From positions 61,532 through 125,531 of the forward strand of contig DAOQUL010000001.1 of assembly GCA_035341015.1 (NCBI GenBank): 64,000 nt of DNA, read 5' to 3'. This DNA comes from Anaerolineales bacterium (GTDB taxonomy: Bacteria; Chloroflexota; Anaerolineae; Anaerolineales; UBA4823). Made by a program: the position numbers and the translations under genes. Numbering within the stretch: position 1 is the stretch's first letter; each line of letters opens with the position of its first letter. Positions 1 to 64,000 of the stretch are shown here, in pieces. The notes below the pieces were generated by a model that had not been told where the DNA came from, searched no databases, and saw nothing but the letters and a program-made list of their open reading frames with translations.

Positions 1-596
1 TTGGCATTTGGGTTGTTCCAGGTGTAAATGATCCTGCCTTCGTCGTCAAAACCGGTTTGTGGTTCATCGGGGAAGCCAGACGGCGCAGCATGCCAGCGCG
101 GTTCATCTGGCTGGACGCCTGGGGGCAGGTGGTAAGTAACCGTCAGGTCAGTTTTACCGTAAATGATACTTGAGATGAAGTAGGCGTTTTTAAAGACCGC
201 GCTGGCATAATCGGGATCTTTGGAGTCGGCATACAAGACGCTCGAAACCTTGCCCACATAGATGCGAACGGTGCCGGTTTGGCCTGGCGGTATCGAGTGG
301 GCGCCTAATCCGACCGCAACACCATCGCTCCCTTCGCCTTGGAACTCAGAGCGCGAAATGTAAGTCAACGGGTTTCCATCAACGCTGGCAGAAATGCTTG
401 TCACATCAAAATCACTGTTCGGCAGGCCAAGGTCAACGTATTCAATAGCATGACCGGATGGATCATTGGCGAAGACAAACGTATAATCAAGGGATTGGGT
501 GCCGTCTTCATTCCAAAAAACATCAATGGTCAACTGTGGAAGTTGAAAATAATAGTCTTGAGCCAGGGCTGAGGTGGGCAATGCCAGGCATAGCAA
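1..596 (-). CDS. secreted/membrane protein with DUF2207-like N-terminal domain (tentative); 3' end off-window, 5' end apparently frameshifted
   Basis: I translated the minus strand by hand. The frame is open from the window edge to 611, and it is absent from the ORF track because no stop lies in the window. The mature part reads ...ALA/QDYYFQLPQLTIDVFWNEDGTQSLDYTFVF.... The only in-frame starts are TTG 596/581. An SD-preceded ATG at 633 lies in another frame (see finding). Confidence 0.5.
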   Translation of the reverse strand, partial: MLCLALPTSALAQDYYFQLPQLTIDVFWNEDGTQSLDYTFVFANDPSGHAIEYVDLGLPNSDFDVTSISASVDGNPLTYISRSEFQGEGSDGVAVGLGAHSIPPGQTGTVRIYVGKVSSVLYADSKDPDYASAVFKNAYFISSIIYGKTDLTVTYHLPPGVQPDEPRWHAAPSGFPDEPQTGFDDEGRIIYTWNNPNA

Positions 597-694
597 TGCC
601 AGCAGGGCCATCAAACCAATACGCTTAATCATCCGTTTCCTCCATCCATACAGCATGGGCCGTGCAAGCTAGACAATATCGGCGAAAGAAACCT

Positions 695-1060
695 TTACCA
701 CTTCGGTTCTTCGGTGAGCTGGTAAGTGGTTTTGCAGTATGGGCAAGAAACCACCGGGGCGCCGGCAACCATTTGGATATTGTCCATGGTCAGAGCGCCG
801 CCGCATGATTTGCATTTCATCGTGTCCAGGTTCACATTGGCGGGCAGGTCGATGTTCAATGTGACGTTCTCACCGCTTGCGCCGGATGGCGCACGCCGGC
901 TGGCAAACCAGATCAGCCCAAAGCCAATTGCTACACTGATCAGGCCAATTGGAATCCATGCTGTGCTGCCCTGGGGGCTAAAGGCGCCCCAGATGAATAG
1001 AACACCAAAGAAAATTAAGATAGCTGCTGAAATATAGGCAATGATTTTGCCAGTGCTCAT
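695..1060 (-). CDS. small membrane protein with C-terminal CxxC..CxxC zinc ribbon
   Basis: 121-aa ORF with two N-terminal hydrophobic helices and a C-terminal KCKSCGG...SCPYCKT motif. A GGAGG SD lies upstream of the ATG. Confidence 0.6.
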   Translation of the reverse strand: MSTGKIIAYISAAILIFFGVLFIWGAFSPQGSTAWIPIGLISVAIGFGLIWFASRRAPSGASGENVTLNIDLPANVNLDTMKCKSCGGALTMDNIQMVAGAPVVSCPYCKTTYQLTEEPKW

Positions 1061-1122
1061 ATGAACCTCCGTTCAAAAACAGTTTACATCGGAAGCGAGA
1101 AAGAAGCAAGGGATAATCCGCT

Positions 1123-2277
1123 TCACAGGGCTTCTTGAAGAATTTCTTCTAGCTTGGCTAGAGAGAACTGAATGGGGTTGCCTTTCATACTGCTTGCCCG
1201 GGCTGATTTTTCAGCTACATCGGGCAGGTGGGCGAGCGCCAGGCCATAGACAGACAAGGATGGAATATTCAGCGTTTTGCACAGCGCGCTGACCCAGGCC
1301 ACGCCATCTTCAGCCTGGGCATGCCGGCTGCCGGTCAGGATTTGGGCAATTTCATTGTAGCGCGCTAGCACGGGGTTGAGCAGCTCACTTTGCCTGGCTG
1401 CCTCCAGGTTGGCTCGCATCACAAAGGGCAGCAGGCGGGCGCAGATGGCCCCATGCGGCGCAGAAAGGATCCCACCCAACGGCCCCGCAAAACCGTGCAC
1501 CGCGCCCAGGCGGGCATTGGCCAGTGCCAGGCCTCCAAACAGGCTGGCCAGAGACATATCCTGGCGGGCGGTAATATCTGAACCATTTTCATAGGCTCGC
1601 GGCAACCCATGAGCGGCCATCTGTAAACCTTCTTTGCAAATGGCATCTGTGAGTGGGTTGGGGGCATTGCATGTATAGGGCTCGATCAATTGGGTCAGGG
1701 CATCAAGGCCTGTGGTGGCGGTGACCTGGGGTGGTAGGCTGTAGGTTAGCTCTGGGTCGACCAATGCCATCCGCGGCAGCATGAAGGGGCTGCGCAAGCT
1801 TACTTTCACCTGCTGATCTGTGGAGGTGAGCACCGCGTTGCGGGTGACCTCTGAACCTGTGCCGGCAGTTGTGGGAATTGCGATGTAAGGGCAAGATGGC
1901 TGTGCCAGCGCCTGGCCGCGGCCAATCACTTCCAGGTAATCCAGCAGTTCGCCTGGGTTGGCGAGCAAGATGGCAATGGCTTTGCCTGTGTCTAGGGCGC
2001 TTCCGCCGCCCAGGCCAATTACCAGGTCACAATCATGCTGCCGCGCAAGGATAATGCCCTGCTGCACCAACTCGATCGTGGGCTCGTGTTCTACGCTCAA
2101 GGCGATATGGTCTAAGCCTTGTGCGTCCAACAATGCCTGGATCTGGGCGGTTTGCGCGCTAGGCCTGCCGGTAACCAGCAGAGGGCGGCTCCCAAAGCTG
2201 TGTGCTAGTTTGCCGACCTCTTGGGATACGCCGGCCCCAAACAAAATACGCGTGGCGGTGGCAAACTCGAACTGCAT
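1123..2277 (-). CDS. iron-containing (group III) alcohol dehydrogenase family oxidoreductase
   Basis: Has the GLGGGSALDTGKAIA motif and His-rich metal-site motifs typical of Fe-ADH. The ATG at 2277 overlaps the stop of the upstream ABM gene (TGATG). The track start at 2283 is TTG. Confidence 0.9.
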   Translation of the reverse strand: MQFEFATATRILFGAGVSQEVGKLAHSFGSRPLLVTGRPSAQTAQIQALLDAQGLDHIALSVEHEPTIELVQQGIILARQHDCDLVIGLGGGSALDTGKAIAILLANPGELLDYLEVIGRGQALAQPSCPYIAIPTTAGTGSEVTRNAVLTSTDQQVKVSLRSPFMLPRMALVDPELTYSLPPQVTATTGLDALTQLIEPYTCNAPNPLTDAICKEGLQMAAHGLPRAYENGSDITARQDMSLASLFGGLALANARLGAVHGFAGPLGGILSAPHGAICARLLPFVMRANLEAARQSELLNPVLARYNEIAQILTGSRHAQAEDGVAWVSALCKTLNIPSLSVYGLALAHLPDVAEKSARASSMKGNPIQFSLAKLEEILQEAL

Positions 2278-2582
2278 CACCAACCTGCCTCTTCAGGAAA
2301 AACATTTGTATACTTGATCCCTGTGCGTGGCTCCGCCATCATCTCTGCCACTGTGTCGCGCCACTTTGCATAGTGGGCGGTTTCTTTGTGCTGTGCAGGC
2401 GCTTCTGGTGTGCGATAGACCTCGACCAATACAAAGCGCGTTGGGTCCTCATTCTGTTGGAGCACATCAAAGCGAGCAATACCTGGTTCTTGAATGCTGC
2501 ATTGCGCATTTTCGATGCTAGCAAGGCGGAAGGCATCGATGCACTCGGGTTTGACGTGAACGTGTACAAATACGATCAACAT
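2277..2582 (-). CDS. ABM-domain (antibiotic biosynthesis monooxygenase-like) protein
   Basis: 101-aa ORF reading [13 protein letters not shown]...[19 protein letters not shown], the typical ferredoxin-like ABM fold signature. It is translationally coupled to the Fe-ADH gene. Confidence 0.8.
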
Positions 2583-2681
2583 ATGATCTCCTTGGATGCG
2601 GCACCTTTTGGTGTGTTCATAAGCTGGATGGGTTTGGATCCTGATATGGTATTATACATAGGTAAGGAGGCTGGAATCTGC

Positions 2682-2930
2682 ATGCAGGAATCAAAAATCA
2701 TTGTCTATGGCACGTGTTGGTGCGGAGATTGCTACCGGGCTCGTAAATTCTTGGATCAGAATCGCATTGCATACGAATGGATCGACATCGATCGCAACGC
2801 CGATGGTGAAAAGCTGGTCTTAAAGATCAATCACGGAATGCGCAGCGTCCCCACCATTTTATTTGAGGATGGATCTGTTTTGGTAGAGCCCAGTAATCAA
2901 GACCTGGTTTTGAAATTAAAGCTGGCCTGA
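2682..2930 (+). CDS. glutaredoxin/NrdH-like small redoxin
   Basis: AAGGAGG at 2664-2670 precedes the ATG at 2682. The protein has a CWCGDC active site and a VPTILF motif. The track ORF 2202..2930 is an N-terminal over-extension that overlaps the ABM gene antisense. Confidence 0.8.
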   Translation: MQESKIIVYGTCWCGDCYRARKFLDQNRIAYEWIDIDRNADGEKLVLKINHGMRSVPTILFEDGSVLVEPSNQDLVLKLKLA

Positions 2931-2948
2931 TCTTGCCCGTTCTCTGTT

Positions 2949-3617
2949 TCAGGAGTTCAATTCTCCCAGGTTGCCGGTGTTGACAAAGATAATTTGCTCG
3001 GCGATATTGGTCACCCGGTCTGCAATGCGCTCCAGGTTGTGAGCACACCACATTAAGTAAGTACAGCGCGTGATCATTTCGGTGTCTTTGGCCATGATTT
3101 TGATCAGACGGTGAAAGACCTCCTCGTACAGCTCATCCATTTCGGCATCGCGATCGGCAATTCGACGCGCCCATTCCATGTCGCGCTTTTCAAATGCCTG
3201 GATGCTCTCTTCAAGCATTTGGCAGCTAATCTCGCCCATCCTGGGAATCTTCTTGATGGTTTTGAGCAGGGGCTCTTCTTCCATCATGATCACCGTTTTA
3301 GCAATTCCGGCGGCATGATCCCCCATGCGCTCCATATCGACAACCATATGCATAATGGCCACAATCTCACGCAGATCGGTTGCGGCAGGTTGTTGGGTGG
3401 CGATCAGTGCCAGGCAGGCCTCTTCGATGCGAAAGCGCTGTTGGTTGATCTGGCGATCGCTTTGGATGATCTCTTCTGCCAGCTTGGTATCGCGTTCCTT
3501 TAGTGCGGTGATGGCGCGTTGGATGGCACCGATGACCATGAGACTCATTTTGTAAAAATCTTGACGGACATCATTGAATTCGCGATCGAAGGTTGCACGT
3601 AAACTGTGGGTGGACAT
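2949..3617 (-). CDS. phoU: phosphate signalling complex protein PhoU
   Basis: 222 aa, built from two PhoU repeats (E..D..ID motifs). GGAGG SD upstream. Confidence 0.9.
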   Translation of the reverse strand: MSTHSLRATFDREFNDVRQDFYKMSLMVIGAIQRAITALKERDTKLAEEIIQSDRQINQQRFRIEEACLALIATQQPAATDLREIVAIMHMVVDMERMGDHAAGIAKTVIMMEEEPLLKTIKKIPRMGEISCQMLEESIQAFEKRDMEWARRIADRDAEMDELYEEVFHRLIKIMAKDTEMITRCTYLMWCAHNLERIADRVTNIAEQIIFVNTGNLGELNS

Positions 3618-3638
3618 TCTTTACCTCCAGAATTGGGT

Positions 3639-4406
3639 CTATCCCATGCGACCGGTAATGTAATCTTCTGTGATTTCTTTTTGGGGGCGTGTGAACATTT
3701 GGTTGGTTGACGAATACTCGATCAACTCTCCGAGCCAGAACAGCCCTGTATAATCGGAAATACGCCCTGCTTGCTGCATATTATGCGTTACGATCACGAT
3801 CGTATATTGCGATTTTAGTATATCGATCAGTTCTTCAATGCGTCCCGTGGCAATTGGGTCGAGCGCTGAGGCCGGCTCATCCATCAAGATCACATCAGGG
3901 TGCACTGCCAATAAACGGGCCATGCATAAGCGCTGTTGTTGGCCGAGGGAAAGACTCAGCGCATTGTCATCCAGGTGGTCTTTTACTTCATCCCACAAGG
4001 CGGCCTGTGTCAGGCTCTGTTCGACGATCTCTTGTAGATCGGTGCGTTTCCGGGCCAGCCCCACCGCGCGAGGCCCAAAGGCAACATTATCGAAAACAGA
4101 TTGTGGAAATGGATTGGGCTTTTGAAAGACCATGCCCACGCGCTGCCGCAACCTGGTGAGGTCAATATCGGCGTCGTAAATGTTCTTTCCATCCAGCCTG
4201 ATCTCTCCGACGACGCGCGTGCCTGGGATGGTATCGTTCATACGGTTCATACAGCGCAAGAAGGTCGATTTGCCACAGCCCGAAGGCCCGATCAACGCGG
4301 TCACTTTTTGGGGATAAATCTCCATGTTGATCTGGTGGAGGGCCAGCGATGGACCGTAGTAAAAATCCAGGTCAATGGTTTGGATGGTAGGTGTGGGAGC
4401 GTCCAT
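3639..4406 (-). CDS. pstB: phosphate ABC transporter ATP-binding protein PstB, copy 1 (atypical signature LSLGQ)
   Basis: Collinear with E. coli PstB from memory: [51 protein letters not shown]. The signature motif reads LSLGQ at 3939-3953. ATG at 4406; the track TTG start is at 4412. Confidence 0.9.
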
Positions 4407-4450
4407 TACCAATCATTTTACCCGATTCTGCCATTTCTCGGGGAATTGCC

Positions 4451-4479
4451 TTGTGATGCGTGAAAAACAAGACTATAAT
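4451..4479 (+). promoter_or_regulatory. sigma70-type promoter of pstS: TTGTGA-17 nt-TATAAT, 7 nt before the ATG (leaderless)
   Basis: -35 at 4451-4456, -10 at 4474-4479, ATG at 4487. No SD is present. Confidence 0.55.
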
Positions 4480-4486
4480 CCGCCCG

Positions 4487-5377
4487 ATGAAACATGTATA
4501 TTGGCTGAGATTGTTGGTATTGGTCATTGTGTTGGCGGCTTGCACCTCGGGAGCAGATTCGCCAACACCAGAAGGCCCCCCGGTTACCACCGCTTATATT
4601 GAAAACAAGGGCTCTGACACCATCGTTAACCTGGCCCTGGCATGGGCTGAGGCATATCAGGGCCTGCACCCAGAGGTGCGTATTTCTGTTACAGGCGGTG
4701 GAAGCGGCACGGGGATAGCGGCCTTGATCAATGGGACGGTGGATATTGCAAATGCCTCCCGTCAAATCAAAGATGAGGAGCTGCGAGAGGCGCAGGCCAA
4801 TGGCTCTGACCCGGTGGAATTTGTGATTGCGCGAGATGCCATTGCAGTGATCGTCAACAAAAATAACCCGATCGACCAGCTCACATTGCAACAAATCTCA
4901 GATATCTATAGTGGAGAGATCTCAAATTGGCAAGAGCTGGGGGGTGAGGATCGCCCAATCGTGCGCCTGTCACGCGAAACGAATTCTGGCACGCATATCT
5001 ATTTCTTAGAAGTGGTCTTGCGCCTGGGACAAAGTGACAATACAACATTGTTTTCGCAAGACACTTTGCTGCTGCCATCTTCTGAAGGCATTATTGCAGA
5101 AGTAAGCGACAACCCCAATGCAATTGGATATGATGGCCTGGGATACGTTACCGAAGCGGTGAAGGTTCTGGCGGTGGGGCGTGACCTATCTGGGCCTTAT
5201 GTACTGCCCTCGGCCGTATCGGTCAACAATGGTGAGTATCCCATCGCTCGTGATCTCTACATGTATACTGTTAATGAACCAACCGGTGTGGTCCGAGAAT
5301 ACCTGGATTGGGTCCTCTCGCCGGATGCTCAAGAAATCATTACAGATCTTGGATTTGTGCCTGTGACAAAGCCTTAG
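4487..5377 (+). CDS. pstS: phosphate ABC transporter substrate-binding lipoprotein PstS
   Basis: Lipoprotein signal MKHVYWLRLLVLVIVLAAC and a PBP-like TGGGSGTGI motif. An alternative GTG start lies at 4460. Confidence 0.85.
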   Translation: MKHVYWLRLLVLVIVLAACTSGADSPTPEGPPVTTAYIENKGSDTIVNLALAWAEAYQGLHPEVRISVTGGGSGTGIAALINGTVDIANASRQIKDEELREAQANGSDPVEFVIARDAIAVIVNKNNPIDQLTLQQISDIYSGEISNWQELGGEDRPIVRLSRETNSGTHIYFLEVVLRLGQSDNTTLFSQDTLLLPSSEGIIAEVSDNPNAIGYDGLGYVTEAVKVLAVGRDLSGPYVLPSAVSVNNGEYPIARDLYMYTVNEPTGVVREYLDWVLSPDAQEIITDLGFVPVTKP

Positions 5378-5382
5378 CTATT

Positions 5383-6297
5383 ATGAAGAAAAAGAACTGG
5401 TTACCCGAAGCGGTTGAATTTGTTGTTACGCGCCTGATCAAAGTGTCGGGTTATTCGGCTATCATATTTGTGGCATTGATTTTTTACTTTTTGTTAAGTG
5501 AAGGCTTGCCGACCCTGGCAGGGAAAGACAAAATTGCCTTGGATTCGCTGCTGGGAACCCGCTGGTACCCGGTGGAGGAATACTATGGCGTTTTGCCGTT
5601 GATTGGCGGCTCGCTGATGGTGACCTTGGGGGCGGCGATCATTGCTGTGCCGGTAGGGATTGGCACGGCGATATTTATCGCAGAGATCGCGCCGCGCTGG
5701 GCGCGGGATATCTTGAAACCGCTGGTGGAGGTGTTGGGTGGTTTGCCCTCGGTGGTGCTAGGTTTCTTGGGCATCCTGGCGCTCTCACCCTTCTTGCGCC
5801 GGTTTTTGGATCTACCCACCGGGTTGACTGCTTTTACCGGAGGCATTTTGCTGGGGGGGATTGCCATCCCTACAATCGTATCGGTGGCTGAGGATGCATT
5901 GGATGCGGTCCCCAAATCTTACCGAGACGCAGCCCTGGCATTGGGCGCCACCAAATGGCAGACGATCTGGCGCGTAACCCTGCCAGCGGCGCGCTCTGGT
6001 GTTTTAACTGCCGTGATGCTTGGGATTGGCCGCACAATTGGCGAGACGATGGCTGTAATGATGGTCACCGGCAACGCGGCGGTAATGCCATTTGGGCTCT
6101 CGGCGCTGTTCTTGCCCGTGCGTACCATGACGGCCTCGATCGCAGCTGAGATGGGCGAAGTGGCCAATGGCAGCCAGCATTATCATGTATTGTTCTTGAT
6201 CGGCATCATTTTGTTTCTGATCTCGTTGACGATCAATGTAACCGCATCGGCAGTGGTCTTTCGCCAACAAAAGCGCTCTGAACGGATCCTGTCTTGA
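5383..6297 (+). CDS. pstC: phosphate ABC transporter permease PstC
   Basis: Multi-TM protein with the EAA-type loop ...DALDAVPKSYRDAALALGATKWQT.... The start lies after the pstS stop; the track ORF from 5308 overlaps pstS. Confidence 0.9.
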   Translation: MKKKNWLPEAVEFVVTRLIKVSGYSAIIFVALIFYFLLSEGLPTLAGKDKIALDSLLGTRWYPVEEYYGVLPLIGGSLMVTLGAAIIAVPVGIGTAIFIAEIAPRWARDILKPLVEVLGGLPSVVLGFLGILALSPFLRRFLDLPTGLTAFTGGILLGGIAIPTIVSVAEDALDAVPKSYRDAALALGATKWQTIWRVTLPAARSGVLTAVMLGIGRTIGETMAVMMVTGNAAVMPFGLSALFLPVRTMTASIAAEMGEVANGSQHYHVLFLIGIILFLISLTINVTASAVVFRQQKRSERILS

Positions 6298-6318
6298 TCG
6301 GATAATGGGTGCGGGCAA

Positions 6319-7212
6319 ATGAATCTGCAAAGAATTCAACGATTTTCTCGGTGGTGGGCATCCACCCAGGCGCGCGACCTGGTCCAACGGTTGGGCTTTG
6401 GGCTGGTCACTTTGGTGGCGCTGCTCACCGTGATCCCGATTGTGGGGGTGGTGGGGTATATTGTCGTCCAGGGGGCGTCGGCAATTTCTTGGGATTTCTT
6501 GTTCTCCTTTCCTTACGATGGAATGCGCCAGGGAGGAATTTGGCCGGCTATCGTGGGGACATTTTACCTGACCTTGGGGACGGCAATCTTTGCGGTGCCG
6601 CTGGGGATCGGGGCGGCTATTTACCTCTCTGAATATGCCCCTGATAATCGCTGGACGCGCCTGATCCGCCTGGCGATCATCAACCTGGCTGGCATCCCCT
6701 CGGTGGTTTACGGATTGTTTGGATTGGGCTTGTTTGTGCTGTTTTTCAACTTTGGCACCAGTATCCTGGCTGGGTCGTTGACACTGTCGATCATGACCTT
6801 GCCGGTCATTATCAGCACGGCAGAGGAAGCTCTGCGAGCAGTGCCACAGTCGTTTCGAGTGGTCAGCATTTCGCTCGGCGGGACCAAGTGGCAGACGATC
6901 CGCCGGATTGTATTACCGCAAGCGCTGCCTGGCATTTTGACCGGGGTGATCTTGGGGCTGGAACGGGCGGCGGGTGAAACTGCCCCCATCCTGTTTACGG
7001 TGGCGGCCTTCTTCTTGCCGCGTTTGCCGAATTCTCCGCTGGATGCTACCATGGCTTTGCCCTATCACTTGTTTGTGATCTCAACCCAGGTGCCGGGAAT
7101 GCCGATCCAAATTCAATATGGTACGGCATTGGTATTGATGGTCTTTGTGTTGAGCATGAACCTGGTGGCAACCACCATCCGTTCGCGGGCGCGCGCTCGC
7201 AGGCAGTGGTGA
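6319..7212 (+). CDS. pstA: phosphate ABC transporter permease PstA
   Basis: 297 aa, multi-TM, with the EEALRAVPQSFRVVSISLGGTKWQT loop. Confidence 0.9.
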   Translation: MNLQRIQRFSRWWASTQARDLVQRLGFGLVTLVALLTVIPIVGVVGYIVVQGASAISWDFLFSFPYDGMRQGGIWPAIVGTFYLTLGTAIFAVPLGIGAAIYLSEYAPDNRWTRLIRLAIINLAGIPSVVYGLFGLGLFVLFFNFGTSILAGSLTLSIMTLPVIISTAEEALRAVPQSFRVVSISLGGTKWQTIRRIVLPQALPGILTGVILGLERAAGETAPILFTVAAFFLPRLPNSPLDATMALPYHLFVISTQVPGMPIQIQYGTALVLMVFVLSMNLVATTIRSRARARRQW

Positions 7213-7218
7213 TTTTTT

Positions 7219-7974
7219 ATGGATAAAATTGTGGTCGAAGGTCTGTCGGTTTATTACTCAGATGGCACCGAGTCGCTCAAGAATGTCAGCCTGAGTATCC
7301 CGGCGAACGCTGTAACGGTGTTGTTTGGGCCGGCTGGAGGGGGCAAATCTACCCTCTTGAGGGTTCTCAACCGGCTGAATGACCTGGCAGACGTGGTGTT
7401 AATGGCGGGCCGGGTGTTATTGGATGGTCAGAACATACTTGACCCCAAGTTTGATGTAATTACCTTGAGGCGGCGTGTTGGGATGGTTTTTGCTCGTCCG
7501 GTGGTGCTGCCAATGAGCATTCGCGAGAACCTGACCTATGGCCTGGAGCTGGCAGGCGAGCACAAGAAGCAAGTTCATGACGAGGCTGTCGAAACGAGCT
7601 TAACGCAGGCGGCCTTGTGGGATGAGGTCAAAGACCGCCTGGGTGATCCGGCGGTGGCTTTGTCGGGGGGCCAGCAGCAGCGGCTGTGCCTGGCGCGCAG
7701 CCTGGCCCTCAAGCCAGAAGTCATCTTGTTGGATGAGCCTACCTCGGGCCTGGATCCAATCTCAACTGCAAAGGTAGAAGCATCGCTAGAAGAGTTGAAG
7801 AAGCAATATACGATCATCCTGGTGCCTCATTCAATCCAGCAGGCTGCGCGCACGGCAGATTTCGCGGCCTTTTTTTTGCAAGGTGAGCTGGTTGAATACG
7901 CGGCAGGGAAAGAGATATTCTTGACCCCCAAAGATAAGCGCACAGAAGATTATGTGGAAGGCCGGTTCGGTTAA
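7219..7974 (+). CDS. pstB: PstB-like ATP-binding protein, copy 2 (Q-loop Gln replaced by Ala)
   Basis: Motifs are GPAGGGKST, LSGGQQQRL, ILLDEPTSGLD and EDYVEGRFG. The Q-loop reads VGMVFARP, with the Ala codon at 7492-7494. Confidence 0.85.
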   Translation: MDKIVVEGLSVYYSDGTESLKNVSLSIPANAVTVLFGPAGGGKSTLLRVLNRLNDLADVVLMAGRVLLDGQNILDPKFDVITLRRRVGMVFARPVVLPMSIRENLTYGLELAGEHKKQVHDEAVETSLTQAALWDEVKDRLGDPAVALSGGQQQRLCLARSLALKPEVILLDEPTSGLDPISTAKVEASLEELKKQYTIILVPHSIQQAARTADFAAFFLQGELVEYAAGKEIFLTPKDKRTEDYVEGRFG

Positions 7975-8048
7975 GGTTATTGCGCAATTAAACAAATAAC
8001 TATACAATATCTACAGGTGTGGGTTTTGCCAGTGAGGAGCGGCCAAAT

Positions 8049-8930
8049 ATGCTAGAAAAAATTGACCTGACCAAAGCTTTGGATAAAGATACCTATAAGC
8101 GGATCATGCCCTCTCTGGAAGAGCGTTTGTATACCGTTCAGAAGAAATCATGGGACGCGGGCATTCCGGTTGTAATCCTCTTTGAGGGCTGGGATGCGGC
8201 TGGTAAGGGGACCTCGATCCAGGCTTTAACCGGGCCGCTGGACCCGCGTGGTTTCAAGCTTTATCCAATCCGCGCGGCGCGTACCTATGAGAAGAACCAT
8301 CCGTGGCTGTGGCGTTTCTGGCTTAAGCTGCCGGCGCGCGGCGAGTGGGCCATCTTTGACCGTTCGTGGTGTGGGCGTGTTCTGGTGGAGCGAGTCGAGA
8401 ACATCACTCCTGAAGAAGAATGGCAGCTCGGCTACCGTGATATTGTGGATTTTGAGCGCACCATTGCCGATGACGGGCATCTCATTATCAAATTTTTCTT
8501 GCACATCAGCAAGAAAGAACAGAAAAAGCGTTTTGAGAAGTTGCTCAAAGATCCTCTAACGGCCTGGCACGTGGCCCCAGAAGATTGGGAGCATCACCGG
8601 CGTTACGATGACTGGTTGATCGCTTATGAAGAATTGTTCGAGCGTACAGAGACAGAGTGGGGACCCTGGACCATTGTGGAAGCAACCGATCGCCGTCATA
8701 CCAGGGTAAAAATTTATGAAACGATCATCCGAGCATTAGAGGGGCGGCTCGGCATTTCCAGCGAGCCTGTTTTGATTGAGCAGCCTGATCCTGTGCCGGT
8801 TGTTCAGGCCGCTGCTGAACCGGCCGTGGATGATGGGCAAGTGGAGCCTGTGGAAGAAAAAAAGCGTCGCAAGACGGCATCAGGCAAACCGGGTGTGAAG
8901 AAAGGTTCGAAACAGGTGCATCATGCTTGA
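8049..8930 (+). CDS. ppk2: polyphosphate kinase 2 family protein (single PPK2 domain, acidic then Lys-rich C-terminal tail)
   Basis: Has FEGWDAAGKG (P-loop), DRSWCGRVLVERV and a lid motif. GAGGAG SD at 8033-8038 and ATG at 8049. Confidence 0.85.
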   Translation: MLEKIDLTKALDKDTYKRIMPSLEERLYTVQKKSWDAGIPVVILFEGWDAAGKGTSIQALTGPLDPRGFKLYPIRAARTYEKNHPWLWRFWLKLPARGEWAIFDRSWCGRVLVERVENITPEEEWQLGYRDIVDFERTIADDGHLIIKFFLHISKKEQKKRFEKLLKDPLTAWHVAPEDWEHHRRYDDWLIAYEELFERTETEWGPWTIVEATDRRHTRVKIYETIIRALEGRLGISSEPVLIEQPDPVPVVQAAAEPAVDDGQVEPVEEKKRRKTASGKPGVKKGSKQVHHA

Positions 8931-9717
8931 GACCATTGACCTTTCCCTGACGATCAGTAAAGAAGAATACGAACGCGAGTTGGTTCGCTACCAGGTGGCG
9001 TTAAGCTCGCTAGGGTTTCAGGTTTATACCCAGCGCCGGCCCGTGGTGATGGTTTTTGAGGGTTGGGATGCTGCCGGTAAGGGAGGGGCGATCAAACGGG
9101 TGACCGAAAAGCTGGACCCGCGCGGTTACGTGGTCTATCCAATTGCGGCGCCCAAGGGTGATGATGCTACCCATCATTACCTATGGCGTTTTTGGAGGCG
9201 CCTGCCTGAATGCGGTCAGATCGCAATTTTTGACCGTTCGTGGTACGGGCGGGTAATGGTTGAGCGGATCGAGGGCTTTTGTACCGAAGATGAGTGGAAG
9301 CGCGCCTATCGCGAGATCAACCAGTTCGAGCGCCAACTGGTTGATTATGGTACGATCTTGCTTAAATTCTGGATCCATATTGGCAAAGACGAGCAGTTGC
9401 GGCGTTTTGAATCGCGATCGGGAGACAAGCTGCGCAGTTGGAAGTTGACGGACGAGGATTGGCGAAACCGCGAAAAGTGGGATCTGTATGCCCAGGCGGT
9501 TGAGGATATGATCCTTAAGACCAGTACGCTGAGTGCGCCGTGGACAATTGTTGAAGGGAACTCTAAGGATTATGCTCGGATCAAGGTACTTAAAACCTTG
9601 GTGGAGCATTTGAGCAAATCTTTGGATTATGACCCGTTCAAAGATCGCCGTGTTGATAAGCCAGGCAAAAACAAGAAGTCAGGTGTCAAAAAGAGTCGAG
9701 AAAAATCCGGTAAATGA
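8923..9717 (+). CDS. ppk2: polyphosphate kinase 2 family protein (second paralog, Lys-rich tail)
   Basis: Has FEGWDAAGKGG and DRSWYGRVMVERI. Its start overlaps the upstream stop by 8 nt. Confidence 0.85.
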   Translation: MLETIDLSLTISKEEYERELVRYQVALSSLGFQVYTQRRPVVMVFEGWDAAGKGGAIKRVTEKLDPRGYVVYPIAAPKGDDATHHYLWRFWRRLPECGQIAIFDRSWYGRVMVERIEGFCTEDEWKRAYREINQFERQLVDYGTILLKFWIHIGKDEQLRRFESRSGDKLRSWKLTDEDWRNREKWDLYAQAVEDMILKTSTLSAPWTIVEGNSKDYARIKVLKTLVEHLSKSLDYDPFKDRRVDKPGKNKKSGVKKSREKSGK

Positions 9718-11924
9718 TTGGCAGCCAGGTCATGGTCAAAAAAGCATCTACATCCATTGCGCAACCTCAAGTAGAGCCGCCACCGGCGGTGGATCTTGAG
9801 CGACCAGAATTATTTATAAACCGCGAATTGAGTTTGTTAGAGTTTCAGCGCCGGGTATTGCAAGAGGCGCGTGACGAGCGGAACCCTCTCTTAGAGCGAG
9901 TCAAGTTTCTCTCTATTGTCAGCTCGAACCTGGATGAGTTTTATATGGTTCGTGCGGCAGGGGTCAAGAAGCAGGTTGACGCGGGAATTTACGAGATCAC
10001 TGCAGATGGGATGTCGCCTGCCGAGCAGTTGGCCGCGATCCGCAAGCAGGCTACGCAGATCATGAACGAGTCGCGCGAATGCCTGAGCGACGAATTGATG
10101 CCTGCTTTGCGCAAGGCGGGCATCTACTTGCTAGATTATCGAGAGCTGACAGATAAACAACGCGAGTTTGCGGAGAGTTACTTTAAGGATGTGGTTTTTC
10201 CGGTGCTGACCCCACTGGCCTTTGACCCTGGTCATCCCTTCCCGCACATTTCAAACTTAAGCTTAAACCTGGCTGTACTGATCCGGGATAAAAAGGGGCG
10301 CGAGCACTTCGCGCGGATCAAGGTCCCGAGCACATTGCCACGCCTGGTTCCGATCAAGCGATCGTCTGGAGGGGTGCGCAGGGATGGCACCTCGCCTGCC
10401 AAGCATTATTTTGTTTGGCTGGAGCAGTTGATTGCCGCAAATCTTAAGGTGCTGTTCCCGGGAATGGTGGTGGAAGAGGCGCATCCTTTCAGGGTTACGC
10501 GCGATGCTGATATGGTCATTCAAGAATTGGAGGCCGCCGATTTGTTGGAGACCATGGAGCAAACTGTGCGCCAGCGACGTTTTGGTTCGGTTGTGCGCCT
10601 GACGGTGACGGATGCCATGCCCAGCCATATCCGTGAGATATTGTTGGAAAACCTTGAGCTGGATCGCAACGATGTTTATACAATGAATGGACCGTTGGCG
10701 CTCAGCAGCTTGATGAGCCTGCACAGCCTGGATCGTTTCGACCTGAAGGATGTTCCGTTCAAGCCTGCCTATCCAAACGGCTTGCATAAAGAAGACGATG
10801 CCGGCGATATCTTCGCGGCTATCCGCCGGGGCGACACGCTGCTGCACCACCCGTATGATTCTTTTGTACCGGTAATCGACTTTCTGCGCGCGGCTGCCAG
10901 AGACCCAGATGTGCTAGCCATCAAGCAAACCTTATACCGCGTTGGAAAAAGGCCACCGGTGGTAGATGTTTTGTTAGAGGCGGCTGAGAATGGTAAGCAA
11001 GTGGCCGTTTTGGTAGAGCTAAAAGCGCGTTTCGATGAAGAAAGCAATATTGGCTGGGCAAAAACGCTTGAGCGTGAGGGGGTGCACGTTATTTATGGTT
11101 TGCTGGGCTTGAAGACGCATTCCAAAATTGCCCTGGTGATTCGAAAAGAGGGGGATGGGATACGCCGCTATCTGCACATGGCAACCGGGAATTACAACGC
11201 GGTGACTGCCCAACTGTACGAAGACCTGGGGATGTTTACTTGTGATGATGATATGGGGGCAGACGCAACCGATCTGTTCAATTACTTGACCGGTTACTCT
11301 GCCAAAGAAAGTTATCGCAAACTGTTGGTGGCGCCGATCAATTTGCGTTCCAGGATGGAGGCTTTGATCCAGCGTGAGATTGACCACCAATTGCGCGGGG
11401 AGCCTGGTCACTTGATCTTCAAGGTCAATTCACTGGTGGATAAGGCGATGATTCAACACCTCTACCGGGCTTCGCAAGCGGGCGTGATGGTGGATTTGTT
11501 GGTGCGTGGTATTTGTTGTTTGCGTCCTGGTTTGCCCGGTATCAGCGAGAACATTCGCGTGACCAGTATTGTAGGGCGTTTCTTAGAGCACAGCCGCGTC
11601 TATTATTTCCGCAATGGGGGAGACCCTCAGGTTTACCTGGGCAGCGCCGACCTGATGCCGCGCAATATCGATCGCCGGGTTGAGGTGTTATTCCCGGTGC
11701 GCCAGCTAGAGATGATCCGGCACATCCGCGAGGATATCTTGGAGATGTATTTGAAGGATAATCTAAAAGCCCGGCATATGCTGCCAGATGGCTCATACTG
11801 CCGGCTGTACCCGGCTGAAAACGAGACGCCGCTCAACATTCAGGAATGGTTGATTGCACAAAGGCGTGAGGTTGTCAAAAGCCCTCCGCCCAAACCCAAG
11901 CTGATATTTGGAGACGATTTGTGA
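9714..11924 (+). CDS. ppk: polyphosphate kinase 1
   Basis: 736 aa with FINRELSLLEFQRRVL, two PLD-like HKD-type regions (HSKIALV..., EHSRVYYF) and typical PPK1 length. ATGA overlap with ppk2. Confidence 0.95.
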   Translation: MIGSQVMVKKASTSIAQPQVEPPPAVDLERPELFINRELSLLEFQRRVLQEARDERNPLLERVKFLSIVSSNLDEFYMVRAAGVKKQVDAGIYEITADGMSPAEQLAAIRKQATQIMNESRECLSDELMPALRKAGIYLLDYRELTDKQREFAESYFKDVVFPVLTPLAFDPGHPFPHISNLSLNLAVLIRDKKGREHFARIKVPSTLPRLVPIKRSSGGVRRDGTSPAKHYFVWLEQLIAANLKVLFPGMVVEEAHPFRVTRDADMVIQELEAADLLETMEQTVRQRRFGSVVRLTVTDAMPSHIREILLENLELDRNDVYTMNGPLALSSLMSLHSLDRFDLKDVPFKPAYPNGLHKEDDAGDIFAAIRRGDTLLHHPYDSFVPVIDFLRAAARDPDVLAIKQTLYRVGKRPPVVDVLLEAAENGKQVAVLVELKARFDEESNIGWAKTLEREGVHVIYGLLGLKTHSKIALVIRKEGDGIRRYLHMATGNYNAVTAQLYEDLGMFTCDDDMGADATDLFNYLTGYSAKESYRKLLVAPINLRSRMEALIQREIDHQLRGEPGHLIFKVNSLVDKAMIQHLYRASQAGVMVDLLVRGICCLRPGLPGISENIRVTSIVGRFLEHSRVYYFRNGGDPQVYLGSADLMPRNIDRRVEVLFPVRQLEMIRHIREDILEMYLKDNLKARHMLPDGSYCRLYPAENETPLNIQEWLIAQRREVVKSPPPKPKLIFGDDL

Positions 11925-11939
11925 TTGGCAATGTCTCTG

Positions 11940-11978
11940 ACGAACCAGCGCCGGCGTGTTTAGCCGGCGCTGGTTCGT
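11940..11978. terminator. bidirectional stem-loop between convergent ppk and degV
   Basis: A 16-bp perfect stem (ACGAACCAGCGCCGGC / GCCGGCGCTGGTTCGT) with a 7-nt loop. It lies 16 nt after the ppk stop and 5 nt after the degV stop. Confidence 0.65.
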
Positions 11979-11982
11979 GTTC

Positions 11983-12846
11983 TTAGATAGCTCCTCCACT
12001 TTTGGGCGGGGGCAAGAAGAAGGCCACCGCCAAAATGCCTGGCCCACCATGTGTTACAACAGCAGGAGGAAGATCGATAATAGGGATATGAGAGATATTC
12101 AACTCTGCGCGCAGGTCAGATGCCAGGATCATTGCCTCTTCGGGTACATCGGCGTGCATGATTGAAAGATAACCAGTCCCGTCTCCGGGGAGCTGCTGGC
12201 GGGCCAGTTCTTTCAGGCGCGCAAAGGCACGGCGGTATGTGCGCTCGCGTTCGAATTGATCAACTTTGCCATCTCGAAAGACCAGGATGGGCTTGATTTG
12301 AAGCAAATTGCCCAATAAGGCAGCCGCCCCGCCGATGCGGCCTCCTTTTGCAAGAAACTCCAGGGTCGAAACCATGAAGTAAATACGGCTGAAGGGGATC
12401 ATTTGCTCCAGGCGTTCTTCGATCGTGTCTGCGTCCAGGCCGCTGGCAGCCCACTCTGCGGCAAGCTGTACCAGGGTGGCTAGAGGGCTGCCTATGGTGC
12501 GGGTATCGATGACCCGAATATCGGCGCCAGGAAAATCTTGGGCGGCTACAGTGGCTGAGCGGACCGTGCCGCTCACCTCTGCGGATGGGTGGATACAGAA
12601 GATGGTCTGGTTGGTGGGCACAAGGCGTTCAAATTCTTTGACAAACAACTCGGGCGGAGGCGCAGCGGTTTTGGGTAATTGGCTGGCGACGCGTAGTTTC
12701 TTAATAAACTGTGCGTTGCTCAGCTCGATTCCTTCGTAATAAGATTCTTCACCAAAAGTAATGATCTGTGGAATGACAGGAATCTGGTATTTTTGAGCGA
12801 TCTCGGCAGGCAAACCAGATGTGGTGTCTGTGATGATGGCGGTCAT
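11983..12846 (-). CDS. DegV family fatty-acid-binding protein
   Basis: 287 aa; reads IITDTTSGLP... and has overall DegV-like collinearity. Confidence 0.8.
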   Translation of the reverse strand: MTAIITDTTSGLPAEIAQKYQIPVIPQIITFGEESYYEGIELSNAQFIKKLRVASQLPKTAAPPPELFVKEFERLVPTNQTIFCIHPSAEVSGTVRSATVAAQDFPGADIRVIDTRTIGSPLATLVQLAAEWAASGLDADTIEERLEQMIPFSRIYFMVSTLEFLAKGGRIGGAAALLGNLLQIKPILVFRDGKVDQFERERTYRRAFARLKELARQQLPGDGTGYLSIMHADVPEEAMILASDLRAELNISHIPIIDLPPAVVTHGGPGILAVAFFLPPPKSGGAI

Positions 12847-12983
12847 TTTTGCTCCTAATGATGGGTTGTAAAATGCCGTGCGAAATTTGGGTAATTATAC
12901 ATCGCTGGAGATGCCCTGGCTATTGAATAACTAGACAAGATTGGTTCTTTCAGGTATCATTTGACCGCTTTGACACTTTTCTA

Positions 12984-14069
12984 ATGAGAAGGGTTCAAAT
13001 GGATTCGACTCTAAATTTGCTTAAAGACTTGACAGAAGCCTCTGGTGTGTCGGGGTACGAAGCTCCCGTACGCGCCGTGGTGCGTAAATACCTGGAATCC
13101 CTTGGAAGTTTATCGCAGGACAAAATAGGCAGTGTGATTTGCCGCAAGCAAGGGGCTGAAACGGCCCCCAGGGTGATGCTGGCGGGGCACATGGACGAGA
13201 TCGGCTTCATGGTTAAGCAGATCACGGAGGATGGCTTTATCAAATTCTTGCCGTTAGGGGGCTGGTTTGACCAGGTTTTGTTAGGGCAGCGTGTGTTGAT
13301 CCAAACGCATAAGGGGAATGTGATTGGTGTGATCGGGGCGAAACCCCCGCATCTGCTACCAGCCGAAGAGCGCGAGAAGGTTGTCAAGCGTAAAGATATG
13401 TATATCGATATTGGCGCTACCAGCCGGCAAGAAGTGGAGACGGCTGGTGTGCGCCTGGGCGATCCGGTTGTGCCGCGGGCAGATTTTGTCGAAATGGCTG
13501 GCGGCAAGACCTATCTTTCCAAGGCTTTTGACGACCGGGTGGGCACAGCCCTGGTGATTTCAGCTCTGCAGGCTTTGCAAGAAAAGCCTCACCCCAACAC
13601 CGTTTATGGGGTTGCCACGGTAATGGAAGAAGTGGGGATACGCGGTGCGACCACCAGCGTGCGGGCCATTGATCCGGATGTGGCGATCGTCCTTGAATCG
13701 GATATCGCCGGAGATGTGCCGGGTATCAGGCCCGAAGATTCAGCGGTCAAACTGGGGCAGGGGCCTACCGTGTTGATCTATGACACCCGGATGATCCCCA
13801 ACTTGAAGCTGCGCGACCTGCTGTTGACTGTTGCGAAAGAGAATGATATTCCGGTTCAGATTTCGTCGATCGAGGGCGGCGCAACCGATGGCGGCGCGAT
13901 CCATTTGCACGGGATCGGCGTGCCCACTGTGGTGATCGGCGTGGCGGCCCGCCATATCCATTCGCACAGCTCGATCATGCATCGCGATGATTATGATTAT
14001 GCTGTAAGACTGCTTGTGGCCCTCATTGAGCGCCTGGATGGTGCAACTGTTGCCGGGTTAACTGAATAA
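12984..14069 (+). CDS. M42 family metallopeptidase (glutamyl aminopeptidase/FrvX/CelM-like)
   Basis: Motifs [24 protein letters not shown], plus a C-terminal HS..S motif. Confidence 0.85.
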
Positions 14070-14085
14070 CATTTTCGGAGGTAGC

Positions 14086-15747
14086 ATGACGGATTTGATC
14101 AACCAAATAACCGCTGACCTGCAGCGGCAGATCGACGCCTTCAAGCCTTCTGCTGAAGTGAGTGATGTAGGAACTGTCATTGATGCCGGCGATGGCATTG
14201 CGCGCGTGCGCGGCTTGGATGGCGTGCGCTCGCAAGAACTGGTCCAGTTTGCCAATGGCGTGATGGGAATTGCATTCAGCCTGGAACATGATCATGTAGG
14301 CGTGATCATCATGGGTGATTATGCCGGCGTTGAAGAAGGCATGCTGGTTCGCTCTACCAACCGGATTGCTTCAGTGCCTGTGGGCGACGGGATGGTGGGC
14401 CGCGTGGTCAATGCGCTTGGCGAGCCGGTCGACGGCAAGGGGCCGATCAAAGCCAGTGGATACCGGCCGGTCGAGAGGATTGCCCCGGGTGTGGTACAGC
14501 GCAAGGACGTGGATACCCCGGTGCAGACTGGCCTGAAAGCCATTGACGCTATGATCCCTATTGGCCGCGGGCAGCGTGAGCTGATCATTGGTGATCGCCA
14601 AACGGGCAAGACCGCCCTGGCTATCGATACGATCATTAATCAAAAAGGGAAGAACCTCTTCTGTATCTATGTGGCCATTGGCCAGAAAAAGGCCGCTATC
14701 GCGCGCACGGTAGCCACGCTAGAGCGCCATGGAGCAATGGAATATACCACCGTGGTGGTGGCGGCGGCTGATGAACCGGCGGCTTTGCAGTATATCGCCC
14801 CTTATGCCGGCTGCGCGATCGGCGAAGAGTTCATGGAAACCGGTCGCGACGCGCTGTGCGTTTATGACGATCTTTCGAAGCACGCCTGGGCTTATCGCCA
14901 GGTTTCGCTGTTGCTGCGGCGTCCCCCAGGCCGTGAGGCTTACCCCGGCGATGTGTTTTACTTGCACTCGCGTTTATTGGAGCGGGCAGCGCGCCTGGCT
15001 GAGAAATATGTGATTGTGCCGGCGAATTTTGCCGATCCACTGGCTGAAGCCGGAGATGCAGTTGACGGCAAGGTTTATGATGGGCCTTTGGCCAAGCACA
15101 ACGTGGGCGAGGCGGTCAAAGCCATGCCCACGCCAGACAGTAACAAGGTGGTCAAGGTAAGAGGATCGGGCGGCTCGTTGACAGCTTTGCCCATTATCGA
15201 AACTCTGCTGGGTGATGTCTCGGCATATATCCCGACCAACGTGATTTCGATCACGGATGGTCAGATTTACCTGGAAAGCAACCTGTTCTATGCTGGCATT
15301 CGCCCGGCAGTCAACGTTGGCCTTTCGGTATCGCGCGTGGGTGGCGACGCCCAGACCAAAGCCATGAAGCAAGTGGCAGGCCGCTTGCGCCTGGATATGG
15401 CGGCCTTTCGGGAGCTGGCTGCATTTGCGCAATTTGGCTCGGATCTTGATAAAGCCACCCAAGGTCAACTGAATCGCGGCCAGCATTTGCAGGAAATCCT
15501 CAAGCAGCCGCAATACCAACCCATGTCGTTGGAAAACCAGGTGATCGAAATCTATGCGGGCACGCAGGGGTACGCTGATGCGGTGCCAATGGAACGGATG
15601 CGAGATTGGGAAATATCTTTGCTGCGTTACATGGAAACTTCGCACCCTGAGATTGGCAGATTGATTGCTGAAGAGAAGCGCATCAGCCCTGAGGTAGAAA
15701 CCAGGCTGCGTTCTGCACTGGATAGTTTCAAGGCCACCTGGTCTTAA
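14086..15747 (+). CDS. atpA: F1 ATP synthase subunit alpha (carries a ~40-50 aa loop insertion)
   Basis: Has GDRQTGKT (Walker A), [28 protein letters not shown] and [11 protein letters not shown]. At 553 aa it is longer than the ~500-515 aa typical. GGAGG SD upstream. Confidence 0.95.
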
Positions 15748-15768
15748 GCCCGCGAAGGCAAAGGCGCT

Positions 15769-18098
<2,330 letters not shown>

Positions 18099-18124
18099 CG
18101 CATTACCGGCGCGAAAGGTGTGCC

Positions 18125-18580
18125 ATGCCAATTCGTTGCGAGATCGTTTCTCAAGACCGCCTGGTGTTTGAAGGCGATGCAGATATGGTGCTTGTTCCTG
18201 GCGCATTGGGAGAGATGGGTATCCTTCCTAAGCATGCACCGCTGCTTTCTGCATTAAAGCCTGGCATTTTACGTGTAAGGGTTGCCGGGGGGCAAGAGCA
18301 TGCGTTCACTGTGACGGGTGGGGTTGTTGAAGTGCAGCCCGACCTGGTGACTGTGCTGGCTGATGCAGCCGAAAATGTCATGGAGATCGATGTCAAGCGC
18401 GCAGAACAAGCCAGGCAGCGCGCAGAAGAATTATTAAAACAGGGTCCTCCACCAGATACTGAGGCTTACCTGGCTATTGAGGCCGCGTTGAAGCGTTCCA
18501 CTTTGCGCTTGGAAGCAGCTAGGCGTTATTCCGGTCAGCGCGGTCGCCCGTTAGGTATGGGCGAGGATAAAAATCTTTAA
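18125..18580 (+). CDS. atpC: F1 ATP synthase subunit epsilon
   Basis: 151 aa with an N-terminal beta-sandwich signature (VSQDRLVFEGDADMVLVPG..GEMGILP.H) and a helical C-terminus. Confidence 0.85.
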   Translation: MPIRCEIVSQDRLVFEGDADMVLVPGALGEMGILPKHAPLLSALKPGILRVRVAGGQEHAFTVTGGVVEVQPDLVTVLADAAENVMEIDVKRAEQARQRAEELLKQGPPPDTEAYLAIEAALKRSTLRLEAARRYSGQRGRPLGMGEDKNL

Positions 18581-18582
18581 GT

Positions 18583-19590
18583 ATGGCACTTTTTTCAAAA
18601 GAATTAGGTATAGATCTGGGGACGGTCAACACGCGGGCGGCTGAGAGCGGCCAGATATTGGTTGAAGAGCCCACTGTCGCTGCAATTGTTGTGACCGAAC
18701 AGAAAATGGTGGCCTGGGGTCGTGAAGCTCAGGATATGCTGGGCCGAGTGCCTGAATCGATCGAGGTGTCGCGCCCACTGCGAAACGGGGTGATTGCAGA
18801 CTACCAGGTTGCTGAGACGATGCTGGAATACCTGTTCAAGAAGATCGGCGGCCCGCTTCCTTTCTTTCGCCCACGGGTGATGATCACTGTTCCTGACGGC
18901 GTGACCAGCGTAGAACGCCGGGCTGTCTATGAGGCAGCCCAACAAGCTGGCGGCCGAGAAGTGTTTTTGATCCAGCAGCCATTGGCCGCGGCTATTGGCG
19001 TTGACCTGCCGATTGGCACACCTTCGGGCAACATGATCTTGTGCCTGGGGGGCGGCGCAACCCAGGCGGCTGTGATGGCGATGTATGGCATTGTGGCTGG
19101 TGAAACGCTGCGGGCAGGTGGCATGCAGTTGGATGATTCGATCGTCTCTTACGTGCGCAAGAAATACGGCCTGATCATTGGCCAGCAGACAGCCGAACAG
19201 GTTAAGATCAAAATTGGAGCGGCCATCCCCCAGGATGACGAACAAAGCATGGAGATCCAGGGGCAAGACCAGGTTACTGGCCTGCCGCGCCCAATCACGT
19301 TGACCACGGGCGAGATTGTGGATGCTATGGAAGAGCCACTGCGGGCTGTGATCGAGACCGCCAGGCGTGTGCTGGAAAAAACCCCCCCCGAGCTGGTTTC
19401 GGATATTATTGACCGCGGCGTGGCGCTATGCGGTGGCGGTGCGCTCTTGCGAGGAATTGACCGGTTAATGACCAAAGAACTGGGCGTTCCGGCTTACCTG
19501 GTAGACAGCCCGTTGACCTGCACGGCCGAAGGAGCGGCACGCGGCATTCGGATGCGCGAAATTTTGCGCCGCAACTTGCCGGTGGTCTGA
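18583..19590 (+). CDS. mreB: rod-shape-determining actin homolog MreB
   Basis: Reads GIDLGTVNT, then PLRNGVIADY..., then CGGGALLRGIDRL. It starts 2 nt after the atpC stop. Confidence 0.9.
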   Translation: MALFSKELGIDLGTVNTRAAESGQILVEEPTVAAIVVTEQKMVAWGREAQDMLGRVPESIEVSRPLRNGVIADYQVAETMLEYLFKKIGGPLPFFRPRVMITVPDGVTSVERRAVYEAAQQAGGREVFLIQQPLAAAIGVDLPIGTPSGNMILCLGGGATQAAVMAMYGIVAGETLRAGGMQLDDSIVSYVRKKYGLIIGQQTAEQVKIKIGAAIPQDDEQSMEIQGQDQVTGLPRPITLTTGEIVDAMEEPLRAVIETARRVLEKTPPELVSDIIDRGVALCGGGALLRGIDRLMTKELGVPAYLVDSPLTCTAEGAARGIRMREILRRNLPVV

Positions 19591-19603
19591 TTCTGCCGAT
19601 CTT

Positions 19604-19650
19604 AAAACGAGAGTGAGGCGGTGCAAATGGCGCTGCCTCACTCTCGTTTT
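19604..19650. terminator. bidirectional intrinsic terminator between convergent mreB and rex
   Basis: A 16-bp stem AAAACGAGAGTGAGGC / GCCTCACTCTCGTTTT, with A/T runs forming U-tracts in both directions. Confidence 0.75.
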
Positions 19651-19676
19651 AATGATGAATGCACGGCAATCTGTGT

Positions 19677-20297
19677 TTATTCCAGATAAAAGGACATGCG
19701 TTGCAGATGGATTACTGGGTCGATATCTTGAACTTGAATGCCGGTTGGTACGGTCAAGTTGATGGGGGCATAATTCAGAATGGCTTTTACCCCAGCTTGA
19801 ACAAGCTGCTCTGTCACTGCCTGGGCTTGCTGAGCTGGTACGGCAAGCATGGCGATACGAATACCGGCTGCTTGAACAACGGGAACCAGGTTTGCAATAT
19901 CTTGGACGGTATATTCGCCAACCATCTGCCCAATCTTTTGCGGGTCACTGTCAAAGACCATGGCGATGTGGAAACCACGATTTGCAAACCCTTGGTAGCG
20001 AGCGAGCGCATGGCCTACATCACCGGCGCCAATCACCACCACATCCCAGACCCGGTTAACATGCAGGATGCTGCACAATTGATCGAGCAAGAATTCGATC
20101 CGGTAGCCTGTGCCTTGTTTGCCAAATTCGCCAAATTGAGAGAGGTCTTTGCGGATCTGGGCAGCAGAAATCCCAAGCTTTTCGCCCAATTCTTGCGATG
20201 AGGTGACTTGACGCCCTTCGTGTGCCATGCGTTGGAGGGTGCGAAGGTATAAGGGCAAACGACCAACAACGATATCGGGGATAGATTTATCTTCCAA
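19677..20297 (-). CDS. rex: redox-sensing transcriptional repressor Rex
   Basis: 206 aa with N-terminal [16 protein letters not shown] (winged helix) and a Rossmann GAGDVG motif. TTG start with GGAG upstream. Confidence 0.9.
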
Positions 20298-20327
20298 GGC
20301 GGGCTCCAGTAGGGGCGATCGGTAGAA

Positions 20328-20345
20328 TTGTGCTTTTCACCACAA
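20328..20345. promoter_or_regulatory. candidate Rex operator (imperfect): TTGTGCTTTTCACCACAA
   Basis: A TTGTG-N8-CACAA palindrome 31 nt upstream of the rex start, in the rex/obg divergent region. It is weaker than the consensus TTGTGAA-N4-TTCACAA. Confidence 0.35.
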
Positions 20346-20395
20346 TGGTTTCACAAGTATATCACAATCGCCGCCGATGGTATAATCGATACATT

Positions 20396-21655
20396 ATGTT
20401 CATAGACGAAGCACAAATCCACGTACGTTCCGGAAAAGGCGGAGATGGTGTTGTACACTTTCGCCGCGAAAAATATGTGCCATACGGCGGCCCTGATGGC
20501 GGCGATGGTGGCAAAGGCGGGGACGCGATCTTAGAAGTGCGCCCCGCGCTGAATACGCTGGTGGCATTCAGGCACCAGGCCAGGTTCAAGGCTGATGACG
20601 GCCAACGCGGCGCTCGCAGCAACATGACTGGTCGTTCGGCCGAAGATCTGATCATCCCAATTCCGCCTGGCACAATTATTTCTGATGCCATGACCGGTGA
20701 AGTGTTGGGTGATTTAGTAGAGCCTGGGCAGCGCCTGGTGGTCTGCAAGGGTGGGCGGGGGGGGCGCGGTAACGCCCGCTTTGCGAATTCGCGTAACCAG
20801 GTTCCGCGTATTGCAGAACGGGGTGAGCCATTTCAGGAGCGTTCCCTGAAATTGGAATTGAAGTTGATTGCAGATGTGGGGATTGTGGGAGTTCCCAACG
20901 CGGGGAAGTCCACTTTCTTGTCGGTAGTTACCAATGCAAAACCTAAGATTGCCCCATACCCCTTTACTACGATTGAGCCAAACCTGGGCGTGGCAGACCT
21001 GGGCGAAGGGCTTACTTTGGTGCTGGCTGACATTCCCGGTTTGATCGAGGGGGCACACATGGGGATTGGCCTCGGGCATGACTTTTTACGCCATGTGCAG
21101 CGTACCCGGGTCTTGATCCATCTTTTGGATGGTCTTGCGGAGGATCCGGTGATGGATTTCGCTCAGATCAATAGCGAGTTAGCGTTGTTTGATCCAAACC
21201 TGGCGAGCAAACCTCAGGTGGTAGCATTGAATAAAATGGATTTGCCAGACGTGCAGGCGCGTTGGCCCTCGGTTGAGGCTGCTCTCAAGCGGCTTGGTCA
21301 CCAGCCCCTGGCAATCTCAGCCGCGGCGGGCACAAATGTGAAACCCCTGCTTTACCAGGCTGTTCAACTGCTGCAAAGCACCCCGCCTGTGGCAGAAATT
21401 GCCGCTACGCCGGTTTACCGGGTGGAAGCTGATCCAAAGCACTTCACAATCGAGCAGACCCCTGAAGGTTGGCGTGTCCACGGCGAGGCCATCGAGCGCG
21501 CTGCAGCAATGACGTATTGGGAATTTGATGATTCGGTTCGCCGTTTCCAGCATATCCTAGAAACATTGGGCGTAGACCGGGCTTTGCGTGAGGCGGGTGT
21601 GCAAGAAGGGGATACGGTGTTTATCGGCGAGCATGAGTTGGAATGGTCTGATTGA
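20396..21655 (+). CDS. obg: GTPase Obg/CgtA
   Basis: Reads MFIDEAQIHVRSGKGGDG with a Gly-rich Obg fold, then GVPNAGKST, DIPGLIEGA, NKMD and a C-terminal OCT-like domain. An extended -10 (TGGTATAAT, 20378-20386) lies 9 nt before the ATG. Confidence 0.9.
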   Translation: MFIDEAQIHVRSGKGGDGVVHFRREKYVPYGGPDGGDGGKGGDAILEVRPALNTLVAFRHQARFKADDGQRGARSNMTGRSAEDLIIPIPPGTIISDAMTGEVLGDLVEPGQRLVVCKGGRGGRGNARFANSRNQVPRIAERGEPFQERSLKLELKLIADVGIVGVPNAGKSTFLSVVTNAKPKIAPYPFTTIEPNLGVADLGEGLTLVLADIPGLIEGAHMGIGLGHDFLRHVQRTRVLIHLLDGLAEDPVMDFAQINSELALFDPNLASKPQVVALNKMDLPDVQARWPSVEAALKRLGHQPLAISAAAGTNVKPLLYQAVQLLQSTPPVAEIAATPVYRVEADPKHFTIEQTPEGWRVHGEAIERAAAMTYWEFDDSVRRFQHILETLGVDRALREAGVQEGDTVFIGEHELEWSD

Positions 21656-22263
21656 GCGTTCGGCGTATCGGTATTCTGGGGGGGACTTTTGATCCCCCAC
21701 ATATCGGCCATCTTGTGCTTGCTTCAGAAGCGCAGGCACAACTGGGCCTGGAACAGGTGCTGTGGGTTTTAACGCCTTTTCCACCGCACAAACAAGATCA
21801 GCTTATAACCCCTTTGCCCCAGCGCCTTGAGATGTTAAATGCCGCCCTGGATGAAAATCCGGCCTTTTCTTTGTCGCGGGTTGACATCGATCGACAACCG
21901 CCTCATTATGCGCTCGATACTGTGCGTTTGCTTCAGGCGAGGCACCGCGGAACAGACTTGATCTATTTGATGGGGGGAGACTCGCTCAGTAATTTGCCCA
22001 CCTGGTATCACGCCTTGGAATTTGTGCAGGCCTGTGCTGGGATTGGTGTGATGCACCGAACGGGGATTCGTATCGACCTTGATCACGTTGAAACAGTTTT
22101 GCCGGGAATATCCGAGAAGGTGTTATTCATTAACACACCCTGGTTAGAAATATCATCATCTGATATTCGCCAGCGGGTGAGCGATGGCCTACCTTACCGC
22201 TACTTTCTGCCCGCTCCGGTGTACCAGATGGTTAACCGGTATGGGTTATACCAGCAGGAATAG
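21652..22263 (+). CDS. nadD: nicotinate-nucleotide adenylyltransferase
   Basis: Has the GILGGTFDPPHIGHL motif. The TTG start overlaps the obg stop. Confidence 0.85.
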   Translation: MSVRRIGILGGTFDPPHIGHLVLASEAQAQLGLEQVLWVLTPFPPHKQDQLITPLPQRLEMLNAALDENPAFSLSRVDIDRQPPHYALDTVRLLQARHRGTDLIYLMGGDSLSNLPTWYHALEFVQACAGIGVMHRTGIRIDLDHVETVLPGISEKVLFINTPWLEISSSDIRQRVSDGLPYRYFLPAPVYQMVNRYGLYQQE

Positions 22264-22268
22264 ACCTT

Positions 22269-23063
22269 CTAAGTTATCAGTGCCAGGAATTCATGCAAGG
22301 CATGGTTGAATGCTCTTGGCTGTTCGATATTGAGCAAGTGACCTGCTTTTGCCAGTATGACCAGCCGGGAATTGGGGATGGCCACTTGCGTGGCCTCGGC
22401 CTCGGCAGGTGGGACAACCTGGTCTTCTGCACCATGAATGACCAGGGTAGGGCAGTGGATTTGGCTGAGTATGGGGGTTGAGTCGGGGCGGTCGCGCATG
22501 GCATACAGCGCCCCAGCGATCCCCTCAACCGATGCACTCGACATGATCTTGAGCACCTGCCTAACCAGGGCAGGGCGGTTGCTGTAGCTTTGAGGTGCCA
22601 GCATTTTGCCGATCATACCTTCAGCGATTGCTTGGGGGCCAGATTGTTGAACCAATTGGATCGATTTTTCGCGTCCTGCCTTGGCCTGTGGACTGTCAGG
22701 GCCTGGACGCGTGCCTGCCAAGATGAGCCCTCCAACGCGGTGAGCAAATTTTCGATAAAACGCCAGGCTGATATAGCCTCCCATTGAGATCCCGCAAACC
22801 ACCACGGGCCGGGTGATCTTCAGCGCGTCGAGAAAGTCATTGCAGTCTTGAGCCAACAGATCGACGCTGTATGGTCCTGGCAGGGGGGCAGATTGGCCGA
22901 AGCCGCGCAGGTCGGGCGCCAGCAAGCATGCGGTATCTGCCAATCCCGAAAGCTGGTGTTTCCAGATCTGCCGGCTTAGCGGGTAACCGTGGATCAGCAA
23001 AAGTGGAAGCCCCTCACCGCGGGCGCGGTAAGCCATCGAAAAGTCAGGTAAGTGTACTTTCAT
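22269..23063 (-). CDS. alpha/beta-fold hydrolase
   Basis: Reads LLLIHGYP... with a nucleophile elbow GISMGG and a C-terminal His (AGHLLNIE). ATGA overlap with the upstream sensor gene. Confidence 0.8.
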   Translation of the reverse strand: MKVHLPDFSMAYRARGEGLPLLLIHGYPLSRQIWKHQLSGLADTACLLAPDLRGFGQSAPLPGPYSVDLLAQDCNDFLDALKITRPVVVCGISMGGYISLAFYRKFAHRVGGLILAGTRPGPDSPQAKAGREKSIQLVQQSGPQAIAEGMIGKMLAPQSYSNRPALVRQVLKIMSSASVEGIAGALYAMRDRPDSTPILSQIHCPTLVIHGAEDQVVPPAEAEATQVAIPNSRLVILAKAGHLLNIEQPRAFNHALHEFLALIT

Positions 23064-26000
23064 TCCCACACCTCTGCTCGGATAAAGATGTCAACAATTT
23101 CTGGATCGAAATACTTGCCTGCCTCCTGGCGAATGTACTCAATGGCTTTCTTAACTGGCCAGGCCTTGCGGTATGGGCGGTCAGAGCGAATCGAATCCCA
23201 TACATCTGCCAGGGCAAATATGCGGGCCTCGAGTGGAATTTGATTCTCCTTCAGTCCGCGTGGATACCCGCTGCCATCCCATTTCTCGTGATGACAATAA
23301 GGGATATTGATGGCCGGGGCCAGGAATTCAATCGGCGAAAGCATTTCGTAGGCGTGGACAGGATGGCGGCTCATGATATCGCGTTCTGCGGGCGTCAATG
23401 GTCCTGGCTTGTGCAGGATTCGATCTGGTACCGCTAACTTGCCAATATCGTGCAGCAGCGCCCCGCGGCGGATCTGCAGCAGCCTGGCATCATCCAGGCC
23501 CATTGCCTCAGCCAGGCGTACGGATAGTTCGGTCACGCGCTGTGTGTGCCCCTCGGTATCATGGTCGCGCAAATCAAGGGCGCGAGACCAGCCCTCCAGG
23601 GTAGTGTCATAAGCCAACCTGAGCTCAGTATTTGAGCGCTGTAAGTCATTGAACAGGGTGGCGTTATCCACCGCAATGGCTGCTTGCCCGGCAAGTGTTT
23701 CTAAGAACTCAAGCCAGTCTTGATCGGGTTGGAATGATGAGCGGCAAAATACTTCCAAGACGCCTTTGATTTCGCCTTTTGCGATCAGAGGGCTGGCCCA
23801 ACAAGCGGTAAACCCTTCAGTGGTTAGCCAATTCTTGGGAGTTTGAAAATTGGTGTCGGATTTCAAATCGGCGATGCTCAAGGTTTGTCTTTCTAGCGCG
23901 GCGCGGCCGGCGAGCCCTTCGCCAATTCGTATGCCCGAATGGCTATCCTGGCTGCCGCGGAAGGCATAGCCGGCAGCGAACTCTAGGAACTGGGTGTGCG
24001 AATTGAACATGAGAATGGCGGCTGCATCCATGTGCAATTGGTAGACGATTTGTTCCAGCAGGATATTCAATGTAACGCGCAGGTCAAGGCTGGCGTTAAT
24101 GGCCATGTCGATCGTGCGCAGGGCGGTTAATCGTTCGATGCGGCGTTGTGTTTCTGAGAAGAGGTGCGCATTCTCGATCATGATGGCGGCAGAATTGGCT
24201 ACCAGGGCCAGCGCATCGGCATCAGACTGTCTGAAATAATTTAGATAATAGCTTTGAACCTGTAAGATGCCCGCAACCTGGCCCTTTACCATCATTGGCG
24301 CATAGATCGCAGATTGAGGGTAGGGCGGCGGTCCGATTGAGATATTGTGAGAGGATGATTGCAGGCGTGCTTCCAGGTCATTGACCAGGATCGTTTTCTG
24401 TTCGCGAATGACCTGGCTTTGTGGACCTTGTCCATCTGGGTTGAACGGCACAGCCGGCAGGGTGCTGACGTCGATTGGTTGGTCATCGTACTCACCATAG
24501 GCGCAGGTGATAATCTGTTCGTGCGGATCGTATTGAGAGACGATAATGGCTGAAAGATCAGGCAGCAGGGCGTGAAGGCCGCGCGAGATGCGTTCGTATA
24601 TCTGAGGTGGGTGCAGGGTTTCGGCAAGAGAGCGGCCTATTTCGTTGACGGTCTCTAATTGGCGAGCCTGCGATTGGGTTTGCTCATATAATTGCGCACG
24701 GTGCAATGCGTTAGCCCCGGTTTGCGCAATGGCTTTCAAGATTTTTATATCTTCAGTTGAAAAAACGGTTGAGCGACCTATCGCCAGCGCACCAATTGCG
24801 CTTTGTTTAACTGCCAGGGGGACGGCGGCTGCGGAATAATCGCCATCTAAGAGATCGCTAAAGGTAATCCGTGGATCGGTTCTCACGTCGTCCGTAGTGT
24901 ATTGCTGCTTGGGGCCAATGATGTCTTTGAATACATTTTGGTCGGCTGAAAGATGCAGGTGATTGACGCCCGACCAACTGCCAACAGCTAACTCAATGAT
25001 GATCTCTCCACCGGCTTCGTTGCCCAGTGCTATCAGGCTGCTCTTGCAGTTCAAGGATCGGTTGACTTCATTTAAAATGATTGGCAGCATATCGCTGCGG
25101 ACCTGGGCGGCGCGCAAAGACTGGCTGATATCTGCAATGGCTTTTAATTCGCGTTCGCGTTGTTTCGCAAACGTGATATCTTCGGTCAAAATGACCACTT
25201 GAGAGACCTTACCCTGGTCATCTTGGATGGCATAGAAATATTGTGAGACCCATTCGGCTGCTCCGGGCCGGTGGTTTTGATTGTGCAGCTCAGAAATGTA
25301 AAGCGATCCGCCTTCTTGGTAAACGCGCTTGATATCTGGAAGGTATTCGTTTAGATACTTATCTTGATGATCGAAAGCCAAAGCCGGGCGGACCCTGGTC
25401 AGGTCATCTTGGATGGCCTGATCGGGCATCGCCCAGATTGTGCGCCAGGTCTCGTTATAACTTAGCAATTGGCCTGTTGGGCCGCGGACTGAAATCCCGA
25501 CCGGCGCATGTTCGATAATGGCGCGGTTCAGGCTTTCGCTGGCGCGCAGCGCGTCTTCGGCTCGTTTATGCTTGGTAATATCTCGATTTACCCCAATGGT
25601 TGATGTCAGTCTCCCGCTCTGATCGTATACGGGTACGATGACCGTGGCGCAAAAGCCACGTTGGCCATCTTTGCGTAAATAATGGATCTCTCCAGACCAG
25701 CGCCGATTGGCTTCAATCTCTGTTTTGATATGGTCGATGATGTAGGGGATGTCATCTGGATGGTAAATGATGGTTGCAGACTCGCCAAGTACATCTTCCT
25801 TCGTGTAGCCAAACATGTGTTCGGCAGCCGGGTTCCAGTCGGTGATCTTTCCCTCTGCATTTGTGAGGATCACACTGTCAAACATATTCTCGAGGGTGAT
25901 TGCTTGCCTTTGGTAATTGGCGGCATTGCTTCTAGATTCTTCCAAAGCGCGCTCAAGGCGGGAAGTTAAGATGTAAGCCACGGCAGCCAACACGAACAGC

Positions 26001-26434
26001 TCTGCGATTGAGATGAAGTTATATCGAGCAGGCTCGCTGGCCAGGATTGCATCCAGGGTTAAGATTGTATAGCAAATTGTAGAAAGGGCCGCGTAAGGAA
26101 ATGAATAGATGGGGCCGATAAGGAAACTTGCCAAAAGGGTTGGCAGGGCATACAGGATAACCTGGCGTTCTAGTTCGGCGAGCGGTATGTGGGCATTGAT
26201 AAACACAATCATCACAAAGATGGCAATGTGAGCCGCGAGGGTTGTGTTTCCTTTTTGATTAATGCGCCGGGCCACCCATAACAGGGCCAATCCTGCAAAA
26301 TCCATCAGCAGGGGGAAGAGTTTGGTCAGCGGTTGCGGCTGCAAGATGAACGGTATTGCAGTAAAAATGGTCAGCAGCCCGCCTGCCATCAGGCCAATCC
26401 CTGTGATCACCCCGAGAATTTGAGTGCGTGACAT
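23060..26434 (-). CDS. membrane sensor with PAS and multiple GAF domains and a C-terminal HD-GYP phosphodiesterase domain
   Basis: The N-terminal ~170 aa are polytopic. Two PAS-like segments (NAEGKITDWNPAAEHMFGY..; RASESLNRAIIEHAPVG..) are followed by several GAF-like segments. The C-terminus has HTQRV...LHDIGK...HHEKWDGSGYPRGL (HD-GYP). ATG at 26434 lies 6 nt after a TATAAT; the track TTG start is at 26464. Confidence 0.85.
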   Translation of the reverse strand: MSRTQILGVITGIGLMAGGLLTIFTAIPFILQPQPLTKLFPLLMDFAGLALLWVARRINQKGNTTLAAHIAIFVMIVFINAHIPLAELERQVILYALPTLLASFLIGPIYSFPYAALSTICYTILTLDAILASEPARYNFISIAELFVLAAVAYILTSRLERALEESRSNAANYQRQAITLENMFDSVILTNAEGKITDWNPAAEHMFGYTKEDVLGESATIIYHPDDIPYIIDHIKTEIEANRRWSGEIHYLRKDGQRGFCATVIVPVYDQSGRLTSTIGVNRDITKHKRAEDALRASESLNRAIIEHAPVGISVRGPTGQLLSYNETWRTIWAMPDQAIQDDLTRVRPALAFDHQDKYLNEYLPDIKRVYQEGGSLYISELHNQNHRPGAAEWVSQYFYAIQDDQGKVSQVVILTEDITFAKQRERELKAIADISQSLRAAQVRSDMLPIILNEVNRSLNCKSSLIALGNEAGGEIIIELAVGSWSGVNHLHLSADQNVFKDIIGPKQQYTTDDVRTDPRITFSDLLDGDYSAAAVPLAVKQSAIGALAIGRSTVFSTEDIKILKAIAQTGANALHRAQLYEQTQSQARQLETVNEIGRSLAETLHPPQIYERISRGLHALLPDLSAIIVSQYDPHEQIITCAYGEYDDQPIDVSTLPAVPFNPDGQGPQSQVIREQKTILVNDLEARLQSSSHNISIGPPPYPQSAIYAPMMVKGQVAGILQVQSYYLNYFRQSDADALALVANSAAIMIENAHLFSETQRRIERLTALRTIDMAINASLDLRVTLNILLEQIVYQLHMDAAAILMFNSHTQFLEFAAGYAFRGSQDSHSGIRIGEGLAGRAALERQTLSIADLKSDTNFQTPKNWLTTEGFTACWASPLIAKGEIKGVLEVFCRSSFQPDQDWLEFLETLAGQAAIAVDNATLFNDLQRSNTELRLAYDTTLEGWSRALDLRDHDTEGHTQRVTELSVRLAEAMGLDDARLLQIRRGALLHDIGKLAVPDRILHKPGPLTPAERDIMSRHPVHAYEMLSPIEFLAPAINIPYCHHEKWDGSGYPRGLKENQIPLEARIFALADVWDSIRSDRPYRKAWPVKKAIEYIRQEAGKYFDPEIVDIFIRAEVWE

Positions 26435-26500
26435 AAGAATATTATAACCTGATAGATTATTCAATTACACGATTGATTTCAAAATTGCTCAAAAAGGGGG

Positions 26501-26529
26501 TTGTCAGAACTGCACGAACGCGCTATAAT
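26501..26529 (+). promoter_or_regulatory. sigma70-type promoter of tRNA-Pro: TTGTCA-17 nt-TATAAT
   Basis: -35 at 26501-26506 and -10 at 26524-26529. The mature tRNA 5' end is at 26547. Confidence 0.65.
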
Positions 26530-26546
26530 TCGCCCGCAATTCAAAA

Positions 26547-26621
26547 CGGGGCGTAGCGCAGTCCGGCTAGCGCGCTTGCATGGGGTGCAAGAGGTCCCGG
26601 GTTCAATTCCCGGCGCCCCGA
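26547..26621 (+). tRNA. tRNA-Pro (anticodon GGG)
   Basis: Hand-folded cloverleaf. The acceptor is CGGGGCG/CGCCCCG, the D stem GCGC/GCGC and the anticodon stem CTTGC/GCAAG. The anticodon loop is A-T-GGG-G-T (G37) and the T arm is CCGGG-TTCAATT-CCCGG. The discriminator is A and CCA is not encoded. Confidence 0.9.
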
Positions 26622-26630
26622 CTGATCAGA

Positions 26631-26674
26631 GCAAAGGTGAAACCATGTGATACCATGGTTTCACCTTTGCTTTT
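26631..26674 (+). terminator. intrinsic terminator after tRNA-Pro
   Basis: A 17-bp perfect stem GCAAAGGTGAAACCATG / CATGGTTTCACCTTTGC with a 6-nt loop, followed by TTTT. Confidence 0.85.
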
Positions 26675-26683
26675 GGATATATA

Positions 26684-27568
26684 ATGGGGCATGTGAGAAT
26701 CTGTAAATTGCTTTGCGGAATGGTTTTGCTTTTGGCGGCAGCTTGCCAGCCGGCATATTCCGTTGCCCCTACTGTGGCGACGGAAGCCTCTGTCATCACG
26801 CCGTTATCACCCCAGGCAGTTTTCCCCGAATCTCTTCCAACTGCCACTGAGCCCTCACCGGTAATCACTGCTGCACCCGAACCTACTGCCACCATATTGC
26901 CTCCTGAACCGCCTGTGCCGGTATTGCAAATATGCTCGCCGTTGGCAGAAGAATCCATTCCGGAACTGTGGGAGATAATCTCGGATCCTTACAATCCTCC
27001 TCCGCTTGGACGTGACGAGCGTCATCAGGGGGTAGATTTTTCACATTGGGGGCGGCGGGATCGTTCCTCAATCGAAGGGGAAGTGATCCAGGTGGTCCTG
27101 CCGGGCGTGGTTGCGGCGGCAATCCATGACCGGCTACCCTATGGCAATATGGTCATGATCGAAACCCCTGGCACTGAACTGCCGGCTGAAATTGTTGAGG
27201 CCCTGGGGATAGCTGAGGGGGAATCGCTTTATCATCTGTACGCGCATATGCAGAATCCGCCTCAGTTATCGTTGGACCAGGAGGTGGTTTGTGGAGAAGC
27301 CTTGGGAACGGTGGGGATGAGTGGTTATAACATTGTCAACCCACACTTGCATTTGGAGATGCGTTTGGGGCCCGCGGGGGCGCGCTTTGAGGGCATGGTT
27401 TTTTACGATACCAGCGCCACCCTAGAAGAAATGGACGCCTACCGGCTGTGGCGTATGAGCGGTACGTTTCGGCATTTCGATCCAATGGAGCTATTTCGCT
27501 TGACATCCACCCTGGATTTTGCTATGCTTACCCGGCACTTGAGCTTGCTGAGCAATTCGTTCCCGTAG
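26684..27568 (+). CDS. M23 (LytM-type) metallopeptidase, putative lipoprotein
   Basis: Signal LLLAAAC followed by a Pro/Thr/Ala-rich linker. The HQGVDF and HLHLEMR motifs correspond to the M23 HxxxD / HxH sites. Confidence 0.8.
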   Translation: MGHVRICKLLCGMVLLLAAACQPAYSVAPTVATEASVITPLSPQAVFPESLPTATEPSPVITAAPEPTATILPPEPPVPVLQICSPLAEESIPELWEIISDPYNPPPLGRDERHQGVDFSHWGRRDRSSIEGEVIQVVLPGVVAAAIHDRLPYGNMVMIETPGTELPAEIVEALGIAEGESLYHLYAHMQNPPQLSLDQEVVCGEALGTVGMSGYNIVNPHLHLEMRLGPAGARFEGMVFYDTSATLEEMDAYRLWRMSGTFRHFDPMELFRLTSTLDFAMLTRHLSLLSNSFP

Positions 27569-27588
27569 AAAGATCGGAGGCTGTTCTG

Positions 27589-28506
27589 ATGAAAAAACAC
27601 CCTGGTTTTGCCCTGCGCTTATTTGTATTGTTTCTCCTGGTGAATTTGGCTTGCAGCACAGCTACTGTTTCTCAGCAGCCCACCGAGCCGCCCACCTCAG
27701 CGCCTACAAGTGTCCCACCTACCGATATCCCTACTTTCACGCCGCGCCCAACCTGGACACCCCCGCCCTTGCCCACAGCCACAAGGACGCCAGAAAGAAA
27801 GCCCACGGCTACGCTGCAGGACCCGGGTACTTCCACTTCTGTGCCGCTAAGCCAAAATACGTCCACCGTCACACCATTTGATCAGGGTGCGGTTGCCACA
27901 GAAATCCCCGTTAGCACACAATTGGTGTATGCCAGCCCGACGGCACCCGAAAATATCGGGATCAGGCTGCCGTTTTTGGACGATTTTGAATTGTTGGCCG
28001 GTTGGTTCACTGGTGAATCGAATCTGTATCGCATGGAGTTCTTGGATGGCGGCTATCACATGGTGGCAAAGGTCACCACTGATGAGGCCCCGATCTACAG
28101 CGTTCGTGAACAGTATTTTGAAAACATCCGGGTAGAAGTGGATGTGATGCGGGCCGATGGTCCAAAAGGAGCTTACATGGGGGTTGTCTGTCGTTTTATC
28201 GATACGAACAACTTATACCGTTTTGTATTGGATATCGATGGCTATTATGAGATTTCCAAAAGGGTTGAGGGTGAGTTCACGGTGATCGAATCTGGATCGG
28301 GCCAGGGCGTTTTTAAGACCAGCGGTGTCAACCATATTCAGGCTGATTGCCAGGGGCCGAACCTAACCCTCACCGTGAACGGTACTAAACTGCTGACTGT
28401 GCGTGATGTGGAGCTGTTCGCTGGCAAAACCGGGTTAATTGTTGGCGCAAATGGCGATCCCCAGGCCGATGTGCTGTTTGACAATTTCAAGCTCTCGCTG
28501 CCATAA
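27589..28506 (+). CDS. secreted lipoprotein with Pro/Thr linker and C-terminal concanavalin/LamG-like beta-sandwich (tentative)
   Basis: GGAGG SD at 27576-27580. Signal FLLVNLAC, a ~70-aa PT-rich linker, and a C-terminal ~180 aa ending ...GKTGLIVGANGDPQADVLFDNFKL. The fold call is by resemblance only. Confidence 0.6.
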   Translation: MKKHPGFALRLFVLFLLVNLACSTATVSQQPTEPPTSAPTSVPPTDIPTFTPRPTWTPPPLPTATRTPERKPTATLQDPGTSTSVPLSQNTSTVTPFDQGAVATEIPVSTQLVYASPTAPENIGIRLPFLDDFELLAGWFTGESNLYRMEFLDGGYHMVAKVTTDEAPIYSVREQYFENIRVEVDVMRADGPKGAYMGVVCRFIDTNNLYRFVLDIDGYYEISKRVEGEFTVIESGSGQGVFKTSGVNHIQADCQGPNLTLTVNGTKLLTVRDVELFAGKTGLIVGANGDPQADVLFDNFKLSLP

Positions 28507-28559
28507 AATGGTTGGGCATTGTTGTTGAGAGATTCGATCATGAAATAGGAGATCACGAA

Positions 28560-28898
28560 GTGGCCGAGTATACTGTTGAGCAATTGGTATTAGGACATGA
28601 GAAGGCGTTTGTGCCCGAAAGGGCTGGAAACACGGACGCGGTTGTGCAGTATCACCTGACCGGTGAGCAGGGAGGGGATTGGGTCATAACCATTCGTAAT
28701 GGTGTGTGCAAGGTGGCTGCGGGCGTTACCGCGAATCCTACATTGACCCTGATTGCTGAGGAGCTGGTATTCCGCGATATATTAATGGGGCGGATGGATG
28801 GCATGGCCGCCCTTATGCAAGGCAAGCTGCAGCTTAAGGGTAATCTTGGCCTGGGGATGAAGCTGGTCGGCTTTTTTGATCTCCAGCGCGGAATTTAG
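28560..28898 (+). CDS. SCP2 sterol-carrier-like domain protein
   Basis: AGGAG at 28547-28551 with a GTG start at 28560. The C-terminal MGRMDGMAALMQGKLQLKGNLGLGMKL is typical of SCP2. Confidence 0.7.
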   Translation: MAEYTVEQLVLGHEKAFVPERAGNTDAVVQYHLTGEQGGDWVITIRNGVCKVAAGVTANPTLTLIAEELVFRDILMGRMDGMAALMQGKLQLKGNLGLGMKLVGFFDLQRGI

Positions 28899-29083
28899 CT
28901 GTAGCTGGCGACGGGCTGGCTGGAGCGGCGATCAATTTCTACATCCATGCGTTCTCCGCAGGTACAAGGGTAGCCCTCGTAGCACTCTTTGCAGCAAAAA
29001 ATATGGTCGTTGATCACATACGCGCCGCATGTGATTTCAGCACCGCAGTTTTCGCAAAATACTTCTCTTTCAAGATTTAGCAT
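28895..29083 (-). CDS. small Cys-rich putative metal-binding protein (TRASH/zinc-ribbon-like)
   Basis: 62 aa with 8 Cys: FCENCG..C...FCCKECYEGYPCTCG. GGAGGTAA SD upstream. It lies 35 nt downstream of the USP gene, so is probably co-transcribed. Confidence 0.55.
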   Translation of the reverse strand: MLNLEREVFCENCGAEITCGAYVINDHIFCCKECYEGYPCTCGERMDVEIDRRSSQPVASYS

Positions 29084-29118
29084 GGGGTTACCTCCTTCCC
29101 AGCAAGTATGGGGGTTGG

Positions 29119-30048
29119 TTATGTTTGTGATTTGGGGCCGCTGCGTACAACTAATACCGAACAATTCGCATAGTGAACCAGTTTTCGAGAAACACTACCG
29201 AGCAGCCAGCCTTGCACAGAACTGAGCCCGCGCGAACCGGTAATGATTAAATCAACCTGATGTGATGAACTGAAAGCCATCAATTCGGTGGCGGTGTCGC
29301 CGCGTAAAAGCACCGGTTCGGCCTGCACGCCCCCTGATGCAAGGGTTTCGATCGCCTGATCCAAGATCTCTTTGCCGCGCTTTTCTTCTTCGGCTTGTTG
29401 GGCATCCATCTCTTCGGGCGTGGGCACTGGCATGCTGACGATGGCATCGTGGCCAAGCGACCAAGTCTGGATGAGGTATTCTGGCACCATGAGCGAGGCA
29501 GGGGGAAGGACATGCACAACTTGAACCTGGGCCTCAGCCGGCAGGGGGAATTGCGCCAGGTATTCAGCGGCTTGTTGGCTGCTGTCAGAGCCATCGGTTG
29601 CGATTACAACGCGGCGGATGCCGTTGTAGGGCGCTCGGACGATCAAAACTGGGCAGCAGGTGTATTCGACCACTTGTTGGGCAACCCCACCTAGCAGGAT
29701 GCCCAAGGTGGCACGCATGCCCTTTGCGCCCATAACCGTCAGATCTGACAGCTCTTTCTTGGCGTGCTGCAAGATCGTTTCGGCCGGGTAGCCCAGCACT
29801 AGAGACGTCTCAACACCAAGGCCTTTTTCTGCCAGCAGTTTTTCAGACTGCTTGAGCGGCGCCAAGTGTACGGCAGAACTAGAAGCTTCGCGTGGATTTA
29901 ATACACCGAGAATGGTGATCAGGCAGTCGGGTTGAGCCGGATCTTTGAGGGGCAAATCTCGCAGCAACTTAACGGCAGCAAGCGAATGCTCAGATCCGTC
30001 AACCGCTAAAAGAATCTTGCGCGGTCTATGTAGAGTACTTGTGACCAT
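29119..30048 (-). CDS. tandem universal stress protein (two UspA domains)
   Basis: 309 aa. Two repeats each end in a G-x2-G-x9-G(S/T) ATP-binding-like motif (MGAKGMRATLGILLGGVAQQV; TGSRGLSSVQGWLLGSVSRKL). GGAGG SD upstream. Confidence 0.85.
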   Translation of the reverse strand: MVTSTLHRPRKILLAVDGSEHSLAAVKLLRDLPLKDPAQPDCLITILGVLNPREASSSAVHLAPLKQSEKLLAEKGLGVETSLVLGYPAETILQHAKKELSDLTVMGAKGMRATLGILLGGVAQQVVEYTCCPVLIVRAPYNGIRRVVIATDGSDSSQQAAEYLAQFPLPAEAQVQVVHVLPPASLMVPEYLIQTWSLGHDAIVSMPVPTPEEMDAQQAEEEKRGKEILDQAIETLASGGVQAEPVLLRGDTATELMAFSSSHQVDLIITGSRGLSSVQGWLLGSVSRKLVHYANCSVLVVRSGPKSQT

Positions 30049-30090
30049 TTTTCGCCTCCAAAAATTGAGTGATCAATGGCTCTCATACTC

Positions 30091-30119
30091 ATTGTACTGG
30101 ATTCTGATGAGCGAATCAA
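30091..30119 (-). promoter_or_regulatory. sigma70-type promoter of the USP operon: TTGATT-17 nt-TACAAT
   Basis: On the minus strand, -35 is at 30119-30114 and -10 at 30096-30091, giving a ~36-nt leader with a GGAGG SD. Confidence 0.55.
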
Positions 30120-30121
30120 TA

Positions 30122-30139
30122 TTGTGAAACTATCCACAA
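30122..30139. promoter_or_regulatory. candidate Rex operator TTGTGAAACTATCCACAA (13 of 14 half-site positions match TTGTGAA-N4-TTCACAA)
   Basis: The near-consensus Rex box abuts the -35 of the USP promoter. A rex gene is present in the same window. Confidence 0.5.
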
Positions 30140-30161
30140 GAATTGTGTGGATATACCAGGC

Positions 30162-30344
30162 TTATTCTTGCGGTTTTTCTGACTCTTCTTCTTTTTCCGC
30201 TGCTTCGCCTTTCAGCCCGTGGCGGAATTCGCGAATACCTCGTCCTAGCTCACCAGCCACCTTGCTAATACGACCTATACCAAATAATAGTATAACAAGC
30301 ACCAGTACGATCAGTAATTCAGGGGCGCCAAACCAACTAGGCAT
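30162..30344 (-). CDS. tatA: twin-arginine translocase subunit TatA/E
   Basis: 60 aa reading FGAPELLIVLVLVILLFGIGRI..ELGRGIREFR, with an acidic tail. AGGAG SD upstream. Confidence 0.85.
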   Translation of the reverse strand: MPSWFGAPELLIVLVLVILLFGIGRISKVAGELGRGIREFRHGLKGEAAEKEEESEKPQE

Positions 30345-30406
30345 AATATAACTCCTTTCAAGACAAGCTATCCCCTAATTATACATCGTACCTGGGTTCT
30401 CATCAG

Positions 30407-30610
30407 TTAAAAGCTAAATGAGCTCCAATCGGTGCCGAGCAGGGTGGAGCATGCCAGCGCCAGGAAGACCAACAGCAGGATGATCCCACAGCCGCATCCA
30501 GTGCAAGATAAGCCGCGTCCAAAACCAAAACGTTCTTGCAGCCAGTCAAAGACGAAATTCAGAATCCCAAGCTTAAGCAGGCCAGAAAGGCAACCAGGGC
30601 GATCGTTCAT
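30407..30610 (-). CDS. small hydrophobic Cys-rich protein of unknown function
   Basis: 67 aa with a CTGCGCG motif followed by a TM helix. A good AAAGGAG SD precedes the ATG. Confidence 0.5.
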   Translation of the reverse strand: MNDRPGCLSGLLKLGILNFVFDWLQERFGFGRGLSCTGCGCGIILLLVFLALACSTLLGTDWSSFSF

Positions 30611-30687
30611 TTTATTTTCTCCTTTGTTTGCATGAGTATCGAATGCATTACAATCTACGGATGCAAGATAAGATAGTTGCAGCCGAT

Positions 30688-31158
30688 TTAAGCTTGCTCG
30701 AATCCTTTGCGGATACTTTCCACATGTTCCATCTCATGCCAGGCCAGGCCAGCCAGAAGTTGGGCCAATGTGCCCTCGCCGCCCCAAGGAGCTGGCAGCA
30801 CCAGATCCCATTGTGACAGGGGAAGCTTTTCTGCGTAGGCTATGAGTTGTTGGCGGGTGATCTGCATTTCGTCTTGAACTTGTGCCAGGTTTTTTTGCTG
30901 CCATAGGCGTGCTTGTTGATCATTCCATGCCAAGTGATCGGGAATGGGGGCCGGTATGAAATCTCCGGTTTCGACAAACTGCCTGAGCGGCTGAAGCACG
31001 GTGACCTCCCAGGTGCTCACATGTGCCATCAAATCTTTGGCGGTCCAGATGCCCTCGACTGTTTTCTGTGAAAGTTGTGTTTCGCTCAAGCCCCGGATCG
31101 ACTCCAGCAACGCCCGGCGGCTTTCTTCTAATTTTGTCATTGCAGTATTTTTATCCAT
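30688..31158 (-). CDS. DinB-family (four-helix-bundle, metal-dependent) protein
   Basis: DinB_2-like spacing of His residues (W..KDLMAHV ... HEMEH). GGAGG SD lies 6 nt before the ATG at 31158. Confidence 0.7.
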   Translation of the reverse strand: MDKNTAMTKLEESRRALLESIRGLSETQLSQKTVEGIWTAKDLMAHVSTWEVTVLQPLRQFVETGDFIPAPIPDHLAWNDQQARLWQQKNLAQVQDEMQITRQQLIAYAEKLPLSQWDLVLPAPWGGEGTLAQLLAGLAWHEMEHVESIRKGFEQA

Positions 31159-31349
31159 CACTATCCTCCAATTGCGAAAATGAGCCTATTGGAGTGTAGC
31201 ACGAAATAGGGTTGGAGTGCAAGTCAATGATTGCCGGCTAGGAGTTCTCGGGCCTAGGAGTAAAGCGGGATACCATTGAAATTGCAAGTGTGTTAAAATA
31301 CAAGTTGAAATTGAATGCCCCCTTTATTTCGGGACGCGGATGGGTGTGT

Positions 31350-31757
31350 ATGTCCAATGAGTTATATGATGTAGTCTTTATTGATGATGAAGTGTCGTTG
31401 ACAGACATTTTCCAGCAGTATATTATTTGGAAATTCAAAGAATGGAAATACATTACATTTAACAATCCATCGTTGGCGTATAATGCCATTGTTAGCAGCG
31501 GCGTTACGGCCAAGGTATGGATTGTTGATATGATGATGCCGCAAAAGAATGGGGCAGAGATTGCTGAGGCGATCCGCCTTCAAAATGGCGATAAGCCCGT
31601 GATCCTGGCTTACACGGCATTAGACCGCCGAGCACTCGAGGGCAATGATACTTATCGCAGTGGGATGAAATACTTCAACCACATCATCAATAAACGCGAA
31701 GATTTTTCTTCAATTCTATCCCTGGTTGAAGTGTGGGTGGCATCGGCTGCCAATTAG
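31350..31757 (+). CDS. stand-alone response-regulator receiver (REC) domain protein
   Basis: Has VVFIDDE (acidic pocket), WIVDMMMP (phospho-Asp) and ILAYTA (Thr). No output domain. The gene is AT-richer by eye than its neighbours. Confidence 0.7.
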   Translation: MSNELYDVVFIDDEVSLTDIFQQYIIWKFKEWKYITFNNPSLAYNAIVSSGVTAKVWIVDMMMPQKNGAEIAEAIRLQNGDKPVILAYTALDRRALEGNDTYRSGMKYFNHIINKREDFSSILSLVEVWVASAAN

Positions 31758-31774
31758 GTGTCTGAATTTACTTG

Positions 31775-31813
31775 AAGGTGCTGCCTCAAAAGCATGTTTT
31801 GAGGCAGCACCTT
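31775..31813. terminator. bidirectional intrinsic terminator between the REC gene and proS
   Basis: A 17-bp perfect stem AAGGTGCTGCCTCAAAA / TTTTGAGGCAGCACCTT with a 5-nt loop. Confidence 0.8.
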
Positions 31814-31825
31814 TGCTGCTTAAGA

Positions 31826-33604
31826 TCACTCGAACGTGACAGGAACAACGCCAGCCTGGATGGCATTTTCTAAACTGGCGATCTCAGCTTTTACACGTGA
31901 ACATACCTGTTCTACGGCAATGATGGTGCGCTCATCTTGCGAGCGGAGCTTGAGCTCAGCGCCTCCATTTTTCAACGACCGTTCACCAATTGTCAGCCGG
32001 ATGGGAAGGCCGATCAGGTCTGCGTCGTTAAATTTAACCCCTGGGCTTTCGTCGCGATCATCGAACAGCACCTCTATGCCTGCCTGTTCAAGCTCATGGT
32101 AGAGCTGTTCGGCGAGGCGCGATGTTTCGTCGGGGATATCTTTGGCCTTGCCAGCCAGCTTGACCAGGTGAACCTGGTATGGGGCAATGCTGATTGGCCA
32201 CACCAGGCCATGTTCATCGTGATGGGCCTCTGCGATGCAGGCCAACAGGCGTCCGCTGCCAATGCCATATGACCCCATGATCACCGGATGGGTCTGCCCG
32301 GCCTGGTCTATGTAAAGGCAGCCCAGGGCTTGGCTGTAACGTGCCCCAAGCTTGAAGATATTGCCCACTTCTACGCCGCGCTCTGCACGCAGCGGTTCGC
32401 CACATTGGGGGCAAGCATCACCCTGGCGTGCTGCGGTGATATCGGCTACGATGTTTGCTTCATAGTCGCGGCCGTAATTGACATTGCGCAGGTGGTAGCC
32501 TTCTTCGTTAGCGCCAGAGACCAGGTTGGGTGCGTTGACAACCATGTCGTCCACAATCACCAGTACGTTTTTCAGGCCCACGGGTGAGGCATATCCGGGA
32601 ACTGCCCCGGTGGCGCGGATTTCTTCTTCTGTGGCAGGGCGTAGTTCAATGGATTTCAAGGCATTGGCAAGTTTTGTCTCATTCACTTCCATGTCACCTC
32701 TCACCACTGCAAAAACAAAGCGCTCTGTTTTTTGCTGGCCTTCTGGGATGACAGCCATCATAAAAACAGCCTTAGCGGTTTGGGCATGGGGGATGGCGAG
32801 AAAGTTTGCCAGGTCTTCGATCGTCTTTGTGCCAGGCGTGGCGACTTTCTCAACCGGCAGTGGAACTTCTGCGATGGGGGATGGCTTTGCAAAGTGGGCA
32901 ATTTGCCGGTTGGCGGCATAGCCGCAGTGATCGCAGATCAACAAAGTATCCTCGCCGATGGGGGTCAGGTACATGAATTCGTGCGCCAATTGCCCGCCCA
33001 TCATGCCTACATCCGCTTTGACGGCTAATACCGGCAGCCCACTGCGGTGGAAGATATTGAAGTAGGCCTGGTAGTGGGCGCGATACTGTTTATCCAGCCC
33101 GTCCCAATCGGCATCTAAGCTGTAGCTGTCTTTCATCGTGAATTCTCTGACACGAATCAGGCCGGCGCGCGGGCGCGGGTCGTCGCGCCACTTGGTCTGG
33201 ATGTGGTAAATGAGCTGGGGCAATTGCTTGTAAGAGCGCACTTCTCGGCGCACGAGGTCGGCGACCACCTCCTCGTGTGTCATTGCCAGGGCCATGTCGC
33301 GCCCATTTTTATCTTTGAAGCGGCCCATCTCTGAGCCAATCTGATACCAGCGGCCTGTCTCTTGCCAGAGCTCGCCTGGATGAACGACTGGCATGGTGAT
33401 CTCTTGCCCGCCAATGGCGTTGATTTCCTGGCGCATAATGTTTTCAATCTTGTTCAATGCACGCCGTGCCAGGGGCAGGTAAGTGAAAATGCCGGCTGCA
33501 AGCTGGCGGATAAAACCGGCTCTGAGCAGTAATTGATGGCTGGCGATCTCTGCATCAGATGGTACTTCGCGCAGAGTCTGGCTGAAGAGTTGGGTCATTT
33601 TCAT
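31826..33604 (-). CDS. proS: proline--tRNA ligase (bacterial type with INS editing domain)
   Basis: 592 aa with class II motifs (...FRDE-like RPRAGLIRVREFTMKDSYS; GSYGIGSGRL), a central editing insertion and a C-terminal anticodon-binding domain. AAGGAGG SD lies 7 nt before the ATG at 33604. The track start at 33643 lies inside the leader terminator. Confidence 0.95.
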   Translation of the reverse strand: MKMTQLFSQTLREVPSDAEIASHQLLLRAGFIRQLAAGIFTYLPLARRALNKIENIMRQEINAIGGQEITMPVVHPGELWQETGRWYQIGSEMGRFKDKNGRDMALAMTHEEVVADLVRREVRSYKQLPQLIYHIQTKWRDDPRPRAGLIRVREFTMKDSYSLDADWDGLDKQYRAHYQAYFNIFHRSGLPVLAVKADVGMMGGQLAHEFMYLTPIGEDTLLICDHCGYAANRQIAHFAKPSPIAEVPLPVEKVATPGTKTIEDLANFLAIPHAQTAKAVFMMAVIPEGQQKTERFVFAVVRGDMEVNETKLANALKSIELRPATEEEIRATGAVPGYASPVGLKNVLVIVDDMVVNAPNLVSGANEEGYHLRNVNYGRDYEANIVADITAARQGDACPQCGEPLRAERGVEVGNIFKLGARYSQALGCLYIDQAGQTHPVIMGSYGIGSGRLLACIAEAHHDEHGLVWPISIAPYQVHLVKLAGKAKDIPDETSRLAEQLYHELEQAGIEVLFDDRDESPGVKFNDADLIGLPIRLTIGERSLKNGGAELKLRSQDERTIIAVEQVCSRVKAEIASLENAIQAGVVPVTFE

Positions 33605-33626
33605 AAGACGCCTCCTTAATAAAATC

Positions 33627-33654
33627 CGCCCTCTGGCTTTCATTCCAGAGGGCG
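33627..33654 (-). terminator. intrinsic terminator inside the proS 5' leader (attenuator candidate)
   Basis: On the minus strand, CGCCCTCTGG-AATGAAAG-CCAGAGGGCG is followed by GATTTTATT. The hairpin ends ~15 nt before the proS SD. Confidence 0.6.
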
Positions 33655-33679
33655 TTGGGTGTAATACGGGTGAAGCTGT

Positions 33680-33766
33680 TTACCTGGTAAACGCCGACTG
33701 ACCGAAAGCCTGGGGCTTGCGGTTGGTAGGGGCTGGGACGGGCAGTGAACGGCACAGGCAGAGCAT
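33680..33766 (-). other. candidate leaderless leader-peptide ORF (28 aa, MLCLCRSLPVPAPTNRKPQAFGQSAFTR)
   Basis: The ATG lies 7 nt downstream of the leader promoter -10. The peptide has 4 Pro codons (3 of them in PVPAP). The stop codon lies 26 nt upstream of the terminator stem. Confidence 0.3.
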
Positions 33767-33773
33767 AGAACTT

Positions 33774-33801
33774 AGTTTACCATTGGCTGGATGATTGTCA
33801 A
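33774..33801 (-). promoter_or_regulatory. sigma70-type promoter of the proS leader: TTGACA-16 nt-TAAACT
   Basis: On the minus strand, -35 is at 33801-33796 and -10 at 33779-33774. Confidence 0.55.
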
Positions 33802-33806
33802 GACCA

Positions 33807-34838
33807 TCATTTAAGAATAGTATGGATTGCCCAGTAGGCTGGTTTGGGCTGGTATTCCTCATCGAGGATCGTTGCCGCTCCCCAATCTGGATAAACCCAG
33901 GGAATCCACGAATGGGCATCACTTAGCCCCCAAATGATAAAAGTGTTGCAGTTAGGAGCCTCCAGGCAGGCCTGCATGGCAGTGCGGTAGATTTCGGCCT
34001 GGCGTTCGAGGGCATCCGGTGCCAGGGGAGATGGAATGCGCACATCCATCTCGGTAATGTGGATTTCAAGCCCCAGGGCTCCCAGGCGCTGCATATTGGC
34101 CAGCATGATTGCCGGATCAACTGCCCAATCAACCGTGGTGTGCATTTCAAAGCCCACGCCATGAATGGGTACCCCGTTTTGGACCAGGCCAGAGACCAGG
34201 GTATAAACGCCATCTGATTTGGGGCCTGCACCTTCAGCGTTAAAGTCGTTGTAAAACAACAGCGCATCTGGGTCGGCTTCGTGTGCCCAACGGAAAGCCA
34301 TTTCGACATAATCGGGCCCAATGCCATTGGTCCAGAAATTATCGGCAAACGTGCCATCGTCGGCAATGGTTTCGTTGACCACGTCCCAAGCCATGATCTT
34401 GCCGCGATAACGTCCTACGACGGTGAAAATGTGATTGCGCAAGATCTCGATCAGCTCATCACGCGTCCATTGGCGATCAAGGAGCCAGCCGGGGAGCTGG
34501 TTGGTCCAGACGAGGACGTGGCCACGCACAGGCAGATCGTTTGCGAGGGCAAAGTCCACGATGGCGTCAGCTTCGGTAAAATCGTACTCGCCCCGAGCCG
34601 GGCTTAAAGGGCCGAATTTCATGGCGTTTTCGGGGGTGATGATATTGAATTCGCGTGTTATTGTGTTGGCGTAGTATGGGTCGGTTAAATTCCAGCCGTT
34701 GACCGCGGTGCCAATATACAGGTGATTACGCTGGGCCAATATGCGCAGCGGGGCATCATTTTTGCCTTTGTTGACCCAGAGCGCACAGGTTGTTATGAAA
34801 ACGATGATCACTGCGAACAGGAGAATGTACTTTTTCAT
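33807..34838 (-). CDS. glycoside hydrolase family 10 endo-1,4-beta-xylanase, membrane/signal-anchored
   Basis: Motifs GHVLVW, WDVVNE (acid/base Glu) and ITEMDV (nucleophile Glu). N-terminal hydrophobic anchor MKKYILLFAVIIVFITT. Confidence 0.85.
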   Translation of the reverse strand: MKKYILLFAVIIVFITTCALWVNKGKNDAPLRILAQRNHLYIGTAVNGWNLTDPYYANTITREFNIITPENAMKFGPLSPARGEYDFTEADAIVDFALANDLPVRGHVLVWTNQLPGWLLDRQWTRDELIEILRNHIFTVVGRYRGKIMAWDVVNETIADDGTFADNFWTNGIGPDYVEMAFRWAHEADPDALLFYNDFNAEGAGPKSDGVYTLVSGLVQNGVPIHGVGFEMHTTVDWAVDPAIMLANMQRLGALGLEIHITEMDVRIPSPLAPDALERQAEIYRTAMQACLEAPNCNTFIIWGLSDAHSWIPWVYPDWGAATILDEEYQPKPAYWAIHTILK

Positions 34839-34856
34839 CGTTTCCGGGGCTCCCAC

Positions 34857-35834
34857 TTACCGTTGGTATACCTGGGGATTGACACAGTATGGCAGGGGAT
34901 GGCCTTCTAGCCCAGCAAGCAGGTTTTCACAGGCCAATCCTGCCATGCGGCGGCGGGTATTTTGGGTGGCAGAACCGATGTGCGGCACGACCAGGCAGTT
35001 GGGCAAGCTGTAGAGCGGGTGATCGGGCGGCAGGGGTTCGGGGTCGGTCACATCAAGGGCCGCGCCGGCAATTTGGCCGGTGCTTAGGGCGTGGACCAGG
35101 GCGGCTGTATCTACCACTGGACCGCGCGCGGCGTTGACCAGGATGGCGGTGGGTTTCATCAGCTTGAGAGTCTGGTCATTGATCAGGCCGCGGGTTTCGT
35201 TGGTTAATGGAACGTGCAGGCTGACGAAGTCGCTTTGCTGGAGGAGGTCTTGGAGCGGCAAGCAGTTCGGATCGTCACAAGATGACCGTTGTGAGTCGGC
35301 ATAAACGATGCGCATGCCAAAGCCGGCGGCGCGCTGCGCCACTGCCTGCCCGATCTTGCCCATGCCAATGATGCCAAGCGTGGCTCCACTGAGGTCGGCC
35401 CCCAACCAGCCAGTGGGTGACCAGGTTTTCCACCGGCCTAAGCGGGCGTCCTGGTTGGCGAGAATTAAGCCGCGCCCCACAGCCAACAGCAAGGCCATGG
35501 TCAAGTCGGCAGTCCCTTCGGTCAGTACACCGGGGGTATTGCCAACCGGAATGCCGCGCCGGGTGCAGGCTGCAAGATCAATATTGTCTACACCAGCCGC
35601 CATGTTGCTGACCACGCGCAGCCGGGGCGCCTTTTGCAATATGGCTTCGGTGATGGGGATGGTCAGCAGGGTGTACAGGCCTTCTGCCTGGTCGAGCTGG
35701 GCTTCGAGTTCGGGCGCCAGGCAGGTAGCATCCAAGGGGCCCACCACCTGGCGGCAGCGGCCCTCCAGCATCGTTACCCAGGATTGGGGCAGGGTATGGG
35801 TGCGCAAGATGAGGGGAAGATGTGTCTCGGACAT
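34857..35834 (-). CDS. D-isomer-specific 2-hydroxyacid dehydrogenase (glyoxylate/hydroxypyruvate reductase-like)
   Basis: Has GIIGMGKIGQAVAQR (NAD site), NAARG..VD and PHIGSAT. TACAAT lies 6 nt before the ATG. Confidence 0.85.
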   Translation of the reverse strand: MSETHLPLILRTHTLPQSWVTMLEGRCRQVVGPLDATCLAPELEAQLDQAEGLYTLLTIPITEAILQKAPRLRVVSNMAAGVDNIDLAACTRRGIPVGNTPGVLTEGTADLTMALLLAVGRGLILANQDARLGRWKTWSPTGWLGADLSGATLGIIGMGKIGQAVAQRAAGFGMRIVYADSQRSSCDDPNCLPLQDLLQQSDFVSLHVPLTNETRGLINDQTLKLMKPTAILVNAARGPVVDTAALVHALSTGQIAGAALDVTDPEPLPPDHPLYSLPNCLVVPHIGSATQNTRRRMAGLACENLLAGLEGHPLPYCVNPQVYQR

Positions 35835-35903
35835 ATCGATATTGTACCCCGAAAGTGTAGCAAGCTCTCAGAAAATCTTAATCCGAACATCTAGCCGATT
35901 CTA

Positions 35904-35932
35904 TTGACCCGCCTATCTTTTCAGGTTATCCT
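35904..35932 (+). promoter_or_regulatory. sigma70-type promoter of the L,D-transpeptidase gene: TTGACC-17 nt-TATCCT, 6 nt before the ATG
   Basis: -35 at 35904-35909, -10 at 35927-35932, ATG at 35939. No SD. Confidence 0.5.
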
Positions 35933-35938
35933 TAATCG

Positions 35939-37054
35939 ATGCCTATGAAAAACCATACAAACTCGCGACGTGATTTTTTGAAGATTGCAGCTCTTGGCCT
36001 GGGTAGCCTGGCTTTCCGTTTGCCGGCTAGAGGCCGCCTCTTACCCGACTTCCCGGATCACGAACGATTGGGACGGGTCCTTCAAAAGGTAGACTTAAAA
36101 GCCCGCCCTAATATCGACAGCCAGACTGTGGGTGTGTTATATGATGATGCGGTCCTCCCATGGTTAAGGGAAGCAGCAGGACAACCCCCCTATAATATTT
36201 ATGGCTTGTTCGCCCAGAGATGGGTCGAGACGCCGGAAGGCTACATCTATAGTCCTTACATTCAGCCGGTGCGCAACCGGCCCAATGAACAACTGGCCTC
36301 ATTCCGCCAGACGAGCATCGGGAACGGGGCATGGGTTGAAGTCACGGTGCCTTATACGGATGTGGTATTAGAGAATGATCCGTCTGGCAATTCGTGGGTC
36401 AAAGAGCGGATCACGAATGGGCTCCCGGTACGCTTGTATTATGGGCAAATCTTCTGGGTGGATAGCACGCGGGAGGCGGACGGCGAGACGTATTACCGGG
36501 TGAATCCAAATTATTACGGCGGTGTTGACAAATTGTGGGTGCCATCTCGGGCGATGCGGGCTCTCACGGATGACGAGATTGCTCCTCTCAGCCCGGATGT
36601 GACGGAGAAAAAAGTGGTTATCGATTTGAGCCGCCAGACATTGTCTTGTTATGAGGGGAGCAGCGAGGTATTCTACTGTATGATCTCATCGGGCGGCAAG
36701 TGGAACGCTGCCGGGCAAGCGGTGGATAATTGGTCAACCCCGGTTGGGAAGCACCGTGTTTCAAGAAAATTCTTGTCGCTGCAAATGAGCGGGGGAGTGA
36801 CAACGGGTTCTTCTTATGATTTACCTGGAGTGGGTTGGACGTCGATTTTCGTAACCGGCGGGGTGGCCATCCATGCAACCGTGTGGCATAACAGCTTTGG
36901 CACACCCGTATCGCACGGCTGTGTGAACTGCCTGCCAGAAGATGCGAAATGGATCTGGCGTTGGCTTCAGCCGGTGGTTCCCTATGATCCTGGCATGGTT
37001 GATATCAGCCTTACAGGCGATGCCAGCACAACCGTAGAAGTGATCGAGACTTAA
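35939..37054 (+). CDS. L,D-transpeptidase (YkuD domain) with twin-arginine signal
   Basis: Has the Tat motif SRRDFLKIAALGL and C-terminal IHAT..FGTPVSHGCVNC (YkuD catalytic His/Cys). Confidence 0.85.
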   Translation: MPMKNHTNSRRDFLKIAALGLGSLAFRLPARGRLLPDFPDHERLGRVLQKVDLKARPNIDSQTVGVLYDDAVLPWLREAAGQPPYNIYGLFAQRWVETPEGYIYSPYIQPVRNRPNEQLASFRQTSIGNGAWVEVTVPYTDVVLENDPSGNSWVKERITNGLPVRLYYGQIFWVDSTREADGETYYRVNPNYYGGVDKLWVPSRAMRALTDDEIAPLSPDVTEKKVVIDLSRQTLSCYEGSSEVFYCMISSGGKWNAAGQAVDNWSTPVGKHRVSRKFLSLQMSGGVTTGSSYDLPGVGWTSIFVTGGVAIHATVWHNSFGTPVSHGCVNCLPEDAKWIWRWLQPVVPYDPGMVDISLTGDASTTVEVIET

Positions 37055-37068
37055 GCCAGGAGGCATCT

Positions 37069-37782
37069 GTGGATGGTATCAGCGTCAGTATAGGCTTGGC
37101 CTTTTTGGCGGGGCTGGCATCTTTCCTGTCGCCATGTGTTTTTTCGCTTGTTCCTGCTTACATTGGCTACCTGGGCGGGCGGACTGCTGGAGGGGATACG
37201 CGCAGCCGCTGGACAACCTTTTTACACGGTGTGGCCTTTGTTTTAGGATTCAGTGTTGTCTTCATCCTCTTAGGCATTGCCACGTCGGCCCTGGGCGGAA
37301 TGTTGTACGATGTGCGCGATGTGATCGCAAAAATTGGCGGGATTGTAGTGGTCATTTTTGGCATTCACATGATCGGTATCATCCGCATCCCTTTTTTGGA
37401 ATACGATACGCGCCGGCAAGAGCTGCCTGACCAGAAATTGGGGTATTTGTCATCGGCATTGATGGGTGTGTTTTTCTCGGCCGGGTGGTCTCCGTGTGTG
37501 GGCCCGGTCTTGGGTACGATCCTGACCATTTCATTGCACAGCGGCAGGGTGTGGGAGGGGGCTGTCTTGTTAGCCGCTTATTCTGCCGGGTTGGCAATCC
37601 CTTTCCTGATTGCTGCTTTGGGGATCGGTTGGGTTTCTGTGGTGATCAGGAAGTATGGCAAGGTGATGCGTGTTATCGAGATTGCCATGGGCGTGCTGTT
37701 GGTCATTGTTGGCGGTATGTTGTTCTTTGGGATTTTCGAACAATTGTCGCGCTTTGGTATTTTTGTGGATTTTGGATTGTAG
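37069..37782 (+). CDS. ccdA: cytochrome c biogenesis/thiol-disulfide electron transporter CcdA (DsbD family)
   Basis: Six TM helices, with SPCVFSLVP and SPCVGPVLG Cys motifs. AGGAGG SD and GTG start. Confidence 0.85.
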   Translation: MDGISVSIGLAFLAGLASFLSPCVFSLVPAYIGYLGGRTAGGDTRSRWTTFLHGVAFVLGFSVVFILLGIATSALGGMLYDVRDVIAKIGGIVVVIFGIHMIGIIRIPFLEYDTRRQELPDQKLGYLSSALMGVFFSAGWSPCVGPVLGTILTISLHSGRVWEGAVLLAAYSAGLAIPFLIAALGIGWVSVVIRKYGKVMRVIEIAMGVLLVIVGGMLFFGIFEQLSRFGIFVDFGL

Positions 37783-37788
37783 GCCAGG

Positions 37789-38376
37789 ATGGAAATATCC
37801 AGGGGTAAGAGTTTATGGATCTTATTGGCCAGCCTGTTTGGGGGAATAGGGCTTGGTTTTGCCGCTCTGCTAGTTTGGGGGGTAGGAAAGTACGTCTTAC
37901 AATCTGCTCCATCTGCTGTAGACGGCGGTGGTAATGAAATACGGCCTTCCGAAGTGGAGATTGGGTCTTTGGCACCGGGCTTCACCTTGGACGCATTGAA
38001 TGGGCAGCAGGTAAAATTTGATGATTTGCGCGGGTATCCCATCATGATCAATTTTTGGGCCACTTGGTGTGGGCCATGCACATCTGAAATGCCCTTATTG
38101 CAAGACCGGTATGATCAATATGGTTCGCACCTGCTCATTCTGGCGATCAATGCCTCAGAACCCAGGCAAGATGTGCTTGATTACGTCAACTTAGAGGGTT
38201 TGACCTTCTCGATCTTGCTCGATCCTGATGGAAGCATTCAAGATCTATACAATATTCATGCTTACCCTACTTCATTTTTCATTGATGCGGAGGGGGTTTT
38301 GCAGGCGCAGCATATTGGCTCGTTATCTGCCACACAGATTGATCAATATCTTCGGATGATTGGAGTCGGTAAATGA
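37789..38376 (+). CDS. TlpA/ResA-family membrane-anchored thioredoxin-like oxidoreductase
   Basis: N-terminal TM and a FWATWCGPC active site. Confidence 0.85.
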   Translation: MEISRGKSLWILLASLFGGIGLGFAALLVWGVGKYVLQSAPSAVDGGGNEIRPSEVEIGSLAPGFTLDALNGQQVKFDDLRGYPIMINFWATWCGPCTSEMPLLQDRYDQYGSHLLILAINASEPRQDVLDYVNLEGLTFSILLDPDGSIQDLYNIHAYPTSFFIDAEGVLQAQHIGSLSATQIDQYLRMIGVGK

Positions 38377-39386
38377 TCGAAGTGACCTTGTACAGCCGTG
38401 CGGATTGCCATCTGTGTGAACAGGCGAAGGCGAACCTGGATGCACTGCAAGCAGAATATCCTCACCGCCTGACCATAATTGATGTGGATGGAGACCCAAA
38501 ACTTCGAAAAGAATATGGGTTCAACGTGCCTGTCGTCCAGATAGGCCCTTATAAAATGAAGGCGCCTATCGAACAGCAGGATCTGCGGATTACATTTAAA
38601 GCGGTTATTCATCGCGAAAATCAGATTGCCACGATTGATGCAGCGATCAAAAATAACGAGCTTCAAATTCCGGTCGTCTGGAAGCAGTCGGACGGGTTTA
38701 TGTTATGGTTCTCTCGGCATTACCTGGCCGTTTTCAACTTGTTTGTGTTGATCTATGTCGGCTTGCCATTCCTGGCCCCGGTGTTGATGAAGGTTGGTGC
38801 CGAAGCCCCTGCGGGTTGGATCTACAAGGCCTATAGTTATGTTTGCCATGGATTTGCTTACCGGTCTTGGTACTTATTTGGCGAGCAGATGGCGTATCCG
38901 CGGGCTGCGGCCGGCGTGGAAGGGCTGATTCCCTATGAGCAGGCTACAGGCCTGTCATCAGATGACCTGTGGGCGGCGCGCGAAGAAGTTGGGAACGAAG
39001 TGTTGGGTTATAAGGTAGCGCTTTGCCAACGCGATGTGGCAATTTATCTTGGGATCCTGGCGTTTGGGTTGTTATTTGCGGTTTTTCGACGGCATTTGAA
39101 ATCACTGCATTGGATCATATGGCTTTGTATTGGCATTGCACCGGTTGGGCTGGATGGTGTGAGTCAACTATTGAGCCAACCGCCATTCAATTTCTTGCCA
39201 TATCGCGAAAGTACGCCGCTTATCCGCACCATAACCGGCGGGCTGTTTGGCTTTGTGACGGCATGGTTTGGGTACCCGATCACTGAAGAAACGATGGTGG
39301 ATAATGTTAAGTACCTGGAGGCCAAGTTTCGTCGAATGCAAACCCAACAGAAAGCTGCGCCGGCCGATCCTGATGCGAAGGAATAG
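38373..39386 (+). CDS. fusion protein: glutaredoxin-like (DUF836-type, CHLC) N-domain plus DUF2085 polytopic membrane domain
   Basis: The N-terminus reads VTLYSRADCHLCEQAK...NVPVVQIG. The C-terminal part has YVCHGFAYRSW and LCQRDVAIYLG motifs typical of DUF2085. ATGA overlap with the upstream gene. Confidence 0.7.
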   Translation: MIEVTLYSRADCHLCEQAKANLDALQAEYPHRLTIIDVDGDPKLRKEYGFNVPVVQIGPYKMKAPIEQQDLRITFKAVIHRENQIATIDAAIKNNELQIPVVWKQSDGFMLWFSRHYLAVFNLFVLIYVGLPFLAPVLMKVGAEAPAGWIYKAYSYVCHGFAYRSWYLFGEQMAYPRAAAGVEGLIPYEQATGLSSDDLWAAREEVGNEVLGYKVALCQRDVAIYLGILAFGLLFAVFRRHLKSLHWIIWLCIGIAPVGLDGVSQLLSQPPFNFLPYRESTPLIRTITGGLFGFVTAWFGYPITEETMVDNVKYLEAKFRRMQTQQKAAPADPDAKE

Positions 39387-39421
39387 CTGGCGCCAGGCGA
39401 TTGTGGATTGAGAGATCGGCT

Positions 39422-40207
39422 ATGCCGTTTAACCAGGTAGATGGAGTCCGGTATTTTTCCTTTGAATCGTTGAGCCGAGCTGGAATTGGCCATGCCGTGT
39501 TCACGCGGCAGGGCGGGGTGAGCCAGGCCCCGTGGGCAAGCCTTAACCTAGGTGGGACGGTCGGAGATGCGGCGGAACACGTGGCTGAAAACCGCTGCCG
39601 GGCTTTGCGGGCTATGGGGAGCGATCCTCAAACTGTTTATGATGTCTGGCAGGTTCATAGTGCAGATGTCGTCCATGCGCATGCACCTCGCCCTGCGCAC
39701 GAACCCCACGCGCGGGCAGATGCGATCATCACCAATCGTCCAGGCATCACCTTGCTCATGCGTTTTGCGGATTGTGTACCGATTTTGTTGTACGACCCGC
39801 TCTGCAATGTTGTGGGCTTGGCGCATGCGGGCTGGATGGGAACCGTCAAGGGGGTGGCCCGGGCGGTGGTTGAAAGGATGCATAAGGATTATGGCTGCCG
39901 TCCAGGCGACATCCTGGCTGCGATTGGCCCGTCGATTGGGCCAGATCATTACGAGGTTGGGCCAGATGTGGTAGCACAGGTAAATCACGCTTTTGGGGCA
40001 GATGCTGAGGGCCTTTTACTACGCACGAATGGGGCGGTAAAATTTGATTTGTGGGCTGCCAATCGCCACTTGCTTGAACAGGCCGGTGTGAGGCAGGTTG
40101 AGGTGGCTGGGATTTGTACCGCTTGTCACCTGGAAGACTGGTTTTCGCATCGAGCAGAAAAGGGGAAAACAGGTCGTTTTGGCGCAGCCATTAAGCTGGA
40201 AGGGTGA
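39422..40207 (+). CDS. pgeF: peptidoglycan editing factor PgeF / YfiH (laccase-domain) family protein
   Basis: Has the QVHS, HAGWMGT and C..C...FSHR motifs. An alternative TTG start lies at 39401. Confidence 0.8.
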   Translation: MPFNQVDGVRYFSFESLSRAGIGHAVFTRQGGVSQAPWASLNLGGTVGDAAEHVAENRCRALRAMGSDPQTVYDVWQVHSADVVHAHAPRPAHEPHARADAIITNRPGITLLMRFADCVPILLYDPLCNVVGLAHAGWMGTVKGVARAVVERMHKDYGCRPGDILAAIGPSIGPDHYEVGPDVVAQVNHAFGADAEGLLLRTNGAVKFDLWAANRHLLEQAGVRQVEVAGICTACHLEDWFSHRAEKGKTGRFGAAIKLEG

Positions 40208-40938
40208 TTGGAGATCGCGTGAACCCGGCAGATGAAATTCGAATTCGCTATGAGGGTGTTATCGAGCGTATCGATCGAGCTGCCCGCAAAGTTGGGCGTG
40301 ACCCGGCAGGGGTTCGATTGGTGGTGGTTACAAAGCTTCATCCGATGGAAACTATTATGGCTGCCATTCAAGCCGGGGCAGGTTACCTGGGCGAGAATTA
40401 TGCCGAAGAAGCCGTCCCTAAGATCCAGGCGACTGCTGAGCTGGGTGTGAAATGGCATATGATAGGGCACCTTCAGGGGCGAAAGGCTGGTTTGGTTTGT
40501 GAGCATTTTGACTACTTGCATTCTTTGGACAGCCTGAGATTAGCTGGGCGTCTTAGCCGGCTGGCCCTTGAGAACCAGCGAGTGCTGCCGGTTTTGTTGC
40601 AGTTCAACGTCAGCGGCGAGGCCAGCAAATCGGGCTGGAATGCCTGGCAGGAGCTTTCTTGGCCGGGGCTGTTGGGCGAGATGGGCGAAATCCTGGCGCT
40701 GCCGGGCATAAGAGTCTGCGGCCTGATGACCATGCCACCTCTGGATCTGGATGCAGAATCGGCGCGCCCGCATTTTCAAAGGCTGAAGCGCCTACAGGGG
40801 TTTTTGAGCCAACATTTTCCCACGACAAGCTGGGATGAGTTGTCTATGGGGATGAGCAATGATTTTGAGGTTGCCGTGCAAGAAGGAGCAACTTGGGTAC
40901 GGGTGGGGCAGGCAATCCTGGGCCCGCGCCCAGGTTGA
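40204..40938 (+). CDS. yggS: YggS-family pyridoxal-phosphate homeostasis protein
   Basis: Has VTKLHP (PLP Lys), WHMIGHLQ..K and [11 protein letters not shown]. The GTG start overlaps the pgeF stop. Confidence 0.85.
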
Positions 40939-40955
40939 GATGGAGGATACTTGTG

Positions 40956-41216
40956 ATGGTTTTAGTTCGTTTCATTGATATGTTGGTTCAATTAATAACG
41001 TTGGCAGTGATTGTGCAGGTAATCCTGTCTTACTTTGTGTCCCCTTATCATCCGGTTCGCCAGGGTTTTGACCGGGTGATCGAACCAATGTTGAGGCCCA
41101 TCCGCAGGTTTGTGCCTCCGGTGGCTGGGTTAGATTTTAGTCCAATGATTTTGCTTATATTTATTCAATTGTCGGGTAAAATACTGGTAGAATTGTTACT
41201 GAGAATCTTTTCCTGA
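40956..41216 (+). CDS. yggT: YggT-family small membrane protein
   Basis: Reads VILSYF.....P....[25 protein letters not shown] at 40942-40947. Confidence 0.75.
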
Positions 41217-41233
41217 CCAGAGAGAGGAAAGCG

Positions 41234-41545
41234 ATGGACTCCCCAAAATTTCACCTCCATAACGGCAGAAAGGGCGCCGCATTAGCGATCCGGATCACGC
41301 CTCGTTCCAGCCATAATGAGATCGCCGAAATCCTGAGTGATGGAACGATTCGTGTGCGCCTGGTTTCTCCACCTGTAGAAAGCGAGGCAAACAAAGCATT
41401 GATTGCATTCCTGGCGAAAGTATTGGGGGTAGCGCCGTCAAGTCTCGAGGTTGTGGCTGGTGAGACTGGCAAAGATAAGTTGGTCTCTGTTTTAGATCTG
41501 GATGCGGAAGCGGTTCATGAGCGCATCCTGGCGCACTTGAAATAA
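41234..41545 (+). CDS. DUF167 (YggU-like) protein
   Basis: 103 aa reading LAIRITPRSS.NEI...G.IRVRLVSPPVESEANKALIAFLAKVLGV..S.LEVV.GETGKDK. Confidence 0.75.
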   Translation: MDSPKFHLHNGRKGAALAIRITPRSSHNEIAEILSDGTIRVRLVSPPVESEANKALIAFLAKVLGVAPSSLEVVAGETGKDKLVSVLDLDAEAVHERILAHLK

Positions 41546-41557
41546 TCGTAGAAGATT

Positions 41558-41602
41558 AAAAGCAAACCGGAGCGGGTACCGAACCCGCTCCGGTTTGCTT
41601 TT
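41558..41602. terminator. bidirectional intrinsic terminator
   Basis: A 19-bp perfect stem AAAAGCAAACCGGAGCGGG / CCCGCTCCGGTTTGCTTTT with a 7-nt loop, between convergent genes. Confidence 0.85.
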
Positions 41603-41611
41603 AATACTGGT

Positions 41612-44281
41612 TTATCCAAACCCATATTGTGTTGGAGATGGCAGCTTGATGCCGGCGGCGGCAATGACCCAAAGGGTGTTGAATGTCACTTCCCGCATCT
41701 CTCCGTAGTCTCCAAAATAGTAGCCATAGATGTTGTGGACGATTTCAGCATTGGCGTGCAACCGCATGTAGTCCAGGGCTTCCAGCCGCTGTTCTTCATC
41801 CCCATTCTTGAGCGCCTGCAGCACCAGGTCGGTGGCTGGCTTGCCAGGTGCTACGGTCAGCCCCTGTTTGCTGGCAAAGGCAATCAGCCAGGCAGCCTCG
41901 GTGAGGGGGACAACCGGGCGAGGAATGTAGGGGTTGGGGCGTTTCAGTTCCTCCATGACCTGGTTGGCAGCATTGCGGACAATCCATTCCTTATCTTCTA
42001 GCTGCAGCTTGTCAAGGATTTGGATTGCCCAGGGCTGGTTGACCCGCTGCAAGCCAAAGACAACCGAGCGGCGCACCATCAGGTCCTCCATAGCGCTGCC
42101 CTCTTCAAGCGCGGGGTAACCTTCTTCGGGGTGGTTAGCCAGCGCTTCGGCGGCTGAACGGCGCAGCATTTCGCTTCCGTGGAGCAGTGCATCGGCGATG
42201 GCTTCCAGGGCATTTTTGTTGCCGATGGCTACCAATGCCAGGCAGGCGGCCCGGCTGACAGCCTGGTTTGCCTCTTGCATCACAATGGTCAAATCTTCAA
42301 CGGCTTTCGGATCGCGCAGCAGGCCGCAGCCTAACGCAGCAACCTGGCGCAGGTGATCTTGATCAGATTTTAACAATTGGCGGAACAATCCGCCTACACC
42401 CGGGTCGCCAGACAAGGCCAGGGCAGTGACGATACGCGTGGCTAGGGCCAGGGTGGCTTGCTCCTTTTGAAGAATGCTGACCAGGTAACGCAGCAATAAC
42501 GTGCGCCAGGTCATATTCTTGGGCGCCAGGCGCAGCCAGCGGGCAACCGCTAGTTGATCGCGATAGAGAAAATCTTCTTTGCGGAAAATTTGTTGGACAA
42601 GGCTGCCAATATCGCTGATGCGGGCCAGGAAATAACCGGTGAGCTGTTTGCCAGCCCAAAATGGTTGGCTTTCAAGGCCAGAAAGATCACCTTTGTCTGC
42701 AATCGCTTCGGCAGCCAGGTAACCTGTGATGACCGGATGAACAAAGCGAATGTGATTGTCGGCATGTTGGACCAATACGCCGCTGTCGGTTAAGGTTGAG
42801 ATTGCCTGGCGCGTTGAAGCATGCCGGGTAGTTGGCTTTGCTTCAGTAATTGGATCGTTTGCTGCGGCTGAATCCTCTGGGAGTGTTTCTTCAACTGGAG
42901 CGGCTTCTGCCTTGAGTAAACTGGCGGCCCACTTCTCGGCCTCAGATTGGCCCAGCACAGGGTTTTGATTGGTGACCATTTGCATAGCCAGCAGCCCCAT
43001 GGGAAGGCGTGCCCCTGTGAGCTCAACTGTCATGCGGCGCAAGTAGGCTTCAACCAAATTGGCCGTATCGGGGCCAAGGATGTCACCGGCGTAGGCAGCC
43101 CAGGTTTTGAGCGTAAGCTCAAGCGGGCTGCTTGGCATGTTTTCTTGTGCGATCAACCAGTTGTTCAAGAAGCGTGTATTGATTGGCTCGAGACCCTGCC
43201 CCTGAGAGAGAGGTGATGGAATGATATAACGCGTCCACAAGCCGCCCCATTTCTCGATAAATGAAGCTTTTTCATCGGCTCCCCAGTCAGCCATGGCGAC
43301 GGGTTGAAATCCGAGGTCTGGAAGCCCGGCAAAGTAATTTGGCGATGTGGCGACCACAGCGCGCATGCCTGGGTATTGCTGTAGGAGAGCAGTCAGAAGC
43401 TTTGTGATCTGTAAGCAGTGTTCATTTGGTAGTTCGTCTAATCCGTCCAAAAGCAAGAATAGGCGGTTATTCTCTAGGGCTGAGCGCAGCAGGGCGGGCA
43501 GCCGCGGCTGGGTCATGGCAGATACATTGCGCGAGACGGCTTCTGTGAGAATTTCTAAGGGGGTCTTGGGCTTGACAGAACGTCCCTTGGCGGCCGGGGC
43601 AGCTTTGGCGCTTGGTGCTGGCTCGGCTTGGTTTTGGGACTCGGCGGCGTCTGCGACTGGAGAAGGCGTTTCTGCGGGGGGTTCGGGCAAAGCTTGAGAT
43701 TCAGACTCTACCAGCAGGGGGATGTCAACCGCGTGGATGTATAGCGGTAAATAATCGCCCAGGGCGCCCACTCGGGGGTCTCGGCGGGCCATTTGGGAGG
43801 CCAGCAAGGCCAAAGCCACGGTCTTTCCGCTGCCAGGGTTACCAAACAAGATCAGGTTGGCACCTTCTTGCAGGCTTTGCGCCAGGGTCAATGTAGGGGC
43901 TTTGTAAAGGGCGGCCAGCGCTGGCCAATCTGGCGTGTAGGGGACGGTCAACTGAACCATGTCGATTGGCAGTGGTTCATCTGGTGCGCTTACGGTTGGG
44001 GTTGGCGCAATCAGGCGGGGTTCAATGGCAACTTCATCCAATGAGAAAAGCGTGGAAGCAATGTGTTGGCGTTGAGCCAGGCGTACCATGTCGTTGCGCA
44101 AGCGAATCTCTACCCCCGTGCTAATGCTTTCGCGGGCAGCTTGCATGCGTTCGCGGGTGAATTTCAGGAAATCTGGCAGATAACGTTTAAGAGTCGATGC
44201 CAGCCAGGCAAAGACGATCCCTGCTGCAAAGCCGATCCAAAAAGATATGCGATCGATTTGAAGGTTGCGTAAAAAGTCCAT
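41612..44281 (-). CDS. membrane-anchored NACHT-type STAND NTPase with C-terminal HEAT (PBS-lyase-like) repeats
   Basis: N-terminal TM (ISFWIGFAAGIVFAWLAS), Walker A LFGNPGSGKT (43820-43843) and Walker B LFLLLDGLDE (43433-43456). A ~50-aa Pro/Ala/Glu low-complexity insert lies between them (43559-43711). HEAT-like repeats are in the C-terminal third. Confidence 0.8.
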   Translation of the reverse strand: MDFLRNLQIDRISFWIGFAAGIVFAWLASTLKRYLPDFLKFTRERMQAARESISTGVEIRLRNDMVRLAQRQHIASTLFSLDEVAIEPRLIAPTPTVSAPDEPLPIDMVQLTVPYTPDWPALAALYKAPTLTLAQSLQEGANLILFGNPGSGKTVALALLASQMARRDPRVGALGDYLPLYIHAVDIPLLVESESQALPEPPAETPSPVADAAESQNQAEPAPSAKAAPAAKGRSVKPKTPLEILTEAVSRNVSAMTQPRLPALLRSALENNRLFLLLDGLDELPNEHCLQITKLLTALLQQYPGMRAVVATSPNYFAGLPDLGFQPVAMADWGADEKASFIEKWGGLWTRYIIPSPLSQGQGLEPINTRFLNNWLIAQENMPSSPLELTLKTWAAYAGDILGPDTANLVEAYLRRMTVELTGARLPMGLLAMQMVTNQNPVLGQSEAEKWAASLLKAEAAPVEETLPEDSAAANDPITEAKPTTRHASTRQAISTLTDSGVLVQHADNHIRFVHPVITGYLAAEAIADKGDLSGLESQPFWAGKQLTGYFLARISDIGSLVQQIFRKEDFLYRDQLAVARWLRLAPKNMTWRTLLLRYLVSILQKEQATLALATRIVTALALSGDPGVGGLFRQLLKSDQDHLRQVAALGCGLLRDPKAVEDLTIVMQEANQAVSRAACLALVAIGNKNALEAIADALLHGSEMLRRSAAEALANHPEEGYPALEEGSAMEDLMVRRSVVFGLQRVNQPWAIQILDKLQLEDKEWIVRNAANQVMEELKRPNPYIPRPVVPLTEAAWLIAFASKQGLTVAPGKPATDLVLQALKNGDEEQRLEALDYMRLHANAEIVHNIYGYYFGDYGEMREVTFNTLWVIAAAGIKLPSPTQYGFG

Positions 44282-44305
44282 TCGCGCCTACCTGAGTTCC
44301 GTGTT

Positions 44306-45007
44306 TTAGCCTGAGTAGAGAATGCGCCCACACGTGGGGCAGCGAACGATCTGATCTGGAACCTGGGCCGACTGCGCCAGGGCAGGTGTGAGCGTGGTGC
44401 CACACGCGCCACAAGTGCGGTTGGCAATACGAGCCACAGCAACACCCCGGCGTGACTGCCGCAGCTGTTCGTACAGCGCAACATCTTGTGGTGACAGCGG
44501 GGCTACTGCAGCCTGGCGTTCGATCTCCAGGCGTTCTAGTTGTTCGTGCAGGGATATTTGCTCGCCGCGCAGTTGGGCTTGTTGCTGCACCAGGCTTGCC
44601 TGTACGCCTTTAACTGCATCGTCTGTTTTTTTGTATTCGGCCTCTGCTTCTTCGACCACCAGCATGGCTTCAAGCTGCCGATCTTCGAGTACACCGAGGT
44701 ATTTTTTGAGAGCGGCAATTTCCTTTTGTAGATCTTGTAACTCTTTTGGGTTTTGGACTTTGCCACCATACAAAGCAGCCTCGCTCTGTCCGATCTTGAT
44801 CCTTTGCCCGCTGACCTCATTCTCTGCAAGGTCCAGCTTTTTGCGTTCTCCATTAAGAAAAGCCTCGGCAGTGGCGTTGGTTTGAAGAGCCTGTTTCAAA
44901 ACCGCATCTTCGCTCAATGCAGCTTGTATTTCTTGGAGGCGGTTCTTAACCTGGTCAAGATGGCTGTCGATTTGTTGAAGACGGAATAGAGTTGATAATT
45001 GGCTCAT
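44306..45007 (-). CDS. coiled-coil protein with C-terminal C4 zinc ribbon (COG1579-like)
   Basis: ~190 aa of heptad-rich sequence are followed by CGACG...VRCPTCGRILY. It lies 24 nt upstream of the NACHT gene. Confidence 0.75.
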   Translation of the reverse strand: MSQLSTLFRLQQIDSHLDQVKNRLQEIQAALSEDAVLKQALQTNATAEAFLNGERKKLDLAENEVSGQRIKIGQSEAALYGGKVQNPKELQDLQKEIAALKKYLGVLEDRQLEAMLVVEEAEAEYKKTDDAVKGVQASLVQQQAQLRGEQISLHEQLERLEIERQAAVAPLSPQDVALYEQLRQSRRGVAVARIANRTCGACGTTLTPALAQSAQVPDQIVRCPTCGRILYSG

Positions 45008-45119
45008 GTTGAGATTATAGAGGCGGTTGCCTCAGATGGCAAGGGAAAAGCTTAACAAATTCCACTTTGCAATTTAGACAAGTCGCGCCCAAATTGTAGT
45101 TCAATTGGTATAATTAATT

Positions 45120-45620
45120 ATGCCTTATCGGAATTTGCTGTGGGTTGTATTTTGTTTGACAGCCACATGTGCTGTTGTATTGGGATTTTTTGGCTGGCGC
45201 AACCGCAACCAGGCAAATGTAATTGTTGAGTGGCGCACAGCCAGCGAGCTGGATACGGTTGGGTTCAACCTGTACCGCAGCACAAATTCTGAGGGCGATT
45301 ATGAACAAGTGAATGATGCCATCATCCCTGCTTCACCTGATCCTTGGGCTGGAGGAGAGTACTCGTATGTTGACGAAGAAGTCCAAGGTGGGGTGATTTA
45401 TTATTATCTGTTGGAGGATGTTGCTTTAGATGGCAGTGTCAGTCGTCATGGCCCGATCGAGATCGAGGCGCAGGCGGGCGGCAAACTGGAACTTTTGCTG
45501 GCAGCGGTCTTCATCCTGGTTGCAGGCGCAGGGATACTGGCACTCGTTTTTCCCAAGAAAACATCCCCTCGTGCCGAGTTGGTCATTGAAGGCATGCAAG
45601 ATGGGCGAACAGAGAGATGA
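45120..45620 (+). CDS. bitopic membrane protein: N-TM, YYY beta-sandwich module, C-TM (paralog family A)
   Basis: Extended -10 TGGTATAAT (45106-45114) lies 5 nt before the ATG. The module reads VEWRTASELDTVGFNLYRS...YSYVDEEVQGGVIYYYLLEDVALDGS. The C-terminal TM is LLLAAVFILVAGAGILALVF. The 3' end overlaps the sigma-factor start by 20 nt. Confidence 0.6.
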   Translation: MPYRNLLWVVFCLTATCAVVLGFFGWRNRNQANVIVEWRTASELDTVGFNLYRSTNSEGDYEQVNDAIIPASPDPWAGGEYSYVDEEVQGGVIYYYLLEDVALDGSVSRHGPIEIEAQAGGKLELLLAAVFILVAGAGILALVFPKKTSPRAELVIEGMQDGRTER

Positions 45621-46251
45621 CGAGCAGGTTCTGGGCCAAACGATATTCTCCGGCAGTTCTGTAGACCGAGGAGACCAACGGTTTGGTTCTGCCAGTGAAG
45701 CCCAACTGCTTATTTCTATTATTACAGGCGACGAACATGCTTTCACAGAGCTTTATCGTCGTTATAGCCAGGGTTTGTACAACTACCTTTTGCGTCTCAT
45801 GGGCGATCCTTCAGGTGCAGAGGATGTTTTACAGGAGGTCTTCCTGGTGGTTTGGCAAACAGCAGACAGCTATCGGGGGGGGGCAAGTGTCAAAACATGG
45901 ATCTACCGCATCGGTCATCACAGGGCTGTTTCTTGGCTGCGACAACATCGCAGGGCAGTTGCCTATGATGAAAGTACCGTCTTTTTGAGCGAGGCTGAAC
46001 CGGAACAAGGGCGAGATAACGCCTGGCAAGACGATGATATCCAAAAGGCATTAGGGAGATTGTCTCCTAAACATCGCGCTGTGCTGGAGTTGGCGTTTGT
46101 GCAAGATCTATCGTACCAGGAAATAGCGCATGTTTTAAACATACCGTTGGGCACGATCAAGAGCCGGATGAGCTATGCGCTGCGGGCAATTGGAGGAATT
46201 TTGAAAGGCAAGAAGACGCCAGATCAGATCAAAGGTCAGGCGGAGGGATGA
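45601..46251 (+). CDS. ECF-family RNA polymerase sigma factor
   Basis: Region 2 reads FTELYRRY...DVLQEVFLVVWQ...TWIYRIGHHRAVSWLR. Region 4 reads LSPKHRAVLELAFVQDLSYQEIAHVLNIPLGTIKSRMSYA. Confidence 0.85.
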   Translation: MGEQRDDEQVLGQTIFSGSSVDRGDQRFGSASEAQLLISIITGDEHAFTELYRRYSQGLYNYLLRLMGDPSGAEDVLQEVFLVVWQTADSYRGGASVKTWIYRIGHHRAVSWLRQHRRAVAYDESTVFLSEAEPEQGRDNAWQDDDIQKALGRLSPKHRAVLELAFVQDLSYQEIAHVLNIPLGTIKSRMSYALRAIGGILKGKKTPDQIKGQAEG

Positions 46252-46832
46252 TGGCTAGAGAGAAAGAACCGGTACCAAGCGATCTTGATATGCAAGATTG
46301 GAAACAAGTCCGCGATGCGGTTGTGCATCAACCGATTTCTGCTCCTTCGCCGGATATTGAGAAGCGGTTGTTGGAAACGATCCGCAGCCGGCACCAAATG
46401 GCCTATCCACAAATGCACCTGTATGCCTTGGGTGCGACGCTGATCATCTTTGTTCTTTTATGGTTTGTTGTTCGTCCAGGTGTGGCCTTGCGGTGGTTGG
46501 CGCGGGGCGAAGACATCTCTGTTTTTCGCATCTATCGTTCAGTAAGCGGTGCTGAAGATTATCAATTACTGGGTGAAGTGCCCGCGGGCGCAGATGTGCT
46601 ATATGAGTATGTCGATATGCGTTTGTTACCTTGGGAGACCTATACTTATCTTGTGGAAGGGGTGCCGGGCAATGCCTCGCCGGTAGTGAGCCAGGCGGTG
46701 ACTAGCAATGCATTAGAGGCTCTGCCGGCTCAATTGATGCTTCTGGTGGCCAGCATCCTGATGGGTTATGGGTGTGTCTTGTTATTCAAGGTTTTGCAAG
46801 TTGCCAGGCTGCGATCTTTATACGGTGCTTGA
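46248..46832 (+). CDS. putative anti-sigma factor with extracytoplasmic YYY beta-sandwich module and second C-terminal TM
   Basis: ATGA-coupled to the sigma gene. A ~65-aa cytoplasmic N-domain is followed by a TM (LYALGATLIIFVLLWFVV) and the module LRWLARGEDISVFRIYRS...YEYVDMRLLPWETYTYLVEG. The C-terminal TM follows. No zf-HC2 motif is visible, so the anti-sigma call is positional. Confidence 0.5.
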   Translation: MMAREKEPVPSDLDMQDWKQVRDAVVHQPISAPSPDIEKRLLETIRSRHQMAYPQMHLYALGATLIIFVLLWFVVRPGVALRWLARGEDISVFRIYRSVSGAEDYQLLGEVPAGADVLYEYVDMRLLPWETYTYLVEGVPGNASPVVSQAVTSNALEALPAQLMLLVASILMGYGCVLLFKVLQVARLRSLYGA

Positions 46833-46869
46833 AATTTTATTTTGAGACTTATTTGTATTTAGAGGAATT

Positions 46870-49800
46870 ATGATCATCAGAAGGATTGTTCATCTGGTTT
46901 GTGCATTGGGTATGATAGGCGGCATGCTTCCTGGTGGGGCGACTGCTGCTGTGGATGCGCCTACCGGCGAGCAACCTGGCATGGAGATTTTACACTCTGA
47001 CTCTGCTGGGTTATTGGTCGAGCTGAGCGTCCCGAATTACACTGTCCAACAGAAAATGGTTGATGGTTTGACGTACGAGCAACTAGAGGTGCCTGGCTAT
47101 TCCTTGATCACCGAGTCGGGGGTTCCGCAGTTGCCGGTCAAAGGTTTGATGATTGGCGTGCCGGCAGGGGCAGAAGTGCAGATCAATATCCTGGAAGACG
47201 ATGCAGTGGGGCTTGCCGGTCAATTCAACCTGGCTGCTGCTCCTTATCCGGTACCTCTGGAAGACGAGACCGATACAGGGAGTTACGCTTATCTGCCGGG
47301 TATTCCTTTTGAACATGCGGGCGAGTATTATCCGCAATCCCCTATTTATGTCGGTGAGGATGGCTGGGTGCGCGACCAACGCGTTGCCCGCCTGGTGTTC
47401 TCTCCTTTTCAATATCAATCTAATGCAGGGTCTTTAATTTGGCACCGCAGGGTGTTGGTAGAAATCAACTTCATCGAGGGTATTGCTGCATCATTGACGG
47501 GCAGCGATTTGCCTGCGGCAGATCAAGCCGGTTTGTACGATCCAATTCTGCGGGGCGCATTGTTGAATTATGACGCGGCCCAGGCCTGGCGATCGATGCC
47601 GGAGATTGTTGGTGTGCACACCACCAGTGTCGAGGGGGAGCGGGTAAAAATCCAGGTCGATGAGGATGGCATTTACAAAGTCACCTATGAGGACTTGGCG
47701 ACGGCGGGGTGGAATCCGTCAACTATCGACCCTGCTACATTGAGCCTTTCAAGCCAGGGTGAGAATGTTGCGATTTCAATTGTAGGTGAGGTCGACGGCA
47801 GCTTTGACCCGGGTGATTACATCCTTTTTTACGGAGAAGAATTCCGCGGTGAGCGAATGGCGGCCTGGTATGCAGATGAAGATGACCATTGGTTGACATA
47901 TCTTCAGCAGCGCTCAGATGGCACAACCGCGTTATGGCACCCAGAGTTCACCCCCAAGATGTTGGAGTTGTACACCAGTATCAATGTATATTGGCTGTGG
48001 GTTGATCCGGTTGGCGAGCCGCTGCGCATGGCGGTTGAAGATGCCACGCCAGTCTCATCGCTTGTTCAAGATACCTACCAGGCCACTGCCAGGGCTGAAC
48101 GCAATCTCGAATATTGGGAATTCCATTTTACAGATGAGGACCCCTGGTTTTGGGAATATATTGAGAGTAATTCTGTAGGTACCTATCCCATAACGGTTAC
48201 TGGCCTGCCCGCAGCACCTGCGAACGTCACAATACGAGGCGAGTTGGTTTCGTGGAGTTCAAACGATAATGCCGGGCCTGACCACCATACGGTGATTGAA
48301 ATCAATACAACTTCTGTAGATGAAGCCTATTGGGACGGCATCAGCCGCTATCATTTTGAAGCGACGGTTTCAAGCTCAGCGTTGGTTGAGGGAATAAACT
48401 TAATCAAGTATCACAGTGTGGGTGATACGGTTGTCTATCCTCAGATGCTTGTGGATTGGTTTGAGATCATTTATGATCGCTGTTTTCTGGCGGTCAACGA
48501 TGAGCTGATGTTCTCGGGCGACGAGGCGGGCACCTGGCAGTACCAGGTTACCGGGTTGGCCAGCTCAACAGTCCAGGTATTGGATATTATCTCTCCGCTG
48601 CAGCCGGTGGTCCTTTCAAATGCGGTTGTTACTGCCGATGGGGGCGGATACCGGGTGGCTTTTGACGCTGAGCGCCCGGCGGGAGCCCAATTTTACCTGG
48701 CGGGTGATGGAGCCCTGAAAAGCCCGTTATCGGTGTCTGTGTACAATCCCCCTGATTTGCGTTCGTCTGGCAACCAGGCCGATTATATTATTATCACGCA
48801 CCCTGACTTCCTGGCTGCCTCACAGGTCCTGGCGAATTACCGTTCTGAGCAGATGTTGCAAACATTGGTTGTCAATGTTGAGGATATCTATAATGAGTTT
48901 GGGGAGGGGATTTTTCACTCGCAGGCGATCAAAAACTTTCTGGAATATACATTTTCGAATTGGCAGCCGCCGGCGCCGTCTTATGTGGTACTGATCGGGG
49001 ATGGACATTGGAACATGCACGGGTGGAGGCCGGCCGATTATGGCACGGCACCGGTGTTCATGCCGCCCAACCTGGAATGGGTGGACCCCTGGCACGGCCT
49101 GGTGGATACGACCACTTCTTTAGCCAATGTTGTTGGGCCCGACTCGCTGCCTGATCTAGAAATTGGACGCATCCCGGTTAACACGGTTGCAGAGTTCCAG
49201 GCGGTGATCAACAAGATTGAGACTTTTGAAACCTCAACTCCTGAAGAATGGCAGTTGCACAATTTGTTCATTGCAGATAATACGCCTGATTACGCCGGGA
49301 ATTTCCCGGCATTGGCAAACGCGATCATCAGCGATTACCAGGAACCAGGTTTTACGATGGACAAAATTTACCTGGATGATTTTATGGATACAGGCACGTG
49401 TGGAACGCCGCTTTGGCGAGGATCACAGTGCCCGAATGCCACCCAGGCGATAAAAGATAAGCTCGACACAACCGGGGCTCAAATCGTCAATTATATTGGG
49501 CATGCATCATATACATTATGGACCAATGAGCGTGTCTTCTCGTATCGAGCTTCCAGCCCATATTACAACGATGTTGCCGACCTGGATAACGGCGATCGCT
49601 TGCCGGTCGTCCTGGCATGGACATGCCTGGAGGGTTTTTGGTTCCACCCGGTTGAACAGCCGAGCATGGCTGAATTGTTCTTGCGTACTGATGGGCGAGG
49701 GGCTGTGGCTACCTTCTCACCGACAGGCCTGGGGGTTGCCAACGGACACGATGCTTTGCAGCGCGGCTTTTACGATGCGGTTTACGAATATGGGGTGTGG

Positions 49801-52518
49801 ACTTTGGGGCCGGCAGTCTCGAATGCCCGCTTGAGACTCTTTGGGGAGGCTGGCAATCACCCTCTGATCTACACTTATTTATTGTTTGGAGACCCGGCCT
49901 TAAAGTTATTGAGCCCTTATGGACTGGAAGCATCCCCCAGCGAGGCTCACCAGACGGGTCCAACAGATGCGGTGATTGACTATACCCTGAGCCTGACCAA
50001 CACCGGGATGATTACCGATACGTATGATCTATCGGTGTCTGGCAACACCTGGGTGACCAACTTGCCTTACGGGTCTGTCACGCTGGCGGCAGGTGAAAAC
50101 CGGACCCTCACCGTGCAAGTGCAAATTCCTGCCGGTGTCTCCAAAGGCAGTACGGACACAGCGGTGATCCAAATACAATCAAGGGGCGATCAGGAAGCAG
50201 CCTTTGAAACACATCTGGTGACCACAGCGGATGTATGGGTGGTGGTCAGCCCCACAACGGCTAATGCCATTGATTTGCCGGGCGCCGTAGTGACGTACAA
50301 TTTCCAGGCCACCAACACAAGCGATCAAAGCCGTTCTTTCAACCTGGCCTTGGGCGCTTACACCTGGTTCACTCAATTGGAGAAGACTGTGATTGGCCCG
50401 CTGGCCCCAGGGGCAAGCGCTAATTTTTGGGTGCGCGTCAATATCCCTGCGGGCGCTGCAGATTATGACTTTGACGCGACGACGGTTACCCTGGCATCGC
50501 AGACGGATGCCAGGTACCGGGCGGTTGCGAACATCACGACGACCGCGAGAACCTATGGGGTGAGTATTTCTCCTGCCTCTCAAAACATTGAGGGGGCTGT
50601 GGGAACAGTGGAGCGTTATTGGCTGCAAATTGCCAATACGGGTGGGTACCCGGATACGTATGATCTGTCGACTGCCAGCGCGCTGGGCTGGGTGGTGACG
50701 CCGTCTGTGAATACAGTTGGTCCCTTGGCGGTGGGGGGAACTACCGGCTTATGGGTGGATGTACGGATCCCTCCAGGCATCCCTGGCGGCACAATCGATA
50801 CAACCCTGGTCCAGGCCCAATCGCAAGCCGACCAAGATGTGGCAGCACAGGCGAGCCTGGTGACTACGGCACGGGTATATGGAGTTGAAGTCAGCCCAAC
50901 TAATGCCAGCGTTACTGGTTTGCCGGGTGCTGTGGTGACGTACAATTTCCAGGTCACCAACACAGGCGGCCAAAGCGATTCGTTCGACCTGGCCTTGGGT
51001 GCTTATACCTGGCCTACCCAGTTGGAGAAGACTGTGATTGGCCCTCTGTCCCCGGGGGCAAGTGCCAACTTTTGGGTGCGCGTCAGCATCCCTGCGGGCG
51101 TTGCAGATTATGACCTTGACGCGACGACGCTCGCCCTGGCATCGCAGAAAGACGCCAGGTTCGGGGCGGTTGCGAGTATGACGACGACCGCAAGGACTTA
51201 TGGGGTGAGCATATCTCCAGCGTCTCAAAATGGTAAAGGTCTGACAGATACCGTCGAACGATACTGGCTGCAAATTGCCAATACGGGTGGGTACCCAGAT
51301 ACGTATGATCTGTCGGCTGCCAGCGCGCTGGGCTGGGTGGTGACGCCGTCTGTGAATACAGTTGGTCCTTTGGCGGTGGGGGGAACTACCGGCTTATGGG
51401 TGGATGTGCAGATCCCCTCGGGTATTCCTGGCGGCACGATCGATACAGCACGGGTTCAGGCCCGATCGCAGGCGGATCAAAATGTGGCAGCACAGGCAAG
51501 CTTGATCACGTTGGCGAATGTGTATGGACTTGAGCTTGATCCACCTGTTGCCAGCGCAGTTGGCTTGCCGGGCACAACGGTAACTTACACCTTCCAGGTC
51601 ACCAATACAAGCAACTTAAGCGATGCGTTCGATTTGACAGTTGGCGAGCATGAATGGTTCACCCTGCCGGAAATGGTTTTGATTGGCCCAATTGAACCGG
51701 GGGTGAGTATCGATTTCACTGTGCGTGTCGATATCCCTGTGAGCGCTGCTGACTATGATTTCGATAGCACCGTAATAACCCTGACATCGCATACAGACGC
51801 CAATCGCCAGGCAATTACCACTCTGACGACAACTGCTCGTACCTATGGGGTGGATGTTGCGCCAGTTTCTCAAAGCAAGGCTGGTACGGCAGGGACGGTT
51901 GTGCGGTATTGGCTGCAAGTCATTAACACTGGCGGGTATCCAGATACCTTTAATATCTCGGTTCTAAGCACACAGGGCTGGGATGTGACGCCTGGTGCAA
52001 TTGCGATTGGTCCCTTGGCGGCAGGCGAAACTGCACAAGTGTGGATTGATGCTGAAATTCCGGGTGATGTATCGGGCGGAACCGAAGACGCGGCGCGGGT
52101 TGATATTGTTTCAGAGGGTGATGGCGCTAAAAGCACTGCTGCTTTGTTATATACGACCGCCAATGTTTATGGCTTGAATGTAACGACATCGATGCCATCC
52201 CAGAGTGCTTTTCCTGGTTCGGTCATCACCTATACACTGCAAGTCACCAATCTGGCGAATATCAGTGATACTTTTTCTGTGACACTGGGATCTTACCAAT
52301 GGGAGACTTCCTTATCGCATTCGAGCCTGTCGTTGTTGGCGGGCGAAGCGGGGCAAATTGAAGTGTATGTAACGGTGCCCAATGGAAGCAGGTTGGGTGA
52401 TCTGGATGCGGTGAGCGTTCGCCTGGTGTCGCAGGGCGATCCGATGAAGAGTGCTCAACTAACCCTGGCATCATCTACTTTGGAAGCGCGTATTTTCTTG
52501 CCAATTACGATGAGATAA
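46870..52518 (+). CDS. giant secreted C25 (gingipain-family) cysteine peptidase with propeptide-like N-terminus and ~8 C-terminal Ig-like (CARDB/NEW3-type) modules
   Basis: 1882 aa with a signal peptide. The C25 core reads ADYIIITHPDF...YVVLIGDGH, with catalytic His in NYIGHAS (49501-49503) and Cys in LAWTCLEG (49624-49626). The C-terminal modules carry T(Y/F)xxQ(V/A)TNT...D(T/S)(Y/F)(D/N)L(S/A) motifs. Confidence 0.85.
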   Translation: MIIRRIVHLVCALGMIGGMLPGGATAAVDAPTGEQPGMEILHSDSAGLLVELSVPNYTVQQKMVDGLTYEQLEVPGYSLITESGVPQLPVKGLMIGVPAGAEVQINILEDDAVGLAGQFNLAAAPYPVPLEDETDTGSYAYLPGIPFEHAGEYYPQSPIYVGEDGWVRDQRVARLVFSPFQYQSNAGSLIWHRRVLVEINFIEGIAASLTGSDLPAADQAGLYDPILRGALLNYDAAQAWRSMPEIVGVHTTSVEGERVKIQVDEDGIYKVTYEDLATAGWNPSTIDPATLSLSSQGENVAISIVGEVDGSFDPGDYILFYGEEFRGERMAAWYADEDDHWLTYLQQRSDGTTALWHPEFTPKMLELYTSINVYWLWVDPVGEPLRMAVEDATPVSSLVQDTYQATARAERNLEYWEFHFTDEDPWFWEYIESNSVGTYPITVTGLPAAPANVTIRGELVSWSSNDNAGPDHHTVIEINTTSVDEAYWDGISRYHFEATVSSSALVEGINLIKYHSVGDTVVYPQMLVDWFEIIYDRCFLAVNDELMFSGDEAGTWQYQVTGLASSTVQVLDIISPLQPVVLSNAVVTADGGGYRVAFDAERPAGAQFYLAGDGALKSPLSVSVYNPPDLRSSGNQADYIIITHPDFLAASQVLANYRSEQMLQTLVVNVEDIYNEFGEGIFHSQAIKNFLEYTFSNWQPPAPSYVVLIGDGHWNMHGWRPADYGTAPVFMPPNLEWVDPWHGLVDTTTSLANVVGPDSLPDLEIGRIPVNTVAEFQAVINKIETFETSTPEEWQLHNLFIADNTPDYAGNFPALANAIISDYQEPGFTMDKIYLDDFMDTGTCGTPLWRGSQCPNATQAIKDKLDTTGAQIVNYIGHASYTLWTNERVFSYRASSPYYNDVADLDNGDRLPVVLAWTCLEGFWFHPVEQPSMAELFLRTDGRGAVATFSPTGLGVANGHDALQRGFYDAVYEYGVWTLGPAVSNARLRLFGEAGNHPLIYTYLLFGDPALKLLSPYGLEASPSEAHQTGPTDAVIDYTLSLTNTGMITDTYDLSVSGNTWVTNLPYGSVTLAAGENRTLTVQVQIPAGVSKGSTDTAVIQIQSRGDQEAAFETHLVTTADVWVVVSPTTANAIDLPGAVVTYNFQATNTSDQSRSFNLALGAYTWFTQLEKTVIGPLAPGASANFWVRVNIPAGAADYDFDATTVTLASQTDARYRAVANITTTARTYGVSISPASQNIEGAVGTVERYWLQIANTGGYPDTYDLSTASALGWVVTPSVNTVGPLAVGGTTGLWVDVRIPPGIPGGTIDTTLVQAQSQADQDVAAQASLVTTARVYGVEVSPTNASVTGLPGAVVTYNFQVTNTGGQSDSFDLALGAYTWPTQLEKTVIGPLSPGASANFWVRVSIPAGVADYDLDATTLALASQKDARFGAVASMTTTARTYGVSISPASQNGKGLTDTVERYWLQIANTGGYPDTYDLSAASALGWVVTPSVNTVGPLAVGGTTGLWVDVQIPSGIPGGTIDTARVQARSQADQNVAAQASLITLANVYGLELDPPVASAVGLPGTTVTYTFQVTNTSNLSDAFDLTVGEHEWFTLPEMVLIGPIEPGVSIDFTVRVDIPVSAADYDFDSTVITLTSHTDANRQAITTLTTTARTYGVDVAPVSQSKAGTAGTVVRYWLQVINTGGYPDTFNISVLSTQGWDVTPGAIAIGPLAAGETAQVWIDAEIPGDVSGGTEDAARVDIVSEGDGAKSTAALLYTTANVYGLNVTTSMPSQSAFPGSVITYTLQVTNLANISDTFSVTLGSYQWETSLSHSSLSLLAGEAGQIEVYVTVPNGSRLGDLDAVSVRLVSQGDPMKSAQLTLASSTLEARIFLPITMR
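50230..52164 (+). repeat. 3 x 645-nt in-frame tandem repeat (each encodes two Ig-like modules) inside the giant C25 gene
   Basis: The units start at about 50230, 50875 and 51520. Units 1 and 2 are highly similar. A 140-nt core (50623-50762 vs 51268-51407) differs at only 3 positions by my reading. Unit 3 is more diverged. A half unit follows, to about 52480. Confidence 0.85.
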
Positions 52519-52577
52519 GAGAATCTTCGTAATCCTATCGGGCTGGTAATGGAAGTGCTAGTATAATCAGGCTCTGA

Positions 52578-53444
52578 GTGGAAATTATGAGGCGCTGGTT
52601 TCGGGTTGTTATTTTCGGTGTATTCCTTTTGCTGTTGGCTGCGACCAATCTATCGGCGCAGGCGGCGGTAGACCTGCTCTATTTTTACGCGCATGGTCAG
52701 GCAGATCGGATCAACCTGGAATGGGAAACAGCCCAAGAACTCAATCATGCTGGGTTTTATATTCAGCGCAGCCTGGAGGCGTCATCGGGTTTTGCTCGTA
52801 TCAGCAATTTCATTCCTCCACTAGGGTTTGGGGTGGGCGGGCATTATTATACATACGATGACCTGACTGCTGAACCAGGGGTAACGTATTATTACAAGTT
52901 GGAGAGCGTGGATACGGGAGGAAATTCTGAGCTGACAGAGGCGGTATCGGCTGCGATTCAGAGCAATACGTTGACACCAACCGTTACCCCGACTGGATCG
53001 ACCCCTACCCCTACGCTGACACTTACCTTGGCCCCCCCTACAGAGACGCTGACACGGACGCCTACATCGGCTGTGGCTGCAACGAAAACGCCTACCCGGT
53101 CACCTACCGTGGCAGTTCTTTATCCAACCTCAACACCCAAGCACAGCTTGACGCCGGTGGTTCCTACGCCTACGATAACCATCACGCCCACCCCTACGCG
53201 TACCCCTACAACGACGTTGTTACCATTGCCAGAGTTGGCCTTGCTTTTCCCCGCGTCGACCTCAACACTCAGTCCGACGCCCACTAGGCTTCCAACGCTA
53301 ACGCATACTCCTGTGCCTGATGGGCAGGTCGAAAATGGGATCCGTCTATCGCCGCGAGTGATTTTGCTGATCGCAGTGGTGGCTTTATTATGGCTTCTTT
53401 TGGGCGGATTCATTATTCTGTATTCTCGTTATGTTGGGCGCTGA
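52578..53444 (+). CDS. cell-surface protein: signal peptide, YYY beta-sandwich module, ~120-aa Pro/Thr linker, C-terminal TM plus basic tail (paralog family A)
   Basis: The module reads LEWETAQELNHAGFYIQRS...YTYDDLTAEPGVTYYYKLESVDTGGN. The PT linker spans about 52965-53320. The C-terminus is VILLIAVVALLWLLLGGFIILYSRYVGR. GTG at 52578; an alternative ATG lies at 52587. Confidence 0.65.
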   Translation: MEIMRRWFRVVIFGVFLLLLAATNLSAQAAVDLLYFYAHGQADRINLEWETAQELNHAGFYIQRSLEASSGFARISNFIPPLGFGVGGHYYTYDDLTAEPGVTYYYKLESVDTGGNSELTEAVSAAIQSNTLTPTVTPTGSTPTPTLTLTLAPPTETLTRTPTSAVAATKTPTRSPTVAVLYPTSTPKHSLTPVVPTPTITITPTPTRTPTTTLLPLPELALLFPASTSTLSPTPTRLPTLTHTPVPDGQVENGIRLSPRVILLIAVVALLWLLLGGFIILYSRYVGR

Positions 53445-53476
53445 TTAATCCTTTGTGGTACGGCAAACAGGTGCAT

Positions 53477-55642
53477 ATGGTCAAGCACTGTTCTTCATGG
53501 ATCCAACCAGCCAGGTTCGTGCTAATTGTGTTTTTCGCTGCCTTTGGGGGCCTGTGCAGCGCCTGCGGCCGCGCCTCGCAGGAGGTTGTCCCAACGGCAG
53601 CCGTTCTAGTGCCAGGGGAACGCGGGGCCTTGAAGCTTTACGTGGCTCAGGAAGGTATTTACCGGCTAAGACAAGCTGAGCTAGACTATCTTGGATTTAA
53701 CCTGGATCCTGTGGACCCCATGCGTTTTGAGTTGTCTCTTCGTGGGGCAGCGCAGCCTTTGTGGGTGCTTCAAGACGATGGCGAATTCACGTTGTTCTTT
53801 TATGGCATTGGCAGTGACAGCTTATACAGCCGAGAGGCTGTGTATTGGCTTGACCTTCTTCCTGAGCCGGCAGCGTTGACTCAGGCATGGAATGCAGAAG
53901 AGATTGCCGCACCCGGTGCGGCGGGGGCCCAATCGACTTACCAGGCTGCCATCCACCAAGAAGAGAACTTACTTTATTACCCCCAATCTACCCAAGATGA
54001 GCATTGGTATTGGGCGGCTGTTTATCCTGGGGTGCAGCAGGAATTTTCGATTGAATTGGCGGATGTGGCTGATGGTCCTGGGTATCTTCAAGTTGATGTA
54101 TGGGCAAATACTGAAGATGGTGTTTCGCCGGATCACCATACGCTTGTGAGCGTTAACGAGCAAGTGGTGATTGATGAGACCTGGGATGGGATTGGTCAGC
54201 ATACCCTGGAGGTTGAACTGCCGGCTGGCTTACTGGTGGAAGGCAATAACAAGGTGCGGGTGGAGTTGCCGGGCGACACAGGGGCCTCGGCCGAAGCGGT
54301 TCTGGTAAACTGGATCGCGTTTGATTATGCGCGAGTAGCACTCGCCGAGGATGATGCCTTGGTGTTTGACAGCGCCGGGTACGTTTTGTCGATCGATGGG
54401 ATGAAGGGTGCGCTGGCTGTTTTTGACATCACGCAAGCCAACCAGGCACAAATGCTGGGCAGCATGCGCTCGGACGGGCAGGTGAATTTCCAGGGCCAGG
54501 CTGAACAGCGCTATTTGATCGTTGGGCGGGATGGTTACCTTCAACCCACCCGCATGTCGGCAGCGGAGTTGTCGCCGGACCTGAGAACAGAGAGCCAGGG
54601 AGCTGAATACGTAGCGGTGGGTTCCGCCAACCTATTAGAGGCGTTGAAACCCATGCTGGAGTGGCGAACAAGCCAGGGTGTGAGCAGCCTGGCAGTGCCG
54701 TTAGAGGCGATCTACGATCAGTTCGGTGATGGCTTCCCTGAGCCGGAGGCAGTTCGTGTGTTTTTGCAGTATGCGGCCAGTCATTGGGAAACATCCCCCA
54801 AGTATGTGCTGTTGGTGGGCGATGCGACATTTGATCCGCTTGGATACCAGTCAGAGCCAGGAACCAATCTGCTGCCCACCTATTTTGTGCAAACATTTTA
54901 TGGGGGCCAAACCGCCAGCGATTTGATGTTTGCGCTTTTGGATGACGATGAGCTGCCTGACCTGGCGATTGGGCGAGTGCCGGTGCAGACCCAAGAACAA
55001 CTTGGTATTTTTGTGGAGAAGACGCTGGCTTATGAACAGAACGCTTCAGAGGCGGGTCTGGGTGATGTTTTGGCTGTGGCTGATGGGCAAGAGGCAAGTT
55101 TTAGGGGGGATGCACAGGCTTTTTTGGATTTGTTTGTGGGTCAAGAAACGGTCTTGTATGCCCCGGATGCGGGCAGCCAGGGTGCCAGCGACGCAATCAC
55201 CACTTATCTAGAGCAAGGATTTGGCCTGGTGGCCTATTTTGGGCATGGCAGTGTGAACATGTGGGGCAAGGACCGGCTGTTCACGGTAGAAGATGTGTCG
55301 GGCCTGTCGAATGAACATCTGCCGATTATGATCCATATGACTTGCTTGAATGGGCTCTTTACACACCCCAAGATGGTGTCTCTGGCTGAGGCACTGCTGC
55401 TGCAGCCGGGGGGAGGCGCAATAGCAGTATTGGCCCCCACCAGCCTGACCTTACCATTGGATCAGAGTTTTCTTAGCCAGCCGCTGGGGAGCAGCATTCT
55501 TGATCCATCGATTACCCGACTGGGGGATGCTTTGCTGCATGCTCAACGGCAGATCCCGGTAGATGGTGTGGGGACACAAGATGTTATTCGCACCTTTTTG
55601 CTGTTCGGCGACCCTGCGCTGCTTTTAGCTGGCAAGCCCTGA
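53477..55642 (+). CDS. C25 (gingipain-family) cysteine peptidase, second copy
   Basis: 721 aa with a signal peptide. It reads GIYRLRQAELDYLGF...FTLFFYG (as in the giant paralog) and AEYVAVGS...YVLLVGDATFDP. His is in YFGHGS (55244-55246) and Cys in HMTCLNG (55343-55345). The track ORF from 53390 is over-extended. Confidence 0.8.
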   Translation: MVKHCSSWIQPARFVLIVFFAAFGGLCSACGRASQEVVPTAAVLVPGERGALKLYVAQEGIYRLRQAELDYLGFNLDPVDPMRFELSLRGAAQPLWVLQDDGEFTLFFYGIGSDSLYSREAVYWLDLLPEPAALTQAWNAEEIAAPGAAGAQSTYQAAIHQEENLLYYPQSTQDEHWYWAAVYPGVQQEFSIELADVADGPGYLQVDVWANTEDGVSPDHHTLVSVNEQVVIDETWDGIGQHTLEVELPAGLLVEGNNKVRVELPGDTGASAEAVLVNWIAFDYARVALAEDDALVFDSAGYVLSIDGMKGALAVFDITQANQAQMLGSMRSDGQVNFQGQAEQRYLIVGRDGYLQPTRMSAAELSPDLRTESQGAEYVAVGSANLLEALKPMLEWRTSQGVSSLAVPLEAIYDQFGDGFPEPEAVRVFLQYAASHWETSPKYVLLVGDATFDPLGYQSEPGTNLLPTYFVQTFYGGQTASDLMFALLDDDELPDLAIGRVPVQTQEQLGIFVEKTLAYEQNASEAGLGDVLAVADGQEASFRGDAQAFLDLFVGQETVLYAPDAGSQGASDAITTYLEQGFGLVAYFGHGSVNMWGKDRLFTVEDVSGLSNEHLPIMIHMTCLNGLFTHPKMVSLAEALLLQPGGGAIAVLAPTSLTLPLDQSFLSQPLGSSILDPSITRLGDALLHAQRQIPVDGVGTQDVIRTFLLFGDPALLLAGKP

Positions 55643-57517
55643 TCAATAGTGGGTCAGGCTGCCATCCTGGCGGGCGCGCCGCACGGCAAACCTAAAACTG
55701 GCCAGGCTGATTGGAAGCAATATGGCGCTGAAGGCCAATAGAGCCAGGGTTTGGTTCCCCAGGTTGTTTATGGCTGCCCCATTAAGAATGGCTTGCCTGA
55801 GCCCATCCAAGGCGTATGTTACCGGTATCAGACCGGCGGCCAACTGAAGCCAGGCAGGCAAGATGGTAACCGGGTAATAGACCCCGCCCAACAGGGTAGC
55901 GACCGAGTCGAAAATCCAGGTTACCGGTTGGCCGCGCTTGAGCACCATGATAAAGCTGGCGGCTATCACGCCCAGGCTGCTGAACGAGATAATGGTTAAC
56001 ATCAGCAATACCAAGACACTGATCAGGTTCGTCTGCGAGAGATCTACACCAAGCAGCATGTCCCCGATGCCCAAATAAATCAAGGCTCTGAAAGTGGTCA
56101 TCAAGTAGCTCCACAGTGATGAGGCAAAAATGATGGCCGAGATTGATGTAGGGGTGGTCAGCATGGCTTCAAGGGTGCCTGTTGTTTGAGCCAGGCGCAA
56201 GCTGGATGTGAAGCTTGTCAACCCGGTGCCGAAATAGCCTGAAACTGCCAGGCCGATGAGTACGAAGGCAAAATAATCGCCCTGGTAACTGGACAAGAAA
56301 GGCACTGCTGCTGAGCCGATCAACTGCGCAATGAAGTAGAAAGCCAGGATCGATATGAAGATGCTGAAAAACTGAAAAAAGAAAGCAAAGCGATAGCTGA
56401 GCTCTTCGGCAAAATCGCGCCGGATAAATGCAGCGATGACACGCGCGGTTTGCCTGAGGTCGAATTTACGCCTGGGGGAAGTGGTGAGGGGCGCGGGAAG
56501 CGGATCCTGATCGAGAGGTTCGGTTTGTTGATGGGTATGCTGTCGTTGGGTGAGGCGGCTGAAGATCTTGTCAAGAGAGGCTTCAGAAGATGTGATGTTG
56601 AGAATCCGGCCGCCCTGGTCTTGAAGATTTTCGAGAACCGTGCACAGGGTATTTGGCGCAGGTGTGTCGAACTGGATTTCGGCAGTTTGATCTTCTTTTG
56701 TTGAGATGACAAGCTGATCGAGCCCGTTGAGCTGGGCTTGCAGGGCGGGTGACCAGTGGCGAACCTGGATGGTATGGCGGCCAACCATGTTGAGCTGACC
56801 ACGCAGTTCTTGTACTGTGCCACAGCCTTGAACACGCCCGTGATGCATAATGGCTACCCGATCGCACAGGCGCTCTACATCGGTAAGGCTGTGCGTGGTC
56901 AACAGGATGGTGATCCCTTGCTGGCTGGTGAGTTGGCGGACCAAAGTGTAAAGCTGCTGCGTCGCAGACCAGTCTAACCCTTTGGTGGGCTCATCTAAAA
57001 ACAGCAACTGGGGTTGAACCAACAAGGCTCGAGCAAGCGAAAGACGCTGGCGCATGCCGGTGGAGTAGGTCTGAAAACGAGAGTCAATGAATTCTTGTAG
57101 ACCAACCTGTTCGCTGACCTGTGTGATGCGTTCATTGATGGTCGTGGTCGGGAGGCCAGAAAGGGCAGCAAAGAATTCCAGGTTGTGGCGCCCCGTCAGC
57201 CGCCAGTAAAAACTGCGTTCATCGCTCGTCACCAGGCCGATCGATTGTTTGACGGCCGCGTCATTGTCCAGGTCATAGCCGTTGACCAGGGCAGTTCCAG
57301 AGGAGGGGATGATCAGGGTTGACAGCAGTTTGACCAGGGTGGTTTTCCCGGCTCCATTTGGCCCAATCAGCCCAAACAGCTCGCCTGATTTCACCTGAAG
57401 CGTAACCTGGTCTACAGCCAGGTGTTGAGAGACCTGGCTGCCAGGCAGCAAAGCGCGCCAACCTTGTGTAGATGGGAAGGCTTTCGAAAGGTGGTGGGTT
57501 TGAATGGCGTAAGTCAC
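55643..57517 (-). CDS. fused ABC transporter: N-terminal ATPase plus C-terminal ABC-2-type permease
   Basis: Has GPNGAGKTT, YSTGMRQRLSLARAL (signature variant) and LLFLDEPTKGLD. A ~60-aa linker is followed by six TM helices. Confidence 0.85.
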   Translation of the reverse strand: MTYAIQTHHLSKAFPSTQGWRALLPGSQVSQHLAVDQVTLQVKSGELFGLIGPNGAGKTTLVKLLSTLIIPSSGTALVNGYDLDNDAAVKQSIGLVTSDERSFYWRLTGRHNLEFFAALSGLPTTTINERITQVSEQVGLQEFIDSRFQTYSTGMRQRLSLARALLVQPQLLFLDEPTKGLDWSATQQLYTLVRQLTSQQGITILLTTHSLTDVERLCDRVAIMHHGRVQGCGTVQELRGQLNMVGRHTIQVRHWSPALQAQLNGLDQLVISTKEDQTAEIQFDTPAPNTLCTVLENLQDQGGRILNITSSEASLDKIFSRLTQRQHTHQQTEPLDQDPLPAPLTTSPRRKFDLRQTARVIAAFIRRDFAEELSYRFAFFFQFFSIFISILAFYFIAQLIGSAAVPFLSSYQGDYFAFVLIGLAVSGYFGTGLTSFTSSLRLAQTTGTLEAMLTTPTSISAIIFASSLWSYLMTTFRALIYLGIGDMLLGVDLSQTNLISVLVLLMLTIISFSSLGVIAASFIMVLKRGQPVTWIFDSVATLLGGVYYPVTILPAWLQLAAGLIPVTYALDGLRQAILNGAAINNLGNQTLALLAFSAILLPISLASFRFAVRRARQDGSLTHY

Positions 57518-57634
57518 GGCGCGATCATCTCTTTAGGTCCGAATTGACTGGGTAATCTCGCAGACCCTATTATAGTTGTAAATCGGCTCGAAGACCCTTA
57601 TGATTGCAAGTTTGTTTTGTGCCGGATTGGATGC

Positions 57635-57663
57635 TTGCGCGGCGGTGGGTTGTTGCTTATAAT
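57635..57663 (+). promoter_or_regulatory. sigma70-type promoter: TTGCGC-17 nt-TATAAT upstream of the first zinc-ribbon gene
   Basis: -35 at 57635-57640, -10 at 57658-57663, ATG at 57680. This implies a very short leader with no SD. Confidence 0.5.
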
Positions 57664-57679
57664 CAGGCCAGGTGACCCT

Positions 57680-58963
57680 ATGAATAAAACATTCCCTCCG
57701 CCCGGTTATATATCAACCGAGTCGCTGGTGACGGGTATTGAAGTTTATAAACCTGCACCGGTCAAGATTGAAGATGAACGAGAAACGGTTGAATTCAAGT
57801 GTCCACAGTGTGGCGCTACTACCGCCTACAGCGTGGTTGATGGCGGCCTGACCTGCACCCATTGCGGTTATTATGACGCGCCGCAAAAGCCGGTGGTGGG
57901 CAAGCAGGCCGGTGAGATGGAATTCACCCCGCAGGCACTGGCGCAGGCGTCATTGGGGTGGGGTGAAGAACGCAAAGAATTGGAGTGCCAGAGCTGCGGG
58001 GCAAGGACTCTGGTGCCTTCTGAATCTTTGGCCCATACCTGCGTTTTTTGCGGTTCAAATAAAGTGATCCAACGCATGGCGTCTCAAGATAATCTCCGGC
58101 CGCGTTTTTTGATCCCGTTCAAAGTGGCGATGGAAAAATGCCAGGGCATTACACGCCAATGGCTGGGATCGAGCTGGATGACGCCTGCCAGCTTGAAGCA
58201 GGTGGCCGGGCTAAATGCCTTTGCGGCTGTTTACCTGCCATTTTGGACCTTTGATTCGACCACAGACGCCAATTGGCGGGCAGAGGTGGGGCATCAAGAA
58301 ACCGAAAGTTACTATGATGCCGGCGATAAAGAATGGAAAACGCGCACCGTCACAGTTTGGCGCTGGGAATCGGGCAAAGTGCAGTTGAAGATTGACGACC
58401 TGCTGGTCGGTGGCACTGCCAAGCTCAGCACGATCCTGTTGGACAAGATCAAGTCCTTTAATTTGAACGAGCTGGTGGATTACGATCCGAAATACCTGGC
58501 CGGTTTCCACGCCCGTGCTTATGACTTGCCTCTGGAAAAGGCCTGGGAGATCGCCAGGCAGCAAATGCGCGAGGCCACGCGCAATGCCTGCCGCGAACAG
58601 GCCAGCACCTCACAGATCCGCAGCTTCAGCATGAACCTGGATTTTAGCGATGAAACCTGGCGCTATGTACTGCTGCCGACTTATGTGGCGGCATATCGCT
58701 ATGAGGAGAAAATTTTTCAGGTGATCATTAACGGCCAGACTGGCGAAATCACGGGGCAACGACCCGTGGATTGGGCAAAGGTGTGGCTGGCAATTGCGGC
58801 ACTTTTGGCGCCCGGATTGTTATTGGGCTTGATCGGCCTGGTTACGCTGCCCTTGGGCGGCCTGGGCGTGATCATTGGTGGGATTGGTTTTGTGTTATTG
58901 GTGGCTGGTATTGTGATTGCGATCATAATTGGGGTACAAGCCAACCGAATGGGTGAGGCGTGA
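57680..58963 (+). CDS. double zinc-ribbon protein with conserved central domain and C-terminal TM hairpin (unknown function), paralog 1
   Basis: Has CPQCG..x16..CTHCG and CQSCG..x17..CVFCG, then a central YLPFWTFD... region, then ...YRYEEKIFQVIINGQTGEITGQRP, and two C-terminal TM helices. Confidence 0.7.
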   Translation: MNKTFPPPGYISTESLVTGIEVYKPAPVKIEDERETVEFKCPQCGATTAYSVVDGGLTCTHCGYYDAPQKPVVGKQAGEMEFTPQALAQASLGWGEERKELECQSCGARTLVPSESLAHTCVFCGSNKVIQRMASQDNLRPRFLIPFKVAMEKCQGITRQWLGSSWMTPASLKQVAGLNAFAAVYLPFWTFDSTTDANWRAEVGHQETESYYDAGDKEWKTRTVTVWRWESGKVQLKIDDLLVGGTAKLSTILLDKIKSFNLNELVDYDPKYLAGFHARAYDLPLEKAWEIARQQMREATRNACREQASTSQIRSFSMNLDFSDETWRYVLLPTYVAAYRYEEKIFQVIINGQTGEITGQRPVDWAKVWLAIAALLAPGLLLGLIGLVTLPLGGLGVIIGGIGFVLLVAGIVIAIIIGVQANRMGEA

Positions 58964-58982
58964 GGAACAGGGAGCGGCGAAC

Positions 58983-60101
58983 ATGATGATGGCAGATGGT
59001 GGCAATACATCGAGTACAGTAAATGAACTCTCGAACCTGTGGGGCGAGACGGTTGACCTGATGGTGTGCGAGTCTTGCGATTGGCGTTACGTGCTGCCAC
59101 AGGGCGTGCTGCCCCAACGCTGCCCAAATTGTTTCAACGGCGACCTGAAGCTTTTGACGCCCGGCCCAGAAATCCAGACGGTTTGCAGCCGGCCCCCTGA
59201 GTCGTACTTGCCCTTCAGTGTGTCCATGGAGCGAGTACTCCAAAATATTCAAGAATTTGCTAGTGGGCCATGGTTCGCCCCGGCCGATTTAAATCCCGCC
59301 ACGCTGCGTCAACGCCTGAAGCGTGTGTATTGGCCGATGTGGTTGGTCGACTGCAATGTGCGGGCAGCCTGGGAAGCTGAGGCTGGTTATGACTATGAGG
59401 TGGTCAGCCACCAGGATCGTTATAGTGACAGCCAGGCCGGTTGGACCTCGCAGGAGATCAAGGAGACGCGTGTGCGTTGGGAACCGCGTGCTGGGCGGCT
59501 CGAGCGGTCGTATACCAATATCCCGGCCCCGGCGCTAGAAGGTCACCGGCAGTTGGTGAACCGGGTGCGTCGTTTTCAATTGGAGCAAGCCCAGCCGTAC
59601 AGTCAGGATGCGCTTAGGCAAGCTTTTGTGCGCGTGCCCGATCGGTCGGTTGAAGACGCCTGGCCTGATGCCGCCCCTGCGGTTCAAGATGCGGCGGCAG
59701 ACGAGTGCCGTAAGGCGGCAAATGCCGAGCATATACGCCAATTCCAATGGACGCCTGATTATCAAAACCTTAATTGGACCTTGCTGTTACTGCCAGTTTT
59801 CACAACCTATTATTTGGATGATGATCAAAAACCTCAACAAATATTGATCCATGGGCAAAATGGGTACTTGAGTGGTGTGAAGCGGGCATCCATGAAGCGC
59901 GCTCAGAAAACAGCGCTTTATATTGCCATTGCGGCAATGGTGGTGTTTGTTTTGAGTTTGTTAGTCTCGGGAATTGGGCTGGTAATCCCGCCGTTGCTGG
60001 CGGTGGGAGGAATTGGAATTGTGGCGGCGGTCTTGTTAGGTGCCGGGGCGATCATGCCGTTGGCCATTGCCTGGCAGGTCAACCGCTCTGCTAAAGATTG
60101 A
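58983..60101 (+). CDS. zinc-ribbon protein with the same central domain and C-terminal TM hairpin, paralog 2
   Basis: Has a single ribbon CESCD..x15..CPNC, then YWPMWLVD..., then ...YYLDDDQKPQQILIHGQNGYLSGVKRAS. It is collinear with paralog 1 and ends in a TM hairpin. Confidence 0.65.
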   Translation: MMMADGGNTSSTVNELSNLWGETVDLMVCESCDWRYVLPQGVLPQRCPNCFNGDLKLLTPGPEIQTVCSRPPESYLPFSVSMERVLQNIQEFASGPWFAPADLNPATLRQRLKRVYWPMWLVDCNVRAAWEAEAGYDYEVVSHQDRYSDSQAGWTSQEIKETRVRWEPRAGRLERSYTNIPAPALEGHRQLVNRVRRFQLEQAQPYSQDALRQAFVRVPDRSVEDAWPDAAPAVQDAAADECRKAANAEHIRQFQWTPDYQNLNWTLLLLPVFTTYYLDDDQKPQQILIHGQNGYLSGVKRASMKRAQKTALYIAIAAMVVFVLSLLVSGIGLVIPPLLAVGGIGIVAAVLLGAGAIMPLAIAWQVNRSAKD

Positions 60102-60915
60102 TGTCCGCCTTGATGGCAGGGATCTTTGCTTCGGCGGCCTTTTGCCCCAGCTCGATCAGTTCCTGGCCCTTAGAAAAGCGCAGGTAACTCTTGCCAGCCA
60201 GGGCTGGTGAGATGATGCAATCGGCCTCGTCAACACCTCTCCCAGCGTGACGGGCCATCATTTCGAGTGCATTGAGCCCATACCCAATGACCCCCAGGCT
60301 GCGACGCAGTTTGGGGGTCAATATATCTACGCCAATCACATAATCGGCGCCCATTGCACGCGCGGTTGACACGGGTACACTGTTCAACAGGGTGCCATCG
60401 GCCAGCAAACGGCCGTCGATGCGTACAGGGGCGGCAAAACCAGGTACTGTGCTGCTGGCATGGATAGCTGGCGCTAAGCGCCCCTTGTTCAGTGTGACCA
60501 GGCAGTCGTTTTCAATGTCGATGGCTTCAACCGCAAGCGGAATTTTGAGATCTTCAAACCTCAAGTCACCAGCCTGGCTGATGAGCCATTTTTCCATCCT
60601 GTCAAATTTTAACGCTCCACTCAGAGGCAAGGTTGGGCTGACCAATTTTTGCCATTTCATGCCCAGGCCCAACTCTTTCAGTTTTTCAATACCAATTCCT
60701 GCGCAATAGGCGGCCCCAATGATGGCCCCGGCGCTGGTTCCGGCAACATAGTGGATTGGGATATTTTCTCTGATCAGAACTTCCAACACGCCAATGTGTG
60801 CCAGGCCTCTGGCGACCCCTCCGCCCAGGGCAAGGCCAACGCGCGGGGATGGGTTTTGAAATGACCCCCGGTTGAGGGGGTCATTTCTAGAAAGCTTTTG
60901 TTCAGAAAACACCAT
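60091..60915 (-). CDS. patatin-like phospholipase
   Basis: Has GGGVARGLAHIGV (oxyanion hole), GTSAG (nucleophile Ser) and DGT (catalytic Asp). TAATG overlap with the upstream ATP-grasp gene. Confidence 0.85.
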   Translation of the reverse strand: MVFSEQKLSRNDPLNRGSFQNPSPRVGLALGGGVARGLAHIGVLEVLIRENIPIHYVAGTSAGAIIGAAYCAGIGIEKLKELGLGMKWQKLVSPTLPLSGALKFDRMEKWLISQAGDLRFEDLKIPLAVEAIDIENDCLVTLNKGRLAPAIHASSTVPGFAAPVRIDGRLLADGTLLNSVPVSTARAMGADYVIGVDILTPKLRRSLGVIGYGLNALEMMARHAGRGVDEADCIISPALAGKSYLRFSKGQELIELGQKAAEAKIPAIKADINL

Positions 60916-61973
60916 TACATGCCATAGCGCTCGAAGGCGGCTTCCAGGATCATGTTGACCAGGTGGGCGTGACCAACGCCTTCGGCTGCGGCCTCGATCA
61001 CCAGGTCAGAAATTCCAGGCGAGAGACCCGGTAGGGGGTTGATCTCAAGAATGTAGGGTTTCAGGTTATCGTTGGCATCCAGGCGGAAGTCCACACGCGA
61101 GACATCCAGGGCCCCAGTAACACGGAAAACCGCCGCTGTTAACCAGTTCAACTCGTCCACCATATCGTCGTCAAGCGGGGCCGGGCAGAGGTAGTTCAAC
61201 TGATCTGCCATCTCTACCTTGAGGCGATTGCTGTAAACCGTATCGGTGCTTTCAAAGGGTTTCAGATCCACTTCCATGGGCGGGAAGAAGCGCAGGCCAG
61301 CCTGTACACGCGGTGCATCTTCATTGTCGGGCAGGCGGCGCGAAACAGGGCCAATCAGGTTCCCAATCAGGCCGACGGTTACCTCGCGGCCTTCGATGTA
61401 ATGTTCCACAAGTGCCGTTTGCTTGTAACGATTCAGGATGTACGCTATCTGCTCGCGCATTTCGTCTTCATTGTGCACGATAGATTTTGCAGATACGCCC
61501 ATGCCGGTGCCTTCGCGGCTGGGCTTAACAAAGAGGGGAAAGTGCATATCTGGCGCCAGGGGTTCATCAACGCGTTCAAAGGATTGGAAGTTCGGCGTAG
61601 GTAGATCGTGATAGGTCAGCACGCGCTTGGTCATCGATTTATCCAATGCCAACGCCAGGGTCAATACCTTTGAGCCAGTGTAGCGGAGGCGCATCATTTC
61701 CAATATTGCCGGTACCTGGGCTTCGCGCGAATCGCCAAAGTGGCCCTCGCAAATATTGAAGCAAATGTCTGGCTTATACTTGGGTAGTGTTTCAAATAGC
61801 GAAGAATCCCCCTCGAAAAACTCGCAAGCATTTCCTCCCGCGCGCACAGCCTCCATCAGCGCATTGATCGTCTTTTCAGAATCCAAATCATCCCATTGAT
61901 CTTGGGCCATACCTTCAAACTTGGGCGCATTTACCTTGAGATTGGCAAGCAAGGCAACCCGGTATTTTTTCAT
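60915..61973 (-). CDS. ATP-grasp enzyme of the D-alanine--D-alanine ligase family (substrate unknown)
   Basis: 352 aa. It reads RVALLAN... in the N-domain, then GSKVLTLALALDKSMTK, FPLFVKPSREGTGMGVS, EHYIEGREVTV and a C-terminal EINPLPGL. Confidence 0.8.
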   Translation of the reverse strand: MKKYRVALLANLKVNAPKFEGMAQDQWDDLDSEKTINALMEAVRAGGNACEFFEGDSSLFETLPKYKPDICFNICEGHFGDSREAQVPAILEMMRLRYTGSKVLTLALALDKSMTKRVLTYHDLPTPNFQSFERVDEPLAPDMHFPLFVKPSREGTGMGVSAKSIVHNEDEMREQIAYILNRYKQTALVEHYIEGREVTVGLIGNLIGPVSRRLPDNEDAPRVQAGLRFFPPMEVDLKPFESTDTVYSNRLKVEMADQLNYLCPAPLDDDMVDELNWLTAAVFRVTGALDVSRVDFRLDANDNLKPYILEINPLPGLSPGISDLVIEAAAEGVGHAHLVNMILEAAFERYGM

Positions 61974-62074
61974 TCTTATCCTCTGTTATCTATGATAGGT
62001 ACATCTAGCTGCTTAATTCTATACCAATCCTACCTAGCGTCAATACATGTTGGATGAAGATTGACGTAAAATGC

Positions 62075-64000
62075 TCATTTGGGGAGGATCATCATCGGCG
62101 TTGATGCAGATCGTCCCCACGTGCTTGAGTCGTACATGGCGTACACCTCGGCGGGGAGCACGACAAAGGTGCCGCTGTGCGTGGCCCGCGCGAGGTAAGA
62201 GATGGTAATTGTCCCGGCAGAGACATTGGTTATAAAGAAGCTTACATGGTCAGGATAAATCTCTTTGTTGTTATACCCGAACGTTTCCCAGTTATAAACC
62301 GGTTGGCAAGAATCCCAGCAGTCTGAGCTTGTGGCAATGTGCGAGGTGGTATTGAGACTTTCGTTCAGCGCTTCGAGGCCCCCGGGGAGTTGATCCTCGA
62401 TGATAATGAAGGATGCATCTTTTTTGAACGTTACTTCCAGGGTCACCTGTACCAGTTGCCCGATCTGAATCTCTTGGGCTGAGCTGTCTGCTGTGGTATA
62501 GGTGCGTTCCACTTCAACGAAGCCGGCTGCGTCGATCTCGGCTTGGGGCAAGTAGATGCGGTTGACAATGGCATAATACAAACGGCCTTCGTCTTCAGTG
62601 GTGATGTGCAGCAGGCTGGCTCCGGTTTGGAGTTGGGTGGTTTGCAGTTCAAGGGTGATCGAGGGTTGTGTGCGCCCCAAAGAACCGGCCCCAATCTCAG
62701 TGCCGTTCAACTCGATGCGATACTCCGTTTCGGCATTGTCGTTTTGCAGAGAGAGCAAATGATCGGTGAGGGCGATAATGGTGAAGGACGTCTCATTGGT
62801 GCTGCCCCAGCCAGATGCCTGGCGCTGCCCCATCAGGTAGCGGACGATGCCGGGCACCAGGATGTTTTCGGGATCAAGCTGTGCAAAGGCATCCAGGGCC
62901 AGGGCCGTGCTGCGGATGGTAGAAGACATGGTCTTTTGGTGGTAATGACCATCCTCATTCGGTTGGGGCCAGTATACCAGCGTCCCGGTGTCTGCCTCGC
63001 TCACCACGGCATTCTGGGCCAATTCTTGCAAGACCTGGCGTGCAGTGTCGTCGTCACCGGCAGTGTGCAGGGCCAGGGCTAAGGCTGCCTGACTGAATGT
63101 ATCCAGGGTATAGTATTGGGCCGCCAGGGCCTGCGTGGCAGCGAGGTCGGCATAGCCGGCGATTGACAGGCTGTACAGCGCATAGGCCTGCGTGCGCGGA
63201 TCCATGAATTCAAGATTTTCTTTCAGTCGATTGGCGCCCCGTTCGATGACATTGGGGTCTACCTCATAACCAGCCTGGGCCGTGACCGATAGGCCAAACA
63301 CAACCCAGGCAGTCTGGTAATCATCGGTCTCGTCATCGTACCACCATCCCCAGCCGCCATCGTTGTGCTGCATGCCGTAAAGCATCTGCAATCCGGCATT
63401 GATCAAGCCTGGCAGTTCGGCCTCCAGGTTGGGGTTGCTGACCCCTAGCTGGTACAGAGCGCGGCCAATTACAGCGTTGGGTAGGGCGCGGCTCATGGTC
63501 TGCTCCACGCAGCCGTAAGGATAACCGGTGAGGTATTCTAATCCATCCAGTAGCGTACCCGCGGCTGAACGGCTGATACGGATTTGTACGCTGCTCATAT
63601 CCAGGGCACCAGGCGGCATCACCAGCGTGGTCAGGTATTCGCCAGAGAAATCGCCCACTTGCGTATAGACATCGGGGACGGCAAGCGGGTGAATCGTGAG
63701 GGGCAGGCGTACGGCGTCGCCGGATCCGCTGGCAGTGGTGGCGCTGATCGTGATCTCGGCATCACCGGCAGTCAGTGCGGTGACAGTCCAACTGACCACT
63801 TGAATTTCACCAGGCTGTAGAGAAATCGTTATGGGGTCGGGTTGGGCAATCGCCAGTGCATCGCCAGCATCCATCTCTACGATCAGGTCTTTGGCCGTGA
63901 GGCCGTAATTGTGAATGAGGGCCGATAACTCAACCTGGTCGCCGACGGTCAGGGCGGCAGGCAGGATAGGGCGGACAACCACCTCTTTTTGGGTGAGAAT
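62075..64000 (-). CDS. alpha-2-macroglobulin family protein, C-terminal part (5' end off-window)
   Basis: The frame stays open to the window edge. The thioester motif GCVEQ (CVEQ codons at 63500-63511) sits in YPYGCVEQTMSRALPN. An alpha/alpha-toroid TED-like region and a C-terminal receptor-binding-like domain follow. Confidence 0.85.
   Translation of the reverse strand: MLTQKEVVVRPILPAALTVGDQVELSALIHNYGLTAKDLIVEMDAGDALAIAQPDPITISLQPGEIQVVSWTVTALTAGDAEITISATTASGSGDAVRLPLTIHPLAVPDVYTQVGDFSGEYLTTLVMPPGALDMSSVQIRISRSAAGTLLDGLEYLTGYPYGCVEQTMSRALPNAVIGRALYQLGVSNPNLEAELPGLINAGLQMLYGMQHNDGGWGWWYDDETDDYQTAWVVFGLSVTAQAGYEVDPNVIERGANRLKENLEFMDPRTQAYALYSLSIAGYADLAATQALAAQYYTLDTFSQAALALALHTAGDDDTARQVLQELAQNAVVSEADTGTLVYWPQPNEDGHYHQKTMSSTIRSTALALDAFAQLDPENILVPGIVRYLMGQRQASGWGSTNETSFTIIALTDHLLSLQNDNAETEYRIELNGTEIGAGSLGRTQPSITLELQTTQLQTGASLLHITTEDEGRLYYAIVNRIYLPQAEIDAAGFVEVERTYTTADSSAQEIQIGQLVQVTLEVTFKKDASFIIIEDQLPGGLEALNESLNTTSHIATSSDCWDSCQPVYNWETFGYNNKEIYPDHVSFFITNVSAGTITISYLARATHSGTFVVLPAEVYAMYDSSTWGRSASTPMMILPK

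Follow-up and report, generated by a model that had tools for sequence, protein, structure and literature searches.

The C-terminal signal peptidase PorU is sortase-like (PMC4560394), and RsgI anti-sigma factors sense polysaccharides outside the cell and control the genes of the cellulosome (PMC10328401, PMC6852018). Genes for BAM and LPS are missing from Chloroflexota, whose multilayered envelopes are of unknown composition (PMC13319060). Here we describe a Chloroflexota locus, found in a 64-kb window (the whole stretch of DNA that was analysed) from a member of the Anaerolineaceae, which combines two PorU-like C25 peptidases with an ECF sigma/anti-sigma pair and three proteins sharing a fibronectin type III-like (Fn3) module. 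Its putative function is most likely the surface processing or retention of secreted hydrolases.

Organization of the locus

ORF analysis together with Pfam and NCBIfam profile searches confirmed the six genes, their overlaps, their domains and both His/Cys dyads at 45120-55642, as the first-pass annotation had described them (Table 1). Comparison with the 77%-identical locus L001 revealed purifying selection on all six (dN/dS = 0.13-0.20), which are therefore real genes. For g5, ATG 52587 (285 aa) is the likelier start, because the 98%-identical protein P0125 has 285 aa. The box preceding g1 could possibly give a leaderless g1 transcript; a consensus promoter scan of this region gave no signal above chance, and a search for an ECF-type promoter found none. 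The window also contains a GH10 gene, and an alpha-2-macroglobulin gene lies 6 kb from the locus.

Table 1. Coordinates of the features of the locus, as positions in the window
Feature	Position (nt)	Strand	Description
-10-like box TGGTATAAT	45106..45114	+	extended; 5 nt 5' of g1 ATG; read from sequence
g1	45120-45620	+	166 aa; ORF analysis
g2	45601-46251	+	216 aa, ECF-type sigma factor; 20 nt overlap with g1
g3	46248-46832	+	194 aa, anti-sigma candidate; ATGA overlap with g2
g4 (C25L)	46870-52518	+	1882 aa, secreted pro-C25 peptidase
g4 Propeptide_C25	46966-47577	+	residues 33-236, E 3e-14
g4 Peptidase_C25	48784-49908	+	residues 639-1013, E 4e-74
g4 dyad His	49501	+	H878, codon CAT
g4 dyad Cys	49624	+	C919, codon TGC
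g4 Ig-like modules	about 49927-52479	+	8 modules, ~107 aa each, from near residue 1020
g4 tail IFLPITMR	52492..52515	+	extreme C-terminus; motif φ[FY][LF]Pφφx[RK]-COOH
-10-like box TAGTATAAT	52559..52567	+	upstream of g5; conserved in L001
g5	52578-53444	+	288 aa as called; probable true start ATG 52587
g5 motif LLPLPELALLFP	53217..53252	+	in stalk, ~35 residues before TM
g5 TM segment	53355-53423	+	after Pro/Thr stalk, before basic tail
g6 (C25S)	53477-55642	+	721 aa, PorU-like C25 peptidase
g6 candidate lipobox LCSAC	53552-53566	+	from sequence
g6 dyad His	55244	+	H590
g6 dyad Cys	55343	+	C623
Fused ABC ATPase + ABC-2 permease	55643..57517	-	624 aa; Pfam ABC_tran, ABC2_membrane

A shared Fn3 module

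The modules of g1, g3 and g5, initially proposed to be one and the same, were homologous by BLASTP (g1-g5 1e-11, g1-g3 2e-7, g3-g5 6e-4). A module profile searched against the six-frame translation of the 64-kb window matched three ORFs (E 3e-37, 8e-34 and 2e-22), all of them in this locus, and no fourth copy at E <= 10. None of the module proteins had any Pfam or NCBIfam match, and they belong to no characterised family. Structural modelling identifies the module as a divergent Fn3 beta-sandwich, FnIII domains being the best compact matches in a Foldseek search with the g1 model. Charged E, R, D and E residues were invariant or nearly so in the alignment of all three module classes, a degree of conservation that exceeds the needs of fold maintenance.

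The AlphaFold2 model of g1 (mean pLDDT 93) consists of a TM helix (residues 2-30), the sandwich (32-116) and a second TM segment (122-143). The protein is thus predicted to be a membrane hairpin in which two TM segments flank the Fn3 module and a short amphipathic helix follows in the cytoplasm, so holding the Fn3 domain flat against the membrane. A search for the g1 family returned 432 matches, all of them unnamed proteins and from Chloroflexota wherever a name was given. In the g5 model a signal helix (2-23) is followed by the sandwich (32-127), a disordered stalk and a TM segment (259-287), so that the protein is built of signal peptide, Fn3 module, Pro/Thr stalk, TM and basic tail. Full-length g5-like proteins accounted for more than 130 of the best 150 representatives at 50% identity.

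The g5 stalk motif PLPxITLxFP was kept in ~10 of 15 aligned orthologs and was missing from one ortholog sub-branch; the same alignment contained a semi-conserved GW..PG stretch, a conserved W..LLG.WF in the TM segment and the basic tail. AlphaFold2 did not dock the LPLP motif on the Fn3 domain (pLDDT ~60), and sequence alignments of g1 and g3 held no comparable motif. The C-terminal part of g5 (stalk, TM segment and basic tail), which the first-pass annotation had likened to a sorting signal, matched none of the known sorting-signal models.

Two PorU-like C25 peptidases

Assignment of g4 and g6 to family C25 stood, but not their description as gingipain-type, since by sequence both resemble PorU more than gingipains. 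The best family match of both was the NCBIfam PorU model NF033707, with 258 bits for g4 (model positions 4-735 of 1095) and 213 for g6, both below the cutoff of 420. PorU was likewise the top or only PDB match; for g6, 6za2 matched best at 1.8e-12, compared with 1e-9 for RgpB. The likeness covers the N-terminal and catalytic regions of both peptidases, whereas the C-terminal third of PorU is missing from them. As anticipated, the His/Cys residues aligned with the C25 dyad, those of g4 to PorU and those of g6 to RgpB His211/Cys244 and PorU chain 6za2.

Ahead of its catalytic domain, g4 comprises a signal peptide, Propeptide_C25 and a PorU-like N-domain, and the protein is a Sec-secreted pro-peptidase. 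Its C-terminal Ig-like modules, estimated at about eight in the first-pass annotation and counted here as 8, gave FixG_C, NEW3, CARDB and DUF11-type matches. The number of such repeats varies among C25L orthologs, which span 902 to 1882 aa. In g6, Peptidase_C25 covers residues 378-716 (E 7e-73) and the domain search found substrate-binding repeats to be absent from C25S. Many C25S orthologs carry a canonical lipobox (L-x-[GAS]-C), and g6 is probably a membrane-anchored lipoprotein.

A conserved cassette in Chloroflexota

In conservation scans of species-level genomes, dozens of MAGs belonging to several Chloroflexota orders carried the cassette. Its order is g1 (TM-Fn3-TM), HprK-like gene, ECF and Fn3 anti-sigma pair where present, large C25, S26B-like peptidase, PqqD-like gene, g5 (Fn3-stalk-TM), small C25 and a convergent ABC-2 exporter, and this order is kept across several orders of the phylum at 35-45% protein identity. 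A g5-type gene is the immediate upstream neighbour of the small C25 in 56 of 59 loci, the large C25 is upstream of the small one in 42 of 46, and the first two scans gave 22 loci in which g1, C25L and C25S occur in this order. Such co-occurrence of module and C25 genes bears out the proposal that the locus is a functional unit. The cassette is real, strongly conserved and undescribed, and belongs to filamentous Chloroflexota of the class Anaerolineae. In many loci the g5 stop and the C25S start overlap or nearly touch, which suggests a complex.

Three genes of the usual cassette are absent from the window and L001, namely those encoding the PqqD-like (lasso_PqqD 3.5e-12, ScmD 1.6e-11), HprK-like (HprK_rel_B 1e-7, ScmC 3e-6) and S26B-like proteins (TIGR02228 1e-14). 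Neither a signal peptide nor an N-terminal TM segment is evident in these proteins, which are presumably cytoplasmic. The window and its closest relative hence hold a reduced form, with g3 lacking its first helix and all six genes under selection. In 19 of 47 loci an ABC-2 exporter lies downstream of the small C25, at most 2.5 kb away; other loci have it at another place in the cassette, and it is possibly part of the system.

The ECF pair is less regular. g2 contains regions 2 and 4 only (Pfam Sigma70_r2 2e-17, r4 2e-15) and scored 101.5 bits against TIGR02937 sigma70-ECF (cutoff 42.9). The predicted topology of g3 is a 57-aa cytoplasmic N-terminus, a TM segment, the Fn3 module and a second TM segment. 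It is a candidate fusion of the module to an anti-sigma N-terminus, ~30 aa shorter than in orthologs through a deletion common to L001, P0001 and P0002. Because the first anti-sigma helix is missing, sigma binding by g3 is putative here; the ortholog in L009 matches anti-sigma models NF052375 (4e-6) and PRK13920 (1e-4). Among 13 g3-anchored loci, g1-HprK was upstream in 11 and C25L followed in 5. The earlier idea of ECF control is upheld insofar as Fn3 anti-sigma/ECF pairs occur almost only within this cassette, but the pair was present in only ~6 of ~45 cassettes with visible upstream sequence. It is an accessory, optional insert and not the organiser of the cassette.

Genes of the g1 type had a C25 gene downstream in 23 of 45 cases, and about half had none within 9 kb. 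Their other neighbours were S8 or M23 peptidases, nucleases, amylases, sortase/DUF4012/DUF11 genes, or no hydrolase, so g1-type genes are not C25-specific. The C-terminal tail of g4, which was not part of the earlier reading, recurred in 38 of 56 distinct C25L ORFs (about a third of the orthologs are without it) and also ends S8, M23 and nuclease exoenzymes adjoining g1 genes. Overall, 40 tails were observed versus 1.2 expected, and within 3 kb of g1 genes they ended 30 of 259 ORFs versus 3 of 349 (odds ratio 15, p 3.5e-9). A tail common to unrelated hydrolases points to one handling step, and as a possible sorting or docking signal it is more plausible than the g5 C-terminus.

Possible functions of the cassette

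The best explanation, which we put forward tentatively, is that the locus is a reduced ECF-regulated envelope cassette of Anaerolineae acting by surface processing and retention. g5 and g6 would form a surface complex that matures C25L and other tail-bearing exoenzymes by removing the pro-domain and/or the tail. An additional role of this complex, by analogy with PorU, may be to join these enzymes to an acceptor in the envelope. In g1 and g5, the Fn3 modules would be binding elements that capture or retain exoenzymes on a cell without an outer membrane. The g3 module would sense the same ligand, thereby freeing the sigma factor and tuning expression, and the nearby ABC-2 exporter may provide an envelope component. 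Counted against this model are the C25L orthologs without a tail, the g1-type genes without a nearby C25, the scores of both peptidases below the curated PorU cutoff, the failure to find an ECF-type promoter, the missing g3 helix and the undocked LPLP motif. It also leaves the PqqD-like, HprK-like and S26B-like proteins unexplained. Overall, the earlier interpretation is partly supported.

An ordinary nutrient-scavenging operon, in which g4 and g6 digest environmental protein with no sorting or processing, is rather unlikely, although several features fit it. The Fn3 proteins would then have an accessory role in adhesion or substrate binding, and the ECF pair would be a regulator of a generic kind, responding to envelope stress or to substrate. 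The pro-domain, catalytic domain and variable number of Ig-like repeats (8 in g4) give C25L a degradative build, g1 genes adjoin degradative enzymes (S8, M23, nuclease, amylase), and the GH10 gene would suit such a role. However, gene content and order are usually variable for nutritional hydrolases, so a fixed two-peptidase cassette with dedicated partners, kept over several orders at such low identity, is unusual for them. Also at odds with scavenging are the membrane-tethered, PorU-like C25S without substrate-binding repeats, the g5 gene that often overlaps or abuts it, and the tail common to unrelated hydrolases. We consider it improbable that the C25s are instead sortases acting on the module proteins, cutting g5 (perhaps also g1 and g3) near its C-terminal TM. 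The Fn3-stalk part would be released or covalently attached to the envelope, and cleavage of g3 would be a site-1 step activating the sigma factor. PorU acts in a sortase-like manner (PMC4560394), g5 adjoins the membrane-anchored C25S in nearly all loci, and its motif, GW..PG, TM and basic tail resemble a tripartite sorting-signal build. Yet known sorting-domain models do not match g5, its motif lies ~35 residues from the TM instead of directly before it and is lost in a sub-branch, g1 and g3 have nothing comparable, and one g5-type protein per cassette would make this a single-substrate system.

It is very doubtful that the Fn3 proteins, tethered to the membrane, act as inhibitors or immunity factors and shield the producer surface from the adjacent peptidase, with g3 reporting free protease. 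Staphostatin/staphopain and chagasin/cysteine peptidase are analogous pairs, and chagasin has an Ig-like fold, to which the Ig-like/Fn3-type sandwich of the module is similar. Both peptidase genes do have a module gene ahead of them (g4 has g1 and g3, g6 has g5), and the alpha-2-macroglobulin gene is close by; but g4 already has its own pro-domain, and the varied neighbours of g1-type genes, from S8, M23, nucleases and amylases to no hydrolase, make a C25-specific active-site inhibitor unlikely. Least probable of all is that the full cassette serves RiPP-type peptide maturation and export, of which the window would be only a remnant. In such a system the PqqD-like protein would be the recognition element, the HprK-like one the kinase and the S26B-like one the leader peptidase, alongside the ABC exporter, with C25 and Fn3 proteins as extracellular finishing or receptor components. 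Consistent with this, the three genes are standard members, the exporter is a recurrent neighbour, and in lasso-peptide precursors the C-terminal Ser is a phosphorylation target of HPr-kinase homologs (PMC8498205). Against it, no precursor peptide, cyclase or radical-SAM genes were seen in the cassettes, all three genes are missing from the window and from L001, where the other six nevertheless remain under purifying selection, and the C25 and Fn3 proteins form the invariant core.

Surface processing and retention, our preferred reading, draws on three newly recognised features: the PorU likeness of both C25s, the predicted lipoprotein nature of C25S and the conserved C25L tail. The sensing logic proposed for g3 and g2 would be the same as that of RsgI/SigI of Clostridium thermocellum.

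Gene layout and surroundings of the locus

The ORF table bears out six co-directional genes at the coordinates that the first-pass annotation had claimed from the sequence alone (see table). The gene proposed to encode a 288-aa protein (g5) is present, but its likelier start codon shortens the product to 285 aa, the length of the related protein P0125 (98% identical). The closest relative of the locus, L001, comes from an uncultured Anaerolineaceae bacterium and shares 74-87% protein identity with it. Against L001, dN/dS was 0.13-0.20 for all six genes, and they are therefore functional genes.

Coordinates of the locus genes and of related features (positions refer to the window unless a related locus, L, is named)
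Feature	Position	Strand	Basis or remark
g1, TM-Fn3-TM protein	45120-45620	+	ORF table
g2, ECF sigma factor	45601-46251	+	ORF table; 20-nt overlap with g1
g3, Fn3-bearing anti-sigma candidate	46248-46832	+	ORF table; ATGA overlap with g2 read directly
g3 N-terminus without first anti-sigma helix (about 30 aa)	46248-46420	+	Ortholog alignment
g4, large secreted C25 peptidase (C25L)	46870-52518	+	ORF table
g4 C-terminal tail	52492-52515	+	...ARIFLPITMR; motif φ[FY][LF]Pφφx[RK], free C-terminus
g5, Fn3-stalk-TM protein	52578-53444	+	ORF table; ATG at 52587 is the likelier start
g5-ortholog internal motif PLPxITLxFP	53217-53252	+	Ortholog alignment; TM sequence conserved too
g6, small C25 peptidase (C25S)	53477-55642	+	ORF table
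-10-like TATAAT-type box TGGTATAAT	45106-45114		Before g1 start; by eye
-10-like TATAAT-type box TAGTATAAT	52559-52567		Before g5 start; by eye
Tail-bearing ORFs	L041:2932-7803, L042:937-4140(-), L022:3948-7820(-), L025:6120-9722(-), others		Regex
G.F.F.L[VT][PA]G ending	L074:12902-16117, L071:10368-13025(-), L069:8636-11977, L084:13393-15909		All near g1 genes
Extra cassette genes, examples	L007:2948-3817, L007:8038-8565, L010:8618-8896		Equivalents in most cassettes
g1 in sortase/DUF4012 context	L084:9093-9941, L085:8125-9708, L083:3210-3971, similar		
Fn3 subtype at or near C-terminus of large secreted proteins, other phyla	L081:7634-10339, L092:7769-10258, L109:8528-10552, P0235		

The annotated rest of the window encodes housekeeping functions (ProRS, ATP synthase, polyphosphate kinase, D-Ala-D-Ala ligase), and GH10, L,D-transpeptidase and alpha-2-macroglobulin genes are also found there. 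As had been stated, no T9SS component genes occur among the annotated ORFs of the 64 kb. The bacterial alpha-2-macroglobulin (MG10, TED; 62075-63982, minus strand), a broad protease inhibitor, runs past the window end and lies 6 kb from the protease locus. Two paralogous proteins with an N-terminal zinc ribbon and a C-terminal TM (57617-58963 and 58929-60101, plus strand) are encoded downstream of an ABC gene; L001, L010/L148 and L127 have this pair next to the cassette too, and L119 has one of the two genes. Divergently upstream of g1 are a NACHT/HEAT-repeat STAND NTPase (41612-44281, minus strand) and a CdsZ-like coiled-coil zinc-ribbon protein (44306-45007, minus strand). L017 and L031 have this pair upstream of g1 as well, and L126 has the zinc-ribbon gene by itself.

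Two C25 peptidases related to PorU

On sequence grounds, g4 and g6 are both members of peptidase family C25 (MEROPS C25 / Pfam PF01364). Peptidase_C25 was matched at residues 639-1013 of g4 (E 4e-74, 250.7 bits against a gathering cutoff of 23) and at 378-716 of g6 (E 7e-73, 246.5 bits, cutoff 23), and Pfam further recognized Propeptide_C25 at residues 33-236 of g4 (53 bits, cutoff 22) but no pro-domain in g6. The His and Cys codons named for the two enzymes are correct (49501 and 49624 in g4, 55244 and 55343 in g6) and align with the C25 catalytic dyad in both: H590/C623 of g6 with RgpB His211/Cys244 and the equivalent PorU motifs, and H878/C919 of g4 with the same PorU motifs (GHG.. and ..TC.). 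Both dyad residues are invariant across 15 C25S orthologs. The estimate of about eight Ig-like modules at the end of g4 also held, with eight modules of about 107 aa each and matches of the FixG_C, NEW3, CARDB and DUF11 types (Pfam/NCBIfam).

By these sequence comparisons both enzymes are nearer to PorU than to the gingipains. The sequence search of the PDB placed PorU (6za2) first for g6 and gave it as the sole match for g4, for which RgpB was not a significant match. The PorU model NF033707 was the best NCBIfam match for both, with 258 bits for g4 (model positions 4-735 of 1095) and 213 bits for g6 (positions 106-733), the matched part being the PorU-specific N-terminal region plus the catalytic domain. 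Both proteins fell short of the curated 420-bit equivalog cutoff, and in neither were the C-terminal ~360 model positions matched; g4 and g6 are therefore classed as PorU-like. With the cutoff missed and no T9SS context seen among the annotated ORFs of the 64 kb, they do not qualify as PorU equivalogs. Nor do they qualify as gingipains in the strict sense, since they are predicted to lack the CTD: Por_Secre_tail (Pfam, the T9SS CTD) matched neither at E <= 0.1.

The C25S orthologs start with a lipoprotein-type signal, many with a canonical L-x-[GAS]-C (e.g., VLASC, LLAGC, LLAAC, FLVGC). The putative lipobox of g6 itself, LCSAC, is near-canonical with respect to [LVI][ASTVI][GAS]C.

A divergent Fn3 module in three membrane proteins

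The claim that g1, g3 and g5 share one module was confirmed by pairwise BLASTP (1e-11, 2e-7 and 6e-4), and a module profile run against the six-frame translation of the whole window found exactly these three proteins and nothing else at E <= 10. Pfam and NCBIfam scans matched none of them, so they do not fall into a family characterized there. AlphaFold2 supported the topologies proposed for g1 and g5. The g1 model (mean pLDDT 93) comprises a TM helix (2-30), a beta-sandwich (32-116), a second TM helix (122-143) and a short amphipathic helix, and the g5 model a signal helix, a sandwich (32-127, pLDDT over 90), a disordered, Pro/Thr-rich stalk (about 130 residues) and, at the C-terminus, a TM helix (259-287). 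The best compact Foldseek matches of the sandwich were FnIII domains of Ihog, titin and fibronectin (E about 1e-3), and Pfam fn3 was recognized in the distant relatives L110 (7.8e-9) and P0235, though not in the window proteins. Judging from the models, the module is a divergent Fn3 subtype with an Fn3-type beta-sandwich. Besides core aromatics, the modules of g1, g3 and g5 have in common four charged residues (E, R, D, E) that vary little or not at all, a pattern compatible with a common putative binding site.

The g1 family (TM-Fn3-TM, about 150-166 aa) yielded 432 word-indexed matches, all unnamed and without a Pfam domain, of which those with a taxonomic label were from Chloroflexota. In an exhaustive g5 search, more than 130 of the top 150 representatives at 50% identity were full-length g5-like proteins. 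Uniqueness of the module to this system was ruled out, as it also forms repeats or C-terminal domains of large proteins in other phyla; specific to Chloroflexota are its small membrane-tethered forms. In those large proteins, the domain after the Fn3 subtype is a T9SS Por_Secre_tail in one case (P0235) and FlgD_ig in another (L109).

The stalk, TM and basic tail of g5 had been read as resembling a sorting signal. g5 does combine a motif, a TM and a basic tail, but no curated sorting-domain model (NCBIfam) matches it, and the motif PLPxITLxFP does not directly precede the TM, from which it is separated by about 35 residues. In the full-length AlphaFold2 model this LPLP motif was disordered (pLDDT about 60) and was not seen docked in cis on the Fn3 domain, a prediction that gives no support for or against Fn3-motif binding.

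A conserved cassette across Chloroflexota

Four scans of a species-level genome collection, anchored on g6, g1, g3 and a C25S alignment, were followed by ORF-by-ORF comparison of the retrieved loci. These all came from Chloroflexota MAGs, mostly of the class Anaerolineae (Anaerolineales, Thermoflexales, Ardenticatenales, Caldilineales, Promineifilaceae), with a few bins under other phylum labels; the best 80 matches were all MAGs, with no cassette-carrying isolate among them. The recurrent gene order was g1, an HprK-related P-loop gene, optionally the ECF sigma and Fn3 anti-sigma genes, C25L, a peptidase homolog of the S26B type (archaeal/SipW-like), a PqqD-family gene, g5 and C25S, followed by a convergent fused ABC ATPase/ABC-2 permease gene. 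The S26B-like homolog (Ser/His, SipW/archaeal-type) lacks an N-terminal TM, and the PqqD-family gene sits between C25L and g5 in the usual cassette. We found no description of this cassette in the literature on C25/PorU outside Bacteroidota or on Chloroflexota sorting signals.

In the C25S-anchored set, a g5-type gene abuts C25S in 56 of the 59 loci with enough upstream sequence, and C25L lies upstream of C25S in 42/46; four of five apparent exceptions in the g6- and g1-anchored sets proved on inspection to carry a divergent g5. The ABC gene is found within 2.5 kb downstream of C25S in 19/47 loci. Of the neighborhood proposed to unite module genes, ECF pair and C25 enzymes, the g5/C25S/C25L part is conserved across relatives; the ECF pair is optional and g1 is not tied to C25. 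In many loci the stop codon of g5 overlaps the start of C25S or is only a few bases away from it, and the same is true of g1 and the HprK gene, which suggests that g5/C25S and g1/HprK each work as a pair.

The window and L001 hold a reduced form in which g1 overlaps the sigma gene directly. HprK-like, S26B-like and PqqD-like genes were absent from the window by tblastn, and the two loci have lost all three of these genes of the usual cassette.

A C25 gene was present in 23 of 45 g1 loci with at least 6 kb of downstream sequence, an adjacent HprK-like gene in 21, and neither in 15. Other g1 neighbors include sortase, DUF4012, DUF11, alpha-amylase and nuclease genes. Where a locus has no C25, the g1-type gene often comes right after a sortase gene, or after a DUF11 and two DUF4012 genes. 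The sortase/DUF4012 neighborhood is another cell-surface assembly context for g1.

The ECF pair is an optional part

Identification of g2 as an ECF sigma factor was upheld by Sigma70_r2 and r4 matches (TIGR02937, 101.5 bits, cutoff 42.9); no sigma regions other than 2 and 4 are present, as in ECF (group IV) sigma factors. The ATGA coupling that places g3 in the anti-sigma position is evident in the sequence, and no family in Pfam or NCBIfam matched g3 itself. Its orthologs carry a typical N-terminal anti-sigma helix (LLPxYxxxxL…WL), and the one in the related locus L009 weakly matches the anti-sigma model NF052375 (4e-6, below its cutoff). The first helix is deleted in the window, in L001 and in the close metagenomic relatives P0001 and P0002, and kept in orthologs down to 63% identity (P0003), with no remnant upstream of g3 in any frame. 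The shortened cytoplasmic part has 57 residues, and the gene is still under purifying selection. By position and orthology, g3 is a probable anti-sigma factor whose own domain is truncated.

The first-pass annotation had suggested that the system could be under the control of this pair. A role as its organizer is ruled out, since most cassettes are without the pair; those that have it are few (the window, L001, L009, L013, L022, L037, L079, L113, L117, L127 and L164). In the search anchored on the Fn3 anti-sigma gene, g1-HprK stands just upstream in 11/13 Chloroflexota loci, C25L follows in five and a tail-bearing S8 peptidase gene precedes in two. The sigma pair is thus part of the system but optional.

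Dyad enumeration (5-mer, N14-18, 4-mer) upstream of 15 ECF genes revealed no ECF-type promoter: at most 4/15 sequences shared a dyad, the same as in shuffles (mean 3.7, maximum 5). Nor did a consensus scan of the locus for sigma-70 promoters and terminators give more than expected by chance. By eye, -10-like boxes lie only 5-10 nt before the start codons of g1 and g5, which suggests leaderless or very short-leader transcripts from housekeeping-type and not ECF-type promoters.

A C-terminal tail shared by unrelated exoenzymes

The protein g4 ends in TLEARIFLPITMR (last 15 residues). The tail motif φ[FY][LF]Pφφx[RK] is present in at least 38 of 56 distinct C25L ORFs, a lower bound because contig ends cut some of them; about a third of the C25L orthologs are without it. 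Unrelated secreted hydrolases whose genes lie beside g1 genes have this C-terminal tail as well, namely a 1623-aa S8 subtilase, a family of ~1065 aa that combines M23, PPC and Ig domains, and a nuclease containing LTD, Exo_endo_phos and DUF11 domains. The tail regex matched 40 of 1822 ORFs against 1.2 expected from random truncation points, and among ORFs of at least 300 aa it was found in 30/259 within 3 kb of g1 versus 3/349 of the others (odds ratio 15, p 3.5e-9). Within the window, g4 is the only tail-bearing ORF. Apart from an S-layer model at 0.008, NCBIfam gave no match for g5 or for the last 99 aa of g4. We consider φ[FY][LF]Pφφx[RK] a candidate new sorting or docking signal.

A second ending, G.F.F.L[VT][PA]G plus 1-3 residues, comes after a 'YYY.V.AVN' stretch that by eye resembles Fn3, in an alpha-amylase, an LTD/Exo_endo_phos protein and two proteins without annotation. 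NCBIfam holds no model for it.

Possible function and significance

We tentatively favor a model, built by analogy, in which tail-bearing exoenzymes would be processed or retained at the cell surface by g5 and g6, with binding by Fn3 modules and sensing by the Fn3 anti-sigma factor. The g5 and g6 proteins would form a surface processing complex that matures the large C25 enzyme and other tail-bearing exoenzymes, and might link or retain them, by analogy with PorU. The Fn3 modules would be the binding elements, and the anti-sigma copy would sense the same ligand, as RsgI does polysaccharides. We take as established a secreted pro-C25 enzyme with the shared tail; a PorU-like C25 enzyme, probably membrane-tethered, whose gene follows g5, and in many orthologs overlaps that of the stalked Fn3 protein; a second Fn3 protein at the membrane; and a putative anti-sigma factor bearing the Fn3 domain too. 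Their conservation runs deep in a phylum regarded as monoderm. Against the model stand the undocked g5 motif in AlphaFold2, the C25L orthologs without a tail, and the PqqD-, HprK- and S26B-like proteins of the full cassette, presumably cytoplasmic, which it leaves unexplained. Its main rival, an ordinary scavenging-protease operon with accessory membrane proteins, we judge rather unlikely. The version of the first-pass annotation, in which a C25 enzyme cuts the g5 anchor, is possible but improbable; g5 does end in a TM and a basic tail, and its motif lies apart from the TM. An inhibitor or immunity role of the Fn3 proteins is a minor alternative of low probability, and a C25-specific inhibitor is unlikely, given that g1 is found beside S8, M23, nuclease and amylase genes too. 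Slighter still are the chances of a maturation and export system of the RiPP kind; HprK- and PqqD-type genes do belong to the full cassette, and radical-SAM, cyclase and precursor genes are missing.

A broader reading, which we regard as doubtful, is that monoderm filamentous Chloroflexota have an as yet undescribed sorting or retention system of their own, a functional counterpart of the T9SS attachment step. Hydrolases with the free tail φ[FY]LPφφx[RK] would be captured by the Fn3 receptors g1 (at the membrane) and g5 (on its Pro/Thr stalk), and then processed or linked to the envelope by the PorU-like lipoprotein C25. The Fn3 anti-sigma factor would read the cargo load, and the HprK-, PqqD- and S26B-like proteins and the ABC-2 exporter would be accessory maturation and export parts.

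To our knowledge, C25 enzymes of the PorU type have been described solely in the role of attachment sortase in the Bacteroidota T9SS, a system that depends on an outer membrane. What is new here is that PorU-like C25 enzymes occur with Fn3 partners of their own outside the T9SS, the same enzyme type being an invariant cassette core in a phylum considered monoderm. The Chloroflexota envelope is multilayered (inner layer, shared outer layer, protein layer) and without known assembly machinery (PMC13319060). Should exoenzymes with the tail be handled by the cassette, a new C-terminal signal would be defined. This would explain how the abundant Anaerolineae of wastewater, sediment and soil keep degradative enzymes on their filaments, and would give a function to three sizeable 'hypothetical' families (g1, g5 and the Fn3 anti-sigma factors). 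Even if its role is mundane, the operon is cleanly delimited, widely conserved and provides testable enzyme-partner pairs, as well as a rare case of an anti-sigma sensor domain paralogous to the structural proteins of its own locus.

Comparison with known systems

In the Bacteroidota T9SS, PorU (PG0026) is both C-terminal signal peptidase and sortase: it removes the C-terminal signal of its cargo and attaches the cargo in a sortase-like way (PMC4560394). Transpeptidation to amine nucleophiles has been demonstrated for it. Likenesses to PorU are the C25 family with its aligned dyad, a match that takes in both the N-terminal region specific to PorU and the catalytic domain, a probable surface or membrane location, and a locus linked to secreted hydrolases with a common candidate C-terminal signal. 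On the other hand, g4 and g6 score under the cutoff and are without the C-terminal ~360 positions of PorU, the candidate signal is an 8-residue tail and not a CTD of ~80 aa, and g6 would be anchored by its predicted lipobox and not via PorV. A T9SS comprises PorV, PorZ, PorQ, Sov and PorK-N, together with an outer membrane and A-LPS; no such genes are seen in the annotated parts of the window, and the T9SS has been described only in Bacteroidetes (PMC5445135). The host phylum counts as monoderm and has neither BAM nor LPS genes (PMC13319060). The gingipains RgpB and Kgp resemble g4 in the succession of Propeptide_C25, catalytic domain and C-terminal Ig-like modules, and RgpB resembles g6 in its dyad. 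They differ in that g4 is without the T9SS CTD and has a long, PorU-like insert between pro-domain and catalytic domain, and in that g6 is without a pro-domain.

As in RsgI/SigI of Clostridium thermocellum, the extracellular domain of the candidate anti-sigma factor is akin to domains of the structural and enzymatic proteins that it would regulate, so that a shared binding module would do the sensing; RsgI anti-sigma factors sense extracellular polysaccharides and regulate cellulosome genes (PMC10328401, PMC6852018). Here, in contrast, the sigma factor is of the ECF type, the anti-sigma fold differs, and the sensor is an Fn3 domain between two TM helices with no autoproteolytic domain recognized.

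The sortase/LPXTG, exosortase/PEP-CTERM, archaeosortase/PGF-CTERM and rhombosortase/GlyGly-CTERM systems share with the cassette a short C-terminal signal common to unrelated secreted proteins and signal-bearing genes that adjoin candidate processing genes, and g5 has the motif, TM and basic tail. The LPXTG, PEP-CTERM, PGF-CTERM, GlyGly-CTERM, MYXO-CTERM and other NCBIfam sorting models did not match g5 or the g4 tail. The g4-type tail is a free C-terminus with no TM or basic anchor after it, and the candidate enzyme is a C25 peptidase instead of a sortase, exosortase or rhomboid. Finally, the HprK-related P-loop gene of the relatives, whose start overlaps or abuts the g1 stop, and their PqqD-family gene recall cassettes of the HPr-rel-A/SynChlorMet type and lasso-peptide kinases. 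All scores fall well short of the curated cutoffs, the two genes are not accompanied by radical-SAM, cyclase or precursor genes, and both gene types are absent from the window itself. The action of HPr-kinase homologs on lasso-peptide precursors, phosphorylation of C-terminal Ser residues (PMC8498205), by analogy hints at some C-terminal peptide chemistry in the full cassette.
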